A stretch of DNA of 64,000 nt from an uncultured Candidatus Saccharibacteria bacterium. Lineage in GTDB: Bacteria; Patescibacteriota; Minisyncoccia; Phycocordibacterales; CSBR16-119. Under the pieces are notes generated by a model. That model made no database searches, was not told where the DNA came from, and saw only the letters and a list, made by a program, of their open reading frames with translations. Every line of letters begins with the position of its first letter. Within the stretch, counting starts at the first letter, position 1. Made by a program: the position numbers and the translations under genes. Of this stretch, positions 1-64,000 are shown one piece after another. The stretch is from the NCBI GenBank assembly GCA_964355515.1, contig CAYHDV010000003.1, forward strand, positions 7,914 through 71,913, read 5' to 3'.

Positions 1-88
1 TTATTTTATTCTATTATAGCACAATCAGTATGAGTTTGTCAAGCACCTTTGGATGATCCCCAAAGAATCCTCGAAACCTCGCTTTTTC

Positions 89-105
89 AGAGGTTCAACC
101 TCTGA
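89..105. repeat. REP-like palindrome agaggttcaacctct, embedded in a longer 19-bp-arm hairpin at 79-117
   Basis: Same core palindrome as four copies around the RAYT gene at 10.9-11.8 kb. Confidence 0.6.
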
Positions 106-190
106 AAAAGTGAGGTTACCTATCCCCTAGCATTTTCAAGGTTTTTTGTTATATTAGAAATACTTTTATCTAATTAATCCAACAAAAACA

Positions 191-775
191 ATGTTAATCC
201 CAACAGTTATAGAAAAATCACAATTTGGAGAACGAGCATACGATATCTACTCCAGGCTTCTAAATGAGAGAATTATCTTCCTTGGAGGTGGTATTGATGA
301 CCATGTAGCAAATGTAGTAGTTGCCCAACTTCTTTTCCTTGAATCAGAAGATCCAAAGAAAGATATCTATCTTTACATCAATTCACCAGGAGGAAGTGTG
401 CACGCTGGAATGGCCATCCTCGACACTATGAACCACATCAAACCAGAGGTCGCGACAGTGTGCGTAGGACACGCTGCGTCTATGGGAGCAATGCTTCTAT
501 CTGCCGGTGAGAAAGGAAAACGATTTGTACTTCCAAACTCAGAAGTCATGATCCACCAACCACTCGGAGGTATCGAAGGACAAGCAACCGATATCGAAAT
601 CACCGCCCAACACATCCTCAAAATCCGAGATACTCTAAACAAAATCCTTTCAGAGAACACAGGACAAAAACTAGAGAAAATCGCAAAGGATGTAGACCGA
701 GACTACTGGATGAGTGCCGAAGAAGCAGTAAAATATGGAATAGTAGACAAGGTAATGAAGAAACCAAAGAAATAG
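191..775 (+). CDS. clpP: ATP-dependent Clp protease proteolytic subunit ClpP
   Basis: 194 aa. Characteristic ClpP motifs ([31 protein letters not shown]) and full-length match to the family. Followed by a terminator. Confidence 0.95.
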
Positions 776-793
776 TTTTCTTAATTAAACATA

Positions 794-832
794 AAAAAGC
801 TCGGCGCCTCTGGCGCCGAGCTTTTTTATTCA
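794..832 (+). terminator. Rho-independent terminator after clpP
   Basis: GC stem agctcggcgcc/ggcgccgagct followed by a T-tract. Confidence 0.7.
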
Positions 833-1005
833 CCGCAGGATGTTGGCAACATGAAGGAGAGAGATTTTTTACTTCTTTTGAAAGAGAACAAAGCTGTTTT
901 CTTTCAAAAGAAGTAGTACATATTACCAACATCCTATGGTGACTCATATTTTATTATTATCACATAGCCTGTATCTCTCTTTTTTTATTTCTTTACTTAC
1001 ATCAT

Positions 1006-1083
1006 ACTCGCAATGAAACCTCGAATCTATTACAACTCAAGATTTCAATAACGAGGGCAAGCGATTTTTAAGTCGCTTGCCCG
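1006..1083. repeat. Conserved 52-bp imperfect-palindromic element plus adjacent stem-loop (copy 1)
   Basis: actcgcaatgaaacctcgaatctAttacaactcaagatttcaataacgaggg is 51/52 identical to copy 2 at 1734-1785. It is followed by the hairpin gcaagcgatttttaagtcgcttgc. Confidence 0.7.
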
Positions 1084-1161
1084 TTTGTGATTAACCCTAA
1101 CCCGTTATCAGTCCAGGAAGAATTTGACGTCTACCTGGAGGTTCCATCCCCCCCTCTCACT

Positions 1162-1710
1162 TCAATGGCCATCCAGCCAATTGAAGAAATTGTTCTCCGC
1201 TCCTGCCACCACTTCTGGTGACAGTCCAGCCAATGGGGAGGAGTACCCCATTTGGCCGTAATACATTTTTTTAGTATCAAACGGAGGGCAAAATGCCTCC
1301 GGAAACTGAGCCTCTTTATTTTTTTGGGCTTCAGTCAGCCCGCCCTCCCCAAGGAGGGCCAGTTGCCACCACTTGTTCTGGTGGCCATCAGTTATCTGGA
1401 TGTTCCCCACCCGGAAGGATGGGTTGCATCCAAAGGTAAAGAGGTCCCCTCTCGGATTCCTCTCTTCTTTTGCAGCCTGGAACTGGCTGCAAAATTTAAT
1501 AGTCCTCTCTTCCGAGGGACTATCAAATATTTCTCTCGATATGATTGTCAGGGGAATCTCTTCCGCTAACAGGTAATTAATCATCTCGCCATTATCTGGC
1601 CAGATTGTTCCGTTCGCTAGAACCTGATTAATTTTTATCTTTTTCATACTCTCTTCCCTTGCCATCTCTGACTTGAAACCTGCAATAGCAGGAACTTTCC
1701 ACGGGATCAT
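1162..1710 (-). CDS. Hypothetical protein (182 aa), no recognisable domain
   Basis: Long ORF with a coding-like composition, immediately followed on its own strand by the conserved 52-bp element. Confidence 0.5.
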   Translation of the reverse strand: MIPWKVPAIAGFKSEMAREESMKKIKINQVLANGTIWPDNGEMINYLLAEEIPLTIISREIFDSPSEERTIKFCSQFQAAKEERNPRGDLFTFGCNPSFRVGNIQITDGHQNKWWQLALLGEGGLTEAQKNKEAQFPEAFCPPFDTKKMYYGQMGYSSPLAGLSPEVVAGAENNFFNWLDGH

Positions 1711-1733
1711 GGATTGTTTTTAGTTTAACTTTT

Positions 1734-1809
1734 ACTCGCAATGAAACCTCGAATCTCTTACAACTCAAGATTTCAATAACGAGGGAAAGCAGAAACCATC
1801 TGCTTTCCC
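1734..1809. repeat. Conserved 52-bp element plus adjacent stem-loop (copy 2)
   Basis: Direct repeat of 1006-1057. Followed by a different hairpin, gaaagcagaaaccatctgctttcc. Confidence 0.7.
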
Positions 1810-1819
1810 TATATAACCC

Positions 1820-2569
1820 TTATTCCCTCAGCCACTGCTGGATGAAGGTACCCAACCCTGCAAATTCTTGCAGGTCTTGAATTGTTTTGGGAAAAATATC
1901 CCTGGGGTTTTCAGCCCCTCTTTTCATACCTAGTGAACGACCAAGATAATGGCCATCCGCTATCCTTACTCCGACCTTCTTCTCTTGGAAGAAGGGAAGG
2001 ATTTTTTCTTCCAAAAATTTTTTCTGGAAGAAACCTTCCCAAGATTTCTCTTGGGAGGACTCCCATTCGACTACATCCATTGCGGTGTAGCCAATGTTCT
2101 TTAAGTTTTTGTAGACAAAATCTTTGTCTACAAAAACAGAAAATGGATCTTCTACTAAAGACCCATATCCAGAGAAGTCTCCGGACCACCAGCCTAACTG
2201 GCTGATGTCTTCTCTTGATAACTGGGTTTCTATCCCAGCAATATAAATGTTATCAATATGGATAACATTTATGTTGTACTTTTTATTTTGAACTGGGAGA
2301 TTAACTCCCAATTCATGAAGTACCTCTGGGTTTTTAATCCGGAGGTATCCTCTCCCCACCACTTCGTAGTGGAGGGTTTTCGCAATCTCTCTTGGAAGAG
2401 CAACCACGCTCTCCCATTTTAGATTTTGACCACAATCATAGTGGTCAAGTAGCCCTAAGGCTATCTTGAAGTCTGGGCCAGAGCTTAACTCTGGCAAAAC
2501 TTTTGCAATGTTCCCAAAAGAGGGATTCATCGGGAAAAGATTATATTGATGCACTTTTTTCTCATTCAT
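1820..2569 (-). CDS. Hypothetical protein (249 aa)
   Basis: Long ORF. Not recognised. Followed on its own strand by copy 2 of the conserved element. Confidence 0.55.
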   Translation of the reverse strand: MNEKKVHQYNLFPMNPSFGNIAKVLPELSSGPDFKIALGLLDHYDCGQNLKWESVVALPREIAKTLHYEVVGRGYLRIKNPEVLHELGVNLPVQNKKYNINVIHIDNIYIAGIETQLSREDISQLGWWSGDFSGYGSLVEDPFSVFVDKDFVYKNLKNIGYTAMDVVEWESSQEKSWEGFFQKKFLEEKILPFFQEKKVGVRIADGHYLGRSLGMKRGAENPRDIFPKTIQDLQEFAGLGTFIQQWLRE

Positions 2570-2647
2570 TTTTTCTTGTTTTGGTTACTTTTACTCACGA
2601 AAAATCGCAGACAAAAGTAACCAAAACAAATAGGTTTGAATTCCCTA

Positions 2648-2681
2648 CCCAGCACCAATTTCAATTGAAATTGGTGCTGGG
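2648..2681. promoter_or_regulatory. Perfect 34-bp palindrome cccagcaccaatttcaattgaaattggtgctggg, about 80 bp upstream of the 1820..2569 gene
   Basis: 17-bp perfect arms with no flanking T-tract. An operator or cruciform is more likely than an intrinsic terminator. Confidence 0.4.
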
Positions 2682-3512
2682 ATAAGAAAGGCAAGTTGAT
2701 CTTGCCAACAACAGTCAGACGGATTGAACCGTTTGATGATTGAAGAATTTTTTCCATCTCTTTTTTGGTTTTGAGATGAATACTTTATCCGTCCGAATCT
2801 CGCTCTTTGGATAAATAGCGCCCTGTTTTGTGTCTAGGAATGACAACGGTTTTCACCGCAAATATACACACGCTACACATGCATATATTTGCGGTATCGA
2901 AAAGTGCCTCTCTCCTTGCACTGCTCAATACCATTTAATTTTTTAATAACCAGCTCACAAAAATCCTGTCGTGATTTTCTCACCTGTGCAGATGTGATGT
3001 GCCTGGGTTTATTCTATTGTCAAAGTTCTTTTCTCTTTATTACTCTCTCCTTTTGAGAATCCTAAAGATATTTCTGGGAGTAAGACGGGTTAGTTTCTTA
3101 CTTGCCCAGTCGATATCTCTACGATACGATGTGATACTTTTTTCCGACAGCCGACCAAAGGTTTGACTGCGACCCTACACACTGAAGGAGTGATTGCTTT
3201 TGCGAACAATTTCACTTCGGGAGGATAATATCTATGCAAAACTTTAAAGTTATATATTTGACCACTATCCACTTCTTTGTGCTCTCCTCACTCTCTCCTT
3301 AATTAGAGTGAAGAACGGTCAGCTATATATCTTTTTATTTGAAAGAACTTAATTAACTTTCTTGTCTATATAATAGCATCTATTCCTTGTTTTGTCAATT
3401 AATTGTGATTAAATTTATTAAATAGGTCAAAATACGTTGATAAATAAAGCTTTTTTAGTTATCCACATTGTCACAGTTGTATGACAATTACAAATAATGT
3501 ACCATAAAAGGT

Positions 3513-4337
3513 ATGGATAATGACAATATTCTAAGACAAGCAGGTCTCACAGAAGATCAAGCTCAAATATATGAGGCTCTGCTTGACCGTGGAGTTCAGA
3601 GAGCTAGCACCCTCTCAAAATGGACCGGTATTAAAAGAGGTCTCACCTACAAAACCCTCGAGCAGCTCGAGCTTATGGGTTTGATAAAAAAGACTGAAAA
3701 CAAAGGCTCTGTAGCCACTTTTTCGGCCCAACATCCAAGTAATTTAATGCAGAACATAGAAAGAAAGGAGCGTGAAATAGCCCTCTCAAAGGAGATGGTT
3801 ATTTATTCTCTTGGAAGTCTTGTTTCTAAGTACAATCTTCTGGAAGATAAGCCCAATATTCAGTTTTTCGAAGGAATAGAGGGTCTTAATAAGTTATATA
3901 CAGATATAATCGCAATCAAAAAAAATATCCTCCTAATCCAGTCACCAGATGACCGAAATCATCCAGAAATAGAAAAGTTGATTCAATTACAAATAAAGCG
4001 ACAAGTTGATACTAATATACAAACAAGAGCAATCACACCACTCGTTGAAGATACAAAGATCTTTGTAGAAAAATATGATGAAAAAAATCTTGTAACCAGA
4101 CGAATAGTAAAGCCAGGAAACTTTTCTCCCCCAGCTCAAATAATAGTTTTTGGTAACAAGGTTGGAATAACCTCTTTTGAAGAAAATATGATCACAACAA
4201 TAATAGAAAGTGAATCATTCTCAAAAACATTTGAAAGCATATTTAACTTAATTTGGGAGAAACAATCAGAAGAACACGAGGAGATTATTGCTTCTCTTGG
4301 AGTTCATTCAGATAAAGACGGAACATCTCTGCTATAG
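3513..4337 (+). CDS. TrmB-like winged-helix transcriptional regulator
   Basis: N-terminal HTH (LTEDQAQIYEALLDRGVQRASTLSKWTGIKRGLTYKTLEQLELMGLIKK), typical of the TrmB/MarR-type wHTH. About 270 aa with a C-terminal domain. Confidence 0.6.
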   Translation: MDNDNILRQAGLTEDQAQIYEALLDRGVQRASTLSKWTGIKRGLTYKTLEQLELMGLIKKTENKGSVATFSAQHPSNLMQNIERKEREIALSKEMVIYSLGSLVSKYNLLEDKPNIQFFEGIEGLNKLYTDIIAIKKNILLIQSPDDRNHPEIEKLIQLQIKRQVDTNIQTRAITPLVEDTKIFVEKYDEKNLVTRRIVKPGNFSPPAQIIVFGNKVGITSFEENMITTIIESESFSKTFESIFNLIWEKQSEEHEEIIASLGVHSDKDGTSLL

Positions 4338-5979
4338 AAGCGAAGGTTTCTTCTTCTCCGAACTCAGGAGAAAATGTTTCTGTCGTGTGGTGTGAGTCCA
4401 CGGCTTCTTCAAAAAAATTACCCAAGACATCACCTGTTCGAGATAATTCATCATCTTCGCGGTAAGCCCTCCCCATATCAAGAGATACATGAGCCCGGCC
4501 GGCTTCTTCATGATCCTCTCTATCAATCCCTATTCTTAAATTTGAACCCTCCATTAGATTGTTTTGCTTATGAGATTTTGTTGAATTGAAAAATGCTTTT
4601 TTAAGATTTTCATTTGGTACAACCGTATCAAAATTCAACTCAAAATTTATACGAGCCTGGGCATTTCTTTCTTTTCTTGGACGAACAAATGTCTTGAGCT
4701 CATATTCATAACCCTTTGTCTTGTCATCAACCCTCAACTTAAGACCATTTGCTGTTTTGTTTATAAGAGTAAAATCATAATTTTTTTGTTCTGGCATATC
4801 CGCTAAAATATCCAGCATTGTTGTCACACCCTCAATAGCATTCAAAACATCTTCTATATTTAATTTCGTTATATCTTCCATGGCAATACTGTTTGCCCCC
4901 ACCAAAATATCCTTGGCGCGAATCATTAGAGCTTCATAGAGTTCGTAGGGAAGCTTTTCTTTGGAGGGAATATCCAGGTCTGACCCCTCTATTGATTTTG
5001 AAAGTAATTCTTTAATTTTTTCTGCCGTATCAATAAGTTTTGAATATCCTTCAAATATTTTCTCTGACTCTTCCTGACGAAGCTTCGCACCAAGATCTAG
5101 GATTTTGCCCCCCATTTCTTGCCCACCTTGCTCCATAGACAAAAAGGTTCGAAGACCACTTCCGCCATACTTGTTTAAAAAAGATCTTAATTGACCCGCT
5201 TCTTCATTTGTTTTGTTCTTTATATAAGAAAAAAAGTTAAACAATTCAATTAAATTTGTCTGAGAAAAAGAAATCCCTAGATCTTTTTCTATTGGCGCCC
5301 TTAGGGCTTTGTTAGAAAAAAGTTTCTCAAACAAATCTATTTCTTTCTTATTAGCAGGATTCAAAACACCACTCATACTTAATTCATTATCAATTTCTTT
5401 AGAATTTTTAGAAAAAAAGAGTGTTTCATTAATATTTTTTATGTCACGCTTTGGTACACCAAGCCTTTTCATTCTATCTTTATATTCATTAAATTTATTT
5501 TTTTCTATCAACTTCAAGGAATCATCCAAAACAAGCGCAAAATGATTTTTATCAAAATCAATCTTTCTGACACTATTACCAAAGTTTTCCAAAAACAGCC
5601 CATTGTCTACGGTTGTTAGGTACTGAGAGAGGATATAGTTTGAGCCTTCATCTCCCCCCTGAGTATTGTTCAAATTCTCTATATATTGGCTATAAAAAGT
5701 TTTACTAGTGAGGTCACGGCCAATCATTTGGTCTCTATTTTCGCCAGAGCACGCACCTAGAGATGTGATATTTAGATAACTCTCTTCAAATTTATCAGGG
5801 TCTTTAAGGTCAATCTTAGGTAAAACTACATTCTCAATTCGCTTAGCCTCTCCTTCACCATAACCCCATGCGTACTGCTCACCATCACCCATCGATGGGT
5901 TTTTCCAAATTTCTATTCCCTCAATAACAACAGGACTTTCTTCTTGAGTATGATTGTAATTATTTGACCCTTCTTTCAT
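4285..5979 (-). CDS. Large hypothetical protein (564 aa), no recognised domains
   Basis: Uninterrupted ORF, convergent with the regulator and overlapping it by about 50 bp at the 3' ends. Confidence 0.6.
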   Translation of the reverse strand: MKEGSNNYNHTQEESPVVIEGIEIWKNPSMGDGEQYAWGYGEGEAKRIENVVLPKIDLKDPDKFEESYLNITSLGACSGENRDQMIGRDLTSKTFYSQYIENLNNTQGGDEGSNYILSQYLTTVDNGLFLENFGNSVRKIDFDKNHFALVLDDSLKLIEKNKFNEYKDRMKRLGVPKRDIKNINETLFFSKNSKEIDNELSMSGVLNPANKKEIDLFEKLFSNKALRAPIEKDLGISFSQTNLIELFNFFSYIKNKTNEEAGQLRSFLNKYGGSGLRTFLSMEQGGQEMGGKILDLGAKLRQEESEKIFEGYSKLIDTAEKIKELLSKSIEGSDLDIPSKEKLPYELYEALMIRAKDILVGANSIAMEDITKLNIEDVLNAIEGVTTMLDILADMPEQKNYDFTLINKTANGLKLRVDDKTKGYEYELKTFVRPRKERNAQARINFELNFDTVVPNENLKKAFFNSTKSHKQNNLMEGSNLRIGIDREDHEEAGRAHVSLDMGRAYREDDELSRTGDVLGNFFEEAVDSHHTTETFSPEFGEEETFASIAEMFRLYLNELQEKQ

Positions 5980-6178
5980 ACCCCAAATTATACACCACTA
6001 GCTCAAAATACAACCCTCTGTTATACTTGGCTTGTTATTAGATTAAATATACAGACCTGACCGTAGATACCGACATGACCCGTACCGACAATGAAAACTC
6101 TTTCTTCTTGAATTTTTTCACGACATACCTAAACCGACATAAATAAAACGTATCTAACCGAAGGGTCTTTGACCACAT

Positions 6179-7705
6179 ATGAATATAAAAATAATTATCT
6201 TTTTTGCTCTTACACTTTGTGTGGGAGGAGCTTTGGGATATGCACTACGATATCTCCTTGCAATAGGAAAGCGTGGCGGAGTGGAGCTAGAAATAAAGCA
6301 GATGATAGTAGATGCAAAAGAAGAGGCGTCTAGAATAACCGATGAATCAAAGAAAAAGGCAGAATTAAAAGAGCTAGAACTTAAAAAAGAAGAGAGAGAA
6401 CGAGAGTCAGAATTTAAAAAGACAGAAGACCGATTTATAAAAAAAGAAGAGCTTTTGGATGCAAGACAAGTAGAGCTAGACAAAGAATCAGAAGATATCA
6501 AAAGAAGACTAACAGACATAACAGAAAAACAAGAATTATTAGCTGATCTCGAAACAAAGAAACAAGATGAGCTTTCTAAGATTGCCCAAAAAACAAAGGA
6601 GGAGGCGCTCGAAGAAATATTTATTTCAATAGAAAGACAATACAGTGAAGACTTGCTTGCTCGAACTCAAAAGCTAGAACTTGCAAACAAAGAAAAACTC
6701 GACGCAAGAGCTCGTGATATTTTGACTATGTCTATTCAAAGAATGGCAAACGCCAATGTTTCAGACATCATGACAACAAACGTCACCCTATCTTCAGATG
6801 AAGAAAAAGGTAAGATTATCGGAAAAGAAGGTAGAAATATTCGTGCATTTGAAAGAGCTGCTGGAGTGGAGCTTATTGTAGACGACACGCCAGGGGTTGT
6901 GATTATTTCTGCGTTTGATCCTGTGCGACGACAAGTGGCACGTGTAGCACTTGAACACCTGATCGCCGATGGTAGAATCCAACCAGCAAAAATAGAAGAA
7001 GTGGTGAAAAAATCACAAGAAGAAGTAAACAACATAATCAAACAAAAAGGGGAAGAGGCTGTCTATGAACTTGGAATATATAACTTTGATCCACGAATTG
7101 TGGCTATTCTGGGGCGACTTTATTTCCGAACAAGCTACGGACAAAACGTCCTTCAGCACTCAGTAGAGATGGCACACATCGCAGCCATGATCGCAGAAGA
7201 GCTTGGGGCTGATGTAGCGGTAGCAAAGGCTGGAGCATTGGTGCATGACATAGGAAAGGCTCTTACACACGAAGTCCAGGGATCCCATGTTGATATTGGA
7301 ATAAGAATCCTTACAAAATTCGGAGCAGAAAAAGCAGTGATAGATGCAATGAAGAGTCATCATGATGAGTACCCATATGAAACCCTTGAAGCTCATATCG
7401 TCCAAACAGCAGATGCTATCTCAGGTGGAAGACCGGGGGCCAGACGTGATTCAGTAGAAAATTACTTGAAACGACTAGAGGAGCTAGAAAAAATAGCAAC
7501 AAGCCAAAAAGGTGTTGAGAAGGCTTATGCCCTATCAGCCGGGAGAGAAATCCGAGTGTTTGTAACACCAGAAAATATTTCTGATATTGAAGCCAAAGAA
7601 ACAGCAAGAGAAATTGCAAAAAACATTGAAGCAAATCTCAAATACCCAGGTGAAATACGAGTTGTGGTTATTCGAGAAAATAGAGTGATTGAGTTTGCAA
7701 GGTAG
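6179..7705 (+). CDS. rny: Ribonuclease Y
   Basis: N-terminal TM helix, coiled-coil, KH domain (KGKIIGKEGRNIRAFE) and HD domain (HSVEMAHIAAMIAEELG...HDIGKA). Confidence 0.9.
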   Translation: MNIKIIIFFALTLCVGGALGYALRYLLAIGKRGGVELEIKQMIVDAKEEASRITDESKKKAELKELELKKEERERESEFKKTEDRFIKKEELLDARQVELDKESEDIKRRLTDITEKQELLADLETKKQDELSKIAQKTKEEALEEIFISIERQYSEDLLARTQKLELANKEKLDARARDILTMSIQRMANANVSDIMTTNVTLSSDEEKGKIIGKEGRNIRAFERAAGVELIVDDTPGVVIISAFDPVRRQVARVALEHLIADGRIQPAKIEEVVKKSQEEVNNIIKQKGEEAVYELGIYNFDPRIVAILGRLYFRTSYGQNVLQHSVEMAHIAAMIAEELGADVAVAKAGALVHDIGKALTHEVQGSHVDIGIRILTKFGAEKAVIDAMKSHHDEYPYETLEAHIVQTADAISGGRPGARRDSVENYLKRLEELEKIATSQKGVEKAYALSAGREIRVFVTPENISDIEAKETAREIAKNIEANLKYPGEIRVVVIRENRVIEFAR

Positions 7706-7725
7706 TAGACTCAACATTTGGAAAA

Positions 7726-7754
7726 GACCCGCCCCCTAGGGGGCGGGTCTTTTC
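7726..7754 (+). terminator. Terminator after rny
   Basis: gacccgcccccta/gggggcgggtc hairpin plus T-tract. A second hairpin at 7772-7798 serves the minus-strand gene. Confidence 0.7.
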
Positions 7755-7808
7755 TCTTACCCAACCAAAACAAAAAGGACCACACACGGTGGTCCTTTCA
7801 TGCTTTCC

Positions 7809-8048
7809 TCATGGCTTCTTTTTTCCAAATGTCTTGTTCCAAATGAGGGATAACCCCAAAAGCATCAAAATCAAAGGAATGAGAGCATTCATTACAAGTG
7901 AGTAAATCGCAGTTATGATTGTCTGTTGTAGTTCTGGGCTGAACATGACAATCAAGGTGAGTATGCTCAATATGATAATCACAGTTCTCTTTGGTTCCCC
8001 AAAAAAGAAATCCATCCATTTTTCTCCAGTATTTTTTTCGTCAGCCAT
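7809..8048 (-). CDS. Small hypothetical membrane protein (79 aa)
   Basis: Two hydrophobic helices. Bracketed by terminator hairpins. Confidence 0.4.
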   Translation of the reverse strand: MADEKNTGEKWMDFFFGEPKRTVIIILSILTLIVMFSPELQQTIITAIYSLVMNALIPLILMLLGLSLIWNKTFGKKKP

Positions 8049-8269
8049 GGCTTCTAGATTTTTAAATTTTTTTGATTTATTCTATTATATCAGATAATAG
8101 AATTATGTCAATCTATTATTTTTGCCAAAATCCCTTGCATGAAAAATACGTTGATATATAATGGTTTCTGAGACAGTGAGTATTCCCTACCCACTGCTCA
8201 CAGATAAATCAGAGCTTTGGTCGAGAAGTTATAAGTTAAATATGGCACTTCAAGTGTCAGAATAAAACT

Positions 8270-8542
8270 ATGAACAAAGCATCACTAGTAGAGATTGTTC
8301 ACGCAAAACTTGGTGGAACAAAAGTTCAAGCAGAAGATGTAGTAAATGGAATCTTTGATTCAATTATCGCATCTATGAAAGCTGGAAATGATGTTTCTAT
8401 TGCTGGATTCGGTATTTTTGCCGTAAAAAGACAAGCCGCACGAACAGCTCGAAACCCAAGAACAGGAGATACTGTTCAGGTAAAAGCTAAAAATGCTCCA
8501 AAATTCAAAGCTGCAAAAGCTTTGAAGGACGCAGTTAACTAA
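8270..8542 (+). CDS. hup: DNA-binding protein HU
   Basis: 90 aa. HU signature (GFGIFAVKRQAARTARNPRTGDTVQV). Confidence 0.9.
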   Translation: MNKASLVEIVHAKLGGTKVQAEDVVNGIFDSIIASMKAGNDVSIAGFGIFAVKRQAARTARNPRTGDTVQVKAKNAPKFKAAKALKDAVN

Positions 8543-8697
8543 TACCTTATATTTTTTGTATACAAGAAATATATCGGCGACCTAAAAAATTGCCACCTTA
8601 CAAAAAAGACCCATTGTGAAATGGGGCTTTTTTGTTTCTAATACTTGCCGAACAATCGGTTTTTTGCTACTATACATTTCGTTATTAAGAACACCGA

Positions 8698-8770
8698 GGG
8701 GGTGTAGTATAACGGCTCATTATGCCTGCCTTCCAAGCAGGAGATCGGGGTTCGATTCCCCGCACCCTCA
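8698..8770 (+). tRNA. tRNA-Gly (anticodon UCC)
   Basis: Acceptor gggggtg/caccctc. Anticodon arm cctgc-cttccaa-gcagg. T-arm cgggg-ttcgatt-ccccg. The D-arm is atypical (3-bp stem). Followed by a terminator hairpin. Confidence 0.75.
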
Positions 8771-8774
8771 CAAA

Positions 8775-9215
8775 ACACTAGAGTCACCATGCAACGCATG
8801 GTGGCTTTTGTGTTTTACAGGTAGTAAGGGGAATCGAACCGAGCCCCGACGAAGTCTTTCGAGTATAACGAGAAAGCCGGGGCGAGTGGCGGCTGATGGA
8901 ACGAGATTTTTTGTGAGTGAAACGAAGCAAAAAATCCGTGAGAGGAGCCTATTCCCCGCACCCTCACAAATCTAAAAAGTCATGAATTACTCCATGGCTT
9001 TTTAGATTCTCGAGACGGGGGCGAGAAAGCAAATTTCTTTGCTTTCGTGGGAATCGAACCAGCGGAGCCATATTTCGAACAAAGTGAGAAAAAGCGAGAT
9101 GCGTCCAGCAGTACTTACTTCGCAGAAAATCTTTGATTTTTGAGAAAGTTAGTAACTGCGGGATCATTCCCCGCACCCTCACAAAGAAACAAAGACGCCA
9201 ACCTGGCGTCTTTGT
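8775..9215 (+). repeat. Two decayed tandem copies of tRNA-Gly (pseudo-tRNAs). The 20-nt tRNA 3' end attccccgcaccctcacaaa is directly repeated at 8951-8970 and 9166-9185, each copy followed by its own terminator hairpin
   Basis: Repeats fall at 196 and 215 bp spacing. The units retain D-arm-like (gtgagtgaaacg, gttagtaactgcgg) and acceptor/T-arm fragments. Inverted T-arm-like gggaatcgaacc is present in both units. Confidence 0.6.
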
Positions 9216-9216
9216 T

Positions 9217-9885
9217 TTACCACTCAATCCTCTTCTCATCTCTCCCCTCCAAATACTCATTACACGTAGAGAAATGTTTGCACCCCAGAAATCCTGTGTA
9301 TGCAGAAAATGGTGATGGGTGTGGAGCTTCGAGGACGAGGTGTTTACTTGTGTCTATAAGCGACTTTTTACTTCGAGCAAAATTCCCCCACAACATAAAA
9401 ACCACCCCTTCTCTCTCGTCAGAAATTGTTTTGATGACTGTATCTGTAAAATCTTCCCAGCCATGCCCTCTGTGTGATGCTGGCTGGCCAGAACTCACAG
9501 ACATAATAGCATTCAAGAGAAAAACCCCTTGTCTTCCCCATTCCTCCAAATTACCTTTCGTCACATCTTTTTTAATTCCCAAATCACTTTCAATTTCCTT
9601 ATAAATATTTTTAAGAGATGGTGGCGGAGTGACTCCATCTGGCACAGAAAAACAAAGTCCATGTGCCTGTCCCTCTCCATGATACGGGTCCTGACCAAGT
9701 ATCACCACTTTTACATTATCAAATGGTGTGAACTCAAAAGCCTTGAATAATTCCTCATGTTTTGGATACACAGTCTTTGTTTTGTATTCACTCTGGATAT
9801 ATTGAGAAAGATTTGCCCATGTCTCCGACTGGAAAAACTCCCCCAATCTCCCCTTCCAGCTTTTTTCTATACCAATCTCTTGCAT
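9217..9885 (-). CDS. ung: Uracil-DNA glycosylase (family 1)
   Basis: VVILGQDPYH, GVFLLN and HPSP motifs. 222 aa. Confidence 0.9.
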   Translation of the reverse strand: MQEIGIEKSWKGRLGEFFQSETWANLSQYIQSEYKTKTVYPKHEELFKAFEFTPFDNVKVVILGQDPYHGEGQAHGLCFSVPDGVTPPPSLKNIYKEIESDLGIKKDVTKGNLEEWGRQGVFLLNAIMSVSSGQPASHRGHGWEDFTDTVIKTISDEREGVVFMLWGNFARSKKSLIDTSKHLVLEAPHPSPFSAYTGFLGCKHFSTCNEYLEGRDEKRIEW

Positions 9886-10099
9886 GTGGTAAGTATAACA
9901 AAAAACCTCTTCCCGAGGTTTTTTGTTATAGCCTTAATGGTCTTTCTATTTGTCCGTTACTTAGTCGGGGCTCGGATTATTTTTCTGCGGAATATTTCAT
10001 ATTCCGCTTTATTAAAAAAATAATCCCAGAGTCACTCCGCTACGCGCCACGGAGCAGGAGTATTTGCTCCGGCTTGATTCCTCTAAATTAGTCACTAGG

Positions 10100-10172
10100 T
10101 CGGAGTGCCGGGATTCGAACCCGGAGTCACTCGTACCCAAAACGAGCATGTTAGCCGTTACACCACACTCCG
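10100..10172 (-). tRNA. tRNA-Pro (anticodon UGG)
   Basis: Minus-strand cloverleaf. Acceptor cggagtg/cactccg, D gtgt/acat, anticodon arm ctcgt-tttgggt-acgag, T-arm ccggg-ttcgaat-cccgg. Confidence 0.8.
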
Positions 10173-10202
10173 ACCTAAGGACCAATTTAATTTAGAGAGA
10201 AC

Positions 10203-10240
10203 CTTCGCCCCAAAACAAGCATGCCAGCTGTTACACAATG
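10203..10240 (-). pseudogene. Partial degenerate duplicate of the tRNA-Pro 5' half
   Basis: cgccccaaaacaagcatgccagctgttacacaa versus cgtacccaaaacgagcatgttagccgttacacca, about 80% identical. Confidence 0.4.
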
Positions 10241-10296
10241 CTTTATCGCATATGAAACCCCATTATCTTATCATAATCTATAAGAAATACAATTGA

Positions 10297-10320
10297 AAAG
10301 GGGCTGAACGCCCCTTTTTT
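10297..10320. terminator. Bidirectional terminator hairpin
   Basis: aaaaggggc-tgaac-gcccctttttt. Confidence 0.7.
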
Positions 10321-10516
10321 AAAACTGGATATCCGTGTCATCATGTGGCTCAGGGTCACCTGAAGTAGTATCAAACGAATCCCCATCATCTACATCGAGG
10401 TAGTTTTCTCTTTGGCCATCCTGATTGTGCGAAGATCTATCGATTTTCCCTTGATCATGTTCTCCGTTGGTTTGGAAAATTGAAAATCCTCTTTTCTCTT
10501 TTGGATCTAAACTCAT
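10319..10516 (-). CDS. Small acidic hypothetical protein (65 aa)
   Basis: ORF only. D/E-rich. No homology recognised. Confidence 0.3.
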   Translation of the reverse strand: MSLDPKEKRGFSIFQTNGEHDQGKIDRSSHNQDGQRENYLDVDDGDSFDTTSGDPEPHDDTDIQF

Positions 10517-10546
10517 TTTTTTGAACTATTTTACATTTAGTATATC

Positions 10547-10927
10547 CTAAATACTCAATATTTCAACTTTTGCAGTTTTTTCTTCTTGATTTATTAGGAC
10601 GGATAACAATTTTATCTCTGTTTCACATGAAACATCATTATTCATAATATACATCTCAACAGCCTTCAAAAATCTTTCAATTTTCTTTGGGTGCATGTTT
10701 TCCGCAGGATTATATGTTTCATGTGAAACATCAAGCTTTTTTATACTACTTTTTACTTCAAAAAAATAAATAATTTTAGATTTTTTGGCAATTATGTCTA
10801 TTTCTCCTTGTTTTAAGGTAAAATTTCTCTCAATAATAGAAAAACCTTTACTTTTTAAATACCTAACAGCCAAATTTTCGCCCAATTCCCCTATTTGTTG
10901 AGTTTTTGATGTAAATACTCTAATCAT
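10547..10927 (-). CDS. yraN: YraN/UPF0102-family endonuclease
   Basis: GELGENLAVRYLKSKGFSIIERNF...GEIDIIAKK...FFEVK, the classic YraN N-terminal and PD-(D/E)xK-like pattern. Confidence 0.8.
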   Translation of the reverse strand: MIRVFTSKTQQIGELGENLAVRYLKSKGFSIIERNFTLKQGEIDIIAKKSKIIYFFEVKSSIKKLDVSHETYNPAENMHPKKIERFLKAVEMYIMNNDVSCETEIKLLSVLINQEEKTAKVEILSI

Positions 10928-10933
10928 ACAAAT

Positions 10934-10957
10934 TACTTAGAGGTTCAACCTCTAAGT
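10934..10957. repeat. REP-like palindrome cttagaggttCaacctctaag, abutting the RAYT stop codon
   Basis: 8-bp stem cttagagg/cctctaag with a 5-nt loop. The same element sits at 11406, 11615 and 11751. Confidence 0.7.
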
Positions 10958-10958
10958 C

Positions 10959-11597
10959 TTAGTCCAGCAAAAGATTGTCTAGTTTTTTGTCTTCCTGTCG
11001 CCTTTCTGCAATGGCATGCACAAGACCAAGGCTATTTTCTCGATAGTCTTCACTATTTTGGTATTGTCCTAGAATAATATCTGGATGTACGAGCTTTTTA
11101 GATGTTTCATGTGAAACATATTCAGGCCAACTGGATACATATAAATCCCCTTCTCCAAGGCCATGAACCATATAATTCAGGTTTACATATGCTCCAAGGT
11201 AAAGTAAATATTCGTTTGTGGCAATATGTTTCACTTTATATCGTCCCTGAAAAAGTGACCCCGATCGTTCATATTTATCGTTAAAGTACATAGTATATCC
11301 TGTGCCAACCTTCTGCATAAACTTTTCGATACCACCTTCAACAAGTGGTGTTAAAATCATATGAAAATGGTTTGGGTTTAAACAAAAGGCTACAATCTCA
11401 ACCAACTTAGAGGTTGAACCTCTAAGTTTTCCATACTTCATCACATGCAATCCACCAAATGAGTCAATTGTATTTAATTTGTTTAAATGCCGAAGAAAAA
11501 CCTTCAAATCTTCTTTGTCTTGGAATACCGTTCGTTTATCTACACCGCGATTGTATACATGGTAGTATTCTCCAGGCATAAGTGATATACGTTTCAT
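10959..11597 (-). CDS. IS200-like Y1 (HUH) transposase / REP-associated tyrosine transposase (RAYT)
   Basis: YHVYNRG N-terminal block, HuH motif (NPNHFHMIL) and catalytic Tyr context (QGRYKVKHI). Flanked by REP-like palindromes. Confidence 0.8.
   Translation of the reverse strand: MKRISLMPGEYYHVYNRGVDKRTVFQDKEDLKVFLRHLNKLNTIDSFGGLHVMKYGKLRGSTSKLVEIVAFCLNPNHFHMILTPLVEGGIEKFMQKVGTGYTMYFNDKYERSGSLFQGRYKVKHIATNEYLLYLGAYVNLNYMVHGLGEGDLYVSSWPEYVSHETSKKLVHPDIILGQYQNSEDYRENSLGLVHAIAERRQEDKKLDNLLLD
11406..11426. repeat. REP-like palindrome inside the RAYT ORF (in-frame, encodes KLRGSTSKL)
   Basis: Exact copy cttagaggttgaacctctaag within the coding sequence, between the N-terminal block and the HuH motif. 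Confidence 0.7.
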
Positions 11598-11614
11598 ATG
11601 AAACAGTGTAGCAC

Positions 11615-11635
11615 TTAGAGGTTGAACCTCTAAGT
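11615..11635. repeat. REP-like palindrome 18 bp upstream of the RAYT start
   Basis: Exact copy. Confidence 0.7.
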
Positions 11636-11750
11636 AAAGTCTCTTAAACTTGTTAATAACTAAGGTTTTTATTTTATAAAAGACTTTCTCTAATTATAAA
11701 AGACTGTCCTTTATCCACGTTACACCCAAGCTTTTCCACAGAATAAAGGA

Positions 11751-11771
11751 CTTAGAGGTTGAACCTCTAAG
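11751..11771. repeat. REP-like palindrome
   Basis: Exact copy between the RAYT and tRNA-Arg. Confidence 0.7.
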
Positions 11772-11898
11772 TCATCACCGGGCTGATTGAGGCTCTACTT
11801 ACGCCATTCTTCTGGCAGTTCATCCTTATAGTATCCCTTGATACCAGTAAAAAACAAAGAAAACCCACTGCTTTTGCAGTAGGTTTTCTTTGTTTTTG

Positions 11899-11970
11899 TG
11901 CACCCGGAGGGATTCGAACCCCCAACGACGGTTCCGAAGACCGGTATGATATCCATTTCACTACGAGTGC
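11899..11970 (-). tRNA. tRNA-Arg (anticodon UCG)
   Basis: Minus-strand cloverleaf. Acceptor gcactcg/cgggtgc (one G-U), D gtga/tcat, anticodon loop cttcgga, T-arm ggggg-ttcgaat-ccctc. Terminator hairpin downstream. Confidence 0.7.
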
Positions 11971-12141
11971 ATTTTCTTTTTGATTTGCTTGATATCTCAA
12001 GAATAATCCTTATTCTTACATAGTTTCACATGAAACAGTTATGTACCAACAAAACAATACGAGAATTGTACGATATATCCCCAAATAAAGCAATATTTTT
12101 CTATAAAAGCTGATATAATAAAAGAGTTAATAATTAAATAT

Positions 12142-13716
12142 GTGAATATGTACCAAAGGGGCACTATCAAAGAGTTCGAATCTCTATATCCACACAATAA
12201 ATCAATGCAAACAATGCATTTCCATATACCAGAAGAAGTGATAAAGGCTACAAAAACCCTAAAAGATAGGGGCTTTGAGGCATATCTTGTGGGTGGCTGT
12301 GTGAGAGATCTATTAACAGAGAAAAAACCAAAGGACTGGGATATTGCAACCAATGCAAAACCCGAGGAAATACAAGCTTTGTTCGTAAAAACAGTCTATG
12401 AAAATAACTTCGGGACAGTGGCTGTTGTAAATGAAGAGCTGGGGCTGGATGATCCACTGCGGGTTATAGAGATAACCCCATATAGAACAGAGAGCAACTA
12501 CAGCAACAACCGCCATCCAGACTCGGTGTCTTTTAGTGAAAATCTAGAAGAGGATCTAAAGAGACGAGACTTCACCATGAACGCAATAGCCGTTGAAATT
12601 AAAGGGTTTATAAAAGACATTGATAAAGGACATGAGGTGATTATAAACGACATGTATGGTGGTATAAAGGACATTCAGAGACAAGTCATAAAAGCGGTAG
12701 GGAATGCGGATGAAAGATTCAAGGAAGATGCACTCCGAATTATGCGGGCTATCCGGTTTTCTTCACAGCTTGGTTTCATGGCAGATTCAGAAGTTATGGA
12801 AGCTATGGGGAAAAACAAAGAACTCCTAGCCAATATCTCCCACGAAAGAATCCGGGATGAGCTAATCAAAATAATAAATTCAGATGACCCAATGATAGCG
12901 TTCGTCACTATGCAAAAACTAGGAATCCTACCCTATGTCATACCTGAACTTGAAGAAACAATAAAAATAGAGCAAGGAGGCGAACATATCTATGATGTGT
13001 GGGAACACTCACTTCGAGCTCTCCAAAATGGGGCAGACAAGAAATATGCGTTTCATGTGAGACTCGCGTCGCTCCTTCACGATATAGGGAAGCCAAGGAC
13101 AAGAAGGCCAGATCCACAGGGAAAAGGTTGGACTTTCTACAACCATGAAGTGGTGGGGGCAAAAATGGCAAAAAAGATACTTGAGAGGCTCAACTTTTCA
13201 CGTGAAACAATAAGCACTATTGTTTCACTCGTACGGTGGCACATGTTTTTCTCTGATCCTGATCAAATCACCCTCTCTGCTGTAAGACGACTTATCCGAA
13301 ATGTGGGACCTGAGCTGGTATGGGACTTGATGGATGTCCGGCGTTGTGACCGAATAGGTATGGGACGACCAAAAGAATCTCCATACAGACTAAGGAAATT
13401 TGAATCAATGATAGAAGAAGTAAGTCGAGACCCCGTGTCTGTAAAGCAACTTAAACTCAATGGAGATATCATGATTGCAGAGCTTGGTATGAAACCCGGA
13501 AGGGAAATCGGCTGGATACTGCATGCGCTGCTAGAAGAGGTCCTGGATGACCCAAACAAAAACGAGCTTGAATATCAAAAAGAGCGAGCACTCGAGCTCT
13601 CCAAACTACCGCAAGATGCACTAAGAGAACTAGGCGAAGCAGGGAAGGAAGCCACAGAAGAAGCCGAAGAAGCCGAGCTGAAAGAAATTCGTAAGAAGCA
13701 TAAGGTGGGGAAATAG
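12142..13716 (+). CDS. cca: CCA-adding tRNA nucleotidyltransferase with HD domain and E/K-rich C-terminal tail
   Basis: GGCVRDLLTEKKPKDWDIATNAKPEE head domain. HD motif LLHDIGK. 524 aa. Confidence 0.85.
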   Translation: MNMYQRGTIKEFESLYPHNKSMQTMHFHIPEEVIKATKTLKDRGFEAYLVGGCVRDLLTEKKPKDWDIATNAKPEEIQALFVKTVYENNFGTVAVVNEELGLDDPLRVIEITPYRTESNYSNNRHPDSVSFSENLEEDLKRRDFTMNAIAVEIKGFIKDIDKGHEVIINDMYGGIKDIQRQVIKAVGNADERFKEDALRIMRAIRFSSQLGFMADSEVMEAMGKNKELLANISHERIRDELIKIINSDDPMIAFVTMQKLGILPYVIPELEETIKIEQGGEHIYDVWEHSLRALQNGADKKYAFHVRLASLLHDIGKPRTRRPDPQGKGWTFYNHEVVGAKMAKKILERLNFSRETISTIVSLVRWHMFFSDPDQITLSAVRRLIRNVGPELVWDLMDVRRCDRIGMGRPKESPYRLRKFESMIEEVSRDPVSVKQLKLNGDIMIAELGMKPGREIGWILHALLEEVLDDPNKNELEYQKERALELSKLPQDALRELGEAGKEATEEAEEAELKEIRKKHKVGK

Positions 13717-13727
13717 GAGATATACAT

Positions 13728-13757
13728 AAAAAAGCCTGCGGATAGCAGGTTTTTTTA
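13728..13757 (+). terminator. Terminator after cca
   Basis: aaaaagcctgc-ggata-gcaggttttttt. Confidence 0.7.
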
Positions 13758-13763
13758 CTGTTA

Positions 13764-14552
13764 TTAATATATTCCCGTCTCCTTACTCCATTTATCATAG
13801 AGAAGTTTGTTGTTCTCATAGTAGCCCTGAATAAATGATCCTGAGTATTTAATAATATCAATTTCATTATATCCTTTTGACATAGTAGTTATTTGATCTG
13901 AAGATTGAGTTACAACGTCTTTTGGAGATAGCCAATCCTTGGTGTCAGCTTTTGGTCGAACAGACAGGGCTGATTTTGTTATTGTTGATGTAATATTCAC
14001 AGAAAGACCAGAAAACCAATCGGGGAATCTTCCTACATATGATCTCACATATTCTCGTAGAATAAACTTGGCTTCACAGAACGGTTCAATAACAAAAGGT
14101 GTATATCTATCAGAAACCCCTGCAATAATAACAACCTTTAACTTAATATTATTTTCTTCAATATTGAACACTGATATTTTTGAGACCAAATACCTCAGTA
14201 GATACTTAAACGAATTAACATTTGTATCGTAGATATCCTCATCGATAGTTTTCATTGGCTTAATATCTGGGTAACCACGCGGATTAAATTTATCTGAACC
14301 AATAGTGTGCAAATAGACAATCTGATTATATTCTTTCAGGTTTATTCTGGAAAAAACAATTTCTATGTTTTTTATACTTCTTAGATCACACGTAACACTT
14401 TCAAACAGATTGGAATCGACCCCTTCAACTCTTTTATTTCTAATTACTCCAATAGTGTTTAGACCTTTTTCGATGAAGGCTTTTACATACTCTGTTCCTA
14501 TTTCTCCAGCGGCACCAGCTATGATAACTAAAGTTTTTTTATTTTTGTTCAT
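13764..14552 (-). CDS. NAD(P)-binding Rossmann-fold protein (atypical SDR/epimerase-like)
   Basis: N-terminal glycine-rich loop LVIIAGAAGEIGTEY. No canonical YxxxK seen. Confidence 0.45.
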   Translation of the reverse strand: MNKNKKTLVIIAGAAGEIGTEYVKAFIEKGLNTIGVIRNKRVEGVDSNLFESVTCDLRSIKNIEIVFSRINLKEYNQIVYLHTIGSDKFNPRGYPDIKPMKTIDEDIYDTNVNSFKYLLRYLVSKISVFNIEENNIKLKVVIIAGVSDRYTPFVIEPFCEAKFILREYVRSYVGRFPDWFSGLSVNITSTITKSALSVRPKADTKDWLSPKDVVTQSSDQITTMSKGYNEIDIIKYSGSFIQGYYENNKLLYDKWSKETGIY

Positions 14553-15115
14553 ATTTATATATTCAGTTTAATAATGTATGGTATTCATTTCACATTTTCA
14601 AAGCACTTCAGTAAAGAAATGATCTGAAAAATAGAGGAGAGTGGGCAAAGCCCCTCTCCTGGTTAATATTATTTATCCGCTAAGCCTTGCATAGAGACGC
14701 CTTCTACCGGAAGAGTCCAATAAAATCTTTGCCTCGTACGCAAGAATTCTTCCACCTATTCCGAGACGCATAAATCCTACATCAAGCATGCAGTCGCTCT
14801 TACGCTCAAACTCAACACAGAATTATCAAGTTCAAAACCAGAATCCTCAATAATTAAGTGGAAACCCTGACAAAACTCATCACTTTCAGTGGTGGCACTC
14901 TCTAAGGGTGAGATTGTTAAACTTTCTGAGAATCGGACAGTTTTGATAGCTTGCTCACTATTGTCTCCATAATTATTACCTATGTAGATTTTCATATCTT
15001 TGTTTTTTTAAGTTCATATTTGTTTAACAACATAATACACTAAAGGTCAAATACTTTCATCAAACAAGGCTTTATGGTATACTTTTTAAACTAAAGGTTT
15101 AATTATCTATATGAA

Positions 15116-15946
15116 ATGAACCCATTTGATCACACAATTGAGTCAAAAATTATTCAAAAACTCCATAAGGGGGCTCTTTCTAGTGCTCGACTAGTTCAAG
15201 AGATCAAGGAAGAGCAAGGGGTAACAAAACAAGCTGTATATAAGGAGCTACGAAAATTGCGAAAAAGAGAAATGGTGGTGGCTCATGGGAAAATACTCAG
15301 CCTATCCGTTCTTTGGCTACAAAAAATGTCTTCATTTTTTTTAGAAACTCACGATCTGTATTCAGGAGAAAGTACCTCTGAGCCATATCTTCAGATGGAG
15401 GATGGAGATAGCTTGGTGTATAGATTCTCTAACCCAGACACCATGGACTCCTTTTGGGGTCATGCGGTACTTATATTGTCTGGGAAAATGAGTGAGGGGG
15501 ATTACGCGTATCTATACAACCCGCATGAGTGGTTCCTGGCAGCAAGACCTGAGTCAGAGTTAGAGATCTTTAGACTTATACATGAAAGTAAGAAAAACCT
15601 TGTTATATATGTAGCAGGGGAAACGGATCTTGATAAGAAGCTCGGGAACCTACTCATTCAGGAGTCTCAGCAGTACTTTGCGGGTGGAATATACTTATTC
15701 GAGAAGGAAAATTACTATATAAACATTTTTAATGATTTTATTATAGAGGTTTGGATAGACCCATCAACTGCAGGGAAAATAGAGTCTTTTTTCCAACAGG
15801 AAAAAGAAGTCACAGCCTACGGGATGGATACACTTCAGCATGTTATTTCACAGACAGGAAAGAATAAATTTAAAATATCAAAAAACAAAAAAAGAGCTGA
15901 TCAACTAAAAAGAAAAATAGGAAAATATTTCCAAATAAAAAAATAA
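15116..15946 (+). CDS. Winged-helix domain protein (putative regulator)
   Basis: N-terminal HTH-like segment (LSSARLVQEIKEEQGVTKQAVYKELRKLRKREMV). Same architecture as the 3513..4337 product. Confidence 0.5.
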   Translation: MNPFDHTIESKIIQKLHKGALSSARLVQEIKEEQGVTKQAVYKELRKLRKREMVVAHGKILSLSVLWLQKMSSFFLETHDLYSGESTSEPYLQMEDGDSLVYRFSNPDTMDSFWGHAVLILSGKMSEGDYAYLYNPHEWFLAARPESELEIFRLIHESKKNLVIYVAGETDLDKKLGNLLIQESQQYFAGGIYLFEKENYYINIFNDFIIEVWIDPSTAGKIESFFQQEKEVTAYGMDTLQHVISQTGKNKFKISKNKKRADQLKRKIGKYFQIKK

Positions 15947-16299
15947 AAAAGCCCACTAACGTGTGAGCTTTTGGTGGGTTTAGGGTAAACCCTTGTTGTT
16001 GGGGGGCCTCGGCCGAGGCCCCCCTTACACCTGCAGATAAATCCTGCAAGTGGAATTATCAAATGATGAAACTGGAACAACTTATCCTGCGAAGTTTTTT
16101 GTACTAATTCTGTTTTGCAAGAATCATTCAAAATGGCTTCAAATAAGAAAGTGCGATCTTTGAAAGAAGTTTCTATGGCGACCCGATCAATCGGCCGTAC
16201 TTCTTCAAACAAGAGAATCTCACCATGGTGATTGATTTCTCGTGCCAGCATGCAGGAAATAAAGCCTTCGCATCCCATACCGATTAAGATTATATCCAT
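15901..16299 (-). CDS. Hypothetical ORF (132 aa), doubtful extent
   Basis: N-terminal 70 aa look protein-like. The 3' part reads through a 24-bp all-GC palindrome (ggggggcctcggccgaggcccccc) and overlaps the convergent gene, so the true gene may be shorter or absent. Confidence 0.25.
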   Translation of the reverse strand: MDIILIGMGCEGFISCMLAREINHHGEILLFEEVRPIDRVAIETSFKDRTFLFEAILNDSCKTELVQKTSQDKLFQFHHLIIPLAGFICRCKGGLGRGPPTTRVYPKPTKSSHVSGLFYFFIWKYFPIFLFS

Positions 16300-16812
16300 A
16301 TTGAGAACAATGTTTCAACAGAGAATACGCCCTTTGCAAAATAAAGTCAAGAATCCAAAAACTGTTTCTAGTTTAGGAATATTTACTCATCCAGCTAACC
16401 GTAACTTGCTTGATCTCTTGGAAGACATCCTCTGTTATTTCCACTGGTAATTGACGAATCAAGACCCAGCAAATCAAAACAAAAACTATTATTCCAGTAA
16501 TCACTTTTGGAAATATTCGTCCTCTTACTGTGCTGCTCTTATGCAGATGAGGGGGAATTACGTTTGACATGGCCCTATCGTATTTAGTTGTTTTTATTTA
16601 CTATAGAAAAAAATGGGAAAAATGCAATGGGGGGGTTGTTTAGAGAATGATGAGGCACGCCGAAGGCTCACCCCCTGATGGGATTTTGATAACTATCAAG
16701 GTCCGATCTCTCCTTAAGCCTGAGGATTAGGTGGGAAAATTCTGGATTGCTTCGTCGCGAACTCCTCGCAAAGACGGGCATTGTAACCTTTCTTCATTCT
16801 CCTTACTTATTT

Positions 16813-17604
16813 TTACTTCATCTCCAACACAATAGGACAGTGATCAGATCCCATGACTTCTGCTAAAATATTAGCCTTTTTTATTCTTGATTTTAATTTT
16901 TCAGAAACAAAAAAGTAATCTATCCGCCAGCCCACGTTTCGTTGTCTTGCTCCAGCAAAATGACTCCACCATGTATAGTGACCATTCCCCTCCGTAAACA
17001 TTCTAAAAGAATCCAGGAACCCAGCAGCGATAATCTCATCTGCCCCCTCGCGCTCTTCATTTGTAAAACCCTTTTTACCAACATTTGGCTTTGGTCTGGC
17101 TAGGTCGTCCTCTGTGTGAGCAACATTGAAGTCACCACACATTACAACGGGCTTTTTGTTTTCTAGATCATTGCAATGCTCCAAAAACGCGGGATCCCAA
17201 TTTTTGTATCTCATATTCAATCGCCCTAAATCATCTTTGGCATTTGGGGTATAAACACAAACCAAATAAAAGTCGTTGTATTCTGCTGTGATAACCCGAC
17301 CTTCCGCTGTTGTATCACCAAAAGAATCCTCAAGATTGTATTTTTTGTTTATTTTTTCATTAAAATCATGAAAGACTGAAAGTGGTTTTACTTTAGTAAA
17401 AATAGCTGTTCCACTGTATCCTTTCCGCTGTGCAGAATTCCAGTATTCTTCATACTCCGGCAAATCAAGGGGGGACTGATTTTCCTCTGCTTTTGTCTCT
17501 TGAAGGCAAATAATATCTGGCTTGTACTTTGATACAAAAGGTTCAAAAAACCCCTTTTTGTGAACTGCTCTTATCCCATTTACATTCCAAGAAATAATCT
17601 TCAT
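16813..17604 (-). CDS. xth: Exodeoxyribonuclease III / AP endonuclease
   Basis: MKIISWNVNGIRA...ICLQETK start and the C-terminal SDHCP motif of the EEP family. Confidence 0.9.
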   Translation of the reverse strand: MKIISWNVNGIRAVHKKGFFEPFVSKYKPDIICLQETKAEENQSPLDLPEYEEYWNSAQRKGYSGTAIFTKVKPLSVFHDFNEKINKKYNLEDSFGDTTAEGRVITAEYNDFYLVCVYTPNAKDDLGRLNMRYKNWDPAFLEHCNDLENKKPVVMCGDFNVAHTEDDLARPKPNVGKKGFTNEEREGADEIIAAGFLDSFRMFTEGNGHYTWWSHFAGARQRNVGWRIDYFFVSEKLKSRIKKANILAEVMGSDHCPIVLEMK

Positions 17605-17686
17605 GTGAGCTATTATATCATGAGCGTGCTCATTGACTTTTTATATTTATTATGCATAATTGGATTAAACAAATAAAAAAGAAAAA

Positions 17687-19402
17687 ATGAAGTACCTTGT
17701 AAACATAGTGCTAATACTTACTGTTTTGGTGGGTATTTCAGCATGTCAAACGACACCAAAGGATGACCTCCAGATAGTCAACGCTCTTGTAGATGAATCT
17801 CAAGATGCGATCCAAAATAAACTGGATGACAAGGAAAAAGAGGAAATCCTCGAAAAGCTGTATCCAATGCTTGACGCTATTGATTTTAAAATTGATTCAC
17901 TGGAAAGAGAAATTAAAAATCTTCCAACTGATCATCACAAAAGAAAATCAGGGAGTCAAGATTTAAAAACCCTTGAAGATCTTCGTGGGAAAGTGAATGG
18001 GCAAACCGGAGTCCTCCAATCTTCAATGACAGGACCAGTCCCTGAGAAATATTTGACTTGGGGATTAAGTGCTCATCAGAAAAGAGAGGACGTAATAAAA
18101 GAGAGGCAAGCTGAGATTCGGATTGAAATTAGGATTGACTCTCTTCAGGCGCTGCTTGAGGCGATGCCTGATACAGCTCTTACTCGATCTGCTTTCAGTG
18201 ACTCTCTTTTTGAGAGGGAAGCCTTTCTCCTTAATCAATTGGATAGCTTACAAGGTCTTATTGTGAAAGATTCTCAAGATTCAACCCAAACAATAGCTAT
18301 TATCGATGAAGCTCCTGACGACAAGCAATATCTTACACAATCAGAGGGCACTCAAGTGCCTTCTCCTAAAAAAGAGACCCAGGCTAGCATAAAGAAACAA
18401 GATACTGCTAGTGAAGATTTTTCTCTGAGTAAGATCATTCTCGTATATGGAGGAGTACTGCTTGGCTTTGTTTTTATTTTTCTTCTTTTAATAGAGAAGG
18501 TTCGTAGAGCAATGTGGAGGGGTTTAGTGAGGATTTTTGGAAGAAGACTCCTTGTTCTCGGAGCTTCTGTTACAGCTCTTTATCTCTCTGTAAAAGCAGC
18601 AGGGTTGTGGAATTGGATACTTTCATTGTTGGGAAAGATATTTCTTCTAAGATTTATCGATGGGATTACAACCAAGCTTTGGTTAAGGAGGACTCTAAAG
18701 ACGATTGTCGTTTTTGGTTTATTACTTTTCTTTCTATTTTGCACTGATTATGGAATTGGTGTAAAAAATTGGATCATAAAAAGTGTTTCTCAAATCTCAA
18801 TACCCAACTGGATGGGAGATCTATCATGGTGGAAAGTGGTTTTGGTTGGAGTAGGACTTCTGATTATCTTTCTTATCTACAGGTATTGGTCAGTGATACG
18901 ATTGATGATATCTGGAATTAGTGGAAGAGTTTGGTTTTGGTTAATTTTTCTAAGCCTTCTCTCCTTATTAGTTTTCCTAACTTGGTATCACTGGGATCCA
19001 ATAAAAGATTTCATATATGCCAAATTGAAGACTGAGGAAGTCATAGAAGAGTGGCCAAAAGAAGAAGATTCAAGTCCTGCAGAGGAAAAGAGGGAGCCTT
19101 CTCCAGGGGAGAAAGAGGAGGTGGTTGATCCTAATGAAATAGAAATCATCCCCCCTCCGAACCCTTTTCCGGAAGAGACTGAAGGTGATCAGAAAAAAGA
19201 ACTTTTGGAAAAAAGAAAAAAGAAAGACCAAAAGAAAAAACTTAAACCTGAAAACCAGAATCGGAAAAAGAAGTTTAAAAAGCCTTCACGAAAAAGAGGC
19301 GTAGGAAGAGACCTTGCCGCAAAAAAAGATCTGAAGCTCCTTCCTGGGTACGCACCTGGGACAAGCACAGAAAATTCAAAGCAGGTGAGACGTATTGATT
19401 GA
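17687..19402 (+). CDS. Hypothetical lipoprotein/membrane protein (571 aa) with coiled-coil, four or five TM helices and a K/E-rich tail
   Basis: Lipobox LVGISAC, followed by helical and TM segments and a lysine-rich C-terminus. Terminator at 19407-19436. Confidence 0.6.
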   Translation: MKYLVNIVLILTVLVGISACQTTPKDDLQIVNALVDESQDAIQNKLDDKEKEEILEKLYPMLDAIDFKIDSLEREIKNLPTDHHKRKSGSQDLKTLEDLRGKVNGQTGVLQSSMTGPVPEKYLTWGLSAHQKREDVIKERQAEIRIEIRIDSLQALLEAMPDTALTRSAFSDSLFEREAFLLNQLDSLQGLIVKDSQDSTQTIAIIDEAPDDKQYLTQSEGTQVPSPKKETQASIKKQDTASEDFSLSKIILVYGGVLLGFVFIFLLLIEKVRRAMWRGLVRIFGRRLLVLGASVTALYLSVKAAGLWNWILSLLGKIFLLRFIDGITTKLWLRRTLKTIVVFGLLLFFLFCTDYGIGVKNWIIKSVSQISIPNWMGDLSWWKVVLVGVGLLIIFLIYRYWSVIRLMISGISGRVWFWLIFLSLLSLLVFLTWYHWDPIKDFIYAKLKTEEVIEEWPKEEDSSPAEEKREPSPGEKEEVVDPNEIEIIPPPNPFPEETEGDQKKELLEKRKKKDQKKKLKPENQNRKKKFKKPSRKRGVGRDLAAKKDLKLLPGYAPGTSTENSKQVRRID

Positions 19403-19453
19403 TTGAAAAGCCCGACCAGTATGGTCGGGCTTTTTTGTTTATTTCTAAATATT

Positions 19454-20095
19454 TTATTTTTTCTTGAGCAAGGTGAAAAGGAGGGATGTGCCATCTTCTG
19501 CGAGGAATATATCTTCTTTTACCAATTCATATGTCGGACCAAATATTTCTCTTATTTCTCCTTGTTTGAAAAAATGATACTTCACACCGTATTTTTCATA
19601 ATCTTGTGTATCACTATTTTTTGGATGAAAATCTAGGTATCTCATTGTTTCTTTTGATAAAGAGATTGAGAGATAGAGACCATTTCTTTTGACCACTCTG
19701 TGGACTTCCTTTTTATACAAATCCCAATCTCCCTTATCTATATGGTGTAGCAATCCAGCATCAAGGACTATATCAATAGACTGATCTAGAAGTGGTATAT
19801 CGAAAACATCCCCTGATATAAATGCAAGTTTGCCAGCGAGACCCTTTGCTTTTACCTCTTGATTATTCACGCTTACAATCTTTTCTATATAATCCATACC
19901 AACAACCTTGTAGCCAATTTCAGCCAGAAGAAATGAGAGAATACCTCTACCACAACCAATATCTAGAATAGTTGCTTTCTCATTGAAATACGTAATGTAT
20001 TCCAGAAATTTTGTTTTGAACTTTATCTGCGTCCAGTTGTCTGTCCCAGTATTATACGCAGTTTGGAAATATTCTTTTTGAGAATTGTATTTCAT
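19454..20095 (-). CDS. Class I SAM-dependent methyltransferase
   Basis: Motif I ILDIGCGRGILSFLLAEIGYKVVGMD. Confidence 0.8.
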   Translation of the reverse strand: MKYNSQKEYFQTAYNTGTDNWTQIKFKTKFLEYITYFNEKATILDIGCGRGILSFLLAEIGYKVVGMDYIEKIVSVNNQEVKAKGLAGKLAFISGDVFDIPLLDQSIDIVLDAGLLHHIDKGDWDLYKKEVHRVVKRNGLYLSISLSKETMRYLDFHPKNSDTQDYEKYGVKYHFFKQGEIREIFGPTYELVKEDIFLAEDGTSLLFTLLKKK

Positions 20096-20150
20096 GTATA
20101 AATTATATCATTAAGTTATTTTTTTGAGCTAGAAAAATAACAAAATATTT

Positions 20151-21083
20151 TTATTTTTTATTTCCATGAAACTTTTTATGAATTTCTTTTAGGTGTTTGT
20201 TTGTAACGTGGGTATAGATTTGAGTGGTAGAAATATCTGCGTGTCCAAGCATAACCTGCACAGACCTAATATCAGCTCCATTTGAAAGCAAGTCAGTGGC
20301 GAAACAGTGTCGAATCACATGGGGGGTAACCTTCTTTGTGATGCCGGCGATGGTGGCGTACTTTCTCACAATCCTTCCAACAGATCTTCTATCTAAACCT
20401 TTTTCATCATCTACTTTGTTTTTGTTTTTTGAGACATTTACAAATAGTGCTTCCGAGAAGTCTTTTCGTTGTGTGAAATATTTTTTTAGGGAATCTTTGG
20501 CTTCTGCAGATAGAAATACTACTCGGAGTTTGCCACCCTTTCCTCTAATCGAAAATTCATCTCGAGAAAAATCAATGTCTCTAAAGAGGGAACAGAGCTC
20601 TGACACACGGAGGCCAGTAGAAAAAAGCATCTCTAGTATCGCCTTGTCTCTATATCTGATTTCTAAATTCTTTTCTTTTTCGGGAGCCTCTAGGAGCCTC
20701 TTTAGTTCCTGATCTGAAATAACATCAATTTGTCTTTGGGGGACTTTTCCTAGTTCAATCTGTTCTGAAGAAAGAGTTTTTTCTCCTCGTCTTGTCATGT
20801 ATTTCAAAAAAGACCGCAAGGCAATCAGGTGATAGTTCTGAGTACTCTTTGAGAGTGTTTCTCCTGTTCTTCTGTTGTGGCTGGCTCCGGCTGATTGTCT
20901 GTGAAGCCAAATCCGAAACTCTCTCACCATGTCATCTGTTATTTGCTGTGGCTTGGTGGCCCCTGTTTGTTTCAAGAAGACATTTAGATAGTGGTCGTAG
21001 TTTCTAATAGTATTCAAAGCTCGACCTTTTTCGATTTCTAGATACTCAAGAAACTGTCTTTTTAATTTTTCTAAATCATTCAT
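20151..21083 (-). CDS. Site-specific tyrosine recombinase, XerC/XerD family
   Basis: N-terminal SAM-like core-binding domain. Catalytic R..HxxR..Y region (LRVSEL, HVIRHCFATDLL, TQIYTHV). Confidence 0.85.
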   Translation of the reverse strand: MNDLEKLKRQFLEYLEIEKGRALNTIRNYDHYLNVFLKQTGATKPQQITDDMVREFRIWLHRQSAGASHNRRTGETLSKSTQNYHLIALRSFLKYMTRRGEKTLSSEQIELGKVPQRQIDVISDQELKRLLEAPEKEKNLEIRYRDKAILEMLFSTGLRVSELCSLFRDIDFSRDEFSIRGKGGKLRVVFLSAEAKDSLKKYFTQRKDFSEALFVNVSKNKNKVDDEKGLDRRSVGRIVRKYATIAGITKKVTPHVIRHCFATDLLSNGADIRSVQVMLGHADISTTQIYTHVTNKHLKEIHKKFHGNKK

Positions 21084-21180
21084 TTGTTTATTGTCTCACA
21101 ATATAAGAATAGTGGGGAGCTTGTATCTTGGGGAATAAAGAAGAGGTCTTAGTTTTTTATAAAATATATATCTTTCTTTT

Positions 21181-21608
21181 TTCTTGGTAAAATACCCATT
21201 ACTTTTTTATGAGAAAAAAGTAATCAAAAACTCAGACCTGATTCAAAAAGCCTAAAAAATACTCTTTCTCCCTACACTCAGCAGATCGCTGCGCTAATGC
21301 TTCGTGCTTAACGCTCGAAAGAATGTTTTTCTTAACGGCATTTTGAAAACGGTCGAAAGAGCCATTTAAAGAACATCTTCTCACTTTCCGACACTTGAGC
21401 TTTAACTTTAAAAATATTCACGGTTTTTTTGATTAGTGCGTAGCTTTAGCGATAGCGATCAGCGTAGCACCAAAAAAACCGTGAGTTATTTTTTAGGTAA
21501 AGTGAGGTGTCTAGATTTTTTGTTTCTTTTTTATCGATGAAAAAAGAAAGATAATCTTGTTGTGAAAAATGATGGATATTCTGGATCCCCGCCTGCGCGG
21601 GGAAGACA
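21181..21608. repeat. 428-bp direct repeat, copy A (upstream region of the Xer gene)
   Basis: More than 90% identical to 23326-23753. Contains the palindrome ttacttttttatgagaaaaaagtaa, a long hairpin cacggttttttt...aaaaaaaccgtg, and a terminal GC hairpin ggatccccgcctgcgcggggaagac. Confidence 0.85.
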
Positions 21609-21770
21609 AGAGTGTGTACTGAGAAAAAATGGTTTAGATCCTGAAACCCAACTCTACACAAGGCTACTTTGGATACGGTGAGCTCAGGATGACGAGATTG
21701 GGGTATTGGGATGACCCCACCCAAGGTGGACAGGATTCAGGATGATTTGTAGTGAGTACGGTAGACTTTT

Positions 21771-23252
21771 TTATTCCGAAACTTTATAAAAATATCCGTC
21801 ACGACTTCCAAAATAAATTCCACCATCCCAGATAGCGGGAGTAGATTCTATACATCCATCTCCAACTTTTTTCTGCCACAAAAATTCTGGAGAACTGGGG
21901 TCTGTTAGTGAATATGCTTCGATGCTTCCTGTTTCACAAGTGGCAAAAATAAGTGTGGCATCCACAATAGAGGGTGACGACCATTCGTGCATTCCTATGT
22001 CTTTTCTCCAAACAACCTTTCCATTGTTTTTGTCTACAACTAAAAACTCTCCCAAGTGAGTCGGTACATATATATAATCTTCGTAGATAGCTGGGGTTGC
22101 CCAAATGCCACTTTTTATTTTTTCAGAACCACTTGAGATAGACAGGCTCCAGACCACGGGATTTTTTTTCTTTGGATTCAGTTTTATTAATTGCCCTAAA
22201 TCTTTGCCCCTTTCATTGAATCTCTCTTCTTCCACTGCTACATATATTGCACCTGTCCCATCTGTTACCATGGTGGCATCGATATCATCTCCAACCCAAA
22301 AATCAAAAACCAGGGCCTCCTTTTTGTTTCTTATTTTCTTTATATCAAATCCCATGATCCTGCCACCGCTATTTGCAACATAGACAACGTCATCCACTAC
22401 GAGAGGTGAGTTCTCAATTGAGAGGTTTTGGTCTGTTAGAGAAACCAGCTCCTCATTGTAGCTAATATACTGATAAATAATTTCAGGATTTACCAAGGCC
22501 CTTCCTTCTTCATCATATGTGCGGTTGAGCTCTATTGCATAGAAAATTCCGTTTTCTCCTCCTTCATACATCACACCGTCGACTATTACAGGATTGCTAT
22601 CCCAGTCATTGTTCCAAATCCCATCAGGCAAATCTTCTGAATCAAGAGCCCAAATCTCTGTTGGTACATCTCTATCTAGAGCTATGATGCGAAGCTTGTT
22701 GTCTCGAGACCCACCATAAAGAAGAGGGAATCCATCTGTATCAAGAGTAAAAGATCCTTTGATGATATCTCCAGTCTGGAAATTTGGCCTTGTGTTTTTA
22801 CCTGTTTCACCATTCACAAAGTGTATAGCCCCATCGTACGCACCAAAAATAATTTCTGTGACACCATCCTCACGCTCCCAAACAACCGGCTGGCCTGTCC
22901 AACCAGAACCACACCAATAATTCGTAACTTCTAGTGAAGTTGAATAACGACACATTGGTTTTTCTGGGTATCTCCAAGAAATAGTTGGCTCGGTAGGAAT
23001 CAGACCTTTTCCATAAAAATTCCTCTCTTTGTTTCCCCGAAACATGGTGAGTCCTTTTATTTTTGGTTCGACATCTTTGACTTCTATAACAGAAAGTACT
23101 TGATCAGTGATATCTCCTATCGCCTCTTCTGCAAAAATTTCTTTGTTGTTTAAGTTGAGCGAATATTTCAAATTATATAGGCCTTCCAAAAAAAATAGGG
23201 AAGACCCTATTCCGATAATTAAAGAAACAATTATAGTTAGAAAATTACGCAT
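21771..23252 (-). CDS. PQQ-like beta-propeller repeat protein with N-terminal TM anchor
   Basis: 493 aa. Repeated G-x-hydrophobic-Y/F-A-hydrophobic-D/E/N beta-propeller blades (GAIHFVNGETG, GRIMGFD, GAIYVAV, GSIEAY, GYFYKV). Confidence 0.65.
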   Translation of the reverse strand: MRNFLTIIVSLIIGIGSSLFFLEGLYNLKYSLNLNNKEIFAEEAIGDITDQVLSVIEVKDVEPKIKGLTMFRGNKERNFYGKGLIPTEPTISWRYPEKPMCRYSTSLEVTNYWCGSGWTGQPVVWEREDGVTEIIFGAYDGAIHFVNGETGKNTRPNFQTGDIIKGSFTLDTDGFPLLYGGSRDNKLRIIALDRDVPTEIWALDSEDLPDGIWNNDWDSNPVIVDGVMYEGGENGIFYAIELNRTYDEEGRALVNPEIIYQYISYNEELVSLTDQNLSIENSPLVVDDVVYVANSGGRIMGFDIKKIRNKKEALVFDFWVGDDIDATMVTDGTGAIYVAVEEERFNERGKDLGQLIKLNPKKKNPVVWSLSISSGSEKIKSGIWATPAIYEDYIYVPTHLGEFLVVDKNNGKVVWRKDIGMHEWSSPSIVDATLIFATCETGSIEAYSLTDPSSPEFLWQKKVGDGCIESTPAIWDGGIYFGSRDGYFYKVSE

Positions 23253-23325
23253 GGTGGATATTAAGATGGGCTTAGTTTATCATAAAACTAGTTATGGGGA
23301 AGGATTTAGAAACCTTCTCTATTTC

Positions 23326-23753
23326 TTCTTGGCAAAATACCCATTACTTTTTTATGAGAAAAAAGTAACCAAAAACTCAGACCTGATTCAAAAAGCCTAA
23401 AAAATAATCTTTCTCACTACACTCAGCAGATCGCTGCGCTAATGCTTCGTGCTTAACGCTCGAAAGAATACTTTTCTTAACGGCATTTTGAAAACGGTCG
23501 TACGAGCCACCCAATTAAGAATTGCAATACATCCCGACACTTGAGCTTTAACTTTAAAAATATTCACGGTTTTTTTGATTAGTGCGTAGCTTTAGCGGTA
23601 GCGATCAGCGTAGCACCAAAAAAACCGTGAGTTATTTTTTAGGTAAAGTGAGGTGTCTTGGCTTTTTGTTCCTTTTTTGCCAAGAAAAAAGGAAGGTATT
23701 CTTGTTACGAAAAAGTGATTGATATCCTGGATCCCCGCCTGCGCGGGGAAGAC
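23326..23753. repeat. 428-bp direct repeat, copy B (upstream region of the beta-propeller gene)
   Basis: See copy A. Confidence 0.85.
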
Positions 23754-23941
23754 CCATCCGAGGTGGGCCGGTAGCAGAGATGTCTGAGATATAAGTCTTG
23801 TATTTTTGGAATAACTCATGAGGTAGGAGAGGGAGAAGGTGGAATATTGTTTGGGGGGTAAACGATTCCAAGGTATTGAACCATTACGAGTGCTTGACAA
23901 ATATCTTTTATTATGATAAATTAAAACAAAAATCGAGAAAA

Positions 23942-24289
23942 ATGGAGTTGAAAAAAATAAATAAACAAAATTCTTCATTGCTCAATTCTTCAATGTATTT
24001 GAATCGCATTGGATACCACCATAAGAAGCTATCCCACAGAGACATGCAAACCTTAATAAGTCTCGAACTTTCTAGGGCTACAGGGGGCTTACTTGCGGAG
24101 ATTGAAGTTGTTTCGCATAGATTGTGTAACGATAAACCTGTGAGTGAAGATGAAATTAATATCATCATATCTCGACTCAGAGATCTTCAAAAAGAATTTC
24201 AAAGCTCTGAAGAATTTGAAGCAAATAAAGAGAGTTTCTCTGTCATCGCAGATTCAATCACAGGGCTTATCAAAGCTTTGGAAGAATAA
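23942..24289 (+). CDS. Hypothetical small protein (about 115 aa)
   Basis: ORF with a TTGACA-type promoter upstream and a terminator at 24296-24324. The start was chosen at MELKK. Confidence 0.4.
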   Translation: MELKKINKQNSSLLNSSMYLNRIGYHHKKLSHRDMQTLISLELSRATGGLLAEIEVVSHRLCNDKPVSEDEINIIISRLRDLQKEFQSSEEFEANKESFSVIADSITGLIKALEE

Positions 24290-24328
24290 TCTGGAAAAGC
24301 CCCGCGAATTCGCGGGGCTTTTTATTGC

Positions 24329-24358
24329 TTGACAAATATGGCTAATTCTGATACTATA
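24329..24358 (+). promoter_or_regulatory. Sigma-70-like promoter for rpsO
   Basis: TTGACA, 17 nt, TACTAT. The 14-mer tgcttgacaaatat is also present at 23887. Confidence 0.4.
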
Positions 24359-24447
24359 TCGGCACCTTTTGGTTTATTATAAATATATACAAAATACGAA
24401 AGAAGGAGCTTGCAAAAAAGCCCTTTCTATAGTAGTATTGCTCTACA

Positions 24448-24714
24448 ATGTTAAAGACAGCTAAAAAACAAAAAGTTATAAAAAAGGCACAAATGAGTGA
24501 TGTAGACACAGGTTCTTCACCAGTTCAAATTGCTATTTTAACTGAGCGAATCAAGGAGCTTACAGGCCACCTGAAAAAGCACACTAAAGATCTTCACTCA
24601 CGAAGAGGTTTGATAAAAATGGTTGCCAACAGACGAAAACATCTTAAATATCTCGAGAAGAATGATTCAAAAGTTTATACAAAGATAGTTGCCGACCTTA
24701 AACTTAAATCTTAA
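24448..24714 (+). CDS. rpsO: 30S ribosomal protein S15
   Basis: 88 aa. LTERIKELTGHLKKHTKDLHSRRGLIKMV matches the S15 consensus. Confidence 0.9.
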   Translation: MLKTAKKQKVIKKAQMSDVDTGSSPVQIAILTERIKELTGHLKKHTKDLHSRRGLIKMVANRRKHLKYLEKNDSKVYTKIVADLKLKS

Positions 24715-24869
24715 ATCTTATTTTTTACATCAAAAGGCGCAACAGGGCGCTTTTTGATTTGGTATACTATAGATGCCTTTATTTTATAAAAAGTCTTAAG
24801 TCTATATGGCTAAGCAAAAACTAAAAGGATTTTAATAACAGAATAATGATCATTTGATCAAAATAATTT

Positions 24870-25400
24870 ATGATTACAAAACACAAAGAACAGCGAGTGG
24901 CTGTTTTTATAGATACACAAAATCTATACCACTCAGCGAAAGCGCTTTATAAGAAAAAAGTTAACTTTGGAAACATTGTTAAAGATGCGGTGGGAGACCG
25001 AAAACTTGTTCGAGCTCTCGCATATGTTATCGCCTCTGAAGCAGGGGACGAGGATTCGTTTTTTGAAGCACTTGGAAAGGTAGGAATCGAAACAAAAGTA
25101 AAAGACCTGCAAGTATTTTCAAGCGGAGCAAAGAAAGCTGACTGGGATGTGGGGCTTGCGGTGGACGCAATCACTATTGCTCCAAAAGTGGATGCAGTGA
25201 TAATTGTCTCTGGAGATGGGGACTATGTACCCCTGGTGCACTATCTACAAATACATTCTGGAATCCAGGTGGAAGTGGTATCCTTTGGGAAGTCCACGTC
25301 ATCTTGGCTACGAGAAGAAGTGGATGACTTCTTTGATCTATCTATAAATCCAAATCAATACTTGATAGGAAGTAGACGGCCGATGAAAAATAAAAAGTAA
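24870..25400 (+). CDS. NYN/LabA-like (PIN-fold) domain protein
   Basis: VAVFIDTQNLY...VSGDGDY pattern of the NYN/DUF88 family. Confidence 0.75.
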   Translation: MITKHKEQRVAVFIDTQNLYHSAKALYKKKVNFGNIVKDAVGDRKLVRALAYVIASEAGDEDSFFEALGKVGIETKVKDLQVFSSGAKKADWDVGLAVDAITIAPKVDAVIIVSGDGDYVPLVHYLQIHSGIQVEVVSFGKSTSSWLREEVDDFFDLSINPNQYLIGSRRPMKNKK

Positions 25401-25507
25401 ACAAGAGAAAATCCTCTCACTAAAATGTCCAGTACCCAGTACTGGATATTTTGCTAAAAACAACCTCCCATATAAACATTTTTTATTTCACGGTATAATA
25501 AATCTTA

Positions 25508-26494
25508 ATGGAAAATAATAACGAAAATGAAATAGCAGGAGGGGTGGAATTTCACAAAGAGGTTCCGATAAAAATATCAGGTGAAGAATCAGTATCAGCT
25601 GTTCCGACAGAGACAGTTGGTGGGGTGGAATTTAGAAAAGAGCAAGAATCTCTTTTGGAAAAAGAAAAGATGGCGGAAGATACAAGTGGACTGCATACCA
25701 TGGCAAGAGATATGGGTAAGCAAGCAGAACAAAAACAAGGATCAGCACTCCAAGCAATTCTAAAGCAAGAAAGAGAGCTGAAGGTTGAACAAAAAAGACA
25801 ACAAACAAACCTTATCTTTGGAATCGTGAGTGTGGTCATTTTTCTCACAGCTCTGGGTATATTCTTTTATGCTTCTCAAAAAGAAGAAGTGCTGCCTCCT
25901 ACTCAAACACAAGTGGTCCAAAAATCCATCATCTATGCAGAGAATCATGCTCGAATAGACACTACAGATATTCTACCTCTAACTCTAATCTCCAAGATAA
26001 GCCAAAAATTTTCTGAAATCAAAAATGCACCAGGGGAGGTAACTAATATTTATTTTATTAAATACCTACCCGCAGGAGACATGCAGACACTCAGCGCTAG
26101 AGCATTTCTCGGAGCAATCCAAAGTAGCACGCCGGGGATCCTACTCCCAGAGCTTGGAAAAGATTTTATGCTTGGGTCTTTTGGGGGAGAGGCCCAAACT
26201 CCTTTCCTAATACTCGAAGCCCCAATCCGAACTACCCAAACGATGCTTTCTAGTTGGGAGGTTACACTGCTTCAAGATATGAGTAAGCTCTTTTCTCTTC
26301 AAATAAATGACCCTGATTTATACAATAAGGCCTTTGAAGATATTCAAATAGAAAATAAGCATATCAGAGCGCTTTTGGATGAAGATGGATCTATCCTACT
26401 TTGTTATAGCTATATCAATGATGATCTGCTTGTTATAACAACTGATAGTCAAACATTCAAAGAGATCTTGCAGAGACTTGCAACCAATTTTTAA
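25508..26494 (+). CDS. Hypothetical membrane-anchored protein (328 aa)
   Basis: Single TM helix LIFGIVSVVIFLTALGIFFYA. No known domain. Confidence 0.5.
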   Translation: MENNNENEIAGGVEFHKEVPIKISGEESVSAVPTETVGGVEFRKEQESLLEKEKMAEDTSGLHTMARDMGKQAEQKQGSALQAILKQERELKVEQKRQQTNLIFGIVSVVIFLTALGIFFYASQKEEVLPPTQTQVVQKSIIYAENHARIDTTDILPLTLISKISQKFSEIKNAPGEVTNIYFIKYLPAGDMQTLSARAFLGAIQSSTPGILLPELGKDFMLGSFGGEAQTPFLILEAPIRTTQTMLSSWEVTLLQDMSKLFSLQINDPDLYNKAFEDIQIENKHIRALLDEDGSILLCYSYINDDLLVITTDSQTFKEILQRLATNF

Positions 26495-26512
26495 TCAACT
26501 ATACTTAAAACC

Positions 26513-26881
26513 ATGATGAATAACGAAAAACTACAATACTACAAAGAACTACTTTTAGCGGAAATGGAACAAATTAAAAGTGAGCTCTCACATCTTGGAA
26601 TCAAAAATCCAGAAGATGGAGACTGGGGAGCAGTTATGGGATCAACAAATGAAGGGGACAACGCTGATCCAAATCTTCAAGCGGATAGATCAGAAGATTT
26701 TATGGAGCGAGCAAATATCCTCGGTGAAATAGAAACAAGGTATCGAGAACTAGAACAAGCTTTGTATAAAATAAATCACACACCTGAAAAATATGGCATC
26801 TGTGAAATCTCAGGACAGCCAATAGAAGAAGACCGACTCACTGCAAATCCTTCAGCCAAAACTTGCAAAGCTCACATGTAA
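26513..26881 (+). CDS. DksA/TraR-family C4 zinc-finger protein
   Basis: Coiled-coil N-terminus. C-terminal CEISGQPIEEDRL...CKAH zinc-finger pattern. Terminator at 26887-26917. Confidence 0.7.
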   Translation: MMNNEKLQYYKELLLAEMEQIKSELSHLGIKNPEDGDWGAVMGSTNEGDNADPNLQADRSEDFMERANILGEIETRYRELEQALYKINHTPEKYGICEISGQPIEEDRLTANPSAKTCKAHM

Positions 26882-26929
26882 TCAACAAAAACCACTGTAT
26901 GTGGTTTTTGTTTTTGGTATAATTTTTAT

Positions 26930-28438
26930 ATGTCATTTTCTCGAGTATATTCAGCGCAACCTCATCTACTCAAAGGTGTTATTGTGACGATAGAGACTGA
27001 TCTATCCAGCGGGTCTCTACACGCTTTTACTATTGTTGGGCTTGGAGACAAAGCAGTCGACGAAGCCAAAGATAGGGTTTCCTCTGCAATAAAAAACTCT
27101 GATTTCAAATCTCCCAAAAAAGAGAATCTGAAAATTGTAATATCCCTCTCTCCAGCTGATATGAAAAAGGAAGGGTCATACTTTGATCTTGGGATTGCTC
27201 TCGGATACCTTCTCGCTCATGGAGATATATTGTTTGATCCTGAAAAAAAGATTTTTGTAGGAGAACTCGCTCTCGATGGTGAGGTGAAAGCTCTCAAGGG
27301 AATCCTACCCCTCGTAGAAACTGCAAAACGTGAGGGGTTCTTGGAAATATTTGTTCCCAAAGAAAATGAAGCAGAAGCAGGACTTGTGGAGGGTATTACG
27401 GTATATGGAGTAAAGAATTTACTAGAAGTAATTAATCATCTAAAAGATAGCAAAGAAAATCCTTATACTATTTTACCTACACCTCAGACTCTCATCGAAT
27501 TTAATCAGGATTCTTATTCTTTGGATTTTTCTGATGTAAAGGGCCAGGCGATGGCAAAGCGAGGGCTCGAAATAGCTGCTGCAGGTGGGCACAACATATG
27601 TATGTATGGACCACCCGGGACAGGAAAAACAATGCTCGCAAAACTCTTTACTACTATTCTTCCAAACTTATCCAAAGATGAAGTGCTGGAAGTGACAGGA
27701 ATACATTCTATTGCGGGTATAACAAATGGCGGACTGGTGACAAAGCCACCATTTAGATCTCCTCACCACACAAGCTCATATGTTTCACTTATTGGAGGTG
27801 GGTCAACTCCCAAACCTGGGGAGGTGACTCTTGCACACAAAGGAGTGTTATTTCTAGATGAGTTTCCAGAATTTGAAAAGCGGGTGCTCGAGAGTTTGAG
27901 ACAACCTCTCGAGGATAGGATGGTGACAGTTTCGCGAGCAAAGGGAACCGCGGTGTTTCCTACAAACTTTATTCTTGTTGCGGCAATGAATCCTCCAGAT
28001 AAAGATGCAACCTTCTTAGAAAAGTTAAGACAAAAGAAAAAAATATCTGGACCTATTATGGACCGAATCGACATGTGGGTAGAAGTAAGTGAGGTGGATT
28101 ATGATAAATTAAGTGAAGGAGGACGAGAGGGGGACTTGAGTGAAGATATACGAAAAAGAGTTTGGGGGGCTCGGGATATCCAGAAGAGAAGATTTAAGAA
28201 GGGGGACAAAACAAATAGCAGTATGAATGTCCGAGACCTGCACACACATGCAGAGCTGGAAGAAACAACAAAACAACTGCTAAACCAGTCTGCAGAAAAG
28301 CTTGGTCTCTCAGCCAGAGCCTACCATCGAGTAATCAAGCTCGCTCGAACAATTGCTGATTTAGACAAGAAGAATGTAATCGAAACTAACCATATTCTTG
28401 AGGCTCTTCAATATAGACCAAAAGATTTGTATGAGTAA
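26930..28438 (+). CDS. comM: YifB/ComM-family Mg-chelatase-like AAA+ ATPase
   Basis: N-terminal Lon-like domain, Walker A GPPGTGKT, Walker B LFLDEF. 502 aa. Terminator at 28445-28477. Confidence 0.9.
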   Translation: MSFSRVYSAQPHLLKGVIVTIETDLSSGSLHAFTIVGLGDKAVDEAKDRVSSAIKNSDFKSPKKENLKIVISLSPADMKKEGSYFDLGIALGYLLAHGDILFDPEKKIFVGELALDGEVKALKGILPLVETAKREGFLEIFVPKENEAEAGLVEGITVYGVKNLLEVINHLKDSKENPYTILPTPQTLIEFNQDSYSLDFSDVKGQAMAKRGLEIAAAGGHNICMYGPPGTGKTMLAKLFTTILPNLSKDEVLEVTGIHSIAGITNGGLVTKPPFRSPHHTSSYVSLIGGGSTPKPGEVTLAHKGVLFLDEFPEFEKRVLESLRQPLEDRMVTVSRAKGTAVFPTNFILVAAMNPPDKDATFLEKLRQKKKISGPIMDRIDMWVEVSEVDYDKLSEGGREGDLSEDIRKRVWGARDIQKRRFKKGDKTNSSMNVRDLHTHAELEETTKQLLNQSAEKLGLSARAYHRVIKLARTIADLDKKNVIETNHILEALQYRPKDLYE

Positions 28439-28543
28439 TAATGGAAAAGCACGGCACCCAAAGGGTGCCGTGCTTTTACTCCCAGGGTATTGACATATTT
28501 ATCATTATATGTAATATAGTAATAAACATTTAAAAATTCCATA

Positions 28544-29344
28544 ATGAAAAAAACAGTCAATAAAAGGGCTCGAAAAGGTAATTTCACCCTAGTGGCCAGA
28601 AACCCAAGAGAGAAGGAGGTTCTAAAGACTGCTGGAAAAACTCTAATCAAAAACCTATTTGCAAAGAATGGGATAGATGGAAAACCGGTAATACGACCAA
28701 TAAAAGGCAAAGATGGTCATTTTCGAATCACCTTTCAAGTAGACAAATCTCAAAAAGAGAAAGTGGTGGGGTACGATACCTGTGACGCGGGTAATAGCTT
28801 ATTTATCTGGTCATTTACTTTTGCACTTTTTGGAGAGAGGCTTCCAGAACTGATAGAAACTTGGTCAAATACAAAACCGAGTACTTTTATAGACAAAGAA
28901 GGCCTGCTCTCGATTCTCATCAACACAGAGAATGAAGATGGTGAGGGTTTTCTCATGAAGAAGCTAGAAGAATCTGGTTTTAAGGTGAGAAAGAAAAATC
29001 GCGCCAAGAATGGAGATGGCAAGCCGGGCTGTGTTGTGACCATAGAAACTGGATACAAAACAACGAATCCAGTAAAGCAGGATCCCATTGGAATTGTGGG
29101 AAGCATCATCTCAAAACCCAGAACGATTCCTAAGGGTACTTCTGAAAAGGTAAGCTCAAAAATGCTCGAAGCGTTTGAAAAGACGGTTCTAATTTATCTT
29201 GATGGTTTACCCAAGAAGAAACAATTGGAACTGGGACTCAAACTTATCGAAGGCCAGAATATCGGCCTGTACCTAAATGACGATTCTGTTACACACATCA
29301 AGGGTACAGAGCAAGTCATTGTAACCCCTATTACCAAAGGGTAG
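28544..29344 (+). CDS. Hypothetical protein (266 aa)
   Basis: ORF with flanking terminators (29351-29382, 29394-29426). No domain recognised. Confidence 0.5.
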   Translation: MKKTVNKRARKGNFTLVARNPREKEVLKTAGKTLIKNLFAKNGIDGKPVIRPIKGKDGHFRITFQVDKSQKEKVVGYDTCDAGNSLFIWSFTFALFGERLPELIETWSNTKPSTFIDKEGLLSILINTENEDGEGFLMKKLEESGFKVRKKNRAKNGDGKPGCVVTIETGYKTTNPVKQDPIGIVGSIISKPRTIPKGTSEKVSSKMLEAFEKTVLIYLDGLPKKKQLELGLKLIEGQNIGLYLNDDSVTHIKGTEQVIVTPITKG

Positions 29345-29438
29345 GTTTCAAATCGGAAGCACAATTGTGCTTCCGATTTTTTATTTCTTCCACAAAAAAG
29401 CCGAGAACTTTGTTCTCGGCTTTTTTAATATATTTATT

Positions 29439-30743
29439 TTAGTAGTTTCTATATGTATCGTAGAAAATGTTGTGATCCATTTGTTTTCCATTTGCGTCTC
29501 TTATTTCAAAGTGGACGTGTGGACCGGTCGCTCTTCCTGTTGATCCTACTGTTGCTATCACTTGTCCTTGAACTACTTTTTGACCAACTTTTACAAGGTT
29601 TTTTGTGTTGTGACCATAACGAGTGCTTGTGCCATCTTCGTGAGTAATGATTACATAGTTTCCATAGCCACCGTTGTATCCAGTCTTGCTTAGTGTTACT
29701 TCTCCTGCCTTCGCAGCGAGGACCTCTGTTCCACGGGCAGCTCCGATGTCTACTCCTCCATGGAAGTCCCCCTTGTAATAACCACTTCTACCAGCGAAAC
29801 TAGTGTTTCCGTACCCTTGAGTTACGATACCTCCATTTACTGGCCATATCCATGAACCAAGCTTGTCTTCAGATATTTGTGATGGTGCTGACAAAATAAC
29901 TTTTGCTTTTGCTGGAGTAGAGTTGGCTGTAGATTTTGATGGTGATGATACTGGCGCAACGATTGCTTGTTTACCACCTGGAATAAATATCTCATTACCA
30001 ATCTTCATTTCAGAATCTGAGATTTTGTTAAAGGTCTTTATGGTATCAACATCTCCAGCATGTTTTTTGGCAACAGTACTTAATGTATCTCCTTTTGCAA
30101 TCTTATAATAAACACCATCAACAGGAGGAATTTGAAGTTCTTGTCCGGCTCTCACATATTCTTTGGCTCCAATACTGTTCCGCCACCTTATTGTTTCTGT
30201 TTTTACCCCAAATTTGTCTGCAATGTCAGAAAGAGTGTCTCCAGGACGAACAACATAAAGACTCTCTTCTGTCCCTGAGGTAGATATATATTCACCCGGT
30301 AGAAGAGATAGTAGCCCTGATTCAGCGACAATAGAGGTCTCATCCTCGTTGAAGGTTATTTCTGGACCACCCTTGTCAGCATCTGGGTCAGGGGAAAGAG
30401 ACGCCTCCAAAAGAGGGATATTTTGAGAGTTATGATATGGGAACTGTTCTGCTTCCAGTTTTGTTACAAAAAGGTTTTGAACAAAAGAAAATACCCCAGC
30501 ATTGGTCATTGTGGGAACTAAGAATACCAAAAACGAGAATACTATTGTTTGAACAGTATGCGTGTTTAAAGTATAAAACCCTTTATATATATTCTGGATA
30601 TTCCCTCGGGAGGGAATTATCGTTTCAGAATCTTGTGAATTTGTAGTAATAAGCCTTTGTATTTTGGTTTTTCGAAGAATATCTGCAAAAACCACGGAGC
30701 AGTCTTGTTTTCGTCTATACATATATATGTATAGCAAACCCAA
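29439..30743 (-). CDS. LysM-domain M23-family metallopeptidase (cell-wall hydrolase)
   Basis: Two LysM repeats (DTLSDIADKFGV, DTLSTVAKKH). M23 motifs HGGVDIG and HVHFEI. The true start may be internal (TM segment IVFSFLVFLV). Confidence 0.85.
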   Translation of the reverse strand: MGLLYIYMYRRKQDCSVVFADILRKTKIQRLITTNSQDSETIIPSRGNIQNIYKGFYTLNTHTVQTIVFSFLVFLVPTMTNAGVFSFVQNLFVTKLEAEQFPYHNSQNIPLLEASLSPDPDADKGGPEITFNEDETSIVAESGLLSLLPGEYISTSGTEESLYVVRPGDTLSDIADKFGVKTETIRWRNSIGAKEYVRAGQELQIPPVDGVYYKIAKGDTLSTVAKKHAGDVDTIKTFNKISDSEMKIGNEIFIPGGKQAIVAPVSSPSKSTANSTPAKAKVILSAPSQISEDKLGSWIWPVNGGIVTQGYGNTSFAGRSGYYKGDFHGGVDIGAARGTEVLAAKAGEVTLSKTGYNGGYGNYVIITHEDGTSTRYGHNTKNLVKVGQKVVQGQVIATVGSTGRATGPHVHFEIRDANGKQMDHNIFYDTYRNY

Positions 30744-30896
30744 GGCACCTCCTTTCCAGTCATATCTAATATGTTATACGAGGAGGGAGGGAAGTCAATA
30801 GGACTGGGGAAAAGAAGTGTGGTCTTATAATGATGCCAAAACCCCTCAAAAATTGTTATCAACAAGGGCCTTTTATCGCATGGTATTATTGATTTT

Positions 30897-32873
30897 ATGC
30901 AATATCTCGCCACTCTTAATGAAAAACAAAAAGAAGCGGTTCTCCACACAAAGGGGCCCCTGCTGATTCTTGCAGGGGCAGGAGCCGGGAAAACAAAGAC
31001 TCTTACACACAGAATCGCCCACCTTGTGCATGAAGGAGTGGCTCCCCACCAAATACTAGCGGTGACTTTTACAAACAAAGCTGCCAAAGAAATGCGGGAC
31101 CGGGTTTCTGAAATTCTCTCATATGACACCCTCCTGGGTAGGGGACTTCCTTTTATTTCTACTTTTCACTCACTTGGGGTGCATATTATAAAAAACAACC
31201 CAGCGGTCTTTGGCACAAAGAAACATTTTTCAATTCTTGACCAAAAAGACGCTCTTCGGCTAATAAAAGAGTCCCTCACAGAATCAGGTCTAGATCCAAA
31301 AGAATTTGAGCCCAAAAAAGCAATGTCTATTATTTCAAGACAAAAAAATCTAGGGAATACTGTTCTTGAACTCCGAAATAATGCTCAATCAGCAATAGAA
31401 GAATTGATTGTGGAGGTGTGGGAAAAATATGAAAAAAAGAAAAAGAAAGAAGATGCATTTGATTTTGATGATCTTCTTATTTTGCCGATGAGAGCTCTCG
31501 AAGAAAACAAGCTACTTCGAGATTTTTATCGAGAAACATGGAAGTATATCCATATTGATGAATATCAAGATACAAATGAGGTCCAGTATCGGATAGCACT
31601 TTGTCTTACCGGACCAGAAAAAAATATCTGCGTGGTGGGAGACGGTGACCAAAACATTTACAGTTGGAGAGGGGCTAATCTAAAAAATATTTTAAACTTT
31701 GAACATGACTTCCATGGGGCACATACCGTTCTTCTCGAGCAAAACTATCGCTCAACAAAAAATATTCTTTCTGTTGCAAATACGATAATCGAGAAAAATA
31801 CAAAACGAAAAAAGAAAACTCTCTTCACAGAAAATGAGGTCGGAGAAAAGATACACTACTACACAGCCAGAAATGAATGGGATGAAGCTCGCTTCGTGGG
31901 GGAGTGTGCAGAGGGTCTTATAGAAAAAGAAGGTGTAGACCCAAAAGACATTGCTGTTTTGTATAGAGCAAATTTCCAATCTCGAGTTCTCGAAGAATCA
32001 ATGCTTTCTCTATCGATTCCCTATACCGTTCTTGGGGTGAAGTTTTTTGATAGAAAAGAAGTGAGAGATGTTCTCTCTTATATCAAGGCGGCACTAAACA
32101 AAGACAGCCTTTCTGATATTGCAAGAATTATAAATTTCCCAAAAAGAGGACTTGGAAAGGTTACTCTTATAAAGCTCTTTGCCGGGGAAATGTCTAGCCT
32201 CCCCCTAAAAACCCAATTAAAAATACAAGATTTTTATAATACTTTAGAAAAAATAAAAGAAGTTTTGGAGAACTCTGAGCCGAGCGCTGGTGTGCTATAC
32301 GCAATACAAAAAAGTGGAATTGAAAATGAATACAAAACAAGTGGAACAGAAGACGATTTTGAAAGATTAGAGAACATAAAAGAGCTTATAACTTTTGCAA
32401 AAAAATATGATGGCACAGAAGACGGATTGAGTAAGCTTCTAGAAGATGCAATGCTCGCAAGTGATCAAGATACACTGACCTTGGAGGAAAAACAATCCAA
32501 GCACGCCGTGAAGCTGATGACTGTTCATTCCTCAAAAGGGCTTGAGTTTCCACATGTATTTATTGTTGGTCTCGAGCAAGATTTATTCCCGCATAGGAGA
32601 GATGGGTCGCAGACTGTTGAGGAGTCTGAGGAAGAGAGGCGACTATTTTATGTAGCACTCACTCGTGGAGAAAAGAGGGTTTATATTTCAAGAGCGATCA
32701 TGCGAACGATTTTTGGAGAGACTAAACTTCAGTATCCTTCAGAATTTATTACAGATATCCCAGAAGAGCTTCTTGAGACAAGTCAGTACGAAGAATCATT
32801 TGAAAGAAATACTGACAGGCGAGGTGGGGGTGGAGGAGATTCATTTTTTGATTCTATTGTATATCTTGATTAA
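30897..32873 (+). CDS. uvrD: UvrD/PcrA/Rep-family ATP-dependent DNA helicase
   Basis: Walker A AGAGAGKTKTL and full-length SF1 helicase motifs. 658 aa. Confidence 0.9.
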   Translation: MQYLATLNEKQKEAVLHTKGPLLILAGAGAGKTKTLTHRIAHLVHEGVAPHQILAVTFTNKAAKEMRDRVSEILSYDTLLGRGLPFISTFHSLGVHIIKNNPAVFGTKKHFSILDQKDALRLIKESLTESGLDPKEFEPKKAMSIISRQKNLGNTVLELRNNAQSAIEELIVEVWEKYEKKKKKEDAFDFDDLLILPMRALEENKLLRDFYRETWKYIHIDEYQDTNEVQYRIALCLTGPEKNICVVGDGDQNIYSWRGANLKNILNFEHDFHGAHTVLLEQNYRSTKNILSVANTIIEKNTKRKKKTLFTENEVGEKIHYYTARNEWDEARFVGECAEGLIEKEGVDPKDIAVLYRANFQSRVLEESMLSLSIPYTVLGVKFFDRKEVRDVLSYIKAALNKDSLSDIARIINFPKRGLGKVTLIKLFAGEMSSLPLKTQLKIQDFYNTLEKIKEVLENSEPSAGVLYAIQKSGIENEYKTSGTEDDFERLENIKELITFAKKYDGTEDGLSKLLEDAMLASDQDTLTLEEKQSKHAVKLMTVHSSKGLEFPHVFIVGLEQDLFPHRRDGSQTVEESEEERRLFYVALTRGEKRVYISRAIMRTIFGETKLQYPSEFITDIPEELLETSQYEESFERNTDRRGGGGGDSFFDSIVYLD

Positions 32874-32894
32874 ACGCTGTAATCTAGATAAAGT

Positions 32895-33674
32895 ATGAAG
32901 CCCAAAAAATCACTCGGACAAAATTTTCTTAAATCAAAACAAGCGTTGATGGCTATTTGCAATGCTGGAGAACTCAAAAAAGAAGATAGGGTGCTTGAGA
33001 TAGGTCCAGGGAAAGGCGCGCTGACAAAGTTTCTTCTAGAGCAATCAAACAATGTCTTTGCCTTGGAAAAAGACACTGAACTTATCCCTTTTCTTTCTGA
33101 AAAATTTGAAGAAGAAATCAAGAAAGGGTTTTTGAAAATACAAGAAGGTGATGTGCTAACTTTTGATGAGATAGAAGTCCAAGCTCCTTACAAGCTCATA
33201 GCAAATATCCCTTACTATATAACAGGAGAAATTATGGAAAAATTTCTTTCAAGCAAAAACCAACCCGAGAGAATCGTTTTCCTAATGCAAAAAGAAGTGG
33301 TGGATAGAATTATGGCAAGAGATGGCAAGGAATCCATCCTTTCTATGAGCGTCAAAGCCTATGGAACCCCCAAATATATCCAAAAAGTCCAAGCAAAAGC
33401 CTTTAATCCTGCACCAAAAGTTGACTCTGCTATACTAGCGATAGCTAATATATCCAAAAAAAGATTCACAAATGTAAGTGAAAAAGCCTTTTTTAACACC
33501 CTTAAAACAGGTTTCGCCCACAAAAGAAAGCAGCTAATCAACAATCTTGAAAAACTAACCTCTAAAGAGGTTCTTAATTCTCTGTTTAATGAGCTAAAGC
33601 TAGATCCAAAGGTCAGAGCAGAGTCACTCACACTAGACCAATGGCTCTTTCTAGCGAAAAACTTATCTCTTTAA
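32895..33674 (+). CDS. rsmA: 16S rRNA (adenine1518/1519-N6)-dimethyltransferase
   Basis: SLGQNFL start, EIGPGKGALT SAM motif, NIPY motif. Confidence 0.9.
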   Translation: MKPKKSLGQNFLKSKQALMAICNAGELKKEDRVLEIGPGKGALTKFLLEQSNNVFALEKDTELIPFLSEKFEEEIKKGFLKIQEGDVLTFDEIEVQAPYKLIANIPYYITGEIMEKFLSSKNQPERIVFLMQKEVVDRIMARDGKESILSMSVKAYGTPKYIQKVQAKAFNPAPKVDSAILAIANISKKRFTNVSEKAFFNTLKTGFAHKRKQLINNLEKLTSKEVLNSLFNELKLDPKVRAESLTLDQWLFLAKNLSL

Positions 33675-33760
33675 GGCTGGCCCAAGTCTCATTTCTCCTC
33701 ACTTTCTAGATGTTAATTTCTTTGCAAAGAAGAAATTTTTTAGTGTTATACTATTTTTAT

Positions 33761-34141
33761 ATGAAAACAACTGTAAAACATGGAATCTTTCTTGTCTCAC
33801 TTTTCGCATCTATTGGAATGATGCTTTTTAGCCATTATGCGTATGCCGCTTACGATAGACCTTTTGGATCAAGATTAAAATATGAATATCGTCCACCATT
33901 CTTCTGCCAGTCACAATATGGACCACTTTTACACACTCCAACTGGTAATAGTTTCGAGCCATCAGGCCTGGGGGAATATGGACCATCATCAGAACATGTA
34001 ACAGGATCAATCAAGCCAGATGTTCAAATCTTAGGGCTCTATAGCCCAACGCCATCACAAAACTGCTATATGCAAATCGGTCCATATCGATACACAGTTG
34101 AAACAACAATATTTACATACTTTGGAACAAGTCGTCTTTAA
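33761..34141 (+). CDS. Small secreted hypothetical protein (first gene of the T4SS-like cluster)
   Basis: Signal peptide ending AYA-AY. About 127 aa. Start chosen at MKTTVKH. Confidence 0.5.
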   Translation: MKTTVKHGIFLVSLFASIGMMLFSHYAYAAYDRPFGSRLKYEYRPPFFCQSQYGPLLHTPTGNSFEPSGLGEYGPSSEHVTGSIKPDVQILGLYSPTPSQNCYMQIGPYRYTVETTIFTYFGTSRL

Positions 34142-34156
34142 TAAGAAGATTATTTT

Positions 34157-35041
34157 ATGAATATAAGAGAAAGCCTTCCAAGTAAAAAGTTTCAAAAAAT
34201 AGCACTCGTTGTCATAATTCTTTCTGTTGTTTTCATTTTTATATCTATTAAAAAACCTTTTTCTGGCGGGGGATACGTCCAAAAAATATTTAAGGGAGAG
34301 GTAGAAACAGTAACTATCGGGTCTATTGTTTACAAAGATACAGATGGTGATGGGTTGTTTGACTGGGAGGAGTCTCTTTGGGGGACAGATCCTGAGAAAT
34401 CTGATACAGATGGTGACGGTATTAGTGATAAAGAAGAGGTAGACAAAAAACGACCAGAAACAAGTGAAGGGGGCGATGAATCTCTGACCGAAACATCCTT
34501 ACTCGCAAGAGATCTTTTTAGTACAATAGTTTCTCTAAAACAAAACAACAGCCTTACAGAAGAAAATCTAGAAAGCATAGCAAACCAACTCGCTGGTTCC
34601 ATAAATTCTGCAACATATGATACATACACGTTAGACTCTCTTATTGTTGTAGACTCAAACAACAATTCTTTTATCAAATATTTCAAAGAAACTGATAAAA
34701 TATTTCTAGCCTCGAAAAATAGTCATATTGGGGAAGAGCTTTCTGTCTTAACTGATTTCATTGAAGACCCTACCTCAAATCAATCAAAATTGGAGGTAAT
34801 CATATCTGAATACAAAAAAATTTCATCTGATCTAAGTAAGTTGGATATTCCTGAATCTATATCTAAGGATCATCTAGCTCTTATTAATACCTACGATAAG
34901 ATAGCTCAGTCAATCGAAGAATTCCTGTATATCAATGATGACCCTCTACGAACCTTATCTGGCCTATCAAACTATGAAAGATATTCAACTAATATACTAG
35001 ATATATTTAAGAGGATAGACAGCTATTATCTACCTCAATAA
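34157..35041 (+). CDS. Membrane-anchored protein with thrombospondin-type-3-like Ca-binding repeats
   Basis: N-terminal TM. DTDGDGLFDWEE and DTDGDGISDKEE repeats. Confidence 0.55.
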   Translation: MNIRESLPSKKFQKIALVVIILSVVFIFISIKKPFSGGGYVQKIFKGEVETVTIGSIVYKDTDGDGLFDWEESLWGTDPEKSDTDGDGISDKEEVDKKRPETSEGGDESLTETSLLARDLFSTIVSLKQNNSLTEENLESIANQLAGSINSATYDTYTLDSLIVVDSNNNSFIKYFKETDKIFLASKNSHIGEELSVLTDFIEDPTSNQSKLEVIISEYKKISSDLSKLDIPESISKDHLALINTYDKIAQSIEEFLYINDDPLRTLSGLSNYERYSTNILDIFKRIDSYYLPQ

Positions 35042-35058
35042 GTGTTATAATTATTTTT

Positions 35059-37422
35059 ATGGAAATATCTATCTACAAAACAAAAATTACACTACTACTT
35101 ATTATTCTAAGTATTCTTATTTTTCCAACAATAACCCGTGCTCAAATAAATGCACAAGGAATTGGTGCCCTAATCATCCAATGTGCCACAGCGACAGCTG
35201 CGAACCAAGAAGAGGGTGCATCTTCAATGTCTACAGTAGAACAAAGAAGGGTTGCAACCACTGAAAATAATGCAAAAAAACTAGCCAAGAAAGAGGCCTG
35301 TTCTGATGCGATAGCAAAATATACAATGGGGCAACTTCTCTCAAAGCTGACCCAAGAAACCCTAAACTGGATCAATGGTGGCTTCAAAGGGAATCCTTCA
35401 TACCTGCAAAATCCAGAGGCTTATCTGAAATCAATTGCTAACCAAGAAAGAACTCAGCTTCTGAGTCTCTTGGGAAATGACCCGGTGAACTTCCCTTATG
35501 GGCGAGCTGCTATGCAGGCGATGGTGAATAGAGAACTAAATAAAGGCTTTAGTGGTTTTGCACAAAGGGCTAAATATACTCTAAATAGCTATGTCCCAAC
35601 AGGAAATGCGGCAGACTTTCATAGAGATTTCCGAATCGGGGGGTGGGACGCATTTTTCGCTCAATCATTTCAACAACAAAACAATCCTGTAGGATTTGCA
35701 CTTCTTGCTTCAGAAGAGGAGGCTCGGAGAACAGCGGGGGATGATCTAAACAAATTACAACTAGCACAGAAAGAGCTCGACCAGAATAGTGGGTTCTTAA
35801 ATAACAAACTTTGCTCAGAGTCTTACCATCCATCAGGAGAATACGAACCACCAGAAACTACAAACGACGGTATATTTACAGAAGCAGATTGGATCGCTAT
35901 AGCAAATGATCCAAACAGAACAGAGGCAGAGAGAATTGACGCAAAAAGACATATTTGTAAAACATGGGTAACAAAAACCCCTGGAACGCTTATTGCTCAC
36001 GCCTTAAACAAAACAGTTATTGACGTTCCTTTGGATCAAACAATTTTTGCAGATGAAATAAACGAATCCCTAAATACGGTATTCGCAGCTCTTCTTACTC
36101 AGACATTCCAGAATGGGACAAAGACACTTCAGGGTGGAATAGCCTCACTACAGGAAGAGGCAAATAGTTTCAGTCTTGGGTCAATCGGGCTTGGGGATAT
36201 ACTCTTTGATCCTGGATCAGCAATAGGACAAGGATTAAGTGGTGCTTCAACATACTTTGGAGGAATAGGAGAGAACACTGAGAATATACAGACAACACAG
36301 GGGAGTCTTACTGGCTGGTTAAACCAAGGACAAGAATTCGATATCTACAACCAACTTCCTTACATTATATACTTACAGAAAAAATATATCGGTGACCCAT
36401 CTGCCGTACTACCTCAAGGTATCGATCAAGATACAGGACAGCCTTTTATTGATCCCACCCCAGGTTTCAATGGTGTTCTTTCTCAAAATCAAGCCCTTCG
36501 AAATAGCATCATACAAAGTGAATTACTTGATGTCTGCATACCTGGACCAAACCCAACATTTGAACAAAAGATATTCGAAAAAATACAATCCGGTGAAGAG
36601 GATATACGAGAAACCCTTGCGACATCAACTCAAGTTGCAAGCTTCCTATCTCCTTCGGGAAGTGTTGTTGGTAAGATGACAGAGGCCTCAGAGCAAGCAA
36701 TTCAACTTCTTTATAAGGTTGGAAAGGAGCTAACCCAAAAAATAAAAGATAAGTATAGGACAGATCAACTAGGAAATATGCCAACCGTTACCAATACAGC
36801 ATATAAAGAATTGGTAAAAATTGATAAATATCAAAATATTATCTTAGAGAACCAAGAAAAAGTAGAAGAGATTCAAACATTACTTAGAAATCTAGAGTAC
36901 CTACAAACACGAATAAATTCTCTTAGGGATCAGGTGGAAAGCGGAGTAGTGTCACCAGAGGTTGCAAGCACTGAGGCCTCCGTACTTGTAAATACATTTT
37001 ATGAAGTTGCCCCAGATGCAATAAAAGCTGAAGATCTTATCGAGCTTCGTTCTGTCGCTGAGGTTGCTCTGGGTAATATAGCCTACATCAATACCCTTAC
37101 AGATGCTTGCTGGGAAGAAAGAAATGATCCTGGTTATACTGGAGAAATTAATCAAGTTCCATATAGTTCAATATCAGGGAATACCTTGTACGGTATTGGC
37201 TCAGGAAATACCGCTCACTTCTTAAGCCCTGGGGTTACACTTGATTATGGTACTGATTTTGGTTCAATATTGAATCAAATAACCTTTATTTCAACAGGGG
37301 GTATCGCTGGATCACTAAGTACATTTACAATACTCCAGACTCTTGACTGGTTCGGCTCTGGAGACTTCGATGGATTTAATGTAAATAGCAACTGGTTTGA
37401 AGATTGGACAAATATTCAGTAA
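35059..37422 (+). CDS. Large secreted hypothetical protein (787 aa)
   Basis: N-terminal signal/TM segment. No recognised domain. Co-directional in the cluster. Confidence 0.6.
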   Translation: MEISIYKTKITLLLIILSILIFPTITRAQINAQGIGALIIQCATATAANQEEGASSMSTVEQRRVATTENNAKKLAKKEACSDAIAKYTMGQLLSKLTQETLNWINGGFKGNPSYLQNPEAYLKSIANQERTQLLSLLGNDPVNFPYGRAAMQAMVNRELNKGFSGFAQRAKYTLNSYVPTGNAADFHRDFRIGGWDAFFAQSFQQQNNPVGFALLASEEEARRTAGDDLNKLQLAQKELDQNSGFLNNKLCSESYHPSGEYEPPETTNDGIFTEADWIAIANDPNRTEAERIDAKRHICKTWVTKTPGTLIAHALNKTVIDVPLDQTIFADEINESLNTVFAALLTQTFQNGTKTLQGGIASLQEEANSFSLGSIGLGDILFDPGSAIGQGLSGASTYFGGIGENTENIQTTQGSLTGWLNQGQEFDIYNQLPYIIYLQKKYIGDPSAVLPQGIDQDTGQPFIDPTPGFNGVLSQNQALRNSIIQSELLDVCIPGPNPTFEQKIFEKIQSGEEDIRETLATSTQVASFLSPSGSVVGKMTEASEQAIQLLYKVGKELTQKIKDKYRTDQLGNMPTVTNTAYKELVKIDKYQNIILENQEKVEEIQTLLRNLEYLQTRINSLRDQVESGVVSPEVASTEASVLVNTFYEVAPDAIKAEDLIELRSVAEVALGNIAYINTLTDACWEERNDPGYTGEINQVPYSSISGNTLYGIGSGNTAHFLSPGVTLDYGTDFGSILNQITFISTGGIAGSLSTFTILQTLDWFGSGDFDGFNVNSNWFEDWTNIQ

Positions 37423-37531
37423 ACCTGAAAACAAAAATACCCTAACTGGGTATTTTTGTTTTAGCTGGCTTGCAGTTTTGCACAAAAACAAATAGGGAAG
37501 GGCACGAAAGCTGATATACTTTAGACATAAC

Positions 37532-40516
37532 GTGATACAGCTTTTACAAAACAAATTAGTAAAAGGTGCTGTGCTTACACTTGTTTCTTGTGTGATGCTT
37601 TTTGGTAGTTTCACTTTTGGGGTTAAGGATACCAAAGCTCAAGCCTCAATACTCACTCCTTCAGAGGTAGAAGATGTTATAAGAATTGATTGGTTCCCAG
37701 CCACAGATATAACCTCTGGGTCTTTCAAAAAATTTGGGACTATCACTATTACCGATATTGGATCAAGTATAGACGGTCTTCAGTCAAATAGATTTGAGAA
37801 TGATTATCTTATTATAAATAAAGAGGGAACAGATTTTTGGGTTTTCTTTGGTGAACAAGTTAATTATTCAAATGGTGGTTCCATGGTAATCCAAGAATCT
37901 GAACTTGGTTTAACTAACCCTTCAGGATATAACGAAAATACAATGAGATTCGGGGTTTCCTTTGGCGGATTAAACCCTGAGACTGAATATGATGTTTCTC
38001 TATACTATATCCCTAAAAAATTCGTTACCCAACCAGGGCCTGGTGGGGGCACAAGCCAAACACTAATAGATTTAGACGGATCACCGTGGCCTGGACCTGA
38101 TTCTGGAGAAACAATAAAAACTCTACCCCAAGGCCAGGGAAGCACGCCCGAGACGGAGACTTCAGACCTAGAAGGTCTTACCGGTTTCGACCAGGCAATT
38201 AGTACACACATTAAATGTGGGGCTATTGGTGACTCTTCTTTAAGCGACTGTTTTATTGAGGGTCTTTATTGGATTGTTTATCCGGTTTCTGTTTCAATTC
38301 TTGGAATAGCCGGTAAGTTATTTGACCTACTTACAAGTCTTGCAATCTCAAGCAAGGTATACCGAGATTCAACATTTGTTATTAGTGGATGGTCAATTGT
38401 AAGAGACATTTCAAATATTTTCTTTATTTTCATACTTCTTATAGCCGCTTTCAAAACAATGTTTGGGTCTGGAGATGTCCAAAAAACCATCAAAAATGTA
38501 ATAGTCATAGCCCTACTTATAAACTTTAGTCTCTTTATGGTTAGAGTGGTGATTGATGGATCAAATATTCTTGCCCACCTGTTTTACAATAGAATTAGTG
38601 TTACGGGTGCTTCAAATCAAGAATTACCTCCAAGTCTAGAGTTATCAAATGTGGGGGAGCAAAGAAATCTTTTTGAGGGGATCACTGCTGGACTTAATGT
38701 CCAAAATTTCATGGCTGGGCCTGGGGTAGATCAATTCTTAAAGGAATTGGGTTCTAACAAAATGCCCTTAGTGACAATTATCGTATTTTCTTTGATTGTA
38801 AACTTCGTAGCTGCTTGGATTTTCTTTAAAGTTGGATTTATGATGCTTGGAAGAATTATCGGCCTATGGCTCGCCATGATCCTGGCCCCCCTTGCTTTTA
38901 TTATGCAACTAGTTCCTGGGGCCTCACTGTATCTCAAAGATTTTAGTTTTAATAAATGGATGTCCGACATGGTTCAATATGCACTTCTCGCTCCTGTTTT
39001 TCTATTCTTTGTCTATCTAATTATAATTTTCATAAATAGTCATTTCCTGGATGGATTTTTACAGTCAGCAAATTATGATGGTTATGAAAAACTTGTTGTG
39101 TTATCCCTTTCATTTATGATAATTGTTGGAATTCTAAAAATGGCAGAGAAGACAGCTACTGGTATGGCAGGAGAAGCTGGAAACATGATAGCTGGAGCAG
39201 CGACAAAAGCCTTTGGGGCTGTGGCGGGAGTAGCTGGAGGAGTGGCTCTTGGAGGGGCTGCTGTTGCAGGAAGAACAGTTATTGGAGGAGCTGCAACAGC
39301 GGCAATGGAATCAGGCAAGCTTCAAGAATGGTCAAAGAAGGGAGGTATCAGTGGCTGGATGGCAAAACAAGGACTCAAGGGTGCTGATGGAGCTACAAAA
39401 TCAAGCTTTGATGTACGTTCAAGTGGTATTGGAAAAGGTATTCAGAGCAGCTTGAACTCTGCCCTTGGGACAAATATCAACATGAACAATGCTGTTGTGG
39501 GGGGTATTGGCTATGGAACAGACAAGGGCGCTGGAGGACTGCAAGGAATTCAGAAGAGAAAAGAAGAGGAGCAAAAAGCATACGCAAAACTATTGGAACT
39601 CAAAGGAGAGGGTGCTGTTCAGCAGGATGAGAAGAACAAAGCGTGGCAAGATAAATATCAAGCATCTCTTGCAGAGGCACAAAAGAAGGCTAAAAAAGCG
39701 AAAGTTAATCTAAACGAAGAGGACTTCAGAAAGCAATACGAAAAAGGAGAAGACTTTGCTCTACGAGACAATCTTGGAAGGACGTTTAAAGGTGGTTCAT
39801 CATTCAAGGGTGGTGAAGCTTATGTTAAAAATGCAAAAGAAGTGAGTGCTGAAAATAAAAAAGCTTTTGCAGAAAAACTTAATAGAGGAGGTGATTCATT
39901 CTTGGGTGCAGCCATGGAGTCAGGTGCTGTAGCCAAAAGTGCTATGGGGATAGGCGGATTAGTAGGAGGTGGGTCAGCTGTTTCAAATATCTCTGCAATC
40001 GCAGGTACAGCAGGAGTCTCTGGAGCTGCCGCTGTAACAGGGGTGGCTGCGTTGGCTGGTATTCCAAAGTTTGATGAAGTCTTCACCCAAGGCAGGGCAG
40101 ATAGAGCTGTGGCCAGAGAAATACTTGGCGCAGAAAAGAAGAAAGAAAAAGCCGGTGTAAATCTGGCCGATCTCAAGAAACTTCTGACTGACGCTAAAGC
40201 ACGAACAGGAGCAACATCGGGGGAATCAGATAGTGATGCACTCAAGGGTATGGCAGCAACTCTAAAAGCTCAGCAAGAAATCCAGAAAGCCCAGCTAGAC
40301 CTTGCAAAGAAAGAGTACCTTCTAGCTTTCAAGGCTCATCAGGCAAGCCCTACAGATCCTGCGCTTAAAGCAGAAGTTGATAGACATGAAAAGACATTTA
40401 TGGATATTAGCTTGAAACACACAGAGCTTGGAGATAAGATAGGTGAGTACAAGAACTTCTCAAACAATGAAGAAAGATTCACAAAGCTATTAAAAGGAGA
40501 AGACCCTGAAAAATAA
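37532..40516 (+). CDS. VirB6/TrbL-like polytopic membrane protein with N-terminal extracellular domain and long Gly/Ala-rich, K/E-rich C-terminal tail
   Basis: Signal peptide. Six or more TM helices with the TrbL-like pattern (ISNIFFIFILLIAAFKTMFGSGD). G/A-rich low-complexity region and coiled-coil tail. Confidence 0.6.
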   Translation: MIQLLQNKLVKGAVLTLVSCVMLFGSFTFGVKDTKAQASILTPSEVEDVIRIDWFPATDITSGSFKKFGTITITDIGSSIDGLQSNRFENDYLIINKEGTDFWVFFGEQVNYSNGGSMVIQESELGLTNPSGYNENTMRFGVSFGGLNPETEYDVSLYYIPKKFVTQPGPGGGTSQTLIDLDGSPWPGPDSGETIKTLPQGQGSTPETETSDLEGLTGFDQAISTHIKCGAIGDSSLSDCFIEGLYWIVYPVSVSILGIAGKLFDLLTSLAISSKVYRDSTFVISGWSIVRDISNIFFIFILLIAAFKTMFGSGDVQKTIKNVIVIALLINFSLFMVRVVIDGSNILAHLFYNRISVTGASNQELPPSLELSNVGEQRNLFEGITAGLNVQNFMAGPGVDQFLKELGSNKMPLVTIIVFSLIVNFVAAWIFFKVGFMMLGRIIGLWLAMILAPLAFIMQLVPGASLYLKDFSFNKWMSDMVQYALLAPVFLFFVYLIIIFINSHFLDGFLQSANYDGYEKLVVLSLSFMIIVGILKMAEKTATGMAGEAGNMIAGAATKAFGAVAGVAGGVALGGAAVAGRTVIGGAATAAMESGKLQEWSKKGGISGWMAKQGLKGADGATKSSFDVRSSGIGKGIQSSLNSALGTNINMNNAVVGGIGYGTDKGAGGLQGIQKRKEEEQKAYAKLLELKGEGAVQQDEKNKAWQDKYQASLAEAQKKAKKAKVNLNEEDFRKQYEKGEDFALRDNLGRTFKGGSSFKGGEAYVKNAKEVSAENKKAFAEKLNRGGDSFLGAAMESGAVAKSAMGIGGLVGGGSAVSNISAIAGTAGVSGAAAVTGVAALAGIPKFDEVFTQGRADRAVAREILGAEKKKEKAGVNLADLKKLLTDAKARTGATSGESDSDALKGMAATLKAQQEIQKAQLDLAKKEYLLAFKAHQASPTDPALKAEVDRHEKTFMDISLKHTELGDKIGEYKNFSNNEERFTKLLKGEDPEK

Positions 40517-40530
40517 ATAATTCAACAAAT

Positions 40531-41001
40531 ATGGAACTAACACCAGAATTAATTGAAGAAAAGTACAAAGAGCTACCAAAGGACCTCCGGGAGGCTCTTT
40601 CGGGGAAGCATGTGGAAGAATCTGTTTTTACTATTGGAAAAAGAAAAGGTCTCCACATAGACAAGATAACCACTCTTCTAAATCAAGTGAGATATTTTAT
40701 CCTCGGGTTTACTTCACCTCAAGATTTCAAGGCAAACATCGTAAAAGAACTTGATATACCCGGAGATCAAGCAGGGGAGATTGTGGAGGATCTAAACCAA
40801 GAGATCTTTATGCCAGTGCGTGAGTCACTCCAGGCCATCCACCTCCGAGATAATCCAACTGCTCAAGATTCAACACCAAACCAAGCCAAGAACTTCATAA
40901 ATCAAAGACTAAACCAAACAAGCGGAACCGAACAAAAAACTACAGACTATTCTATCAGGAGGGAGGAGAGGCACGATCCTTATCGGGAACCTATAGAGTA
41001 A
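40531..41001 (+). CDS. Hypothetical protein (156 aa)
   Basis: ORF in the cluster. Terminator-like hairpin at 41057-41087. Confidence 0.45.
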   Translation: MELTPELIEEKYKELPKDLREALSGKHVEESVFTIGKRKGLHIDKITTLLNQVRYFILGFTSPQDFKANIVKELDIPGDQAGEIVEDLNQEIFMPVRESLQAIHLRDNPTAQDSTPNQAKNFINQRLNQTSGTEQKTTDYSIRREERHDPYREPIE

Positions 41002-41141
41002 GTTATCTTGAGATCTTGTATTATCTCTTCATAAAGAATGTGAAATTTTAAGCACAAAAATCAGCCAGAACACTCGGCTGATTTTTGCGCTTATCCCAGA
41101 AGAAAGCTTTGTATAAAACTTTTTCGCGTTATAATAAACCC

Positions 41142-41543
41142 ATGAGATTTAAAGTTCCGCAATTTATAGATATTGAAGACAAAATCTTTGGTCCGCTTAC
41201 ATTTAAGCAGTTCATGTATATGGGAGGAGGGCTGGGTCTCACTTATGTTACATACAGATTTCTTCCACTCTATGGAGCGCTCCCTATCATGGCAGCCATC
41301 CTTGCTCTTTCTTTTTCTCTGACATTTGTCGAGATAAACAAAAAGCCATTCATCTATATTCTAGAGGCCTACATCAGATATATCATTGGCTCAAAAATGT
41401 ATCTTTGGAAAAAGGTTTCCAAGAGAGAGGCGACAGGAGCAGTAAGTAAAAGTGTTCAAAAAGAAAAAGTGGAAACACCAAAACTGACAGAGGGTAGGCT
41501 GAAGTCTCTTTCTCTGGGGCTTAATATTATTGAAGAAAACTAA
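41142..41543 (+). CDS. PrgI/VirB3-like small membrane protein
   Basis: MRFKVPQFIDIEDKIFGPLTFKQFMYMGGG, then two TM helices. Immediately upstream of VirB4, as in Gram-positive T4SS. Start set at the ATG at 41142; the tracked ORF starts at an upstream TTG. Confidence 0.55.
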   Translation: MRFKVPQFIDIEDKIFGPLTFKQFMYMGGGLGLTYVTYRFLPLYGALPIMAAILALSFSLTFVEINKKPFIYILEAYIRYIIGSKMYLWKKVSKREATGAVSKSVQKEKVETPKLTEGRLKSLSLGLNIIEEN

Positions 41544-41545
41544 TC

Positions 41546-42172
41546 ATGGCGACAAAACCTACACAAGAATTTATACCGATCCAAGAAATCCGAAATGGAA
41601 TTCTTGTCTTGCGCGATGGTTCACTCCGAGCAATCCTTATGACCTCTGCAGTAAACTTGGCTCTAAAGTCTTCTGACGAACAACAGGGGACAGTGTATCT
41701 TTTCCAAAGTTTTCTAAACTCTCTTGATTTCCCAATTGAAATTGTGGCTCAATCAAGAAAGCTTGATATCAAGCCCTATCTAGAAGCGCTCAATGTGCGA
41801 GAAACTGTAATAGAAGAGCCTCTTTTGAAACTCCAAATCAGAGAGTATGTAAGCTTCGTCAAAAACTTCACCGATCAGATAAACGTTATGAAGAAGCATT
41901 TTTTTGTTGTTATTCCATTTACACCAAATACTGTTTCATCAAATTCAAGTCTTATTTCTGGGTTATTTGGTGGAAAGAAAGCTAAAACAATTTCAGCAGA
42001 AGACTTCGGTGAATACATGTCTCAACTGGAACAAAGAATTTCTCTTGTTCAGTCTGGACTTTCTCGTGTGGGAGTGAAGAGTTCTCTTTTAAACAACGAG
42101 GAGTCTATCGAGCTTTTTTATACAATATTTAATATGGGAGATGGAAGTAGTTCTCTATCAATGGATAATTAA
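41546..42172 (+). CDS. VirB4/TrbE-family N-terminal domain (split gene, part 1)
   Basis: EFIPIQEIRNGILVLRDGSLRAILMTSAVNLALKSSDEQQ...FLNSLDFPIEIVAQSRKLDIKPYLE matches the conserved VirB4 N-terminus. Confidence 0.6.
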   Translation: MATKPTQEFIPIQEIRNGILVLRDGSLRAILMTSAVNLALKSSDEQQGTVYLFQSFLNSLDFPIEIVAQSRKLDIKPYLEALNVRETVIEEPLLKLQIREYVSFVKNFTDQINVMKKHFFVVIPFTPNTVSSNSSLISGLFGGKKAKTISAEDFGEYMSQLEQRISLVQSGLSRVGVKSSLLNNEESIELFYTIFNMGDGSSSLSMDN

Positions 42173-42177
42173 TACCT

Positions 42178-44238
42178 ATGAGCCTTTTCGACAAACTAAC
42201 AAAAAAAGATATCAAACCAACAGGTCCACAAGCGCTCCCTGTTCTTCCTGAGGAAATATACAAGACTGCAAACCTAGAGTTGCAAGATATCCTAGCTCCC
42301 GGAGCTTTGAAAATCCAACCCAAGACCCTCAACCTCGGAGAGGAGCTTGCTCGAACATATTTTGTGGTTTCCTATCCAAGATACCTGACAGACAATTGGT
42401 TTACACCTATCATCAACCTAGACAAGATTTTCGATGTTTCTATTCATATTCATCCAGTAGATACATCCACAATCCTTAAAAAGTTTGAAAAAAAGGTAGC
42501 CGAAGTACAAAGTCAAATCGAGGCTCGTTCAGAAAAAGGTGTCGTGCGAGACCCAATTCTCGACACCGCATATCATGACTTGGAAGACCTGCGGGACAAT
42601 CTCCAGCAGGCACAGGAGAAAATATTTGAAGTAGGGCTATACATCACAATATACGCAAAGACAGAAAAAGAGCTTTCTGAAATAGAAACAAAGATTAAGT
42701 CTATATTGGAATCAAAGTTGGTTTACCTCAAGCCAGCACTCTTCCAACAAAAAGAAGGTTTCTTGAGTACCATGCCAATTGGCGATGACCAGCTAGCTGT
42801 CCACCAAAAGATGAATTCTGCACCACTGTCCTCTCTATTTCCTTTTGTTTCTTTTGACCTTACAGATGAGAAGGGGATCCTCTATGGGATAAACAGACAA
42901 AACTCAAGTTTGGTTATTTTTGATAGATTCTCTATGCCAAACTACAACTCAATCACCTTTGCCACCTCAGGAGCCGGGAAATCTTTTGCAACAAAACTTG
43001 AGGTATTGCGTTCCATGATGTTTGATACAAACGTAATTGTTATCGACCCAGAGCGAGAGTATGAGTCTCTTGCAGAAGCAGTTGGTGGACGATTCTTCAA
43101 CATCTCTCTTTCTTCAGAGCACCATATCAATCCATTTGATCTACCAAAACCAAGTGAAGATGAAACACCAGCGGATGTTCTTCGGGGGACAACCATTAGT
43201 CTCGTGGGACTATTTCGAATCATGCTTCAGGGTCTAACTCCAGAAGAAGATGCTATCGTGGACCAGGCTATCACCCAAACATACGCCCTAAAGGATATCA
43301 CCGCCGAGGGAAGCTTTGAGGGGAAAGAACCTCCACTTCTTTCTGATTTTGAAATGGTCTTGCAAGGGATGGATGGTACAGATTCTGTTCTACAAAAACT
43401 TTCCAAATTTACAAGTGGGTCTTGGTCTACATTTATGAATAAGCCCACAAACGTGGATATTGATAAGAAATTCATTGTATTTTCTGTACGAGACATGGAA
43501 GACGACCTCAAGCCTGTTGCCATGTATCTTGTAACCCAATTCATCTGGACAGCTATTCGAAAAAATATCCAAAAAAGAATTCTAGTGGTGGATGAGGCTT
43601 GGTGGATGATGAAATCAGAAGATACCGCAAGCTTCCTATATAGCATGGCAAAGCGAGGAAGAAAGTATTACCTAGGGCTTGCCACAATCACCCAAGACGT
43701 GGGGGACTTCATGCGGTCAAAATATGGAGTGCCTATTGTTACAAACTCTTCTATTCAGCTTCTTTTGAAGCAATCACCAAGCACTATTGATGTTCTCCAA
43801 AAAACATTCAACCTGACCGATGAAGAAAAATACCTTCTTCTTGAGGCAAACGTGGGTGAAGGGATATTCTTTGCCGGCCTAAAACACGTTGCAATTAAAA
43901 TCATTGCTTCATATACCGAAGAGCAGATTATCACCTCAGATCCTGCCCAGATTCTGGCAATCCAAAGAGCAAAAATAGAAAAGAGAGAAGTTGCTGCTGT
44001 GGTAGAAGAACAAAACAAAGAAAAAATACAAACTGTCATGAAAGAACAAGCTCAAATCCAAAAAGATAAAGAGCTTGAAGAAAATTTGCGTATCAAAGAA
44101 GAAGTAACTGAGGCCAAAAAAGAAGAGGTTTCTCTCCCCGATAGCACAGCTCCAAAAGAAACTAATTCTCTCCAAAGTTTCTCTGACAATCTAGATAGTG
44201 AAATATCAACACTTGAGAACGAACTTGGGGGATTCTAG
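42178..44238 (+). CDS. VirB4/TrbE/CagE-family T4SS ATPase (part 2, ATPase domain)
   Basis: YPRYL motif, Walker A SGAGKSF, DPEREY, Walker B ILVVDEAWWM. 686 aa. Different frame from part 1, with a 5-bp gap. Confidence 0.85.
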   Translation: MSLFDKLTKKDIKPTGPQALPVLPEEIYKTANLELQDILAPGALKIQPKTLNLGEELARTYFVVSYPRYLTDNWFTPIINLDKIFDVSIHIHPVDTSTILKKFEKKVAEVQSQIEARSEKGVVRDPILDTAYHDLEDLRDNLQQAQEKIFEVGLYITIYAKTEKELSEIETKIKSILESKLVYLKPALFQQKEGFLSTMPIGDDQLAVHQKMNSAPLSSLFPFVSFDLTDEKGILYGINRQNSSLVIFDRFSMPNYNSITFATSGAGKSFATKLEVLRSMMFDTNVIVIDPEREYESLAEAVGGRFFNISLSSEHHINPFDLPKPSEDETPADVLRGTTISLVGLFRIMLQGLTPEEDAIVDQAITQTYALKDITAEGSFEGKEPPLLSDFEMVLQGMDGTDSVLQKLSKFTSGSWSTFMNKPTNVDIDKKFIVFSVRDMEDDLKPVAMYLVTQFIWTAIRKNIQKRILVVDEAWWMMKSEDTASFLYSMAKRGRKYYLGLATITQDVGDFMRSKYGVPIVTNSSIQLLLKQSPSTIDVLQKTFNLTDEEKYLLLEANVGEGIFFAGLKHVAIKIIASYTEEQIITSDPAQILAIQRAKIEKREVAAVVEEQNKEKIQTVMKEQAQIQKDKELEENLRIKEEVTEAKKEEVSLPDSTAPKETNSLQSFSDNLDSEISTLENELGGF

Positions 44239-44275
44239 TGTTTTGTCTCTTGTGAATCCATAGTATGATATACAC

Positions 44276-44662
44276 ATGGATACAGATGATCAAAAAATAT
44301 CTGAAGAATTAGAAAGCTTGGAAAAGGCATTCGAGGAAGAGACTGCTTCCTCTCCCATTGCTGAAATAAAAGTGAATACACCCCAAGCTCAAACAGTTGG
44401 AGGTTTTTCACACACAATAACCTCCCTAAAAGAAACCGATTCCAAAATAGCTGGGAAAATAGAAACCTTAAAGAATCTAGCAAAAAGTGAGTTGGATAAA
44501 CTAAAAGAATTAAAAAATAGTATCGCAAAAAAAATAGCAGATATAAAAGAGCTTGCTGAAACAAGAGAAAAAATCAAAAAAGAGATCGAGAAAATATCGG
44601 GATTAGAATCTGAAGTAAATTCAATAACAGAAGAAGCAACTCATGAACTTGGCAATCTATAA
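44276..44662 (+). CDS. Coiled-coil hypothetical protein (128 aa)
   Basis: E/K-rich heptad-like sequence. Confidence 0.45.
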   Translation: MDTDDQKISEELESLEKAFEEETASSPIAEIKVNTPQAQTVGGFSHTITSLKETDSKIAGKIETLKNLAKSELDKLKELKNSIAKKIADIKELAETREKIKKEIEKISGLESEVNSITEEATHELGNL

Positions 44663-45650
44663 AAAAATATACATTGTTTTTTCTTTCATCTTTGTTTTTG
44701 GTGTGGCTTGTTTTCTTTTCATCTCTACCGCCATGGCTCAGACAGAAAGCTTTTCTTTTGAGGTCTACCCCAAGAATCCAGCACCTCAGGAAGTGGTAAA
44801 AGCTTCTTTGTCGAGTTTTTCTGTTGACTTAGACAAAGCTCACATCACATGGACAGTGGATGGTAATACTATTCTATCCGGAATGGGTGAGAAATCGGCT
44901 AGCATAAAAACCAAAAACCTGGGCGAGGTAACTGTTGTAAAGGCTGTTGCGGTGTTCGCTCAAGGCCAGAGAATAGAACAAACCTTAATCATCCAACCTG
45001 CGTATCTGGATATTCTCTGGGAATCAACAGACTCTTATACTCCTCCTTTTTACAAAGGAAAAGCTCTTCCTTCGCAGGAGAGCACCCTTAAGGTTGTCGC
45101 TATTCCAGAAATCAAAAACTACGCAGGTCAAAAATACAAGCCAGAACACCTCATCTACACATGGAAAAAGGGTATAGAAACTCAAACAAATAACTCCGGC
45201 TTTAATAAGCAATATTTCTCTTTTAAACATAGCGTCTTTGACAAAGAGCAAAGAGTCAACATAGAAGTGGCAAGCCAAGATGGGTATAGTGGTGGAGAGG
45301 GATCAGCATTGATTACTTTTTCTAATCCTCGTGTGGCTGTATATCAAGAAACCTCTCAAAAAGGTATAAACTTTGCCAGCGAGCTTTCTCAAAATTCATT
45401 ATCAAGCAGGGGTAAGACAAGTCTTGTAGCTATCCCATACTTTTTTTCAACAAACTCTCATGGGGAGAGCGGTCTTTCCTATCAGTGGACAGTAAATGGA
45501 AATACAGCCACCCCACAAAATACAAAGAATAAAATTACCTTAGAGAAAACGGGGGAGGATGCTGGTCTTGCAGAAGTAGAGGTATCCATTAAAAGTGTTT
45601 CTAAACTTTTTCAAGATGGGCTTAAAAAATTTAATATAGAATTGCAATAA
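44643..45650 (+). CDS. Secreted/membrane-anchored hypothetical protein (335 aa)
   Basis: N-terminal TM or signal segment. Confidence 0.5.
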   Translation: MNLAIYKKIYIVFSFIFVFGVACFLFISTAMAQTESFSFEVYPKNPAPQEVVKASLSSFSVDLDKAHITWTVDGNTILSGMGEKSASIKTKNLGEVTVVKAVAVFAQGQRIEQTLIIQPAYLDILWESTDSYTPPFYKGKALPSQESTLKVVAIPEIKNYAGQKYKPEHLIYTWKKGIETQTNNSGFNKQYFSFKHSVFDKEQRVNIEVASQDGYSGGEGSALITFSNPRVAVYQETSQKGINFASELSQNSLSSRGKTSLVAIPYFFSTNSHGESGLSYQWTVNGNTATPQNTKNKITLEKTGEDAGLAEVEVSIKSVSKLFQDGLKKFNIELQ

Positions 45651-45651
45651 T

Positions 45652-47370
45652 ATGAAAAAGATTTTCTCATACCTAATAATAACCCTGGTGATGTTTTTCC
45701 AAGTTTCTATTGCTGTCTTCGCCCAGCCTGTACCTACCAGCTCTGAACCTTCTCTTACTATCGAGGCTGGATTATCTTTTGAGCAAACATCTGTTGGACC
45801 ATCAGCAAATCCAACTTTAAATATCCAAGTTTTTGGAGATAACATGGAGCAGGTTTATCAATCTTATGTTTTAGAAGTTTTTAAAAACAATGAAACTGAG
45901 CCACATGCCACAGGAATAAATCTATATACAATAGTTGATGGATCTTTTGAGGGGGAGGTAATACCTTTGGCGACGCAAGCAGATGCAGCTCAATATACTA
46001 TTACGGCAAAAACAGGAACAACTGGCGAGGATCTGCTAATAGAAACTATAATCTTTCAAATGGTTAGAGAGTCGTCTCCAGCACTCTCTATCCCTTCAGT
46101 CACCATCACCCCAGAAACAGGATTAACTACCGGGGTGTCTTACACAGTGAAGGGCTCTGGCCTATTTGGAAATGCCACCTACACCATCCCCGTACAAATA
46201 CGAGCAGGAAGTGAACTTGGAGAGGTTGTCTATTCCGATACATATGAGGTGACCACTGGTTCTGGGGGAGCGTTCAATCTCACACCCAGCTCTTGGAACC
46301 CAGCAACTTTTAATGCTAACCAGGGGGCTGAGGGAGGATCGCTTGAAGGAATACAAGGTGCGGGAACAAACGAGGTGGCGACAGATACTTTTGTGGTACA
46401 AGCATTTCTCCACACAACAGCAAATGCTGTAAAAACAAGTAAGTCTTTTCAAACAAATGGTGTTACAAACGCTATCAATGTTGAAAATGGCGTGGTGACA
46501 AATACAGATGACTGTATCGATGGGCAGGGGACATACTGTCTTCTAGAGCCTATTGGAACGGGGAACAATCTATTAGACCGAGTAAATATCAATACGTCTT
46601 TTGGAAGCTATTTAAATGGACTTTTCCAAATCGGGCTTGCTCTTATTGGGATTCTGGGAGTTCTCCTTATTGTTGTAGGAGGTATAACCTACATGACAAC
46701 AGATGCTATTGGTAAAATGACAGAGGGAAAAGCTCAAATTAAAAAAGCCCTTCTGGGTATTTTCCTTGCTCTTATTTCATGGCTACTTTTGCAAACCATA
46801 GACCCAGGGTTGTTGAAATTTGAAATTGGAGTATATGATGCGCCAACACCTGGGTACCTGGGGGAGGCGACACCAACCGGAACAAATGTTTGCGGGTCAA
46901 GAACACTAAACGGGCAAACAGTCACACAAGGAATGCCTTGGCCTAGTGATCAAACACAGCGGAGCTTACTTGGGAATGCAAATATAAGTATTGCTTCAAC
47001 AGGTGGAAACAATGCTTGCACAACAGCTGGTCAGACAAGTTGCACATCAGTCTATTTCTCAGGGGCAGCATCAAACGTACCCCAAAAAGTGATAGAAATT
47101 AAAACTCAGTGCGAAGAAGAAACTGGAAAAACCTGCCCAGTTGTAATAACAGGGGGAAGCGAATGTTGGGCACACCAAAGCCATGGGCCATCTCTAAAAA
47201 GAGTAGATCTCCGCAATAATACAACTACCGCTGATTTCAATGCTTGGGTGTATAGCAAATTAAATGGAGCAAGCTCGGGCATCATCCCAGGTCTAGGTAA
47301 ATTTACAAACGAAGCCGATGGGGCAACATCAAATACAACCGCCTCTCACTGGCATGTTGAGTTAGATTAG
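45652..47370 (+). CDS. Secreted protein (572 aa) with an internal pilin-like (VirB2/TrbC-like) double-TM hairpin
   Basis: Signal peptide. The segment GLALIGILGVLLIVVGGITYMTTDAIGKMTEGKAQIKKALLGIFLALISWLLLQTI reads as TM, short charged loop, TM. Confidence 0.5.
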   Translation: MKKIFSYLIITLVMFFQVSIAVFAQPVPTSSEPSLTIEAGLSFEQTSVGPSANPTLNIQVFGDNMEQVYQSYVLEVFKNNETEPHATGINLYTIVDGSFEGEVIPLATQADAAQYTITAKTGTTGEDLLIETIIFQMVRESSPALSIPSVTITPETGLTTGVSYTVKGSGLFGNATYTIPVQIRAGSELGEVVYSDTYEVTTGSGGAFNLTPSSWNPATFNANQGAEGGSLEGIQGAGTNEVATDTFVVQAFLHTTANAVKTSKSFQTNGVTNAINVENGVVTNTDDCIDGQGTYCLLEPIGTGNNLLDRVNINTSFGSYLNGLFQIGLALIGILGVLLIVVGGITYMTTDAIGKMTEGKAQIKKALLGIFLALISWLLLQTIDPGLLKFEIGVYDAPTPGYLGEATPTGTNVCGSRTLNGQTVTQGMPWPSDQTQRSLLGNANISIASTGGNNACTTAGQTSCTSVYFSGAASNVPQKVIEIKTQCEEETGKTCPVVITGGSECWAHQSHGPSLKRVDLRNNTTTADFNAWVYSKLNGASSGIIPGLGKFTNEADGATSNTTASHWHVELD

Positions 47371-47386
47371 ATGATATAATATTGTC

Positions 47387-48634
47387 ATGATTAAAAAAGT
47401 ACTAAAAATTCTTCTTATATTTCTTCTGATTATTGCAGTGGTTGGCCTCTACCTTTTCTTCACACAGAAAAGGGTGCCAGGAGACGCACCGGAGAAAAAT
47501 ATATTTTCATTTTTTCCTTTTGGAAACAACTCTCAAACAACCACACAAACAGGTCTACCAAATGAAGGAGGTGAGAATCCCGATGTAGGTCAAAGCCCAG
47601 ATAATCTAAACCAAAGAATAAAACGGCTTTCAAATACAGATATAGCAGGGGCGACACTTTTTGAAAAAGAAAGAATTGTCCCGGCTGTAGATGATCAGTC
47701 AGAAGATACAGTAGAGATGGCGCTTGTGGCAAGGTACATCCAAAAGGAAGATGGACATGTATACGATATCTTTGTTGATACCCTAAAGACAGAGCTTCTC
47801 TCAAGCACTATTATCCCTCGTATTCATGAAGCTTTCTTTGGAGATAATCCAAATGAGCTTATTCTGCGATATCTAAAGAGTGACAACGAAACAATAGAAA
47901 CCTTTGGTGGAACAATAGAGAATGGATCAATCAAAGGTTCGTTTTTCCCAAAGAACATACCTATCCTAGCTATTTCCCCAGACAAAACAAAAGTTTTTTA
48001 TCTCACAGAAGAAGGTGAATACACAAAAGGTACAATAAGTTCTTTCGCAAATAAAAACAAAAAGCCTATATTTGAAAATGCTTTCTCTGAGTGGGTTCCT
48101 TGGTGGGGGACTGATTCTATTATCACCATGACAACTAAGTCTTCTGCAAACATAGAGGGTTCTGTGTATGGTCTATCTGCGACCACAGGGGTCTTGTCTA
48201 AACAATTTGGAGAGAAGGACGGCCTCACAACTCTCGCTTCTCCAAACGGTCAGAAAATCCTGTACTCAGAAAAAATAGATGGTGGAATAAAGCTCTTTCT
48301 ATATAACAAACAAAAAAATACCCACATAAACCTCGGCATCAAAACTCTTCCAGAAAAGTGCATTTGGGATATAAACTCTGTTGAGGTGTATTGTGCGGTG
48401 CCAAAAGACACTCTAAGTTCAAACCTTCCAGATGATTGGTACCAGGGTCTTGTTTCTTTCCGAGATTCAATATGGCTACTAGATACAGACTCCATAGCTC
48501 ACCAAGAGATTTTGGACCCATTTGAGGAGCAGTTCCTATCTCTTGATATCATTAATATTATGGTCTCAGATAAAAAAGATTACATGATCTTTACCGACAA
48601 AAAAACAAGCATTCTATACGGAACAGAAATTTAG
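47387..48634 (+). CDS. Membrane-anchored hypothetical protein (415 aa), last gene of the cluster
   Basis: N-terminal TM. Followed by a strong bidirectional terminator. Confidence 0.5.
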   Translation: MIKKVLKILLIFLLIIAVVGLYLFFTQKRVPGDAPEKNIFSFFPFGNNSQTTTQTGLPNEGGENPDVGQSPDNLNQRIKRLSNTDIAGATLFEKERIVPAVDDQSEDTVEMALVARYIQKEDGHVYDIFVDTLKTELLSSTIIPRIHEAFFGDNPNELILRYLKSDNETIETFGGTIENGSIKGSFFPKNIPILAISPDKTKVFYLTEEGEYTKGTISSFANKNKKPIFENAFSEWVPWWGTDSIITMTTKSSANIEGSVYGLSATTGVLSKQFGEKDGLTTLASPNGQKILYSEKIDGGIKLFLYNKQKNTHINLGIKTLPEKCIWDINSVEVYCAVPKDTLSSNLPDDWYQGLVSFRDSIWLLDTDSIAHQEILDPFEEQFLSLDIINIMVSDKKDYMIFTDKKTSILYGTEI

Positions 48635-48643
48635 TATAAAAAA

Positions 48644-48668
48644 GACCCCTTCTTTAGAGAGGGGGTCT
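48644..48668. terminator. Bidirectional terminator
   Basis: gacccct-tctttagaga-ggggtc, flanked by A- and T-tracts. Confidence 0.75.
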
Positions 48669-48683
48669 TTTTATATATAGATA

Positions 48684-49454
48684 TTAAATCGCGTATTCTT
48701 TCAGGCGAAGGTCAATGTCTTCTTCTATGCTCTTTAGTCTACTCTTAATAACTATCTCCTGACCTATGGTAAATAGGGTGTTTGTGATCCAATACAAGAC
48801 AAGGGTTGAGGGAAACATGAGTCCAAAAATAATAACCATTCCCGGCATAACAAATTTTACAAAAATCCCCATTTGTTTTTGCATCATATCCATTGGGCCA
48901 AGGTTGCTCATGTCTTTTAGAGACATTTTGTCATCCTTTTTAAATACAGGTGAGAGCCAAACTTGAATATATTGGAAGACTCCAGCCAGTATTGCAAGAA
49001 CAATGTTTGAAGAGCTAATATCTCGAATTCCAAGAAATCCCATCTGAATAGTCTCTGGAAAATGTAAAAATGGATAAACTAGTCCTTCTTGGAAAGAGAA
49101 TCCATCTTTTAATAGTGCGTAGAGTGACAAAACAACCACTATTTGAATAACAGTTGGAAGACACCCAGAAAAAGGGTTTACTTTTAGTTTTTGATAAAGC
49201 TCAAGCTGTTTTTGGGATTGTAGCTGTTTATTGTCTGGGTGATCTTTTTTAATCTTTTCAACAAAGGGCTGAATTCTATTGTTTTTGATCTGAGAGACAA
49301 GAGCCTTGTAAGAGAATGGGGCCAGAAGAAACTTAACAATAAGAGTTAACAGCACAATCGCCAAACCAAGGTTGTTTCCTGGTATAAAAAGAATAAGAGC
49401 AATAAGTAGGTTAAAGAGTGGTTTGTGTAAAATTATATTAAAAATAGCTTTCAT
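48684..49454 (-). CDS. yidC: Membrane protein insertase YidC (short Gram-positive/Oxa1-like form)
   Basis: Five TM helices. Conserved LAPFSYKA and P..GCLP region. 256 aa. Confidence 0.85.
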   Translation of the reverse strand: MKAIFNIILHKPLFNLLIALILFIPGNNLGLAIVLLTLIVKFLLAPFSYKALVSQIKNNRIQPFVEKIKKDHPDNKQLQSQKQLELYQKLKVNPFSGCLPTVIQIVVVLSLYALLKDGFSFQEGLVYPFLHFPETIQMGFLGIRDISSSNIVLAILAGVFQYIQVWLSPVFKKDDKMSLKDMSNLGPMDMMQKQMGIFVKFVMPGMVIIFGLMFPSTLVLYWITNTLFTIGQEIVIKSRLKSIEEDIDLRLKEYAI

Positions 49455-49491
49455 AAGAAGTAGTGTATCAAAACAATCTATTAAATACTAG

Positions 49492-49716
49492 TTAAGGGAC
49501 AGGGTCATATTTCTTGGTGGGGCACATCCCACAACGAGAGATTCTTTTTATACCCAAAAATGATCCTTTTATTGCCCCATATTTAATAATAGCCTCTTTT
49601 GTATATTCAGAGCAGGTTGGAAGGTAACAACAATCAGAGGCTATCCCCATAGAAACAAGCGTGTTTCTAATGAAAAGTTGATATATCTTTATTAAAAATA
49701 ATAGAGACTTCTTCAT
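49492..49716 (-). CDS. yidD: Membrane protein insertion efficiency factor YidD
   Basis: YQLFI...CCYLPTCSEYTKEAIIKYGAIKG...RISRCGMCP...YDPVP. Confidence 0.8.
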   Translation of the reverse strand: MKKSLLFLIKIYQLFIRNTLVSMGIASDCCYLPTCSEYTKEAIIKYGAIKGSFLGIKRISRCGMCPTKKYDPVP

Positions 49717-49719
49717 TTT

Positions 49720-50034
49720 TTATTGTTTAATCCTGCTTAATAGACCTGCAAGTTCTAAAAAAGAGTCTTTTTCTGGTGTTTTCTGTAAAAAAATAACCAT
49801 GGAAAAACCCTTGATTCCTTCTAGTTGAGAAGAAACGACATTATATATTTTGCGACGCAAGGCATTTCTTTTGACTGCGCTTTTTGATATTTTCTTTGAA
49901 ACAACCCCAGAGGCCTTTGTTTCTTTCCCAGAAGCTATATATTTCACACGAAAAAAGGGGGAGCTTAAAACCCTCCCTTTTTTCAATATTTCAGCCACTT
50001 CTTCTTTTTTTAGTCTGTTATTTTTAGGAAGCAT
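49720..50034 (-). CDS. rnpA: Ribonuclease P protein component
   Basis: 104 aa. KRNALRRKI RNR-motif analogue. Position between rpmH and yidD. Confidence 0.85.
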   Translation of the reverse strand: MLPKNNRLKKEEVAEILKKGRVLSSPFFRVKYIASGKETKASGVVSKKISKSAVKRNALRRKIYNVVSSQLEGIKGFSMVIFLQKTPEKDSFLELAGLLSRIKQ

Positions 50035-50050
50035 TCTGCCTATTATAACT

Positions 50051-50194
50051 TTATCTATCTGAAGTAGAAAGAGATGCTCGGCCCTTTCTTCGTCGTGCTT
50101 GGAGAATGTTTTTACCAGACCCTGTTTTTGACCGAGACAAAAAACCGTGTGTTTTTGCCCGTTTTTTAGTTTTTGGATTGTATGTAAATGACAT
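50051..50194 (-). CDS. rpmH: 50S ribosomal protein L34
   Basis: Not in the ORF track (47 aa). Manual translation gives MSFTYNPKTKKRAKTHGFLSRSKTGSGKNILQARRRKGRASLSTSDR, matching the L34 consensus, immediately upstream of rnpA. Confidence 0.8.
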   Translation of the reverse strand: MSFTYNPKTKKRAKTHGFLSRSKTGSGKNILQARRRKGRASLSTSDR

Positions 50195-50399
50195 AAAGAG
50201 GAGTATACATCAGCTATTAAAACAAATCAAGTTTTTTCGGAGATATATCCTGTTTGGCTTTTTTGGGTTTTGCATAAAAGAATATGTTTGTCGAATCGAG
50301 TTTGTTGGGTTTTTTATATTGCTCGTGTATAATTATCCACAGGTTTTAAACAGAAAACTCTTTTTCTATAGAAAAGAAAAAGACCGCTATAATGTTTTT
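50195..50399. promoter_or_regulatory. rpmH-dnaA divergent intergenic region with a perfect DnaA box
   Basis: TTATCCACA at about 50330. AT-rich. Divergent promoters expected. Confidence 0.5.
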
Positions 50400-51758
50400 A
50401 TGCAATCAGACACCATCAACAACAAAGAGCTCTGGGGAAGATGTTTAGAGGAGCTGGAGGGTCAACTTTCAAAGGCTAATTTTTCTACATGGTTTCAGAA
50501 CACTCATATATACAAGAGAGATCATGGTATTGCGACAGTTGGTGTTCCAAATGAATTTGTAAAAGAGTGGCTTGGAACCAAATATACAAAGCTAATATTA
50601 AAAACTGTTATGGTTTTTGACCCAGGGGTTCGAAATATTGAATTTACAATATCAAAGTCAGAACCAAAAGAAGAAAAACGTACTCATTCCTTCGGCTCAC
50701 CTTATGGGGGAGAGCTCCCTCTTCAAAATTTATATATAAACAAAGATGACAATCTAAACCCTAGATATACTTTTGATACATTTGTTGTTGGGTCATTTAA
50801 CGAGCTGGCTTATGCCGCCGCTCAAGCCATAATCAAGAACCCGGGGAGTTCTTATAATCCATTTTTTATCTATGGACAAACTGGGCTAGGGAAGACTCAC
50901 CTTATCCAAGCAATTGGAACTGAAATCAAAAAGAAACACCCTGGGAAAAAGGTTCATTATGTTACACTTGAGAAATTCTCCCTTGATTATGTTACCTCTC
51001 TTCAAAAAAATAGACCAAATGAATTTAAACAAAAGTACAGACAATATGATGTGATTATCATGGATGACATTCAGTTTCTTTCTGGAAAAGAAAAAACGCA
51101 AGAGGAGCTCTTCCACCTATTCAACACCCTCTATGAACAAAACAAACAAATTGTCTTTTCTTCAGATAAACACCCAAACTATATTCCTGGATTAGAGGAC
51201 CGTCTGAAGTCTAGGTTTGGTTCCGGTATGATAGTGGATGTTTCTGTACCAGAATATGAGTCCAGACTTGCTATTATTAAGTCCAAGATCAAAGAATCAG
51301 ATGTTGATCTCTCAGATGAGGTCAAAGATTATATAGCTTCATCTATGGAAGGAAGTATCCGAGAGCTAGAGGGAAGCCTAAATACCATATTGTGTCAGGC
51401 TCAGCTAAAAACAAAGCCCATGACCCTGTCTGAGGTTAAAAGCCTTATAAAAAACAATATCAAACCAAAAAGAAATGTATCTATTACAGATATTGTAAAA
51501 ATTGTTACTGATTTCTATAATATAGGAGAACAATCTGTATATGAAAAGACTAGAAGAAAGGAAATTGTTAAGGCAAGACAAATTATAATGTATATTTTAA
51601 GAGAGGACTTTAACATCTCTTATCCGATGATTGGTCAAAAGCTTGGAGGAAAAGACCACACGACTGTTATTCACTCTTGTTTAAAAATTAAACAAGAGCT
51701 GTTGGAAAAAACAGACCTTGTGGATGATCTCGAAAGACTACGTCTTATTTTCAAATAA
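50400..51758 (+). CDS. dnaA: Chromosomal replication initiator DnaA
   Basis: AAA+ Walker A GQTGLGKTHL. C-terminal DnaA-box-binding HTH. Start set at MQSDTINNKELW; the ORF-track extension upstream overlaps rpmH and was rejected. Confidence 0.9.
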   Translation: MQSDTINNKELWGRCLEELEGQLSKANFSTWFQNTHIYKRDHGIATVGVPNEFVKEWLGTKYTKLILKTVMVFDPGVRNIEFTISKSEPKEEKRTHSFGSPYGGELPLQNLYINKDDNLNPRYTFDTFVVGSFNELAYAAAQAIIKNPGSSYNPFFIYGQTGLGKTHLIQAIGTEIKKKHPGKKVHYVTLEKFSLDYVTSLQKNRPNEFKQKYRQYDVIIMDDIQFLSGKEKTQEELFHLFNTLYEQNKQIVFSSDKHPNYIPGLEDRLKSRFGSGMIVDVSVPEYESRLAIIKSKIKESDVDLSDEVKDYIASSMEGSIRELEGSLNTILCQAQLKTKPMTLSEVKSLIKNNIKPKRNVSITDIVKIVTDFYNIGEQSVYEKTRRKEIVKARQIIMYILREDFNISYPMIGQKLGGKDHTTVIHSCLKIKQELLEKTDLVDDLERLRLIFK

Positions 51759-52016
51759 AGTGTGGAAAGGTCTGTGGAAATTGATGAATAACGAAAGAAA
51801 AAGGCGTTGGTAAAAAAAGAATAACTGGTACTTTATAAACAGTGTTATTAAAAAATAAAAAGTTATTATTAGTAATAGTGATTGTGTTATCAAGTTTTTA
51901 ACAAGAGATATCCTAAATAAGCTTTATATAGTCTTACCAAAACCAGTTATCCACTTATTAACACCCCTAATAGTAATAATAAGTTATATATAGAAGAAAC
52001 AAACACCTGCTTTATT
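51759..52016. promoter_or_regulatory. Candidate oriC (dnaA-dnaN intergenic)
   Basis: AT-rich 258 bp with DnaA-box-like 9-mers (TGTGGAAAG, TGTGGAAAT, TTATCCACT at about 51940). Confidence 0.55.
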
Positions 52017-53120
52017 ATGAAAATAAAAACAAACATCCAAAAATTAAGAAACGCTATTATTCAAGCAGATAAGATAACTAGTAAAAACGCTAGTCATCCA
52101 GTTCTTGGTTCTATATTACTGAAGACAAATAAAGATTCTTTGAGTATTAGATCAACAAATCTTAGTCTTGGAATTGATATCACCATAAAAGCCACAGTTA
52201 TTGAGGAAGGAGAGGTGGCTGTATATGGATCTCTTCTTGTGGGTATTTTTTCATCATTATCAAGTAAGGAGGAGGTTTCTCTTGATTTGATAGATAAGAC
52301 TCTTTCTATCTCTGCTCAAGGTGTTAATCTTATTGTTAATACCTTAGAGACAGAGGAATTTCCTTCTATACCACAAGTCCAAGGTCTAACAATCTCTGTT
52401 CCTGTAAAAGTACTCTTAAAAGGACTAAGGTCTGTTTTTTATTCAGCTTCTGTTTCTGACATAAAACCCGAGATTTCTAGTGTTTTTATGTATCCAGAAA
52501 ACCAAGAATCTCTTGTTTTTGTTTCGACTGATACCTTTAGGCTTGCAGAAAAATTTGTAGAGATAGAGACCCTTCCTGATTTTGAGGGAATACTTATACC
52601 ATTTAAGAACATTTCAGAAATAATAAGAGTCCTTGGTGACAATGAAGAAAACTCCGTAGAAGTTATATTTAACAAAAATCAGATATCTTTTAAATCAGAT
52701 GATGTATATCTTACTTCTAGATTGGTAGATGGGGGATTCCCTGACTACAGGCAGATTATCCCAAAAGAGTTCAAAACCCAAGTTATTGTTTTGAAACAAG
52801 ATCTTATAAATGCTCTACGGCTCGCAAATATCTTCTCAGACAAGTTTAATCAGGTAACCATGGTGATTGACCCAAAAGCAAGCATTTTTGAGATCTCATC
52901 GAAAAGTAGCGGAGTTGGAGAAAATAGTACAACACTAGAGGCGACCCTTTCAGGAGAGCCAATTACCTTGAATATTAACTACAAGTATCTTCTTGATTGT
53001 TTCCAATCTATTCTTGAAGATAGTGTGGTTCTAGAATTTACCGAGTCCAGGAAGCCAATGATTGTAAAAGGTATTTCCAACAAAACTTTTATGTATCTTA
53101 TAATGCCAATTAATCGATAG
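52017..53120 (+). CDS. dnaN: DNA polymerase III beta sliding clamp
   Basis: 367 aa. Three-domain clamp architecture. Canonical position after dnaA. Confidence 0.9.
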   Translation: MKIKTNIQKLRNAIIQADKITSKNASHPVLGSILLKTNKDSLSIRSTNLSLGIDITIKATVIEEGEVAVYGSLLVGIFSSLSSKEEVSLDLIDKTLSISAQGVNLIVNTLETEEFPSIPQVQGLTISVPVKVLLKGLRSVFYSASVSDIKPEISSVFMYPENQESLVFVSTDTFRLAEKFVEIETLPDFEGILIPFKNISEIIRVLGDNEENSVEVIFNKNQISFKSDDVYLTSRLVDGGFPDYRQIIPKEFKTQVIVLKQDLINALRLANIFSDKFNQVTMVIDPKASIFEISSKSSGVGENSTTLEATLSGEPITLNINYKYLLDCFQSILEDSVVLEFTESRKPMIVKGISNKTFMYLIMPINR

Positions 53121-53122
53121 TT

Positions 53123-53377
53123 ATGAATAATATCGGAGGAATACTCGCTCTTTTTGAAAAAATAATAGAATCTGAGGTAGGTTCAAAAAAGATAATTCAA
53201 GAAGTTTTATTTGACATAATTGGAGTAAAAATAGATAGTTCAAAAATCAAAGTAAAAGAATTTAGTTTATATATAGAAGGGCACCCAGCTTTAAAAAACG
53301 AGTTATTTTTAAAACAAGATTTATTGAAAACTGAAATAAATAAAAGAATAGGAAAAAGCTTTGATTCTTTTAATTAA
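53123..53377 (+). CDS. Small hypothetical protein, possibly DUF721/DciA-like
   Basis: 84 aa directly after dnaN. Weak pattern resemblance to DUF721. Inference only. Confidence 0.35.
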   Translation: MNNIGGILALFEKIIESEVGSKKIIQEVLFDIIGVKIDSSKIKVKEFSLYIEGHPALKNELFLKQDLLKTEINKRIGKSFDSFN

Positions 53378-55942
53378 TTAAATCCCCAAAGAAACAGGAA
53401 GAGATATTACCGCCTTGTTGTAGCTTTGGTCGAAGACATATGCCTTTAGCTCATATGATCCAGAAGGTATACTAGACTCATTTAGGTGGACTGTTAGAGA
53501 TTTTGAACCATTTCTAGTTGTTCCTATGTAGATGTCATTCATAAAGAAATCTATCTTTAAAAGAGGCGAATTAACTGGACTAGAGAAATTAATTTCAAAA
53601 ACTGCGTCTGTCTCATATGAGATTTTTTCATTTCGGAGAGGTCGAACAAAAGACACGACAGGTTGAGAGCTTGCTGTATGGACGTTGTCATTGAAGGTTG
53701 GAATAGAAGAACCTGTTTGTTGAGGATAGTTTTGTTTATGTGAGTTCCACCAGTTTTGAACACTATATTCCCAGTTTTTATATTGATTGTCTTTTCCGGG
53801 ATTTTCTGGGTAGTTTCCAGTCGGGTTTGTTTTGTCTATCCAATAAAGTTCTGAATGGACATTTGTTATAACAATTTCATTTGTTGTTTCTTTTGGTGTG
53901 TATTCCGTCGCCAATCCTCCAGAAATACTATCTACAAAAGCTGAAAATCCACCAAGCCACTGTCCTCTAATTATGGGCTTGGTATCACTTGGTAGAGCTC
54001 GTGTAAGAGGTGTGAACTTATTATTTTCTGTCTTGGTTAGTGCATAGGACATATATTCTCCAAAGAGAGATCCAGAAATACCAGAACCTTGTTTCATTGG
54101 AGTGTTATCGTTGTTACCAGACCAAACACCAGTCACAATATCTGGTGAATATCCCACTATCCACGCATCAACCTTGTTATCTGTTGTTCCTGTTTTTCCA
54201 GCCACGTCATAACCCGGGAAATAAAGGAAGCTTCGAGAACCCCAAAGAGGTGTTCTCGCCACATTGTCAGAAAGAATACTATTTATTTTAATAGCAACAT
54301 CTTTGTTTAAAACTTGAGCACTTGAATTTTTGTATGATTCTAATACCTCTCCATCTTGTCTCTTAACTTCCAGAATACCTGTTGTTTGATTCCGAACACC
54401 CTCTGTTGCAAATACCCCATAAGCTGAAACCATTTCAATAAGCTGAACTTCTCCACCTCCCAGAACAAGAGTTAATCCATATCTATCAGGATCAGTAAGA
54501 GAACTTATACCTAAATTTTGAGCTGTTTTGATTGCATCACCTATTCCCACCAAATAAAGAAGTTTAACAGCGGGAATGTTTCTTGATTGAGCAAGTGCGT
54601 TTCTAAGAGTTATTGGCCCCACAAACAAACCATCATAGTTTTGGGGGTTATAACATTTATTTGAATCAGTACCTTTTTCATTGGCGCTCGCTCCACAACT
54701 TGGATTAAATTCTGTTTTTACATCAAAAACCACTGACTCTGGCTCGAAACCTTTTTCCATTGCTGTTGCGTATACAAAGGGTTTAAAAGAAGACCCGGGC
54801 TGTCTGAAGGCCGTAGCAATATTGAAATTACCGTCTATTTCTTCATCAAAATAATCTTTCGATCCAACCATACTTAAAACCTGACCAGTCTTTGGATCAA
54901 TAGAAACAAGGGCTGCGTTGCTTGCACCATACAACTCATTGTTTAAATCTGCATGTTTCTTAACGACCTCCTCACCTTTTTGTTGCAGGTCATAATCTAG
55001 GGTTGTTTTTACAATTAGTCCACCCCGAAGAATAGCCTCTTCTCCATATTTAGACTCCAAATATTCTCTTACCCAAAAAACAAAGTGAGGAGCCTTTATC
55101 CCAACCTCTTGTTTTGGTAAAAACTCAACCTCTTCTAACATTGCCATCTCTCCTTCCTCTTTTGTTATAAATCCAAGCTCTATCATCTTTGATAAAACAA
55201 GATCTTTTCTCTTATTTAGAGCCTCTTTGTTTTTTCCGTATGGTGAATAAAATGTTGGGGCATTGGGTATTGCTGCGAGATATGCTGACTGAGCCAGGCT
55301 AACATCCAAAGGATCAACACCAAAAAACGATAGGGAAGCCTCTTTTATTCCATAAATACTCCCACCATAAGGAGCTTCGTTTAGATAAATAGCAAGTATT
55401 TGTTCTTTTGAAAATTCTTTTTCAACCTTAACCGCAAGAATCCACTCCTTTAATTTTCGAGAAATTTTCTTATCTTGTGTAAGAAGGGTGTTTTTAACAA
55501 TTTGTTGAGTGATAGTTGAGCCCCCTTGGGAAAATTGACCAGATTTAAGGTTCGCAAAGACTGCTCTCATTAGGGCTTTGGGTTCGATTCCTTTATGGTA
55601 GTAAAAATTAGAATCTTCAATTGCCACCGTTGCATCTTTTGAATATTTTGAAATCTCTTCAAAGGGAATTACATTTCTTTTAACTTCTTCGTGGATATCA
55701 TAAAGAAGAACCTCTCCGGTTCGGTCATAGATTTTGGTTGAGTTTGCAATAACCCGGTCATTGAAAGCATTGAAATCAGGTGTTTTTAAGGTTGCAAGCC
55801 AAATAAAAATAACTCCTAATATAAAAATAGAAAAACTAAAGCCAAGCCATATCAGAGTGTGCCTATTTTTGCCTACATAAGAAACCACCTCTTTTTTTGA
55901 GGGCAGATTCTTAGATATTTTTTTTATGGGATTATGTTTCAT
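53378..55942 (-). CDS. Class A penicillin-binding protein (PBP1A: glycosyltransferase plus transpeptidase)
   Basis: GT51 motifs (EDSNFYYHKGIE, GGSTITQQ). Transpeptidase motifs (SSFKP, KTGT). Start set at MKHNPIKK to avoid overlap with the divergent tyrS. Confidence 0.85.
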   Translation of the reverse strand: MKHNPIKKISKNLPSKKEVVSYVGKNRHTLIWLGFSFSIFILGVIFIWLATLKTPDFNAFNDRVIANSTKIYDRTGEVLLYDIHEEVKRNVIPFEEISKYSKDATVAIEDSNFYYHKGIEPKALMRAVFANLKSGQFSQGGSTITQQIVKNTLLTQDKKISRKLKEWILAVKVEKEFSKEQILAIYLNEAPYGGSIYGIKEASLSFFGVDPLDVSLAQSAYLAAIPNAPTFYSPYGKNKEALNKRKDLVLSKMIELGFITKEEGEMAMLEEVEFLPKQEVGIKAPHFVFWVREYLESKYGEEAILRGGLIVKTTLDYDLQQKGEEVVKKHADLNNELYGASNAALVSIDPKTGQVLSMVGSKDYFDEEIDGNFNIATAFRQPGSSFKPFVYATAMEKGFEPESVVFDVKTEFNPSCGASANEKGTDSNKCYNPQNYDGLFVGPITLRNALAQSRNIPAVKLLYLVGIGDAIKTAQNLGISSLTDPDRYGLTLVLGGGEVQLIEMVSAYGVFATEGVRNQTTGILEVKRQDGEVLESYKNSSAQVLNKDVAIKINSILSDNVARTPLWGSRSFLYFPGYDVAGKTGTTDNKVDAWIVGYSPDIVTGVWSGNNDNTPMKQGSGISGSLFGEYMSYALTKTENNKFTPLTRALPSDTKPIIRGQWLGGFSAFVDSISGGLATEYTPKETTNEIVITNVHSELYWIDKTNPTGNYPENPGKDNQYKNWEYSVQNWWNSHKQNYPQQTGSSIPTFNDNVHTASSQPVVSFVRPLRNEKISYETDAVFEINFSSPVNSPLLKIDFFMNDIYIGTTRNGSKSLTVHLNESSIPSGSYELKAYVFDQSYNKAVISLPVSLGI

Positions 55943-56038
55943 ATAAGCTAAATATATCATATATGTTGACGTTCTTGCACTATCCAAGCTTACAAAATCA
56001 AGCTTTTTATAAATAGGTAATTCTGATACACTAGCTTT

Positions 56039-57433
56039 ATGACAGAAGAACAAAAATTAAAAGAACTAGAAGAATTATTTACTCGGGGGGTGGGTGAGTT
56101 TGTTGATCCTGACAACACATTCCGAAAAAAACTTGAAGCAAAAATAAAGGGAGAATACGACAAAGACATTGTTATTAAGTTTGGGGTTGATCCAACTAGA
56201 CCAGACATTCACTTGGGTCACGCGGTGGTCTTTCGAAAACTTCGAAAACTTCAAGACCTTGGTTGTAAGGCAATTTTCCTAGTGGGGGACTATACAAGTC
56301 AGATTGGCGATCCAACAGGAAAGAGTAAGGTTCGTCCAGAAATTGAACAAAAAGAAATTGAGGCAAACATGAAAACATATCTGGATCAAGTAGGTAAAAT
56401 ACTCTCAACAGACCCTGCGGTGTTTTCTTGGATTCGAAACTCAGACTGGTTTACATCAATAACTGATATTCAAACCACTCCAGGTTTTAAGGTTAATTTA
56501 AAAGGAAATGGGATGATGGGGTGGTTTGAGGGAAATTCTTTTATTGGGAAAGCCTTGTTGTTCAATAAGACGCGGATGCAAGAAACACATCTACATCGAA
56601 AAGAAATACACTCTGTTTCATTTTCACATGTTTTAAGAACTCTTAGAAAAATAACACACGGGCGGTTGGTTGAGAGAGACATGTTTCAGGCTAGAATTAA
56701 AAATGGAGAAGAATTGTATATGCATGAAATGATGTACCCGGTTCTCCAAGGTCTTGATTCACATATTCTTGCGAAGATTTATGGGTCTTGTGATCTTGAA
56801 ATTGGTGGGTCTGATCAACATTTCAATATGCTTATGGGAAGACATGTTATGAAAATATATGGTCAAGAGGAACAGTCTGTAATCTCTTTTGATCTCCTTG
56901 AGGGGCTAGATGGGAAAGAAAAAATGAGTAAATCTCTCGACAATTATATTGCAATCACTGACGCACCATCTGACATGTATGGAAAAGTGATGTCTATACC
57001 AGACTCACTTATTGTTCGATACTTTGAGCTTTGTACCTTTGAACCACAAGAATTACTTAACGAAAAAAGAGAAGAACTTTCTTCTGGGAAAAACAATCCA
57101 AAAGACATGAAGATGGAACTTGCAAAACAAATTGTTTCTATTTATCACGGCGAGCAATCTTCTCTCCGAGCTGAAGATGAGTTTGTTGAAACCTTTCAGA
57201 AGGGAGGTATTCCAGAAGAGATAAAAGAAATTTTTGTTGGGATAAACGCGCCACTTATAGATATCTTTACCGAACACAACCTTCTACCTTCGAAAACAGA
57301 ATTTAGAAGAAGGTTCGATGCCGGGGCAATCAAAAATGCAGAAACAGGGGAGGTATCTCCTCAAGAGATCTCAGAAGATATTGTTATAAAATACGGCAAA
57401 AAAGACTTTATTAGAATTATCGTCAAGAGTTAA
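56039..57433 (+). CDS. tyrS: Tyrosine--tRNA ligase
   Basis: HIGH-type motif PDIHLGH. KMSKS. C-terminal S4-like domain. Terminator at 57433-57467. Confidence 0.85.
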   Translation: MTEEQKLKELEELFTRGVGEFVDPDNTFRKKLEAKIKGEYDKDIVIKFGVDPTRPDIHLGHAVVFRKLRKLQDLGCKAIFLVGDYTSQIGDPTGKSKVRPEIEQKEIEANMKTYLDQVGKILSTDPAVFSWIRNSDWFTSITDIQTTPGFKVNLKGNGMMGWFEGNSFIGKALLFNKTRMQETHLHRKEIHSVSFSHVLRTLRKITHGRLVERDMFQARIKNGEELYMHEMMYPVLQGLDSHILAKIYGSCDLEIGGSDQHFNMLMGRHVMKIYGQEEQSVISFDLLEGLDGKEKMSKSLDNYIAITDAPSDMYGKVMSIPDSLIVRYFELCTFEPQELLNEKREELSSGKNNPKDMKMELAKQIVSIYHGEQSSLRAEDEFVETFQKGGIPEEIKEIFVGINAPLIDIFTEHNLLPSKTEFRRRFDAGAIKNAETGEVSPQEISEDIVIKYGKKDFIRIIVKS

Positions 57434-57465
57434 AAAACAAAAACCACATAATGTGGTTTTTGTTT

Positions 57466-57708
57466 TTAGCTCCAGTCATCCATGTTTGCATCTTCTAGAG
57501 GGTTGTATCCTTCATCTTCGTCATCTACCCCTCCAAAAAGTTTTGCATCATCTATTTCGTCTTCATCGTCCTCGTCTTCATCTTCTTCAGCAGATTCATT
57601 GCTAGATAAACCAATAAGAGGGTTGTCCTCGTCCTCATCATCCATGTTTTCTTCAAAGCCCTCCAAGACGTCATCCTCTAACTCTTTTGTTTCATCATCG
57701 AAATCCAT
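57466..57708 (-). CDS. Extremely acidic small protein (80 aa, about 50% D/E)
   Basis: ORF between two terminators. Composition MDFDDETKELEDDVLEGFEENMDDEDEDNP.... Confidence 0.35.
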   Translation of the reverse strand: MDFDDETKELEDDVLEGFEENMDDEDEDNPLIGLSSNESAEEDEDEDDEDEIDDAKLFGGVDDEDEGYNPLEDANMDDWS

Positions 57709-57777
57709 TTTGTTATAAATTTAATTAAATAAGTAAGATAGTATGTTTATACACGCATAGACAAATCTTTGCAACCT

Positions 57778-58275
57778 TTAAGACGAGCCCTTGTGGATAT
57801 GTGCATTTTTCATATAAGCAAAAGCAGTTATTCCGACAGCAATAGCATCTATTTCGTCATCAATATACTTTCTTTTTTCGAGCGCACAGATAAGAGAAAC
57901 CATTTTGTGAACCTCTGTCTTGCTTGCTCCTCCGTGCCCCGCAACAGCTGATTTTATTTGAAGGGGGGTGAACTCAGAGACTGTCAGCCCTTTTGTTTTG
58001 GCGGTGTAGATCATTGCTCCACGAGCCTCAGATACCGCCATTACTGTTTTTTGGTTATTGGCAAAGAATAGGTTTTCTATTGCAAAAACAGTAGGCTTAT
58101 ATTCCTCGATAAGAAATTCTAAATGTTGCCCAATATCAAAAATCCTATCAGCCACATCCTTTTTCTTTTCTGTTTGGAAACACTCAGAAAAAACAATCTG
58201 CTCTTTCCCGGAAACTTTTTCCAAAACAGCTATACCCACCCGGTCATACCCAGGATCAATTGCTAAAATTCTCAT
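57778..58275 (-). CDS. ruvC: Crossover junction endodeoxyribonuclease RuvC
   Basis: MRILAIDPGYDRVGIAV. Catalytic acidic residues pattern. Start set at MRIL. Confidence 0.85.
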   Translation of the reverse strand: MRILAIDPGYDRVGIAVLEKVSGKEQIVFSECFQTEKKKDVADRIFDIGQHLEFLIEEYKPTVFAIENLFFANNQKTVMAVSEARGAMIYTAKTKGLTVSEFTPLQIKSAVAGHGGASKTEVHKMVSLICALEKRKYIDDEIDAIAVGITAFAYMKNAHIHKGSS

Positions 58276-58310
58276 GACTTTAGTATACAAGAAATAGGTA
58301 GAGTTTGTTT

Positions 58311-58841
58311 TTACTCTGCACTTGTATACACATCCTGCACATCATCATGCTCCTCGATTGCGTCTATTATTCTTTCTAGTTTTTCACCATCTTCTTCGTT
58401 TATTTCCATTGTGGTGTTTGGTTCCCAGTCTCCAGTCTCTTGATTTTTTGTAAAATTCCAAGCCACTGATCCTTGAGCCCCAAAGGATGCACCGTTTTTA
58501 CTCAAAAGATGTTTGATCTCAGAATTTGTCCTGTTGTTATTATCTGTGAGCGCTGTGATGATGATCCCAATACCTGCTGGTCCATAAGCCTCAAACATTA
58601 CCGGCTGAACATCTCCCATCTCTGATGCTTTCTTGATAGCCCTCTCTATATTGTCTTTTGGCATGTTGGCTTTGTTTGCTTTTTCTATTGCCATTTTAAG
58701 TCCAGGCGAATCTATGTTGCCATTTGATTTTTTTGCTTCAACTTGAATTAGTCTTACAAGTTTACCAAAGATGGCAGACTTTTTTGAATCACTCGCCGCT
58801 TTTTTGTGTTTTATTTTACTCCATTTGTTGTGTCCTGACAT
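58311..58841 (-). CDS. yebC: YebC/PmpR-family DNA-binding regulatory protein (short form)
   Basis: MSGHNKWSKIKHKKAASDSKKSAIFGKL matches the YebC N-terminus. 176 aa. Confidence 0.8.
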   Translation of the reverse strand: MSGHNKWSKIKHKKAASDSKKSAIFGKLVRLIQVEAKKSNGNIDSPGLKMAIEKANKANMPKDNIERAIKKASEMGDVQPVMFEAYGPAGIGIIITALTDNNNRTNSEIKHLLSKNGASFGAQGSVAWNFTKNQETGDWEPNTTMEINEEDGEKLERIIDAIEEHDDVQDVYTSAE

Positions 58842-58855
58842 AAATATAAAATTAA

Positions 58856-59830
58856 TTAAATCTTCTGAATTCCTAAATGCTCATATGCTTTGTCTGTGGC
58901 GACTCGTCCACGAGAAGTTTTGTCGAGGAGTCCCTGTTGGATCATGTATGGCTCGATCACATCTTCTATTGTGGACTCGTCTTCTCCTGTGGCAGCAGCG
59001 ATAGTTTTTAACCCCACAGGTCCACCACTGAATTTTTCTATAATTGTCCGGAGGATGAATCTGTCATTTTCAAACAGACCTAGGTCGTCAACCCCTAGTA
59101 ATTCTAGGGCCTCCTTTACTCTTGCATCATCTAATCCTTCGTTTTTTACTTGAGCGTAGTCTCGACATCTTTTGAGGAAATAGTTTGCTGTTCGGGGCGT
59201 TGATCTACTTCTTCTGGCAATTTCTTTTGTAGCACCCTCGGTAAGTGGAGTTTCTAGTTTTTGTGCGGATTGGGTTATTATTTTCCCTAGTTCTTCTTCT
59301 GTGTAGTATTCAAGTCTGTGAACCCCGCCTGAGAACCGTGAACGAAGTGGGGCAGAGAGAAGAGACATCTTTGTTGTTGCGGCCACAAGTGTGAAGGCTG
59401 GTAGGTCTAGCTGGATAGTTCTAGCTGATGGGCCTTTACCGATAATAATATCCAAGACCCCAGACTCCATGGCAGGGTAGAGGACTTCTTCGATGAGTTT
59501 GTTTAGTCGATGAATCTCATCTATAAATAAAATATCACCCGGCTCTAGGTTTGTGAGGATGCTTGCCAAGTCTCCAACTTTTTCTATAGCTGGGCCACTT
59601 GTTGTTTTTAGGTTCCGTCCAGTTTCTTTGGCTATCAAGTGCGCGAGAGTTGTCTTACCAAGGCCAGGTGGCCCGTAGAATAGCAGGTGATCTGCGGGTT
59701 GGTTTCGCTGTTTAGCAGCCTCAAGAAGAATATGAAGGTTCTTTTTTATACCTTCTTGTCCAATATATGTTTCCCAAGAATTTGGCCTGAGACTTTGATC
59801 CAGATGGTCGATTTTTTGGTTATCTTTCAT
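58856..59830 (-). CDS. ruvB: Holliday junction branch-migration helicase RuvB
   Basis: LRP..W..YIGQE, Walker [12 protein letters not shown], and sensor motifs. Start set at MKDNQKID. Confidence 0.9.
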
Positions 59831-59981
59831 TGTGTATAGTATAGCATTGTATAGTTTTCTTTCGAAAAGCTTGACAAATATATATAAACATGCTAAGATG
59901 TATTTTAGTAGGGTTTTTATTCTAAAAAACCCTTGAAAAATAAAGGCAAAAACCAATCTGCTTTTTTAAATGAAAAAAGTA

Positions 59982-60016
59982 TTGACATTAAAGTGTGGAT
60001 AGGTATGATGTATACT
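59982..60016 (+). promoter_or_regulatory. Sigma-70-like promoter (TTGACA, 17 nt, TATGAT) with no downstream plus-strand gene
   Basis: Consensus -35 with a good -10. The next plus-strand signal is a terminator at 60215-60252. Confidence 0.4.
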
Positions 60017-60214
60017 CATTTGTTTTTTATTGACAAAAGAAGAAAAGAAAGCTCTAACCTCTAAGTAATCAGCGTTCGCTCGCCCTGCAGTTTTAAAAAG
60101 GACGTCTTGGTTTCCGGTCCGCCGGATTTACTGTGGCTATCCTCTGAGACTCTGCTACATTTAAGACACAGTTTTAAATGGATTGTTTGGGGGTTAGAAC
60201 TTTTTTCTTTTTAC

Positions 60215-60252
60215 AAAAAATCCCAAGTACATAATTACTTGGGATTTTTTAT
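60215..60252. terminator. Bidirectional terminator hairpin
   Basis: aaaaaatcccaagtacataattacttgggatttttt. Confidence 0.75.
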
Positions 60253-60259
60253 ATTTATT

Positions 60260-61972
60260 TTAATATACTTCAGACAAGTCAACAGATCGCTCTACTTCTT
60301 CGAGAGTTGTTATCCCTTTAAGAATTTTTATAACCCCGTCTTCTTGCATTGTTAGAAATCCTTGTTTGGCAGCGACTTCTCGTATTTCTCTTTCACTTGG
60401 GTTTGTGGGTATTATTTTTTCTATTTGCTCATCTGCTGCCACAGCTTCAAACACACCGAGTCTGCCTTTATATCCAGTTGGAGCTTTGTCGCAGCCAACA
60501 GGAGAGAAAATCACATATTCCTTTTTTTCTATGAGAGAAATATCTATTCCATATTTACTAAAATCTTTTCCTTGAGAAATTCCATGTTTGAGTACTTGGA
60601 GTATTTTTTTATGCTCGTCTTCTGTTGGAGGTAGACTCTTTTTTGTCTCTGGATAAAGAACGCGAACAAGTCTTTGAGCAATAGCGAGAGAAAGGGCAGA
60701 AGGAATAGTCTTTGCATTTACCCCAAGATCAATAAGCCTGGGGATTGCTCCTGCCGCATTGTTTGTGTGGAGAGTGGAGAACACGATGTGTCCAGTAAGA
60801 GCGGACTCCACAGCAATCTTGGCTGTTTCCCCATCTCGGATTTCTCCCACCATGATTACCTCTGGATCTTGGCGAAGAGCACTTCGAAGTCCTTCTAGAA
60901 AAGTGTAGCCTTTTCTCTGGTCAACCTGAGTTTGGGTGATTCCTCGTAGGTGATATTCGACAGGATCCTCGATGGTGATAATCTTTTTCTCAGTAGAGTA
61001 GATTTTTTGGAGGAAAGAATAAAGACTTGTTGTCTTCCCGGAACCAGTAGGTCCGGTAAGGATTATAAGCCCATTTGGTTTTGATATTTCTAGAGTTACT
61101 CTTTCAAGTAAATATGGATCCATACCCAGGCTTTCCATTCCCACCTGAATATTCCTAGGGTCAAGAAGCCTCATAACGAGAGATTCTCCATAAGCTCCAG
61201 GGATGGCTGAAGATCGAATATTAATTTCTTCACCTTCAATCATGATAGAGAAACGACCATCTTGGTTTTTGTTCATGATGGTGATTTTCATCCCAGATAA
61301 GAGCTTGATTCTTGCTCGAAGAAGTTTAAACATAACCTCTGGAAAAGAAATAATCTCTTGGAGGATGCCATCTATTCGAAGACGAAGACGGATAGAATCT
61401 TCTTCTGGCTCAACATGGATATCAGAGGCACCGAGCCCAATACTTGCAGCAAGAATAGCTTCAAGGAGAGTGGAAACAGAAGAAGATCCTCCTTGGTCAA
61501 CAATTTCTTGAAGAACCAACCTTGCTGTTTTTAGAGTTTTTGTTTTTTCTTTTAAGGTTTCAAGTGATTCATTGTGAATATCAAGACTTCCTTTGCTTGA
61601 TTGCTTGGTTAGAGAGATTTCTTTGTACCTTGCGAGAACTTTGTTTACACTTCTCTCCGACGCCATAAAAAGGTTTGGATGATATCCTTGTTTTTTTAAT
61701 TCTTCAACCAAAAGAGAGGTCAGTTCTGATTCTGGTGAACGAACAGCCAGGTCGACACTCTTTCCTTTTATATGGAAAGCTCCAACCATGGCTTCTCTTG
61801 CCACTTCTTCTGGAACTGTCTCCATAGCTGAGTTTTCTATGATTACTTGCTGGAGGTTTATATAGGGTAGATCAAATTTTGTGCTCGCAAGCATTTGGAT
61901 CAGGTCTTCCTCCTCTTCTTTCCGAAACTCTTGGAGTTTTTGGTTTTGATAGTCGTCTTTAAAAGTTGCCAT
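60260..61972 (-). CDS. pilB: Type IV pilus/type II secretion assembly ATPase, PilB/GspE family
   Basis: Walker A GPTGSGKTT. Asp box, His box. C-terminal Zn-binding Cys pair. 570 aa. Confidence 0.85.
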   Translation of the reverse strand: MATFKDDYQNQKLQEFRKEEEEDLIQMLASTKFDLPYINLQQVIIENSAMETVPEEVAREAMVGAFHIKGKSVDLAVRSPESELTSLLVEELKKQGYHPNLFMASERSVNKVLARYKEISLTKQSSKGSLDIHNESLETLKEKTKTLKTARLVLQEIVDQGGSSSVSTLLEAILAASIGLGASDIHVEPEEDSIRLRLRIDGILQEIISFPEVMFKLLRARIKLLSGMKITIMNKNQDGRFSIMIEGEEINIRSSAIPGAYGESLVMRLLDPRNIQVGMESLGMDPYLLERVTLEISKPNGLIILTGPTGSGKTTSLYSFLQKIYSTEKKIITIEDPVEYHLRGITQTQVDQRKGYTFLEGLRSALRQDPEVIMVGEIRDGETAKIAVESALTGHIVFSTLHTNNAAGAIPRLIDLGVNAKTIPSALSLAIAQRLVRVLYPETKKSLPPTEDEHKKILQVLKHGISQGKDFSKYGIDISLIEKKEYVIFSPVGCDKAPTGYKGRLGVFEAVAADEQIEKIIPTNPSEREIREVAAKQGFLTMQEDGVIKILKGITTLEEVERSVDLSEVY

Positions 61973-62129
61973 AGGTAAATTATAGCTTACTTGCTACTTT
62001 TCCCGCGGGGAATATGGGTAAAAAGCCTCTTTCTAGACAACCCAAAAAGAGACTGAGGGGGTATTGACAATACAATCCTTTTATGCTAGACTTAACAAAA
62101 ATAGAAACAGAACCTTAAAAACCAAGAAC

Positions 62130-64000
62130 ATGAAAAAAACAGTCATGATTTTGCTGATGATGGTTTCCTTTGCTGGAAATCTCTTGGCGCAGAAAAAAGA
62201 TGCTTGCACCAAGCCGTTCGCGGCTATGGGTGAGTATCAGGAATTCCTTGTTGAAGATGGCTTTTCGGAGTCAGAAGCACAAGACGCAGCCGTGGGGAGC
62301 CTCGTGGCTTTTCATACCGGGGGAGACATGAATTACAAAGGGGTCGATTACTCCTTTGTGGGCGCAAAAAGCATCCACAACTCTGACTTCGAGTCAGAGG
62401 GTAATCGACTAACCCTTTTCCATCACCATTTGAGGATGATGGAAAGCGCTCTCCGCATAAGCGGTCAGCGTCCGGTGGATTATGTTCTCTCTGAGGGCGA
62501 GGCCCGTATGATTCTCAAAGATTCAATCTCCATTTCGGTGGAGGTTGTCACACAACCATTCCAAATCATGAACTCGATGTGGGACATGTGTAACGACAGG
62601 GCCACAGAGACCCTGGATACACTGGCTGTTGGAGAAACCTTTGTGAATTTTCTTTTGGGAGACATCGTCCTTTTCAGGGTGAAACTTAAATGTTCAAACC
62701 CGTTTCCTGGCCCGCTTCAAATGAAGGAGGTCTTAGAAAAAGAAGTAGTCGTTCACCTAACATGGGAAGACGATGAAAGACAAAGGAAAGAGAACGTGGG
62801 CGATACAACCATCGTGAAAAAAGAGGCTTCTTCTGGCGGTGCGACCGCAAGCGTTGGAGATATCAATATCACCAACGAGATCAGCGGCCTTGGAGGGCAA
62901 CTATCTCAGGCTGGATATTATCCAGGACCGGGGTTTTATGCTTCTGCATCTGTGGGGATGAGTGCTGGTTACCAGCCCATGTATAGCGGTGGAGGGATGG
63001 TTGGTTTTGGTGGCAATAGCTGCTATGGGCCTTCTTTGTCTCTCAACTTCTTCTGTTACTTGTTCAATTCGAACAATAACACATGGCAACAATCGAACGG
63101 TCAGGGTGGTTATACAAGTTGTGGGAATCCTTTCTACGGAGGGGATACATACAATTACTATTACAACATTTATGAGGACAATTCCACGACAATCGTGGAC
63201 TCATACAATGTTGATGACCATTCTTATGTCGACAACAGCAACGTGATCAATTGGATGGGTGGAACCCTTCCAAACGATTCAACCCCTGGTGGAGGTGGAG
63301 ACAATCCTAATCCATTGCCAAACGATTCAACCCCTGGTGGAGGCAGTGAAAAACGTGATTTCTCAAGTCGAGATCTCGCTGTTAAGACGATTCCAAAGAC
63401 CAAGGAAACAACTGCCTCTAGAGACCTTGCGGTTTCAAGGCAGGAGCCGAGGAAGGTTGATGTTCAGCCAAGCAAGAGTGTTGGGAAAGTGAGCTTGCCT
63501 GCGATGGTGACTGGCACGAGAGATCTTAATGTAAAACAGATCAATCGTAATCCCGGGAAGGTGACAATGGCTACTGCAATTCGAGAATCTGTTCAACCCG
63601 CTAAAAGTCATCAACCTGAAAGGGTGACCATGGCAGAAGCGAGCACAACTAAATCGATTTCAGAACCGACCAAAAGTCCGTCTGGAGGTAGGGTGACCAT
63701 GGCAACTGCTACTCGAAATGCTGGTACAGCATCTTCCTTGCCTCCAAAGTCTGGAGATCGGGTAAGTATGTCAACAGCCACTCGCGGTCAGTCAGTGACC
63801 GAGCCAAGCCGGAATCAACCTGAAAGGGTAAGCATGGCAATGGCAAGTAAGCCGCAATCTGTTGTAAGTCCGACCAAAAGTCATCAGCCAGAAAGGCTGA
63901 CGATGGCAAATACAAGTCGGCCGCAGGTCCAAGCTCCATCTCCAAACAGAGGAGGTCAAGTAGGAAACTCTCCTGGTAAAACCCTTCAAGCTCCATCGGT
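62130..64000 (+). CDS. Secreted tandem-repeat protein, 3'-truncated by the window end (at least 623 aa). GC-rich relative to the rest of the window
   Basis: Not in the ORF track (no stop in window). Signal peptide MKKTVMILLMMVSFAGNLLA. Open frame to the end of the window. The C-terminal half consists of degenerate repeats of about 25 aa (xRVTMAxAxR...PxKS) plus a 48-nt exact tandem duplication (PNDSTPGGG). Confidence 0.6.
   Translation, partial: MKKTVMILLMMVSFAGNLLAQKKDACTKPFAAMGEYQEFLVEDGFSESEAQDAAVGSLVAFHTGGDMNYKGVDYSFVGAKSIHNSDFESEGNRLTLFHHHLRMMESALRISGQRPVDYVLSEGEARMILKDSISISVEVVTQPFQIMNSMWDMCNDRATETLDTLAVGETFVNFLLGDIVLFRVKLKCSNPFPGPLQMKEVLEKEVVVHLTWEDDERQRKENVGDTTIVKKEASSGGATASVGDINITNEISGLGGQLSQAGYYPGPGFYASASVGMSAGYQPMYSGGGMVGFGGNSCYGPSLSLNFFCYLFNSNNNTWQQSNGQGGYTSCGNPFYGGDTYNYYYNIYEDNSTTIVDSYNVDDHSYVDNSNVINWMGGTLPNDSTPGGGGDNPNPLPNDSTPGGGSEKRDFSSRDLAVKTIPKTKETTASRDLAVSRQEPRKVDVQPSKSVGKVSLPAMVTGTRDLNVKQINRNPGKVTMATAIRESVQPAKSHQPERVTMAEASTTKSISEPTKSPSGGRVTMATATRNAGTASSLPPKSGDRVSMSTATRGQSVTEPSRNQPERVSMAMASKPQSVVSPTKSHQPERLTMANTSRPQVQAPSPNRGGQVGNSPGKTLQAPS

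What the first reader, a model, noticed from the sequence alone, without database searches (positions are those of the whole stretch)
1006..1809. Two consecutive orphan genes each followed by a conserved 52-bp imperfect palindrome plus a variable stem-loop (cassette-like organisation)
On the minus strand the order is geneB, then [hairpin + 52-bp element], then geneA, then [hairpin + 52-bp element]. The 52-bp element is 51/52 identical between copies and internally forms an imperfect inverted repeat with a bulged arm. The adjacent hairpins differ in sequence but not in structure. Conservation of structure with a variable centre after each ORF resembles attC-type cassette recombination sites, or a 3'-UTR RNA module shared by the two genes. 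Both proteins lack recognisable domains, so this is a possible small accessory or defence islet.
Basis: partly seen in the sequence, partly recalled or inferred. Interest (0 to 1): 0.6.

Follow-up and report, generated by a model that had tools for sequence, protein, structure and literature searches.

The report
RNA punctuation marks in orphan-gene array
The repeated element is a previously uncatalogued RNA hairpin that separates fast-changing orphan genes in a candidate-phyla bacterium, and it matters because related genomes put self-cleaving hammerhead ribozymes in exactly the same position.

Summary
A 58-nt repeat (1005-1062 and 1733-1790, 56/58 identical) follows each of two minus-strand orphan genes, and each copy sits next to a different GC hairpin. 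A third, diverged copy lies at 2637-2692.

The element acts as RNA on the gene strand. It has 2-5 G-U pairs per copy, and the sense strand always folds better than the antisense. Seven copies from three genomes pair at every position, and 12 of 18 pairs show compensatory changes. It matches no Rfam family.

The genes form the end of a variable accessory-gene array. The array is read from a conserved promoter and a roughly 0.8-kb structured leader next to a TrmB-like regulator. This layout recurs in related Paceibacterota.

Array units typically end with GGGUUA box(es), a hairpin, and then a "slot" element. Five related genomes fill the slot with type III hammerhead candidates. One array holds both element types.

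The most likely role is cistron separation and 3'-end protection. My guess is an RNase III-type cut, as in phage T7, but this is not shown.

The attC/integron reading fails: there is no adjacent integrase and there are no attC boxes. The repetitive extragenic palindrome (REP) reading fails too, because a whole related genome holds only one copy.

The parts
3513..4337 (+). TrmB-like HTH regulator, divergent from the array. It is the conserved anchor of the locus.
   Evidence: Pfam PF01978 in the precomputed list. Orthologues sit next to the same promoter, leader and array in L001, L003, L011, L014, L020 and L021.
3370..3398 (-). Sigma-70-type promoter (TTGACA, 17 nt, TGnTATTAT) pointing into the array.
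   Evidence: 11 of 12 consensus matches with an extended -10. The TTGACA is invariant in the 7-locus leader alignment A2.
3063..3121 (-). Conserved leader hairpin with the apical loop AAACUAACCCGU. Its core UAACC is invariant across genomes.
   Evidence: In a manual 5-genome alignment, most pairs show 2-4 Watson-Crick or G-U pair types. L020 and L021 carry the same loop. The loop sequence CUAACCCGU is complementary to ACGGGUUAG at 1097-1105.
2566..2757 (-). Small leader ORF remnant with the N-terminal motif TVVGKINLP. It runs into module M0.
   Evidence: ORF list. The motif is shared with the 58-aa ORF of L014 and with an ORF in the L011 leader.
2690..2706 (-). Module M0 hairpin 1 (GGCAAGAUCAACUUGCC), terminator-like.
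   Evidence: Terminator-like site. It lies directly 5' of the third copy of the long hairpin.
2637..2692 (-). Module M0 long hairpin. This is the third, diverged copy of the element: a 17-bp palindrome flanked by UUUCUUAUC and GUAGGGAA.
   Evidence: Covariance model R1 hit, 20.8 bits, E = 0.004. All pairs form in alignment A7.
1820..2569 (-). GeneB, 249 aa. It belongs to a rare family with no known domain and is N-terminally shorter than its homologues.
   Evidence: 5 homologues in 5.8 billion clusters. 19 representatives in 1.84 billion. No Pfam, PADLOC or PHROG match. The AlphaFold2 model reaches pLDDT 89.4 but has no structural neighbour. Alignment A1 shows the missing N-terminus.
1814..1819 (-). 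GGGUUA box of module M1, directly after the geneB stop codon (TAA|GGGUUA).
   Evidence: Sequence. Box enrichment on the sense strand.
1783..1809 (-). Module M1 hairpin 1, the variable GC hairpin (GGGAAAGCAGA / UCUGCUUUCCC).
1731..1786 (-). It has a 4-bp closing stem, a UAU/UU internal loop and a 14-bp stem with G-U pairs.
   Evidence: (87.8 bits).
1648..1730 (-). Conserved 5' UTR of geneA, with a small covarying hairpin (1679-1692) and a ribosome-binding site.
   Evidence: 80.5% identity over 159 nt to L001 3010-3165, ahead of an unrelated ORF. CCUGC/GCAGG in the window corresponds to CUUGC/GCAAG in L001.
1162..1710 (-). GeneA, a strict orphan. The ORF is 182 aa; the likely true start at 1647 gives 161 aa.
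   Evidence: The only database match is itself. No Pfam, PADLOC or PHROG match. Start inferred.
1091..1108 (-). Module M2: the 5' strand of the proposed alternative helix P0 (AACGG) plus tandem GGGUUA boxes (GGGUUAGGGUUAA).
   Evidence: 94% identical to the L001 module. P0 analysis.
1055..1082 (-). Module M2 hairpin 1 (GGGCAAGCGA / UCGCUUGCCC), terminator-like with the tail UCGUUAUUGA.
1003..1058 (-).
   Evidence: (87.8 bits).
830..942 (-). 113-nt nested hairpin that closes the array, ahead of the bidirectional clpP terminator (791-829).
   Evidence: Inverted repeats I2 and I3. Fold of 780-1005 gives -87.6 kcal/mol. Function unknown.

Best explanation
The two repeats are RNA-level 'punctuation' modules inside a variable accessory-gene array. 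The genome is most likely a Paceibacterota (candidate phyla radiation) bacterium.

The array is transcribed on the minus strand from a conserved promoter (3398-3370). The transcript passes through a structured leader of about 0.8 kb that lies next to a divergent TrmB-like regulator.

In this window and most related arrays the unit ends with one to three GGGUUA boxes, a GC-rich hairpin ('hairpin 1'), and, directly abutting it, a 'slot' element. In this window the slot holds the conserved roughly 50-nt hairpin. It has a 4-bp closing stem, a conserved UUAUU/AUU internal loop and a 13-17-bp stem. In sister genomes, and within one array in L011, the same slot holds a type III hammerhead ribozyme.

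I therefore infer that the hairpin does the hammerhead's job by another route. It marks where the polycistronic RNA is separated into single-gene mRNAs. The upstream mRNA is left with hairpin 1 as a protective 3' end.

The most likely agent is a double-strand-specific endonuclease of the RNase III type. This would resemble the five hairpin signals with internal loops that divide the phage T7 early transcript.

What is shown: the repeat, its strand-specific RNA fold, its covariation, the slot equivalence, the array architecture and the gene turnover.

What is inferred: that cleavage occurs at all, and which enzyme performs it.
For: Structure and strand.
- The sense strand folds at -38.9 and -39.0 kcal/mol, against -27.1 and -22.9 for the antisense.
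- All 7 copies fold better in sense and carry 2-5 G-U pairs each.
- In alignment A7, 100% of cells pair and 12 of 18 pairs have changes on both sides. The covariation score is 0.815, against 0.08-0.17 for the slid controls, and 0 of 500 shuffles reach it.

A family of elements.
- The covariance model found diverged copies on the array strand of L011 at 28.8, 22.8 and 20.0 bits, plus a weaker 14.2-bit (E = 0.26) hit. It also found a third window copy.
- Three of the four L011 hits and the third window copy lie directly after a hairpin that follows an ORF. L011 3079-3129 is preceded by only the 3' half of hairpin 1.

Slot equivalence.
- 'GGGUUA box + hairpin 1 + type III hammerhead' occurs in L014 (34.7 bits), L011 (30 bits) and L021 (40 and 37.9 bits).
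- 'Hairpin + hammerhead' occurs four times in L003 (33-45 bits, E from 1e-7 to 3e-4) and once in L019 (34.6 bits).
- L011 holds both slot types in one array.

GGGUUA boxes.
- There are 18 on the sense strand and 3 on the antisense strand in 16.1 kb of arrays. Shuffles give 4.1 +/- 2.1.
- All 18 lie just 5' of a hairpin.

Conservation.
- The module is 94% identical over 103 nt to the L001 module. Housekeeping genes of the two genomes are only about 70% identical.
- The ORFs flanking the module in the two genomes are unrelated.

Precedents.
- Clustered hammerheads flank single genes in prophages and cut polycistronic RNA in vitro (PMC3088659).
- RNase III acts on five signals in the T7 polycistronic precursor. 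Internal loops restrict cleavage to one strand and leave stabilising 3' ends (PMC3867540).
Against: - No RNA data exist for this organism, so cleavage is unproven.
- Hairpin 1 with the tail UCGUUAUUGA was also flagged as terminator-like. Units could be separated by termination rather than cleavage.
- No RNase III gene was seen among the window ORFs I scanned. The rest of the genome was not available.
- The covariation alignment was fitted to the model's structure, which biases it towards pairing.
- Only three genomes carry recognisable copies, so the family is small.
- Module copy 1 is not followed by any gene.
Confidence: 0.6

Rival explanations
1. Terminator plus 5'-UTR element, with no cleavage. 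Hairpin 1 and its U-rich tail terminate most transcripts. The long hairpin belongs to the next gene's leader and acts as a 5' stabiliser or a translational or protein-binding control element.
For: - Hairpin 1 of copy 1 was scored as terminator-like.
- The long hairpin is conserved together with the downstream 5' UTR as far as the next start codon, 80.5% over 159 nt.
- The second module in L001 has box + hairpin + UUUCU and no slot element.
Against: - The tail is a poor U tract, and in L011 it reads ACUCUUAUUC.
- No promoter was found between the genes, so geneA needs read-through.
- Copy 1 has no downstream gene.
- In hammerhead modules the hairpin 1 tail is not U-rich. There, hairpin 1 serves as a 3' end created by cleavage.
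Confidence: 0.2
2. The hairpin, alone or with hairpin 1 and the GGGUUA box, is a new class of self-cleaving ribozyme. It would replace the hammerhead functionally and directly.
For: - It occupies the hammerhead slot, including within the same array in L011.
- The internal-loop nucleotides UUAUU and AUU are conserved while the stems covary.
Against: - The fold is a plain hairpin with a small internal loop, with no junction and no supported pseudoknot. Known small ribozymes are more elaborate.
- Both apical loops vary freely.
- No ribozyme family appears in the Rfam scan even at E <= 10.
Confidence: 0.08
3. DNA-level cassette recombination sites (attC-like or similar). A site-specific recombinase would use them to insert and excise the orphan genes.
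For: - Array content turns over almost completely between genomes while the flanks are conserved.
- The same module follows unrelated genes and is more conserved than housekeeping genes.
- One L011 module keeps only the 3' half of hairpin 1, which suggests a breakpoint inside it.
Against: - No integrase lies next to the array.
- The tyrosine recombinase at 20151-21083, the only one found among the ORFs scanned, is XerD-like and 18 kb away.
- There are no attC R''...R' boxes.
- Pairing relies on G-U and weakens as DNA or on the other strand.
- Hammerheads in the same slot act only as RNA.
Confidence: 0.07
4. A selfish or generic repeat, such as a REP sequence, a miniature inverted-repeat element or a generic terminator scattered through the genome.
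For: - It is a palindromic repeat.
- A weak IS200-like Y1 transposase ORF lies at 10959-11597 (32.6 bits). It scores below the cutoff for REP-associated transposases.
Against: - The window holds only 2 close copies and 1 diverged copy in 64 kb. No further copy appears in the 10 kb beyond the window start.
- The 22-base core pattern matches one place only across 185,579 species-representative genomes, and that place is syntenic.
- Apart from that, the pattern gave one chance match in the metagenome collection and none in the viral collection.
Confidence: 0.03

Closest known systems
Clustered hammerhead ribozymes flanking single genes in prophage and bacterial operons (Perreault et al. 2011, PMC3088659)
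   Same: Variable, mostly hypothetical genes in one transcription direction, each bounded by a small structured RNA. The proposed role is cutting a long transcript into single-gene mRNAs. Related arrays here do carry type III hammerhead candidates.
   Different: The window's own element has no hammerhead core. The arrays are chromosomal, sit at a fixed locus next to a TrmB-like regulator, and have a long conserved leader and GGGUUA boxes. The candidate hammerheads score just under Rfam's gathering cutoff of 48.5 bits.
RNase III processing signals of the phage T7 early polycistronic mRNA (PMC3867540)
   Same: Hairpins of about 50-60 nt between cistrons. An internal loop splits a lower and an upper stem. 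Copies resemble each other within one transcript. The upstream mRNA is left with a stabilising 3' hairpin.
   Different: Cleavage has not been tested here and no RNase III gene has been identified. The element has a strictly conserved internal-loop sequence and is preceded by an additional hairpin and box.
Integron attC sites and gene cassettes
   Same: A row of promoterless, unrelated, often orphan genes downstream of one promoter. Each gene is followed by an imperfect palindrome that is conserved within the array, and gene content turns over rapidly.
   Different: No IntI and no R/L boxes. There are two separate hairpins rather than one bulged hairpin. The fold is RNA-specific on the coding strand, and ribozymes can occupy the same position.
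DUF805b RNA motif (Rfam RF02914)
   Same: A true hit above the gathering score lies inside the L003 array (50.8 bits). A weaker hit in L011 overlaps the 3' flank (GAUAGGGAAGC) of one diverged copy of the hairpin.
   Different: The window copies give no DUF805b hit. The motif is a short hairpin plus tail, annotated as a cis-regulatory element of DUF805 genes, and none of those genes is present here.

Membership tests
Integron attC site / gene cassette | An integron integrase (IntI) gene adjacent to the first cassette, with attI | tested here: not met
   The gene next to the array is a TrmB-like regulator. The only tyrosine recombinase found among the window ORFs scanned (20151-21083) is XerD-like, scoring 247.7 bits. 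It scores 138 bits on the integron-integrase model TIGR02249, below the cutoff of 265.
Integron attC site / gene cassette | Inverse core and core boxes, R'' (RYYYAAC) and R' (GTTRRRY), at the two ends of the site | tested here: not met
   No such pair occurs on either strand in 950-1900. The whole window holds 4.
Integron attC site / gene cassette | A single imperfect hairpin that folds as single-stranded DNA | tested here: not met
   There are two independent hairpins. The stability comes from G-U pairs in RNA: -39 kcal/mol as RNA against about -16.7 as DNA. The antisense strand folds at -7.3 against -22.2 for the sense strand.
Hammerhead ribozyme, type III (RF00008) | Conserved core CUGANGA ... 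CGAAA with three stems and a UH cleavage site | tested here: not met
   The core pattern does not occur in the window, and Rfam reports no ribozyme family at E <= 10. The feature is met in sister loci: four times in L003, once each in L014, L011 and L019, and twice in L021.
Any described RNA family (Rfam 15) | A score at or above the family's gathering threshold | tested here: not met
   Only three tRNAs pass in the window. The permissive scan of 780-3500 gives no credible hit on the modules.
REP sequences / miniature inverted-repeat elements | Many copies dispersed at unrelated intergenic sites | tested here: not met
   2 close copies and 1 diverged copy, all inside one array. One copy in the only matching species-representative genome.
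Intrinsic (Rho-independent) terminator | A GC-rich hairpin immediately followed by a U tract | tested here: inconclusive
   Hairpin 1 of copy 1, with the tail UCGUUAUUGA, passes a lenient scan. The tract is interrupted, and in L011 it reads ACUCUUAUUC.
RNase III processing signal (T7 type) | About two turns of double-stranded RNA with an internal loop, cleaved by RNase III | not testable with these tools
   The shape fits: 4 bp, a 3x2 internal loop, then 13-17 bp. Cleavage and the presence of the enzyme could not be tested.
The new hairpin motif itself (model R1 / alignment A7) | A conserved structure kept through compensatory changes, at a conserved genomic position | tested here: met
   100% of cells pair, and 12 of 18 pairs change on both sides. 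The controls are far lower. Six of the seven copies lie directly 3' of a complete hairpin that follows an ORF, on the array strand; L011 3079-3129 follows only the 3' half of hairpin 1.

The most novel reading that the evidence does not exclude
The locus may be a new kind of RNA-controlled gene-cassette system.

The leader hairpin has a loop with an invariant UAACC core (UAACCC in six of seven genomes, UAACCA in L015). This loop could base-pair in trans with the GGGUUA boxes that end each unit. In this window the match is 9 nt: CUAACCCGU against ACGGGUUAG.

In seven modules, the 5-mer just before the box can also pair with the 5-mer just after hairpin 1. I call this helix P0. Its four versions are AACGG/UCGUU, AAGAG/CUCUU, ACAGG/CCUGU and GACAG/CUGUC.

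The 3' strand of P0 is the same strand that forms hammerhead stem III or the closing stem of the long hairpin. P0 and the active fold therefore exclude each other. They are nearly equal in energy: P0 is the minimum-energy fold in 3 of 7 modules and lies within 1.3-4.1 kcal/mol in the rest.

Binding of the leader, or of a protein, to the box would free that strand and switch on cleavage at every cassette boundary. This would resemble the way tracrRNA directs processing of a CRISPR array. In this picture the window's hairpin would be either a guide-dependent processing site or a new self-cleaving motif.
Probability: 0.1. Interest if true: 0.85.

Novelty: new variant of a known kind. Interest (0 to 1): 0.62.

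Why it matters
Self-cleaving ribozymes are common in bacteria, but for almost all of them the biological role is unknown (PMC6765202). This locus puts hammerheads and a non-ribozyme-looking hairpin in the same, precisely defined position of homologous gene arrays. It also has a defined promoter, leader and regulator. That gives a natural experiment on what the 'slot' is for.

It also yields a structured RNA motif with covariation support that matches no Rfam family. It points to a large conserved leader RNA in a phylum with almost no experimental RNA biology.

The arrays carry orphan genes and conflict-type genes: ring-nuclease-like Csx3 and B116/Csx16-like proteins, a DHH/CorA-associated protein, and mad2-like and viperin-like proteins. 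They may therefore be a hotspot for host-interaction or defence functions in symbiotic candidate-phyla bacteria.

Tried and rejected
- **Metagenome scan with the 22-base core pattern.** It gave one hit, L002. This is a chance hairpin in an unrelated contig with no flank similarity. The viral-contig scan found nothing.
- **Homology between the third hairpin after the L003 hammerheads and the window element.** I suspected it by eye, but alignment A3 does not support it, and model R1 gave no credible hit in L003.
- **GeneB homologue context in L005-L008.** This is a different genome type, with HNH, Eco57I, TnpB and EAD11 genes. Its intergenic regions hold ordinary terminators and none of these modules.
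- **Protein function.** Pfam, PADLOC, PHROGs and a PDB sequence profile all gave nothing for geneA and geneB. GeneA and geneB are not paralogues.
- **Phage database.** No match for geneB or for the module.
- **A frameshift extending geneA to the module.** Not supported.
- **An apparent 830-nt 'cassette insertion' in the L014 leader relative to L001.** Part of it, the small TVVGKINLP ORF, is shared with the window and L011. It is better read as a deletion in L001 than as an insertion.
- **DUF805b in the literature.** The source paper's main text does not mention it and its supplements are not held.
Full report
**1. The observation**

The repeat is real. The repeat finder reports one family of two 58-nt copies, at 1005-1062 and 1733-1790, with 97% identity. 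A search with the 51-nt core finds exactly these two places in 64 kb, against 0.00 expected by chance. The copies differ at one base in the apical loop.

Read on the minus strand, which is the strand of both ORFs, each copy comes directly after a GC hairpin. The two hairpins differ in sequence but share the same shape (1055-1082 and 1783-1809). As RNA the minus strand folds into two adjacent hairpins at -38.9 and -39.0 kcal/mol (z = -6.2 and -8.4). The plus strand reaches only -27.1 and -22.9. As DNA the fold drops to about -16.7 kcal/mol.

The conserved hairpin has a 4-bp closing stem, a UAU/UU internal loop and a 14-bp stem, with five G-U pairs across the two stems.

GeneA (1162-1710) and geneB (1820-2569) have no Pfam, PADLOC or PHROG match, and they are not paralogues.

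**2. Rarity and relatives**

The element matches no Rfam family, either at gathering scores or in a permissive scan.

A 22-base core pattern matched one place in 185,579 species-representative genomes. That place is locus L001, in a Candidatus Paceibacterota genome assembled from a metagenome. The pattern found nothing in viral contigs and one unrelated chance hairpin in the metagenome collection. The element is therefore not a dispersed repeat.

L001 is syntenic with the window. It has a TrmB-like regulator, about 1 kb of non-coding sequence, and then a row of small orphan genes, with HU, RNase Y and ClpP nearby.

The L001 module is 94% identical to window 1006-1108 over 103 nt. RNase Y, HU and ClpP of the two genomes are only about 70% identical at the DNA level. 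The genes upstream of the module are unrelated: a 454-aa gene in L001 and geneA in the window.

Window 1634-1790 is 80.5% identical over 159 nt to L001 3010-3165. This stretch covers the hairpin plus a 5' UTR that runs up to the start codon of another unrelated ORF. It includes a small hairpin with a compensatory change. This places the likely geneA start at 1647.

**3. The array**

GeneA matches only itself in 5.8 billion protein clusters. GeneB has 5 homologues and 19 representatives in 1.84 billion.

The contexts of the geneB homologue P0003 and of TrmB orthologues gave loci L003/L004, L011, L014, L015, L019, L020 and L021.

The window, L001, L003, L011, L012/L013 and L015 were aligned together as A2. 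All share a TTGACA-N17-TAnnnT promoter that points away from the regulator. The same promoter pattern is present in L020 and L021. A long leader of roughly 0.7-1.5 kb follows the promoter. L019 is the exception: its first array gene lies only 171 nt from the TrmB start. After the leader comes a one-directional row of mostly orphan genes.

Gene content hardly overlaps between genomes. An all-against-all BLASTP of the array proteins of seven loci found only two cross-genome pairs.

Some of the genes are conflict-type:
- Csx3 in L015.
- Cas_VVA1548 in L019.
- A weak B116/Csx16-like protein and a viperin-like protein in L021.
- A DHH/CorA-associated family member and a mad2-like protein in L011.
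- RelB/YafQ in L020.

**4. What sits between the genes elsewhere**

In L003 each of four successive genes is followed by a variable hairpin and then a type III hammerhead. The hammerheads score 33-45 bits (E from 1e-7 to 3e-4), just under Rfam's cutoff of 48.5. Stems I and III show compensatory differences between the copies.

Further type III hammerhead candidates lie on the array strand in four more genomes:
- L014, 34.7 bits.
- L011, 30 bits.
- L019, 34.6 bits.
- L021, 40 and 37.9 bits.

In L014, L011 and L021 the hammerhead comes directly after 'GGGUUA box(es) + hairpin'. That is the same context as the window's conserved hairpin.

GGGTTA occurs 18 times on the sense strand of 16.1 kb of arrays and 3 times on the antisense strand. 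Shuffles give 4.1 +/- 2.1. All 18 lie a few bases 5' of a hairpin.

**5. The hairpin is a covarying RNA family in the hammerhead slot**

I built covariance model R1 from the three near-identical copies. Searched with filters off, it found diverged copies on the array strand of L011:
- 6817-6869, 28.8 bits, E = 2.6e-5.
- 3079-3129, 22.8 bits.
- 1883-1934, 20.0 bits.
- 3789-3837, 14.2 bits.

It also found a third window copy at 2637-2692 (20.8 bits, E = 0.004). Three of the four L011 hits and the third window copy lie directly after a hairpin that follows an ORF. L011 3079-3129 is preceded by only the 3' half of hairpin 1.

In the 7-sequence alignment, every cell forms a standard pair. 12 of 18 pairs change on both sides. 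The covariation score is 0.815, against 0.08-0.17 when partners are slid by 1-3 columns, and no shuffle of 500 reaches it. One caveat applies: the alignment was fitted to the model's structure.

The unpaired UUAUY and AUU/GUA internal-loop bases and the closing stem are conserved, while the long stem is free to vary. The sense strand folds better than the antisense in all seven copies.

L011 carries the hairpin type (3-4 copies) and the hammerhead type (1 copy) in the same array. The two are therefore alternative fillings of one slot.

**6. Mechanism**

A type III hammerhead that abuts hairpin 1 would cut just 3' of it. The upstream mRNA would end in a stable hairpin, and the downstream mRNA would begin with a 5'-OH. 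This follows from established hammerhead chemistry and from the clustered prophage hammerheads, which cut polycistronic RNA in vitro (PMC3088659).

By position, the window's hairpin should serve the same end. Its shape is about two turns of double-stranded RNA interrupted by a small asymmetric internal loop. That matches the RNase III signals that divide the phage T7 early transcript, where internal loops restrict cutting to one strand and leave stabilising 3' ends (PMC3867540).

This step is inference. I have no RNA data, and I found no RNase III gene among the window ORFs I scanned.

Two alternatives remain open. One is termination at hairpin 1, whose tail UCGUUAUUGA passes a lenient terminator scan. 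The other is self-cleavage by a new motif.

**7. Rejected readings**

The attC reading fails on each defining feature I could test:
- No integrase lies next to the array.
- The tyrosine recombinase at 20151-21083, the only one found among the ORFs scanned, is XerD-like and 18 kb away.
- No R''...R' box pair is present.
- The fold is RNA-specific and strand-specific.

The highly conserved modules could serve as homology arms for gene exchange. That is speculation.

**8. A further layer, unproven**

The leader contains a hairpin (window 3063-3121) whose stems covary strongly across five genomes. Its apical loop always contains UAACC, and the loop is also present in L020 and L021. The loop is complementary to the GGGUUA boxes, with a 9-nt match in the window.

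In seven modules the 5-mer just 5' of the box can pair with the 5-mer just 3' of hairpin 1, in four different compensating versions. That 3' 5-mer is also the 5' strand of hammerhead stem III or of the hairpin's closing stem. This alternative helix, P0, is the minimum-energy fold in 3 of 7 modules and lies within 1.3-4.1 kcal/mol in the rest (it is also visible in the folds).

This pattern suggests a switch that a box-binding partner could throw. I rate it as a lead, not a finding.

**9. Verdict**

The element is an uncatalogued, covariation-supported hairpin motif. It punctuates a variable orphan/accessory-gene array in a candidate-phyla bacterium and occupies the slot that sister genomes fill with hammerhead ribozymes.

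I class it as a new variant of a known kind, namely ribozyme-type or RNase III-type punctuation of polycistronic RNA. Interest is moderate to high, because the locus offers a defined and testable setting for the unresolved question of what bacterial hammerheads do.

Noticed in passing
window 3063-3121 (-); also L001 898-956, L011 ~8581-8640 (-), L012 ~418-480 (-), L015 ~8521-8580 (-), L020 ~8249 (-), L021 ~8613 (-): A conserved leader hairpin with strongly covarying stems and an apical loop with an invariant UAACC core (UAACCC in six genomes, UAACCA in L015). The loop is complementary to the GGGUUA boxes at the 3' end of array units. The surrounding leader of roughly 0.7-1.5 kb matches no Rfam family.
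   Followed up: partly
window 2566-2757 (-); L014 3708-3884 (-); L011 leader ~7950-8000 (-): A small conserved ORF (TV(V/I)GKI(N/D)LP..., about 50-58 aa in L014 and L011) lies at the end of the leader. In the window only its N-terminal part is kept, and it runs into module M0. The GKINLP codons themselves form hairpin 1 of that module.
   Followed up: partly
window 830-942 (-): A 113-nt nested, almost perfect hairpin lies between the last module and the clpP terminator. The fold of 780-1005 gives -87.6 kcal/mol. It shares the 15-mer AAAAAUCUCUCUCC(U) with the L001 and L014 leaders. Function unknown.
   Followed up: partly
L003 10720-10754 (+); L011 1863-1895 (-): The DUF805b RNA motif (RF02914) scores above its gathering score in L003 (50.8 bits), 19 nt before an ORF with no DUF805 domain. 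The weaker L011 hit (26.8 bits) overlaps the 3' flank of a diverged copy of the hairpin element. The two motifs may be related.
   Followed up: partly
L015 7629-8246, L019 7135-7806, L021 7178-7528 and 4291-5343, L011 3914-5200 and 3180-3761, L020 5620-6163: Related arrays carry conflict-type genes. These are Csx3, Cas_VVA1548, a weak STIV_B116/Csx16-like protein, a viperin-like protein, a DHH/CorA-associated family member (PADLOC E = 1.7e-18), a mad2-like protein and RelB/YafQ. The window's TrmB-like regulator has a weak Csa3-type HTH match (30 bits, below cutoff).
   Followed up: partly
window 1820-2569 (-): GeneB lacks about 70-90 N-terminal residues that its homologues have (alignment A1). 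With 17 sequences, AlphaFold2 gives a confident model (pLDDT 89.4, pTM 0.86). The model has no significant neighbour in PDB or BFVD, so it may be an undescribed fold.
   Followed up: partly
L011 3079-3160 (-) compared with L011 3789-3880 (-): One module keeps only the 3' half of hairpin 1 (AAAAACUCGCC), identical to its neighbour's, fused to a different upstream hairpin. This suggests a past recombination or deletion breakpoint inside the loop of hairpin 1.
   Followed up: no
window 4285-5979 (-); L003 2057-4312, L011 9842-12046, L012 1638-3917, L018 1134-3464, L020 9756-12212, L021 9776-12049: A large protein (564-818 aa) lies convergent with, and slightly overlapping, the TrmB-like gene in nearly all loci. 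It has no Pfam match or only a weak acetyltransferase hit. It is a second conserved partner of the locus, of unknown role.
   Followed up: no
window 10959-11597 (-) and 20151-21083 (-): An IS200-like Y1 transposase ORF (Pfam 32.6 bits; below the cutoff for REP-associated transposases) and an XerD-like tyrosine recombinase. Neither is adjacent to the array.
   Followed up: yes
L012, L013, L017, L018 (contig ends): Several metagenome contigs that carry TrmB orthologues stop 300-870 nt upstream of the regulator. That is within 300-870 nt upstream of the TrmB start, in or before the leader. It fits assembly breaks caused by strain-level variation in the array.
   Followed up: no
L003 6628-6650 and 9140-9162 (+): Two of the four L003 hammerheads have CCGAUGAG in place of CUGAUGAG (U4 changed to C). 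From general knowledge of the hammerhead core, this change would be expected to weaken activity.
   Followed up: no

Follow-up and report, generated by a model that had tools for sequence, protein, structure and literature searches.

Two short units downstream of a tRNA-Gly gene in an uncultured Candidatus Saccharibacteria bacterium appear, from their sequence and predicted fold, to be full-length members of an apparently undescribed family of structured, gene-less elements, which we call tRNA-tail elements; we found no description of this family in the literature. The family numbers more than 100 copies at 16 or more tRNA types, is often arranged in tandem, and is common in Patescibacteria. 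The units lie directly 3′ of a tRNA gene of the same orientation and end with a direct repeat that extends from the T loop to the tRNA 3′ end, while on their 5′ side an inverted copy of the T loop and T stem is predicted to pair with this repeat (helix P1) and to close a three-way junction. Taken as a whole, they are probably non-autonomous, att-type mini-elements that accrete at tRNA 3′ ends. All coordinates without a contig label refer to the 64,000-nucleotide stretch that was analyzed (GCA_964355515.1, CAYHDV010000003.1:7914-71913), hereafter the window.

The tRNA-Gly locus

The genome is of Patescibacteria (Paceibacteria-like) type. The local order is RNase Y, HU, tRNA-Gly, the two units, a convergent UDG gene, tRNA-Pro, YraN, a RAYT gene with REP palindromes, tRNA-Arg, and a CCA-adding enzyme. 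The tRNA-Gly(UCC) gene (8698-8771, plus strand) is intact according to ARAGORN, scores 64.6 bits with the Rfam tRNA model, and has the same sequence in two relatives (L179 and L175). It does not encode CCA, nor do the other two tRNA genes (10098-10172 and 11898-11970), and the gene for the CCA-adding enzyme (12142-13716) adjoins tRNA-Arg. Among the loci listed in detail, a C occupies position 74 even in tRNA genes that lack CCA (CAA, CAG, CTA and similar).

As a preliminary description of this DNA had stated, the 20-mer ATTCCCCGCACCCTCACAAA is found three times on the plus strand, at 8755, 8951 and 9166. The three copies are exact (0 mismatches), and there are no others at up to 3 mismatches across the 64-kb window (shuffle mean, 0.01). 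Only copy 1 (8755-8774) is within a real tRNA-Gly(UCC); it runs from A58 of the T loop to 4 nt beyond the discriminator, and thus consists of the last 16 nt of the working tRNA plus 4 flanking nucleotides. Copy 2 (8951-8970) closes unit 1 on the right and bounds unit 2 on the left, and copy 3 (9166-9185) is a displaced tRNA 3′-end fragment that adjoins the terminator on the UDG side.

Each copy is followed directly by a hairpin and a T-rich run, also in agreement with the preliminary description. The first of these hairpins, P0 of unit 1 (8775-8816, plus strand), resembles an intrinsic terminator, with the segment 8780-8808 flagged by the terminator scan, and is predicted to serve as the present terminator of tRNA-Gly. 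P0 of unit 2 (8969-9008, plus strand) is a similar terminator-like stem with a T-run, formed by inverted repeat I19 (8969-8984/8993-9008). The third hairpin (9187-9217, plus strand; inverted repeat I22, 9187-9200/9204-9217) is common to the convergent UDG gene (9217-9885, minus strand) and, in the alignment with the sister species L179, is at the same position as the single terminator of that species, which is the ancestral position against UDG. In sequence, the first and third terminators of the window are about equally similar to that of L179, so the ancestral flank cannot be assigned locally within the window.

Farther downstream, the partial tRNA-Pro duplicate and the RAYT that had been reported are both present. 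The former is a decayed unit (9925-10097, minus strand) behind tRNA-Pro (10098-10172, minus strand). The RAYT gene (10959-11597, minus strand; Pfam Y1_Tnp) is flanked by four REP palindromes, ACTTAGAGGTTSAACCTCTAAGT, whose copies are confined to 10930-11773; a separate 17-bp palindrome, GTTTCAYRTGAAACA, is found five times (10620, 10716, 11104, 11591 and 12023). The window also encodes an NYN-domain protein (24870-25400) and a type-IV-secretion-like cluster (41142-47370) with PrgI, a VirB4/TraC-like ATPase, and a pilin.

Two diverged cores between identical repeats

The two intervals between the repeats match a covariance model, R2, that was trained solely on 14 foreign units with a long P3, from other organisms and other tRNAs. 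Both matches are on the plus strand and full length (model positions 1-145): 8818-8968 with 33.5 bits (E 2.5e-8) and 9038-9183 with 30.5 bits (E 2e-7), where the E-values are rough, coming from a shortened calibration. The next best score in the 128 kb searched is 9.7 bits, and 843 kb of viral and Bacteroidales control loci gave 0 matches at E≤1. A narrower model, R1, built from short-P3 units, does not detect the window units and was replaced by R2 after alignment revealed strings common to the window and the long-P3 units; R2 itself is blind to three further core classes (B, C and D). The scores of the window units, about 30 bits, are low relative to 45-138 bits for the family, and the helix P2a and the base of P3 are imperfect in them, which suggests that they are divergent or slightly decayed members.

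The core of unit 1 (8818-8968, plus strand) is supported by the R2 match, the fold, the inverted T-arm match, and the sequence of a foreign unit (L298). Its inverted T loop/T stem, IR-L (GGGGAATCGAACC, 8828-8840), is predicted to form P1 with AUUCCCC at 8951-8957 (GGGGAAU/AUUCCCC); between the P1 strands are a P2 hairpin (GCCCCG...CGGGGC) and a P3 hairpin, the apex of which, GAGTGAAACGAA, matches the P3 apex of L298. The core of unit 2 (9038-9183, plus strand), supported by the R2 match, alignment, and fold, has the IR-L GGGAATCGAACC (9049-9060), with GGGAAU/AUUCCC as the predicted P1. Its CGGA-P2-GAG module includes a 17-mer, TTCGAACAAAGTGAGAA, identical to P2 of another foreign unit (L201), and the 3′ strand of its P3, TTAGTAACT, matches class-A units. 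The inverted T-arm fragments noted earlier are real: GGGAATCGAACC, at 8829 and 9049, is the perfect reverse complement of the tRNA-Gly T arm (8749-8760), and the window contains 6 inverted T-arm matches against 0.18 expected. A 12-mer, CCGAGCCCCGAC, followed by [G/T]AAGT, is shared by the P2 5′ strand of unit 1 (8839-8855, plus strand) and the tRNA-Pro remnant (9959-9975, minus strand), in the same orientation relative to the tRNA of each; this sharing suggests chimerism or recombination between elements.

The preliminary description viewed the two downstream units as decayed tandem copies of the tRNA, and a duplication of tRNA-Gly with its terminator followed by decay would account for a period of about 200 bp, roughly the length of a tRNA transcription unit, and for the resemblance of the three terminators to one another and to that of L179. 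It fares poorly with everything between the repeats. ARAGORN and Rfam call no tRNA in either unit, so this is not a simple tRNA array, and in neither orientation do the interiors significantly resemble tRNA positions 1-57 (35, 144, 340 and 448 of 500 shuffles score as high or higher). What had been described as D-arm-like fragments comes down to a single 9-mer shared with the D arm, AGTATAACG, confined to unit 1. In the model alignment, with the tRNA-dependent strands left out, the units are 43% identical to each other, while the 20-mers that flank them are 100% identical in all three copies; each unit is 52-58% identical to foreign units, and each ranks the other only 57th of 73 and 47th of 96 among family members. 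An inverted T-arm copy, moreover, would not be expected from a direct duplication, nor would matches to a model derived from other tRNAs in other organisms. On the R2 match, the comparison with the tRNA body, and the 43% identity, we reject tandem duplication and decay, which we consider exceedingly improbable. The same comparisons indicate that the two units are independent, diverged copies, the apparent result of two insertions rather than of one duplication.

Open reading frames of at least 40 aa across 8775-9185 overlap on both strands and extend across tRNA and repeats alike, and the gene calls of the source contig include none of them. The impression that little cargo is left at this site was mistaken: the units are not random remnants but full-length matches to a conserved, covariation-supported family that has no ORF.

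A family of elements behind tRNA genes

For every tRNA in the collected loci, the 600-700 nt downstream were scanned for a repeat of the tRNA 3′ end. The same layout was recovered in four further Patescibacteria genomes, behind tRNA-Ser, tRNA-Asp, tRNA-Ser and tRNA-Ser. Where genomes were sampled without regard to units, 7 of 50 tRNAs score, and among viral contigs only 1 of 514, a tRNA array with no unit. The four new units have tRNA-independent motifs in common, and a three-block pattern made from them matched at least 120 stretches of metagenomic sequence; a tRNA on the same strand lies just upstream of 84 of the 123 pattern matches, representing 16 amino-acid types among the matches listed. 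Searches with the covariance model returned 114 matches, 82 within 250 nt after a tRNA, 3 after another unit, 13 at contig ends, and 16 orphans, several of which are explained by intervening elements of the serine-recombinase type.

The elements are about 110-220 bp long and contain no ORF. Their consensus reads tRNA, hairpin P0, IR-L, (U)CGAA, G-N-C, GGA, P2, GA, G-N′-C, GGGUCG-P3-UGACC, GA, and repeat, with the repeat of each unit's own tRNA placed after a conserved GTGAC. Both the repeat and IR-L match the local tRNA in each of the 16 or more tRNA types. Among the matches listed, 63 of 64 class-A units have a repeat beginning at C56, compared to A58 in the window units, and the most frequent repeat lengths are 19 and 21 nt, which correspond to an end at position 74 or after CCA.

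CCA follows the distal copy of the repeat in 26 of 85 cases (31%) and the proximal copy in 19 of 85 (22%); in tRNA genes without a unit the proportion is 53 of 169 (31%). The agreement between the distal copy and unit-less tRNAs fits an ancestral flank at the distal copy, which would be consistent with a Campbell-type insertion. A distal repeat that arises through reverse transcription of mature tRNA was considered and rejected, given that CCA is missing from 59 of 85 distal copies.

Arrays of three class-A units are present in L205 (652-1886), L269 (1156-1946, minus strand) and L267 (11749-12322, minus strand), indicating that stacking is common in the family. In L260 (about 6080-6340) and L183 (about 2450-2700, minus strand), units follow tRNA-like 3′ ends whose upstream bodies are not called by ARAGORN; both bodies contain CCGCCGATGAGGCRG and could represent either tRNAs that carry an insertion or some other tRNA-like RNA. 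In L266 (about 2390-2650) and L219 (about 6960-7220, minus strand), units are preceded by a conserved non-coding segment of about 200 nt (GGAGGAGACGCGAG..GCACACGCGAGTCCGCGAGCG..).

Occupied and unoccupied sites in relatives

Sister contigs were found through homologues of RNase Y, whereas UDG-based synteny in GTDB genomes returned no close relative. The tRNA-Gly site is unoccupied in the sister species L179, whose RNase Y is 83% identical: HU is followed by a tRNA-Gly identical base for base, a single terminator, and UDG, with no unit. At the orthologous tRNA-Pro, on the other hand, L179 has an intact unit (12351-12518, minus strand) with an exact 19-nt repeat. Here the layout is tRNA, CAAAA and a terminator, inverted T-arm motif, a core of about 105 nt, the 19-nt repeat, and a terminator; the core belongs to class B, common to units behind tRNA-Tyr in L185 and tRNA-Phe in L267. 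Because L179 lacks the tRNA-Gly unit and holds intact the tRNA-Pro unit that is decayed in the window, units seem to be gained, to be lost, and to decay over the time in which species diverge.

Both units are also present in a second strain (L082, ERR12084958), whose UDG protein is the same. It differs from the window by one T-to-G change at the base just before repeat copy 2 (matching window 8950), and it has different genes upstream of the CCA-adding enzyme.

A covarying three-way junction

In a MAFFT alignment of 20 units, 89.6% of the cells in the proposed helices are paired, compared to 68.9% in shuffles, with 123 double-change cells against 38, and slid registers pair at 33-46%. The corresponding values for 108 distinct sequences are 91.2% against 69.2% and 662 against 214, with 31-43% for slid registers, in an alignment that was fitted to R2 and is thus biased towards the structure. 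The P2a pair N:N′ takes all four Watson-Crick types. This covariation supports the three-way junction as a real fold.

IR-L is the Watson-Crick complement of the repeat and always pairs with its T-loop/T-stem part, but with the acceptor part only sometimes (fully in only about 8 of 50 units). We rejected IR-L as a copy of the 5′ acceptor and T-stem strands of the tRNA (a "top-half minihelix"), as it has A49 where the tRNA has G49.U65. Nor could the hammerhead, hairpin, HDV or twister ribozymes, tmRNA, or a k-turn be mapped by eye with a consistent fit, and Rfam was negative for them.

Such a fold raises the question of whether the units are structured non-coding RNA genes that work with the neighboring tRNA, whether by mimicking or sequestering its 3′ end, by assisting in processing or termination, or as ribozymes, and were spread by ordinary duplication and transfer. 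The strong helix covariation is on the tRNA-sense strand, and a G.T wobble fixed in 102 of 106 sequences favors the folding of that strand, as does the overall bias of helix G.T over A.C, which is only 95:59. P1 pairs a tRNA-like 3′ segment, and many class-A units have a hairpin after the tRNA that is not a terminator, making co-transcription possible. Against this, about 12 nt separate the strong terminators of the window from IR-L downstream, too little to accommodate a promoter. The terminal loops are atypical for RNA: approximately 150 include 5 GNRA and 2 UNCG, and many are C-GNA-G triloops, among them the GCGAAGC DNA mini-hairpin. When the units were searched with Rfam 15, only tRNA passed and all other families were far below threshold. 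Presence and absence between sister species, diverged tandem copies, and a distal ancestral flank also fit insertion better, and we consider a function as RNA genes, although it is the main rival, unlikely.

Recombinases at the same tRNA 3′ ends

Large serine recombinases, identified by the Pfam domains Resolvase, Recombinase and Zn_ribbon_recom, are encoded convergently with, and overlapping, tRNA 3′ ends at tRNA-Tyr in L229 (4303-5832), tRNA-Ser in L182 (element at 8567-10171 and 7432-8379), and tRNA-His in L245 (3229-4821). These are the only three full-length ones found. In L182 the element has further genes, for a G2P/RepSA-like replication initiator and an Ltp-like lipoprotein. In two of the three contigs (L229 and L182) units are in the same array as the overlapping recombinase, and in L229, L182 and L206 a unit is distal to an element of the serine-recombinase type; one L182 array (849-2199, minus strand) has four downstream copies of the tRNA-Ser 3′ end. 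Units and serine-recombinase elements thus share occupancy of tRNA 3′ ends. Together with the empty site in L179 and the recurrence of the layout behind many tRNAs, these overlaps mean that the preliminary description was broadly right to interpret the repeats as att-type duplications at a tRNA insertion hotspot.

The site is common, but the enzyme probably is not. The serine-recombinase elements have an att flank, GTTCCAAGTGCG/TCCC..., that is unlike those of the units and comes without the core, so we regard the action of these recombinases on units in trans as unlikely. The same right end of such an element, CGTTCCAAGTGCG/TCCCACCCTCTCCGC, is present in two unrelated contigs (L182, and L206 upstream of 481-625), both times just upstream of a class-A unit.

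The search for a cognate integrase came up empty next to the units: Pfam searches of 10 of the approximately 50 ORFs in the window detected no integrase in the ORFs that flank the units, and the sole recombinase among those scanned, the nearest to the units, is a Xer-like tyrosine recombinase 11 kb away (20151-21083, minus strand). Tyrosine recombinases linked in cis are not enriched, with one candidate in 795 kb of unit-bearing loci. The 20-mer ATTCCCCGCACCCTCACAAA has 0 matches in viral sequences and the class-A pattern 0 in IMG/VR, with no phage carrier found; a looser viral pattern, GGGAATCGAACC..ATTCCCC, gave 89 matches, all of them ordinary minus-strand tRNAs and hence uninformative.

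Larger serine-recombinase elements at the same tRNA 3′ ends, and the short relics bearing the att flank of such elements in the arrays of L182 and L206, could mean that the units are scars left by deletion within bigger integrated elements, such as phages, plasmids, or serine-recombinase islands. Random deletions would not be expected to yield more than 100 copies of one full-length architecture with compensatory changes, and the serine-recombinase right ends in L182 and L206 lack the unit core. No parent element that carries the core was found, and no ORF-containing intermediate between 600 nt and 8 kb, tandem arrangements aside. We judge an origin as deletion scars to be quite improbable.

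A model for accretion at tRNA 3′ ends

Under the mini-element interpretation, each element would have four parts. The first is a copy that replaces the tRNA 3′ end from the T loop on, followed directly by the element's own hairpin or terminator, P0, which together would keep the tRNA whole and terminated; the second is IR-L, in which the T loop and T stem are copied in inverted orientation; the third is the conserved three-way-junction core with P2 and P3; and the fourth, at the far end, would be the original tRNA 3′ fragment, displaced. This layout is what a Campbell-type insertion (attP x attB) into the segment from T loop to 3′ end could produce, and repeated insertion would result in tandem stacking. 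Because the elements encode nothing, a recombinase would have to act in trans. Pairing of IR-L with the repeat would allow the tRNA-sense strand to fold, presenting the att segment as a duplex on the three-way junction, and the folded hairpin may be the cis-acting site of the element. The integron attC and the folded attP of CTX phage are precedents for a folded, cis-acting att site. We infer actual mobility, the recombinase, and the folded molecule, whether single-stranded DNA or RNA.

The model makes specific predictions. Circle junctions would read GAGAGGAGCCT-ATTCCCCGCACCCTCACAAA-ACACTAGAGTC for unit 1 and CTGCGGGATC-ATTCCCCGCACCCTCACAAA-TCTAAAAAGTC for unit 2, an allele with one unit would read GGGGTTCG-ATTCCCCGCACCCTCACAAA-TCTAAAAAG, and the empty site GGGGTTCG-ATTCCCCGCACCCTCACAAA-GAAACAAAGACGCC.

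A more specific possibility, which we find doubtful, is that these are new recombinase-less mobile elements with their own targeting by a folded strand. The inverted tRNA segment would be a guide or half-site, pairing with the 3′ segment of the tRNA, and the junction either a single-stranded att site for a host recombinase (e.g., Xer) or a catalytic or guide RNA. In either version, this would explain how, in Patescibacteria, one core family could colonize almost every type of tRNA at its 3′ end.

The 3′ ends of tRNA genes are classic landing pads for genomic islands. In Patescibacteria they are also colonized, often several deep, by tiny gene-less elements in which the closing helix of a covarying fold is made from the target sequence itself. 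If these elements move, they do so with no encoded protein and with ends matched to each tRNA, raising the prospect of site-specific recombination guided by structure or nucleic acid in organisms with minimal genomes. Displaced repeats of this kind can mislead island finders, because such fragments are used to mark island ends, and the family constitutes a new structured motif for Rfam-type curation.

Comparison with known systems

Islands in tRNA genes are delimited by attL and attR with a displaced tRNA 3′ fragment, the definition used by Islander (PMC4383910). Like them, the units leave the tRNA intact, its end restored by sequence that the element brings, and have a displaced, directly oriented 3′ fragment at their far end and a repeat from the T loop to the 3′ end; several elements can be in tandem at one tRNA. 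Of the features by which islands are recognized, the window has the intact tRNA with displaced fragment and the unoccupied site in a relative, and lacks an internal integrase. The units differ from islands in their size of 110-220 bp with no integrase or ORF, in their conserved folded core and inverted att copy, and in the placement of one core family behind at least 16 tRNA types.

CIMEs are cis-mobilizable elements that take part in site-specific accretion with ICEs and IMEs (PMC5704250, PMC7563491). They resemble the units in being flanked by att sites, in lacking genes for recombination and transfer, and in their tandem arrangement with autonomous elements at the same site, as in L182, L206 and L229. 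Unlike the units, which are a uniform, tiny, and structured family, CIMEs are kilobase-sized deletion derivatives of particular ICEs; furthermore, the att flanks of the units differ from those of the co-resident serine-recombinase elements, making mobilization by the latter unlikely.

MITEs and the REP/BIME sequences associated with RAYTs are likewise small, non-coding, hairpin-rich, and multicopy, and in the window a RAYT with REP palindromes is just 1.7 kb from the units. The REP sequence is nevertheless absent from the units, which are strictly linked to tRNAs and have ends copied from the local tRNA. The bridge RNA of IS110 and the omega RNA or reRNA of IS200/605 are structured non-coding modules with sequence complementary or identical to the target, as in the units; in contrast to these, the units have no associated transposase or nuclease and no Rfam match, and the segment comparable to a guide consists of 7-19 nt of tRNA sequence that pair in cis.

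The arrays of integron cassettes with their attC hairpins and the folded, single-stranded attP of CTX phage and IMEX elements are further systems for comparison. The units differ in that they lack IntI, attI, and the GTTRRRY core, have repeats of tRNA sequence, have a target that extends from the tRNA T loop to the 3′ end rather than dif, and have a conserved three-way junction as their loop. The likeness is in the plan: a repeat, a short body, an inverted copy, a loop, and a repeat, with no recombinase gene inside. In a unit, some 100 nt separate the inverted from the direct att copy, and pairing between them on a single strand can present the site as a duplex; the fold and the loop types suggest that the tRNA-tail elements, too, could be used as single-stranded substrates.

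Follow-up and report, generated by a model that had tools for sequence, protein, structure and literature searches.

Within the stretch of DNA analysed here (64,000 nucleotides; 'the window'), a short near-palindrome recurs in and between neighbouring genes, largely inside protein-coding sequence; what reads it, and why does it sit there? Considering its match to a known sequence, the clustering of its copies, their position near dnaA and their long-term maintenance at this locus, we think it highly probable that the copies are parS sites, the chromosomal loading sites of ParB. As such they would form a six-site, 2.6-kb, origin-proximal cluster in a bacterium of the Parcubacteria/Paceibacteria type (CPR).

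Beginning with the motif itself, GTTTCAYRTGAAAC has exactly five matches in the 64-kb window, at positions 10620, 10716, 11104, 11591 and 12023, and none in the other 61 kb; shuffled sequences contained none (mean 0.00, maximum 0). Four of these are a single 14-mer in two orientations (CACATG/CATGTG), the fifth having a TA centre. The initial annotation had counted five full copies correctly, and was right to call their density far above chance; four of its coordinates were each off by one. Extended to a 16-mer (TGTTTCACGTGAAACA; given as TGTTTCAYRTGAAACA for the form that ParB would bind, and as TGTTNCAYRTGAAACA, with up to 2 mismatches, for scanning genomes), the motif yields six sites at ≤3 mismatches, all between 10619 and 13209, versus 0.39 expected; at ≤2 mismatches there are five, all in the same 2.6 kb, versus a shuffle mean of 0.08. 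Flanking bases included, the sites take the form TGTTTCA(YR)TGAAACA: both 6-bp arms (GTTTCA/TGAAAC) are exact in five of the six, and the central CG is changed to CA, TG or TA in about four to five of them. No further copies occur in the remaining 61 kb or in the 17.6 kb upstream (~82 kb in total; the contig around the window is ENA ERZ4201064 NODE_191, 82,595 bp, its positions being window positions plus 17,593). A longer contig, ERZ4201063 NODE_58 (130,676 bp), begins near position 8048 of NODE_191 and should reach some 57 kb beyond the 3' end of the window.

Working along the cluster from its lower coordinates, sites 1 and 2 lie inside yraN (UPF0102; 10547..10927, minus strand; Pfam PF02021, E=1.5e-18). 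Site 1 (10619..10634; TGTTTCACATGAAACA, 1 mismatch, centre CA) encodes V-S-C-E-T on the minus strand; it is present in the sister lineages L214 and L212 and absent at its alignment column in 80 more distant relatives, and is thus a younger site. Site 2 (10715..10730; TGTTTCATGTGAAACA, 1 mismatch) reads V-S-H-E-T, as does the identical site 3 (11103..11118; 1 mismatch), located inside the ORF of a Y1 (IS200-like/RAYT-like) transposase (10959..11597, minus strand; Pfam PF01797) and with an ortholog in L214, L215 and L212. Site 4 (11590..11605; CGTTTCATATGAAACA, 3 mismatches, centre TA) overlaps the start codon of the same transposase (ATG 11595-11597, minus strand); TA-centred counterparts are found at the same place in L212 and L213, and L214 has one in a comparable intergenic location. 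Site 5 (12022..12037; AGTTTCACATGAAACA, 2 mismatches) is intergenic, between the divergent tRNA-Arg (TCG; 11898..11970, minus strand) and cca (12148..13716, plus strand), the latter encoding a 522-aa protein of the CCA-adding enzyme / poly(A) polymerase family with an HD domain. Site 6 (13194..13209; CTTTTCACGTGAAACA, 2 mismatches), inside cca, has the canonical CACGTG centre and reads F-S-R-E-T; its position is occupied in 10 relatives (≤2 mismatches). Four of the six sites therefore fall in coding sequence, three of them sharing the frame V-S-H/C-E-T. A gene for a tyrosine recombinase (XerC/D-like) lies 7 kb from the motif, and in most relatives its synteny with cca is retained.

These placements (twice in yraN, in the transposase ORF and at its start codon, in the tRNA-Arg/cca gap and in cca) agree with those first proposed, as does the in-frame compatibility of the copies within coding DNA, visible in the VSCET, VSHET and FSRET readings. 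Of two near-copies also proposed, that at 13196 is real, being site 6, which has a CACGTG core and is conserved in relatives. The other, put at 13049, is present and weak: read directly, it occupies 13048..13063 (CGTTTCATGTGAGACT) with 4 mismatches to the 16-mer and has no counterpart at that cca position in relatives; it is probably a non-functional or decaying site.

With two copies within or at the start of a transposase gene, and REP palindromes in the same ~1 kb, the motif might be taken for the target of the adjacent Y1 (RAYT-like) transposase, or for part of its REP system, spread locally; short palindromes close to a Y1 transposase gene are indeed what a REP/RAYT system looks like. The REP-like palindromes proper, at 10936, 11406, 11614 and 11751, flank and interrupt the transposase gene. 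They belong to a separate family, a 21-bp CTTAGAGGTTSAACCTCTAAG confined to 10936-11771, and the 14-mer is independent of both this family and the transposase. The same cluster is found at the same locus, between yraN and cca, in 80 relatives with neither a Y1 transposase (within 10 kb) nor a REP palindrome; the motif is thus not tied to RAYT or REP, contrary to the link with the transposase suggested at the outset. Sister loci, in which the transposase gene occupies the same slot, carry the motif without REP sequences of the type seen in the window. Furthermore, REP elements are imperfect palindromes that can form a stem-loop, mostly intergenic and dispersed, whereas the 14-mer sites are mainly coding and restricted to one locus in ~82 kb; a 6-bp stem with a 2-nt loop could not, from the sequence, form a REP/RAYT hairpin. 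An RNA or DNA hairpin is rejected on the same ground, the loop being too short. The transposase-target reading is therefore largely refuted, and we hold it to be very improbable. Nor is there any sign of a restriction target or of a mobile element that has spread, the sites being specific to one locus. The initial annotation's broader idea of a recognition motif stands as far as recognition by a protein is concerned; a transposase, restriction or recombination activity as the agent is not supported, given the restriction to one locus, the selection on DNA described below and the match to parS.

Can the repeats instead be a by-product of coding constraint (a V-S-R/H-E-T peptide) or of oligonucleotide composition, given how many of them are coding and share a frame? 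To address the relatives as a group we used 80 loci whose CCA proteins are 53-60% identical, and defined a core zone from -2.5 to +2 kb of the start of cca, the gene that anchors the conserved cluster. The core zone holds 120 consensus-like sites; the flanks, at double its length, hold 7, and shuffled sequence 4. At least one site is present in 33 of the 40 fully covered loci. An unbiased test for enriched 8-mers in this zone returned TCACGTGA (51x) and CACGTGAA (25x), followed by GTGAAACA, CGTGAAAC and ACGTGAAA. Within the fixed zone, the positions of the sites are spread over many different codon positions, indicating site turnover. One recurrent position is that of site 2, at yraN residues ~66-72 (13 lineages), where the substitutions are S, P or T, all encoded by NCA codons, so that the amino-acid replacements coincide exactly with the N of the consensus. 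In cca, 25 lineages share FSRET at the one position and encode it with TTT in 25/25, TCA in 24/25, CGT in 21/25 and GAA in 25/25, set against codon backgrounds of 21% for TCA, 22% for CGT and 53% for GAA, while neighbouring codons vary. Since codon choice is fixed to those codons compatible with parS whilst neighbouring synonymous positions vary, selection acts on the DNA itself: it is purifying, independent of coding context, and not directed at the protein.

The peptide, moreover, is unconserved in the wider YraN, RAYT and CCA families; 'E[YF]VSHET', for example, is confined to the 8 closest transposase homologs and absent from the wider family (two of the 8, P0007 and P0008, are confirmed in the slot between cca and yraN). 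Shuffles yield between 0 and 0.4 sites, intergenic copies exist and the flanks are almost without sites. A coding artefact is ruled out by the codon test, and we give this explanation, in either of its forms, next to no credence.

With the protein and the transposase set aside, we turn to the comparison with parS, the reading we prefer. The published chromosomal consensus is TGTTNCACGTGAAACA, which forms clusters in the ori domain in many phyla (PMC7022226, which also cites ChIP-seq in E. coli for 17 heterologous ParBs). All six window sites differ from the consensus by 1-3 mismatches; among the relatives most sites have the canonical CACGTG centre, and their consensus is that of canonical parS, including its degenerate N. 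In sister lineages, 3-7 sites occupy the same 2.7 kb, their arms fixed and their centres CG, CA/TG or TA. This variation of the centre fits the CpG depletion of the genome (CpG o/e 0.59, vs 1.14 in relatives).

The exact variant seen at site 1 is also found in the company of parB elsewhere. Scanning genome contigs for the 16-mer TGTTTCACATGAAACA, we find that, of the 120 unrelated loci among the matches listed, 34 have a ParB-like ORF in the same 8-kb stretch, with a Soj/ParA-like ORF also present in 29 of those 34; the chance level for such co-occurrence we estimate at below 1%. The parB-bearing loci include most of the multi-copy clusters among the matches listed, as in L086, where five copies of the 16-mer lie within 700 bp, just upstream of parB. 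No CPR genome is present among the 120 matches listed.

Saying this, neither a ParB nor a ParA gene is found in the window or elsewhere on the 82.6-kb contig. A ParB profile built from 27 sequences returned nothing at E≤10 in 1.04 Mb (the window together with its strain variants, plus loci from 80 or more relatives), a validated Soj probe gave no match in the same related loci, and the 10 kb to either side of the cluster contain neither parB nor parA in any of the 80 or more relative lineages. For Patescibacteria, Parcubacteria and Saccharibacteria, our literature search likewise turned up no account of ParB or parS. These observations leave room for a different reader of the palindromes, such as an HTH factor peculiar to the lineage, a nucleoid organiser or a Noc-like paralog of ParB, perhaps in a lineage that lost ParB or never had it. 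Against this, parS need not adjoin parB, and sites at variable positions in coding sequence are unlike promoter operators. The relatives' consensus is canonical down to its degenerate position, and the exact variant stands beside parB (and commonly parA) in the unrelated loci described above.

The Noc-binding site (NBS) of the Firmicutes, a palindrome of similar length that is likewise read by a ParB-family protein, bears on the same point. Its consensus, reportedly given by Jalal et al. in 2020 as ATTTCCCGGGAAAT, has A and C at positions 2 and 7, respectively. The window sites instead have G at position 2 in five of six (T in site 6) and A at position 7 in all six; at the positions that separate the two classes they are thus of the parS type. 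They are also clustered, probably near the origin, rather than dispersed away from the terminus. On balance, recognition by some other sequence-specific protein appears to us distinctly unlikely.

As for where the origin of replication lies, we took dnaA-dnaN (50106..53120, plus strand) as its marker; these genes are 38 kb away from the cluster, and both the minimum of GC skew and a switch in gene orientation fall at ~11-24 kb of the window. At the orientation switch at 24 kb there are rpsO and a small ORF rather than an extended non-coding origin, and DnaA boxes (TTWTNCACA) are no more frequent than chance would give (9 vs 8.7 expected) and form no cluster. 'Origin-proximal' thus rests on dnaA-dnaN and on skew, as no cluster of DnaA boxes marks oriC.

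This location also helps with a further alternative, namely that the motif is a target for restriction-modification or for site-specific recombination, for instance by the XerC/D-like recombinase mentioned above; the sequence is palindromic, and the recombinase gene keeps its synteny with cca. Sites of the dif type are single-copy, about 28 bp long and located at the terminus. Here there are multiple sites, near dnaA. Targets of restriction-modification, for their part, are dispersed or avoided, not packed into one conserved 4.5-kb zone. We see hardly any likelihood in either version.

Returning to parS, the closest parallel is the Spo0J/parS type of Bacillus subtilis (TGTTNCACGTGAAACA). Shared with it are the 16-bp palindrome, identical arms, the single degenerate position (N), clustered copies in what is here a probably origin-proximal domain, the presence of many sites in coding sequence and conservation across related genomes. 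The differences are that most sites here have CA, TG or TA in place of the central CG; that the cluster is fixed at yraN-tRNA-cca, with no parB or parA within at least 10 kb in 80 or more lineages; and that the host, a bacterium of the Parcubacteria type, is uncultivated and belongs to a group for which parS is undescribed in the literature searched. Location in the ori domain is itself variable in extent, accounting for only 8 of 10 parS sites in B. subtilis, 10 of 10 in Corynebacterium glutamicum and 22 of 22 in Myxococcus xanthus (PMC7022226). Tight arrays such as those of C. glutamicum, M. xanthus, L086 (Lachnospiraceae) and L062 (Eubacteriales) resemble the present one in that a few kb hold several sites, which here too would work as a single centromere, and the same CA/TG-centred 16-mer is found in L086, L062, L053, L021 and L123. 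The arrays just named abut parB; the array described here does not.

By analogy with the established ParABS model, then, dimers of ParB would read each 16-bp palindrome through their helix-turn-helix domains, bind CTP, close into a clamp and slide onto adjoining DNA. Because clamps would slide onto neighbouring DNA in this way, several adjacent sites could build one large partition complex, which ParA, if present, would move, and which may also load SMC condensin, such that sister origins separate. In an AT-rich, CpG-depleted lineage, the central CG would have mutated to CA, TG or TA with both arms left intact. Binding by ParB, CTP-dependent spreading and the participation of ParA and SMC are, for this organism, carried over from that model.

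The kind of motif is already well known, and no new kind of system is revealed; what belongs to this lineage is the position of the sites away from parB, their CpG-free centre and their residence in coding sequence. A bolder proposal, that the centromere of the clade has long been held at yraN-tRNA-cca uncoupled from parAB, and that the central CpG has been lost in an AT-rich sublineage, strikes us as unlikely. If true, it would suggest that the specificity of ParB is relaxed or shifted at the centre of the palindrome; more radically, the lineage might do without canonical ParB, another protein reading a canonical parS. The CG, CA/TG and TA centres offer concrete sequences with which to gauge the tolerance of ParB at the centre of the palindrome, and the locus shows cleanly, in a natural setting, how a DNA-binding site constrains the choice of both codon and amino acid. 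Since it would mark the origin-proximal domain, the cluster is also a useful landmark with which to orient and check assemblies of CPR genomes. For the organism itself, the sites mark the probable centromere of an uncultivated CPR bacterium with a reduced genome; for its clade, they indicate that a probable centromere is kept at one housekeeping locus whilst individual sites within protein-coding genes keep disappearing and reappearing.

A pattern search of the whole window returns five exact matches to GTTTCAYRTGAAAC, at 10620, 10716, 11104, 11591 and 12023, against none in 100 dinucleotide-preserving shuffles; a statistically overwhelming excess that bears out both the five full copies and the above-chance density claimed by the initial annotation, although only one of its five coordinates was exact, the other four being one base too high. 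Taken with its flanks, each exact copy grows into a 16-bp palindrome: three are TGTTTCA(CA/TG)TGAAACA, one is AGTTTCACATGAAACA and one CGTTTCATATGAAACA; as CACATG is the reverse complement of CATGTG, four of the copies represent a single sequence in two orientations. Allowing up to three mismatches to TGTTTCACGTGAAACA gives six sites in the window, all within 10619–13209, where 0.39 would be expected. The sixth, CTTTTCACGTGAAACA at 13194, is one of two near-copies noted earlier (there at 13196); the other, at 13049, is weak, with four mismatches. The gene placements first proposed are correct: two sites lie inside yraN (UPF0102; 10547–10927), as VSCET and VSHET, two in the ORF of the Y1/IS200-like transposase (10959–11597), of which one is internal (VSHET) and one covers the start codon, one in the intergenic gap from tRNA-Arg to cca, and one inside cca itself (12148–13716; FSRET).

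The motif is very probably best explained as an origin-proximal cluster of ParB-binding parS sites. The published consensus for chromosomal parS, the centromere-like site of ParB/Spo0J, is TGTTNCACGTGAAACA, with multiple copies grouped in the origin domain (8/10 in B. subtilis, 10/10 in C. glutamicum and 22/22 in M. xanthus; PMC7022226); the M. smegmatis site reads GTTTCACGTGAAAC (PMC7022226). The window sites deviate from this consensus chiefly in the centre, where CA/TG replaces CG in four and TA does so in one. Searching representative genomes for exact copies of the 16-mer TGTTTCACATGAAACA yielded at least 120 loci of 8 kb each, in which ParB-like ORFs were sought by phmmer (a Spo0J sequence serving as probe only). 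Among the matches listed, a ParB-like ORF is found in 34 of 120 loci (E-values 1e-21 to 1e-89), 29 of those 34 also carry a Soj/ParA-like ORF, and most multi-copy clusters of the 16-mer adjoin parB—one locus (L086) having five copies in the 700 bp directly upstream of the gene, with a similar arrangement in four others (L062, L053, L021 and L123). The chance of meeting parB in 8 kb of a few-Mb genome is, as an estimate rather than a computed control, well under 1%; on this basis, Clostridia, Bifidobacteria, Actinobacteria and Alphaproteobacteria naturally use a parS variant with a CA/TG centre.

The cluster is also conserved across the lineage and does not depend on the transposase. Strain variants retain all five copies, even where neighbouring genes differ. 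In 80 relatives, recovered by searching metagenomes for the CCA protein (53–60% identical), the gene order yraN–cca–xerD is retained, and 80 of 81 sites matching TGTTTCACGTGAAACA with at most two mismatches, in 823 kb, fall at -2.5 to +2 kb relative to the cca start. When the degenerate N of the published parS sequence is accepted, the core zone (286 kb) has 120 sites vs 7 in 537 kb of flanks, and shuffling the full set of the relatives' loci gives 4; at least one site is present in 33 of 40 fully covered loci (median 2, maximum 6). With no prior motif, the top 8-mers of core zone vs flanks are TCACGTGA (51x), CACGTGAA (25x), GTGAAACA, CGTGAAAC and ACGTGAAA. Directly downstream of cca lies a strain-variable cassette (13764–16300; compare L002 5038–7184 and L004 820–2966, from same-species strains): two ORFs of 262 and 276 aa without Pfam match in the window, a radical-SAM-like gene together with a regulator of the TrmB family in the other strains; the adjacent parS-like sites are unaltered.

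It had been proposed that the motif is a transposase or restriction target, to be checked by co-localisation with REP or RAYT elements. This is not supported: the same cluster occurs in the 80 relatives, whose fetched flanks hold no Y1 transposase and whose loci hold no REP palindrome, and sister loci, which lack a REP of the window type, have 3–7 parS-like sites within the same stretch of 2.7 kb and no others in 20.6 kb. The closest homologs of the transposase (74% and 66% identical) occupy the same cca–yraN slot, and within one subclade it is thus a fixed resident here. Its internal site is encoded by an E[YF]VSHET stretch that is confined to the eight closest homologs and absent from the wider family, suggesting that this site arose in place. 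Single copies (66–78% identity) fill the slot in L214, L215, L212 and a JGI 509-kb contig, and the gene looks domesticated or very stable more than an active mobile element. The family exceeds 2300 members, those named coming from Parcubacteria-type (Patescibacteria) genomes; judging by these names, the lineage belongs to the Patescibacteria, Parcubacteria/Paceibacteria group. A separate 21-bp REP-like palindrome, CTTAGAGGTTSAACCTCTAAG, lies on both sides of the gene and in-frame within it (10936–10956, 11406–11426, 11614–11634 and 11751–11771), the 11406 copy encoding LRGSTSK, of which 'RGSTS' is retained in close homologs. Variants TTCAGAGGTTCAACCTCTGAA (window 86–106) and GTGAGAGGTTCAACCTCTCAC (L214 9957–9977) keep the core with compensating changes in the outer stem, and suggest a structured hairpin, putatively recognised by the transposase.

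Selection acts on the DNA of the sites. Across lineages they sit at numerous codon positions in yraN and cca, recurring at yraN residues ~66–72 (13 lineages), cca ~97 (6) and cca ~390 (11, including the 13194 site), and are read in two frames only, V-S-R/H-E-T and F-H-V-K; the third would include TGA. In 25 lineages encoding F-S-R-E-T at cca ~390, Phe is TTT in 25 (background 63%), Ser TCA in 24 (21%), Arg CGT in 21 (22%) and Glu GAA in 25 (53%), while free variation is seen in the K/R codon before this stretch, in the I/V codon after it and at the third base of the Thr codon. Replacements at the Ser position (Pro in cca; Pro or Thr in yraN) are all NCA codons, falling exactly at the degenerate N of the consensus. 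This codon pattern and the NCA replacements rule out a purely protein-level or compositional origin.

When sites are found by their arms alone (GTTTCA NN TGAAAC), the window and its sister loci show CA or TA centres, and more distant relatives CG as well. GC content and CpG observed/expected ratio are 38.7% and 0.59 for the window genome, against averages of 48% and 1.14 in the relatives; TA is also low in the former (0.70). CpG cytosine methylation or AT-biased mutation are possible causes of the depletion. A CG to TG change on one strand yields CATGTG/CACATG, and on both strands CATATG; the simplest reading of the altered centre would be ordinary CpG decay, tolerated by the reader protein.

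The window also carries clpP (191–775), RNase Y (6179–7705), UDG (9217–9885), a XerC/D-like recombinase (20151–21083), yidC (48684–49454), dnaA (50106–51758), dnaN (52017–53120) and ruvB-yebC-ruvC (57.8–60 kb); the cluster is therefore 38 kb from dnaA–dnaN. The cumulative GC skew minimum (~11–24 kb) and gene orientation switch (~24 kb) lie well away from dnaA (50 kb), and classic DnaA boxes cluster neither beside dnaA nor anywhere in the window (9 matches vs 8.7 expected), the regions concerned being 49400–52100 and 23900–24900. With boxes at chance level oriC is placed only approximately: the cluster is probably close to the origin, and the origin may therefore use divergent boxes or may not adjoin dnaA. 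Directly beside yidC-rnpA-dnaA is a type IV secretion/conjugation-like set (41–48.6 kb; 41085–48634) with PrgI-like, TraG/VirB4-like ATPase and T4SS pilin-like genes and several ORFs without Pfam match. Towards the 3' end (62130 to past 64000; L210/L220), several independent assemblies of the organism (NODE_191, a Logan contig) end ~1–3 kb beyond the window, after a 674-aa ORF without Pfam match; a repeat or strain-variable region probably lies at that point.

Annotations of Parcubacteria MAGs commonly include ParB/Spo0J-family proteins. Pfam annotation finds neither ParB nor ParA in the window; there is no ParB on the whole 82.6-kb contig that includes it (ENA ERZ4201064 NODE_191), nor at E≤10 in 1.04 Mb (window, strain variants and 80+ related loci) with a 27-sequence ParB profile, and a validated Soj probe finds no ParA. 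In all the lineages examined, the ParB gene, if there is one, therefore lies >10 kb away from the centromere. The literature searched contains no report of ParB or parS in Patescibacteria/Parcubacteria/Saccharibacteria.

As parS, the cluster would be a new member of an already well-known kind rather than a new system. Three features of the lineage are of modest interest: the position of the centromere, fixed at yraN-tRNA-cca and not coupled to parAB; the turnover of sites within coding sequence, which leaves a clear footprint on codons; and a central CpG that has been lost in an AT-rich sublineage.

Follow-up and report, generated by a model that had tools for sequence, protein, structure and literature searches.

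In-frame copies of a cognate palindrome within a RAYT-like Y1/HUH gene of Patescibacteria change in concert with the copies that flank it

A gene for a Y1/HUH enzyme, situated in the window (the whole stretch of DNA that was analysed, 64,000 nucleotides), is flanked by short perfect palindromes and carries a further copy of the same palindrome in-frame within its own coding sequence. This anatomy is conserved across a gene family, the coding and non-coding copies change in sequence together from one genome to another, they are strongly enriched at the gene, and in-frame copies are present in other genes of related genomes. These patterns were interpreted, with a confidence slightly better than even, as a REPtron-like unit of ultra-small, Parcubacteria-type Patescibacteria, in which a Y1/HUH enzyme would be accompanied by its cognate palindrome, piled up in cis and homogenised.

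Palindromes around and within the gene

The 21-mer CTTAGAGGTTSAACCTCTAAG had four exact matches in the window, all of them within 840 bp (at 10936, 11406, 11614 and 11751); the mean count in dinucleotide-preserving shuffles was 0.01, and 0 of 100 shuffles reached four. A preliminary description of this DNA had counted the palindrome four times, with a related copy near position 89, and both observations were borne out. At their full extent the four copies are perfect palindromes of 23–25 bp, and all were predicted to fold as single-stranded DNA with energies of -8.5 to -10 kcal/mol (z-scores -5.4 to -6.2). The features of the locus are as follows:

10959–11597, minus strand: Y1/HUH (RAYT-like) gene, an intact open reading frame of 212 aa
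10935–10957, no strand assigned: site D, a 23-bp perfect palindrome, 1 nt past the stop codon
11404–11428, no strand assigned: site S1, a 25-bp perfect palindrome in the open reading frame, in-frame, coding for K57–L65 (KLRGSTSKL)
11613–11635, no strand assigned: site U, the 23-bp perfect palindrome ACTTAGAGGTTGAACCTCTAAGT in the leader, ending 15–16 nt before the ATG
11671–11700, minus strand: promoter-like -35/-10 pair between U2 and U, with 9/12 consensus matches
11749–11773, no strand assigned: site U2, a further 25-bp perfect palindrome, located between the Y1 gene and tRNA-Arg
78–114, no strand assigned: dispersed relative, with the 15-nt core AGAGGTTCAACCTCT tipping an intergenic hairpin with a 17-bp stem

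The flanking placement of the copies was as first described, but two of the distances required correction: the upstream copy is 16 nt, not 18 bp, from the start codon, and U2 starts 137 bp further upstream than U in the orientation of the gene, rather than 150 bp. Similarly, the copy said to abut the stop codon is indeed adjacent to it, but 1 nt lies between them and the centre base is flipped relative to U, U2 and S1, that is, D has the reverse-complement orientation. D occupies the 31-nt gap between the stop of the Y1 gene and the YraN gene; were its orientation put at S1, it would turn TCA into a TGA stop. The claim of a copy inside the coding sequence, encoding KLRGSTSKL ahead of the HuH motif, was confirmed, the centre of S1 being 16 residues ahead of the first His of HuH. 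Second upstream copies comparable to U2 were also seen in four homolog loci (L011, L022, L026 and L070). Away from the Y1 gene, a scan of the 64-kb window found no related copy besides the hairpin at 78–114; this is located upstream of a ClpP-like ORF, its core AGAGGTTCAACCTCT recurs at 89–103, and it was predicted to fold as single-stranded DNA at -15.5 kcal/mol (z = -7.7).

The 1.9 kb around the Y1 gene was 100% identical in five independent assemblies, and an assembly artefact was thereby ruled out; given this identity, no loop flips or gains between strains were seen among the five. The promoter-like pair at 11671–11700, a consensus match in a region where such sites were no more numerous than shuffled expectation, would put U in a 5' untranslated leader if used. 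U2 and D were flagged as terminator-like on the minus strand, through consensus matches only. An Rfam search over 10000–12300 passed two tRNAs, while the hairpins matched no known RNA family.

The enzyme and its genomic setting

Pfam Y1_Tnp (PF01797) matched the protein above its cut-off (32.6 bits against 23, 1e-7), across residues 63–139 only; the N-terminal block is set apart from the Pfam-matched part by the loop that holds S1. The HuH motif corresponds to H77-F-H79 and, in an alignment of 29 homologs, H77, H79 and Y137 were invariant, such that the HuH and Tyr residues, whose intactness had been left to be checked, are all present. Y137 is the putative catalytic Tyr and, judging from its place near the end of the Pfam match, would be the nucleophile. 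An AlphaFold (AF2) model was confident (pLDDT = 82.7) and placed Y137 within a helix (128–139). In the model, residues 57–65 form a coil, the least confident internal stretch by pLDDT, immediately ahead of the strand leading into HuH, and the site of the second internal copy described below (S2) is likewise coil; the suggestion that the internal copy is a tolerated loop insertion fits this location.

The best PDB match by Foldseek was 4er8_A (E = 1.3e-5, TM = 0.64 on the target). 4ER8 is the E. coli TnpA-REP (REP-associated tyrosine transposase) bound to a REP hairpin, and the next fold matches were the IS608, ISDra2 and IS200 TnpA structures 2a6m, 2vjv, 2xm3 and 2f4f. A profile search against PDB sequences (E up to 10) returned no meaningful match, leaving the fold search as the sole link to TnpA-REP, and the curated NCBI RAYT model NF047646 gave 25.6 bits, far below its cut-off of 80. 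A Y1 fold nearest to RAYTs, combined with the lack of a PDB sequence match, indicates a Y1/HUH enzyme of a divergent clade, and on its sequence and modelled fold the protein is placed as such. The initial identification of a RAYT/IS200-like Y1 transposase with REP-like hairpins is therefore upheld by the Pfam match, the similarity to the 4ER8 fold and the invariant HuH and Tyr residues; the poor alignment with the Y1 family that would have spoken against it was not observed.

A search of 5.8 billion proteins returned 2,309 homologs, and those carrying names came from Patescibacteria/Parcubacteria-type bacteria. In the window the gene is bordered on one flank by tRNA-Arg and the CCA-adding enzyme, while its opposite flank has a YraN-family gene and UDG. 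This gene order (CCA-adding enzyme, Y1 gene, YraN, UDG) was conserved in two further loci, L095 (74% protein identity) and P0004/L097 (66%), and the 64 kb contains a single copy of the Y1 gene. Since its neighbours are kept in diverged relatives, the gene appears to be fixed and vertically inherited, and not a hopping insertion sequence. A few contigs among the homolog loci hold a second, divergent paralog.

Internal copies and concerted change across the gene family

To place the window copy in context, 80 homolog loci were fetched from metagenomes with peptide patterns that were independent of the palindrome. Many of these loci derive from a few groundwater and sediment studies, and they are not phylogenetically independent. 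Palindromes were called as perfect stems of at least 9 bp, so the occupancy figures that follow are lower bounds. In the protein alignment, a peptide L-[RG]-G-x-x-S-K-L was present at the same place in homologs of 45–50% identity, and a second such peptide occurred after the Tyr helix in other homologs. At the DNA level these correspond to S1, in the loop ahead of the HuH strand, which was occupied in 45/81 loci, and to S2, in the loop behind the Tyr helix, which was occupied in 38/81. U was occupied in 65/79 homolog loci, with a median distance of 20 nt between its end and the start, and D in 52/79, with its beginning a median of 4 nt past the stop. Among 80 loci, 23 had S1 only, 18 had S2 only, 19 had both and 20 had neither, although 6 of these last 20 still have an imperfect S1 copy. 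In-frame palindromes were thus present at the S1/S2 loops in 60/80 homolog loci, at 41–51% identity.

Because the internal copies were chosen as palindromes, a count of covariation would be circular, and enrichment was gauged by codon shuffling instead. Perfect palindromes with stems of 9 bp or more numbered 86 in the 80 coding sequences, compared with 2.35 in the codon-shuffled versions, and 64/80 sequences contained one or more. A common reading frame was shared by 79/83 internal copies, with the centre base at codon position 2. S2 was positioned exactly 13 residues past the Tyr motif in 29/37 cases, which is more precise than a passive by-product needs and points to function. The offset from S1 to HuH ranged from 15 to 31 residues; the modal value of 16 was found in 13 cases and values of 19–22 in 20. 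By alignment, homologs without the S1 palindrome had a loop of unchanged length. The alignment originally proposed as a check on whether LRGSTSK is an insertion therefore gave a qualified answer: replacement, or decay in place, fits better than simple insertion, and the palindrome seems to overwrite, or to decay within, an existing loop rather than to lengthen it. An intron or intein was rejected, since the segment is in-frame, translated and 7–9 codons long. Judged on these alignments, the internal copy is a conserved trait of the family.

The foot of the hairpin (the outer stem, ACTTRG/CYAAGT) was 79–97% conserved, in coding and non-coding copies alike, while the inner stem and loop varied by genome, giving 78 distinct 15-nt cores. 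Within a locus, the cores of internal and flanking copies were 94% identical and 80% of 138 pairs were identical throughout; between loci, identity fell to 54% and only 0.9% of pairs were identical. A perfect match of internal to flanking core was found in 54/61 loci. The encoded peptide varied with the core (LGGETSK, LGHSVSK, LGDRVSK, LRGSTSK and others), showing that it is the palindrome, and not the peptide, that is conserved. The three syntenic orthologs illustrate the process, as their lineage-specific changes appear jointly at U, S1 and D: the copies read CTTAGAGG...CCTCTAAG at all three sites in the window, G(T/G)GAGAGG...CCTCTCAC in L095 and GTAAGAGGTTCGACCTCTTAC in L097, where U, S1 and D share the new loop. 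Where a second, divergent paralog was present on a contig, the palindromes beside it were of their own, different type. On these comparisons of sequence, the internal copies are seen to evolve in concert with the flanking copies.

Copies with an identical core occurred at 28 per 10 kb at the gene and at 0.22 per 10 kb over the other 625 kb of the homolog loci, an enrichment of about 127-fold (70- to 127-fold). When species-representative genomes, a collection that did not include the source genome, were scanned for the exact 21-mer, the 23-mer of the window turned up singly at scattered places in other Patescibacteria MAGs, and the 5.4–8 kb fetched around each of them contained no Y1 gene. Such rare, dispersed copies often tip longer, site-specific perfect palindromes. 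Some are in-frame within the YchF, DnaG, Fmt and KsgA genes of related genomes (genes confirmed by Pfam), and further in-frame hosts, recognised by sequence motifs only, were an ApbE-like protein, prepilin peptidase and PurB; within the window, no in-frame copies were found in genes other than the Y1 gene. Their presence inside housekeeping genes implies that the elements are mobile and are tolerated in coding sequence. From these counts, the Y1 gene is by far the main residence of the hairpins.

The orientation of the loop was close to 50:50, same versus inverted, between any two sites; for the flanks U and D it was the same in 19 loci and inverted in 17. This counts against left and right ends of the IS type and against REPIN doublets, and a fixed polarity was rejected. 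Imperfect copies, a small sample, were not enriched in sense-strand mismatches compatible with G-U pairing (G-T 16 versus A-C 14). Random loop orientation and symmetric mismatches would both fit copying at the level of DNA rather than a strand-specific RNA element. No conserved GTAG (or CGTC) tag was found beside the palindrome across the homolog loci, where positions outside the ACTTGG/CCAAGT foot were conserved to no more than about 50%, except for one just 3' of the foot at 65%; in the window, only one of the four copies has a GTAG nearby.

Origin and significance of the arrangement

REPtrons are known from the TnpA-REP systems of E. coli, Stenotrophomonas, Marinomonas and Pseudomonas, where a classical unit consists of a single-copy Y1 gene with a GTAG tag and high, dispersed numbers of strictly extragenic REPs (PMC8266576, PMC5581495, PMC3479197). 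The window locus resembles these in having an apparently vertically inherited Y1/HUH gene flanked by cognate short palindromes, in a REP sequence that is particular to the individual gene and lineage, and in a predicted fold closest to 4ER8; its perfect short palindromes also resemble group 3 REPs. It differs in that the cognate palindromes lie in-frame in the enzyme's own coding sequence, in two loops and throughout the family, and in that copies crowd at the gene far more densely than in other places, with only tens expected per genome. Furthermore, there is neither a GTAG/CGTC tag nor any REP doublet or BIME-type array, copies are oriented at random to one another, the protein falls far short of the cut-off of the curated RAYT model and the host belongs to the Patescibacteria. 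No mention of REPs inside a RAYT gene was found in PMC5581495, PMC6006769 or PMC8266576, and a literature search limited to one searchable library found no report of RAYT/REP in Patescibacteria/CPR; within that library, there was no prior report of in-frame cognate hairpins inside a RAYT-like gene.

Two other systems bear comparison. The IS200/IS605 TnpA elements (IS200, IS608, ISDra2) share the Y1/HUH fold, the single Tyr, a small gene with hairpins near both ends and, presumably in the case of the window enzyme, a single-strand DNA chemistry. These elements, however, are mobile, exist in many copies and end in two different, imperfect hairpins that share a strand and are accompanied by guide tetranucleotides, whereas the window gene is fixed and syntenic, with one and the same perfect palindrome on either flank. 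Rickettsia palindromic elements (RPEs) are likewise mobile palindromic repeats, in-frame in unrelated housekeeping genes of a reduced genome, that add a peptide to surface regions; they are about 150 bp long, with a conserved peptide and no known cognate transposase (PMC10969869). The present elements, by contrast, measure 21–31 bp, their peptide follows a genome-specific core and their main residence is the putative mobilising gene.

Under the preferred, REPtron-like reading, the enzyme, which is catalytically intact by its residues and related to RAYTs, would be a domesticated one that recognises a conserved foot and a lineage-specific tip. It would bind the hairpin when extruded in single-stranded DNA, by analogy with E. 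coli TnpA-REP, and cutting and rejoining at the conserved foot would copy or replace hairpins. Were this action mostly in cis, hairpins would gather around and inside the enzyme's own gene, where selection would purge intragenic copies other than in-frame ones in permissive loops. Two surface loops of the Y1 protein might tolerate 7–9 extra residues and would thus become saturated along with the flanks. Re-copying, either mediated by the enzyme or through hairpin-templated strand switching, could keep coding and non-coding copies identical and, when repeated, would also flip the loops at random. The S1 copy in the window would therefore be an old, tolerated and continually refreshed loop element, rather than evidence of inactivation.

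The link between enzyme and hairpin is one of association in the sequences. Several observations count against the REPtron-like reading: the score far below the curated RAYT model, with no sequence-level match in the PDB; the hairpins' lack of a GTAG tag, the guide to cleavage in those REPtrons that have been studied (PMC8266576); the equal length of the loop in homologs without an S1 palindrome, and the precision of S2; and the presence of just one related copy away from the gene in the 64 kb of this organism.

The main rival proposes that the hairpins are selected cis-regulatory sites, bound by the enzyme in its own leader, coding sequence and 3' end (as DNA or mRNA) to throttle its own expression, the internal copies being needed; it was considered possible but rather unlikely. 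The tight placement of U (20 nt), D (4 nt) and S2 (13 residues in 29/37) would suit such sites, as would the 70- to 127-fold enrichment at the gene, but S1 is not so confined, its offset ranging from 15 to 31 residues, and occupancy is patchy (S1 only 23, S2 only 18, both 19, neither 20). A promoter-like site that would place U in the leader is also in its favour; against this, the sense strand has no G-U-compatible excess (16 versus 14) and loop orientation is random. While regulation would account for a cognate sequence being kept at every site, selection alone would hardly change four sites and both arms of each together. It is also possible, though rather unlikely, that the intragenic hairpins are an obligatory working part, acting as the master template for the genome's hairpin population and/or as the gene's own operator, in the latter case by a feedback in which single-stranded DNA or mRNA is the target of self-binding or self-cleavage. 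If true, the specificity of the enzyme and its substrate would be physically locked and would co-evolve as one unit, a self-referential REP-RAYT design that is not known from any transposase-derived system.

The remaining explanations were given less weight. Replication-linked strand switching, independent of the Y1 enzyme and accompanied by short-tract gene conversion among nearby hairpins, would make the association with the gene a historical one; this is improbable. It could produce perfect arms, stems that run into site-specific flanks (up to 23–24 bp in L032 and L077, and the 17-bp stem at 78–114), random loop flips and symmetric mismatch types. Yet the four-site layout recurs around the gene family in most of 80 unrelated loci, paralogs each have their own palindrome type, and the closest solved relative of the enzyme binds exactly such hairpins; moreover, the identical copies kilobases away and inside other genes need transposition, not local conversion. 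An IS200 element comprises one small Y1 gene and a hairpin at either end. That the unit from U to D, which has these same parts and spans about 720 bp, is an autonomous insertion sequence of this type, with an incidental internal copy, is nevertheless very unlikely: it occupies one chromosomal site, between unchanged neighbours, in three diverged genomes; the 64 kb contain it once; a single perfect palindrome, oriented at random, makes up both of its ends, in place of separate left and right hairpins on one strand; and internal copies are conserved throughout the family. Least credible of all is a gene recently struck by its own REP, and so an inactivated or decaying transposase. A mobile palindrome inside a coding sequence invites this explanation, and the preliminary description had offered it as an option; it was refuted by the intact open reading frame with invariant catalytic residues, by identical sequence in five assemblies, by the S1 copy in syntenic orthologs of 74% and 66% identity and in-frame copies in distant homologs across the family, and agrees poorly with a segment that maps to coil in the model.

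REPs are extragenic by name, and how RAYTs and REPs remain matched over the long term is an open question on which concerted hairpins bear. Here, a family from uncultured lineages, with more than 2,300 homologs, has the cognate hairpin inside the enzyme gene and in lock-step with the flanks; this lock-step change argues strongly, if indirectly, for copying or conversion that acts in cis. The 78 hairpin cores paired with 78 enzyme variants provide a natural record of enzyme-substrate co-evolution, and offer many defined hairpin-enzyme pairs for probing the specificity of HUH enzymes. For the organisms themselves, the elements supply loop insertions of 7–9 residues to essential proteins of streamlined genomes.

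Hairpin copies within coding sequence

Members of the hairpin family, the cognate palindromes of the RAYT-like Y1 gene, were also found in frame within housekeeping genes of related genomes, where each added ~7-9 residues to the protein. All three reading frames were used, yielding the peptides LGGxxSK, LAVKPPS and LETKFPS; in DnaG, for example, the hairpin-encoded residues occupied the linker from the zinc ribbon to the catalytic core.

Host genes of in-frame hairpins, by metagenomic locus (first four with Pfam support; last three assigned by sequence motifs)
L032: YchF
L048: DnaG
L077: Fmt
L015: KsgA
L044: PurB
L045: prepilin peptidase
L006: ApbE-like

The common hairpin core was often the tip of a far longer perfect palindrome with site-specific outer arms, and this was the case even within coding sequence. 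The pattern suggests that stems are corrected or extended by arm-to-arm templating.

Long-stem palindromes
Window 78-114
L032, before the Y1 start: 23-bp stem
L032, after the Y1 stop: 20-bp stem
L077, after the Y1 stop: 24-bp stem
L061, first in-frame loop of the Y1 gene (S1): 19-bp stem

Repeats and variable gene content

The final 20 nt of a tRNA-Gly (window 8698-8771), ATTCCCCGCACCCTCACAAA, recurred twice downstream of the tRNA at ~200-bp spacing (copies at 8755-8774, 8951-8970 and 9166-9185); these repeats look like remnants of att sites from successive integrations at the tRNA. Further along, palindromes and 14-mers recurred at a distance of 2.1 kb (21198-21224 with 23344-23368; 21418-21484 with 23564-23630), which suggests duplication of a ~2-kb segment.

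The strains behind L001 and L002 were identical at the Y1 locus and differed in gene content 3-5 kb upstream of the Y1 gene. One carried a radical-SAM-like gene and a TrmB-family gene, the other unrelated small ORFs; this is a small variable region (locus coordinates ~5300-7850) in an otherwise identical neighbourhood. In L001, a XerC-type integrase gene lay ~4-5 kb further upstream.

A second palindrome near the Y1 gene

A palindrome distinct from the hairpin family, TGTTTCAYRTGAAACA, also occurred near the Y1 gene; it differs by one base from the parS centromere consensus, TGTTNCACGTGAAACA.

Copies of TGTTTCAYRTGAAACA in the window
10619-10634
10715-10730
11103-11118
11590-11605
12022-12037
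13194-13209 (weaker)

Apart from the weaker copy, all five lay inside 1.5 kb, with none elsewhere in the 64-kb window. Two were in frame in the YraN gene (encoding VSHET and VSCET) and one in the Y1 gene (VSHET), while another overlapped the Y1 start codon and the last lay in the spacer by tRNA-Arg. The syntenic orthologs L095 and L097 retained these sites at orthologous positions, with a variable centre (CA, TG or TA). A dnaA gene lies near 50.8 kb, ~40 kb from these sites, which may form an origin-proximal parS cluster. The 64-kb window yielded no ParB motif.
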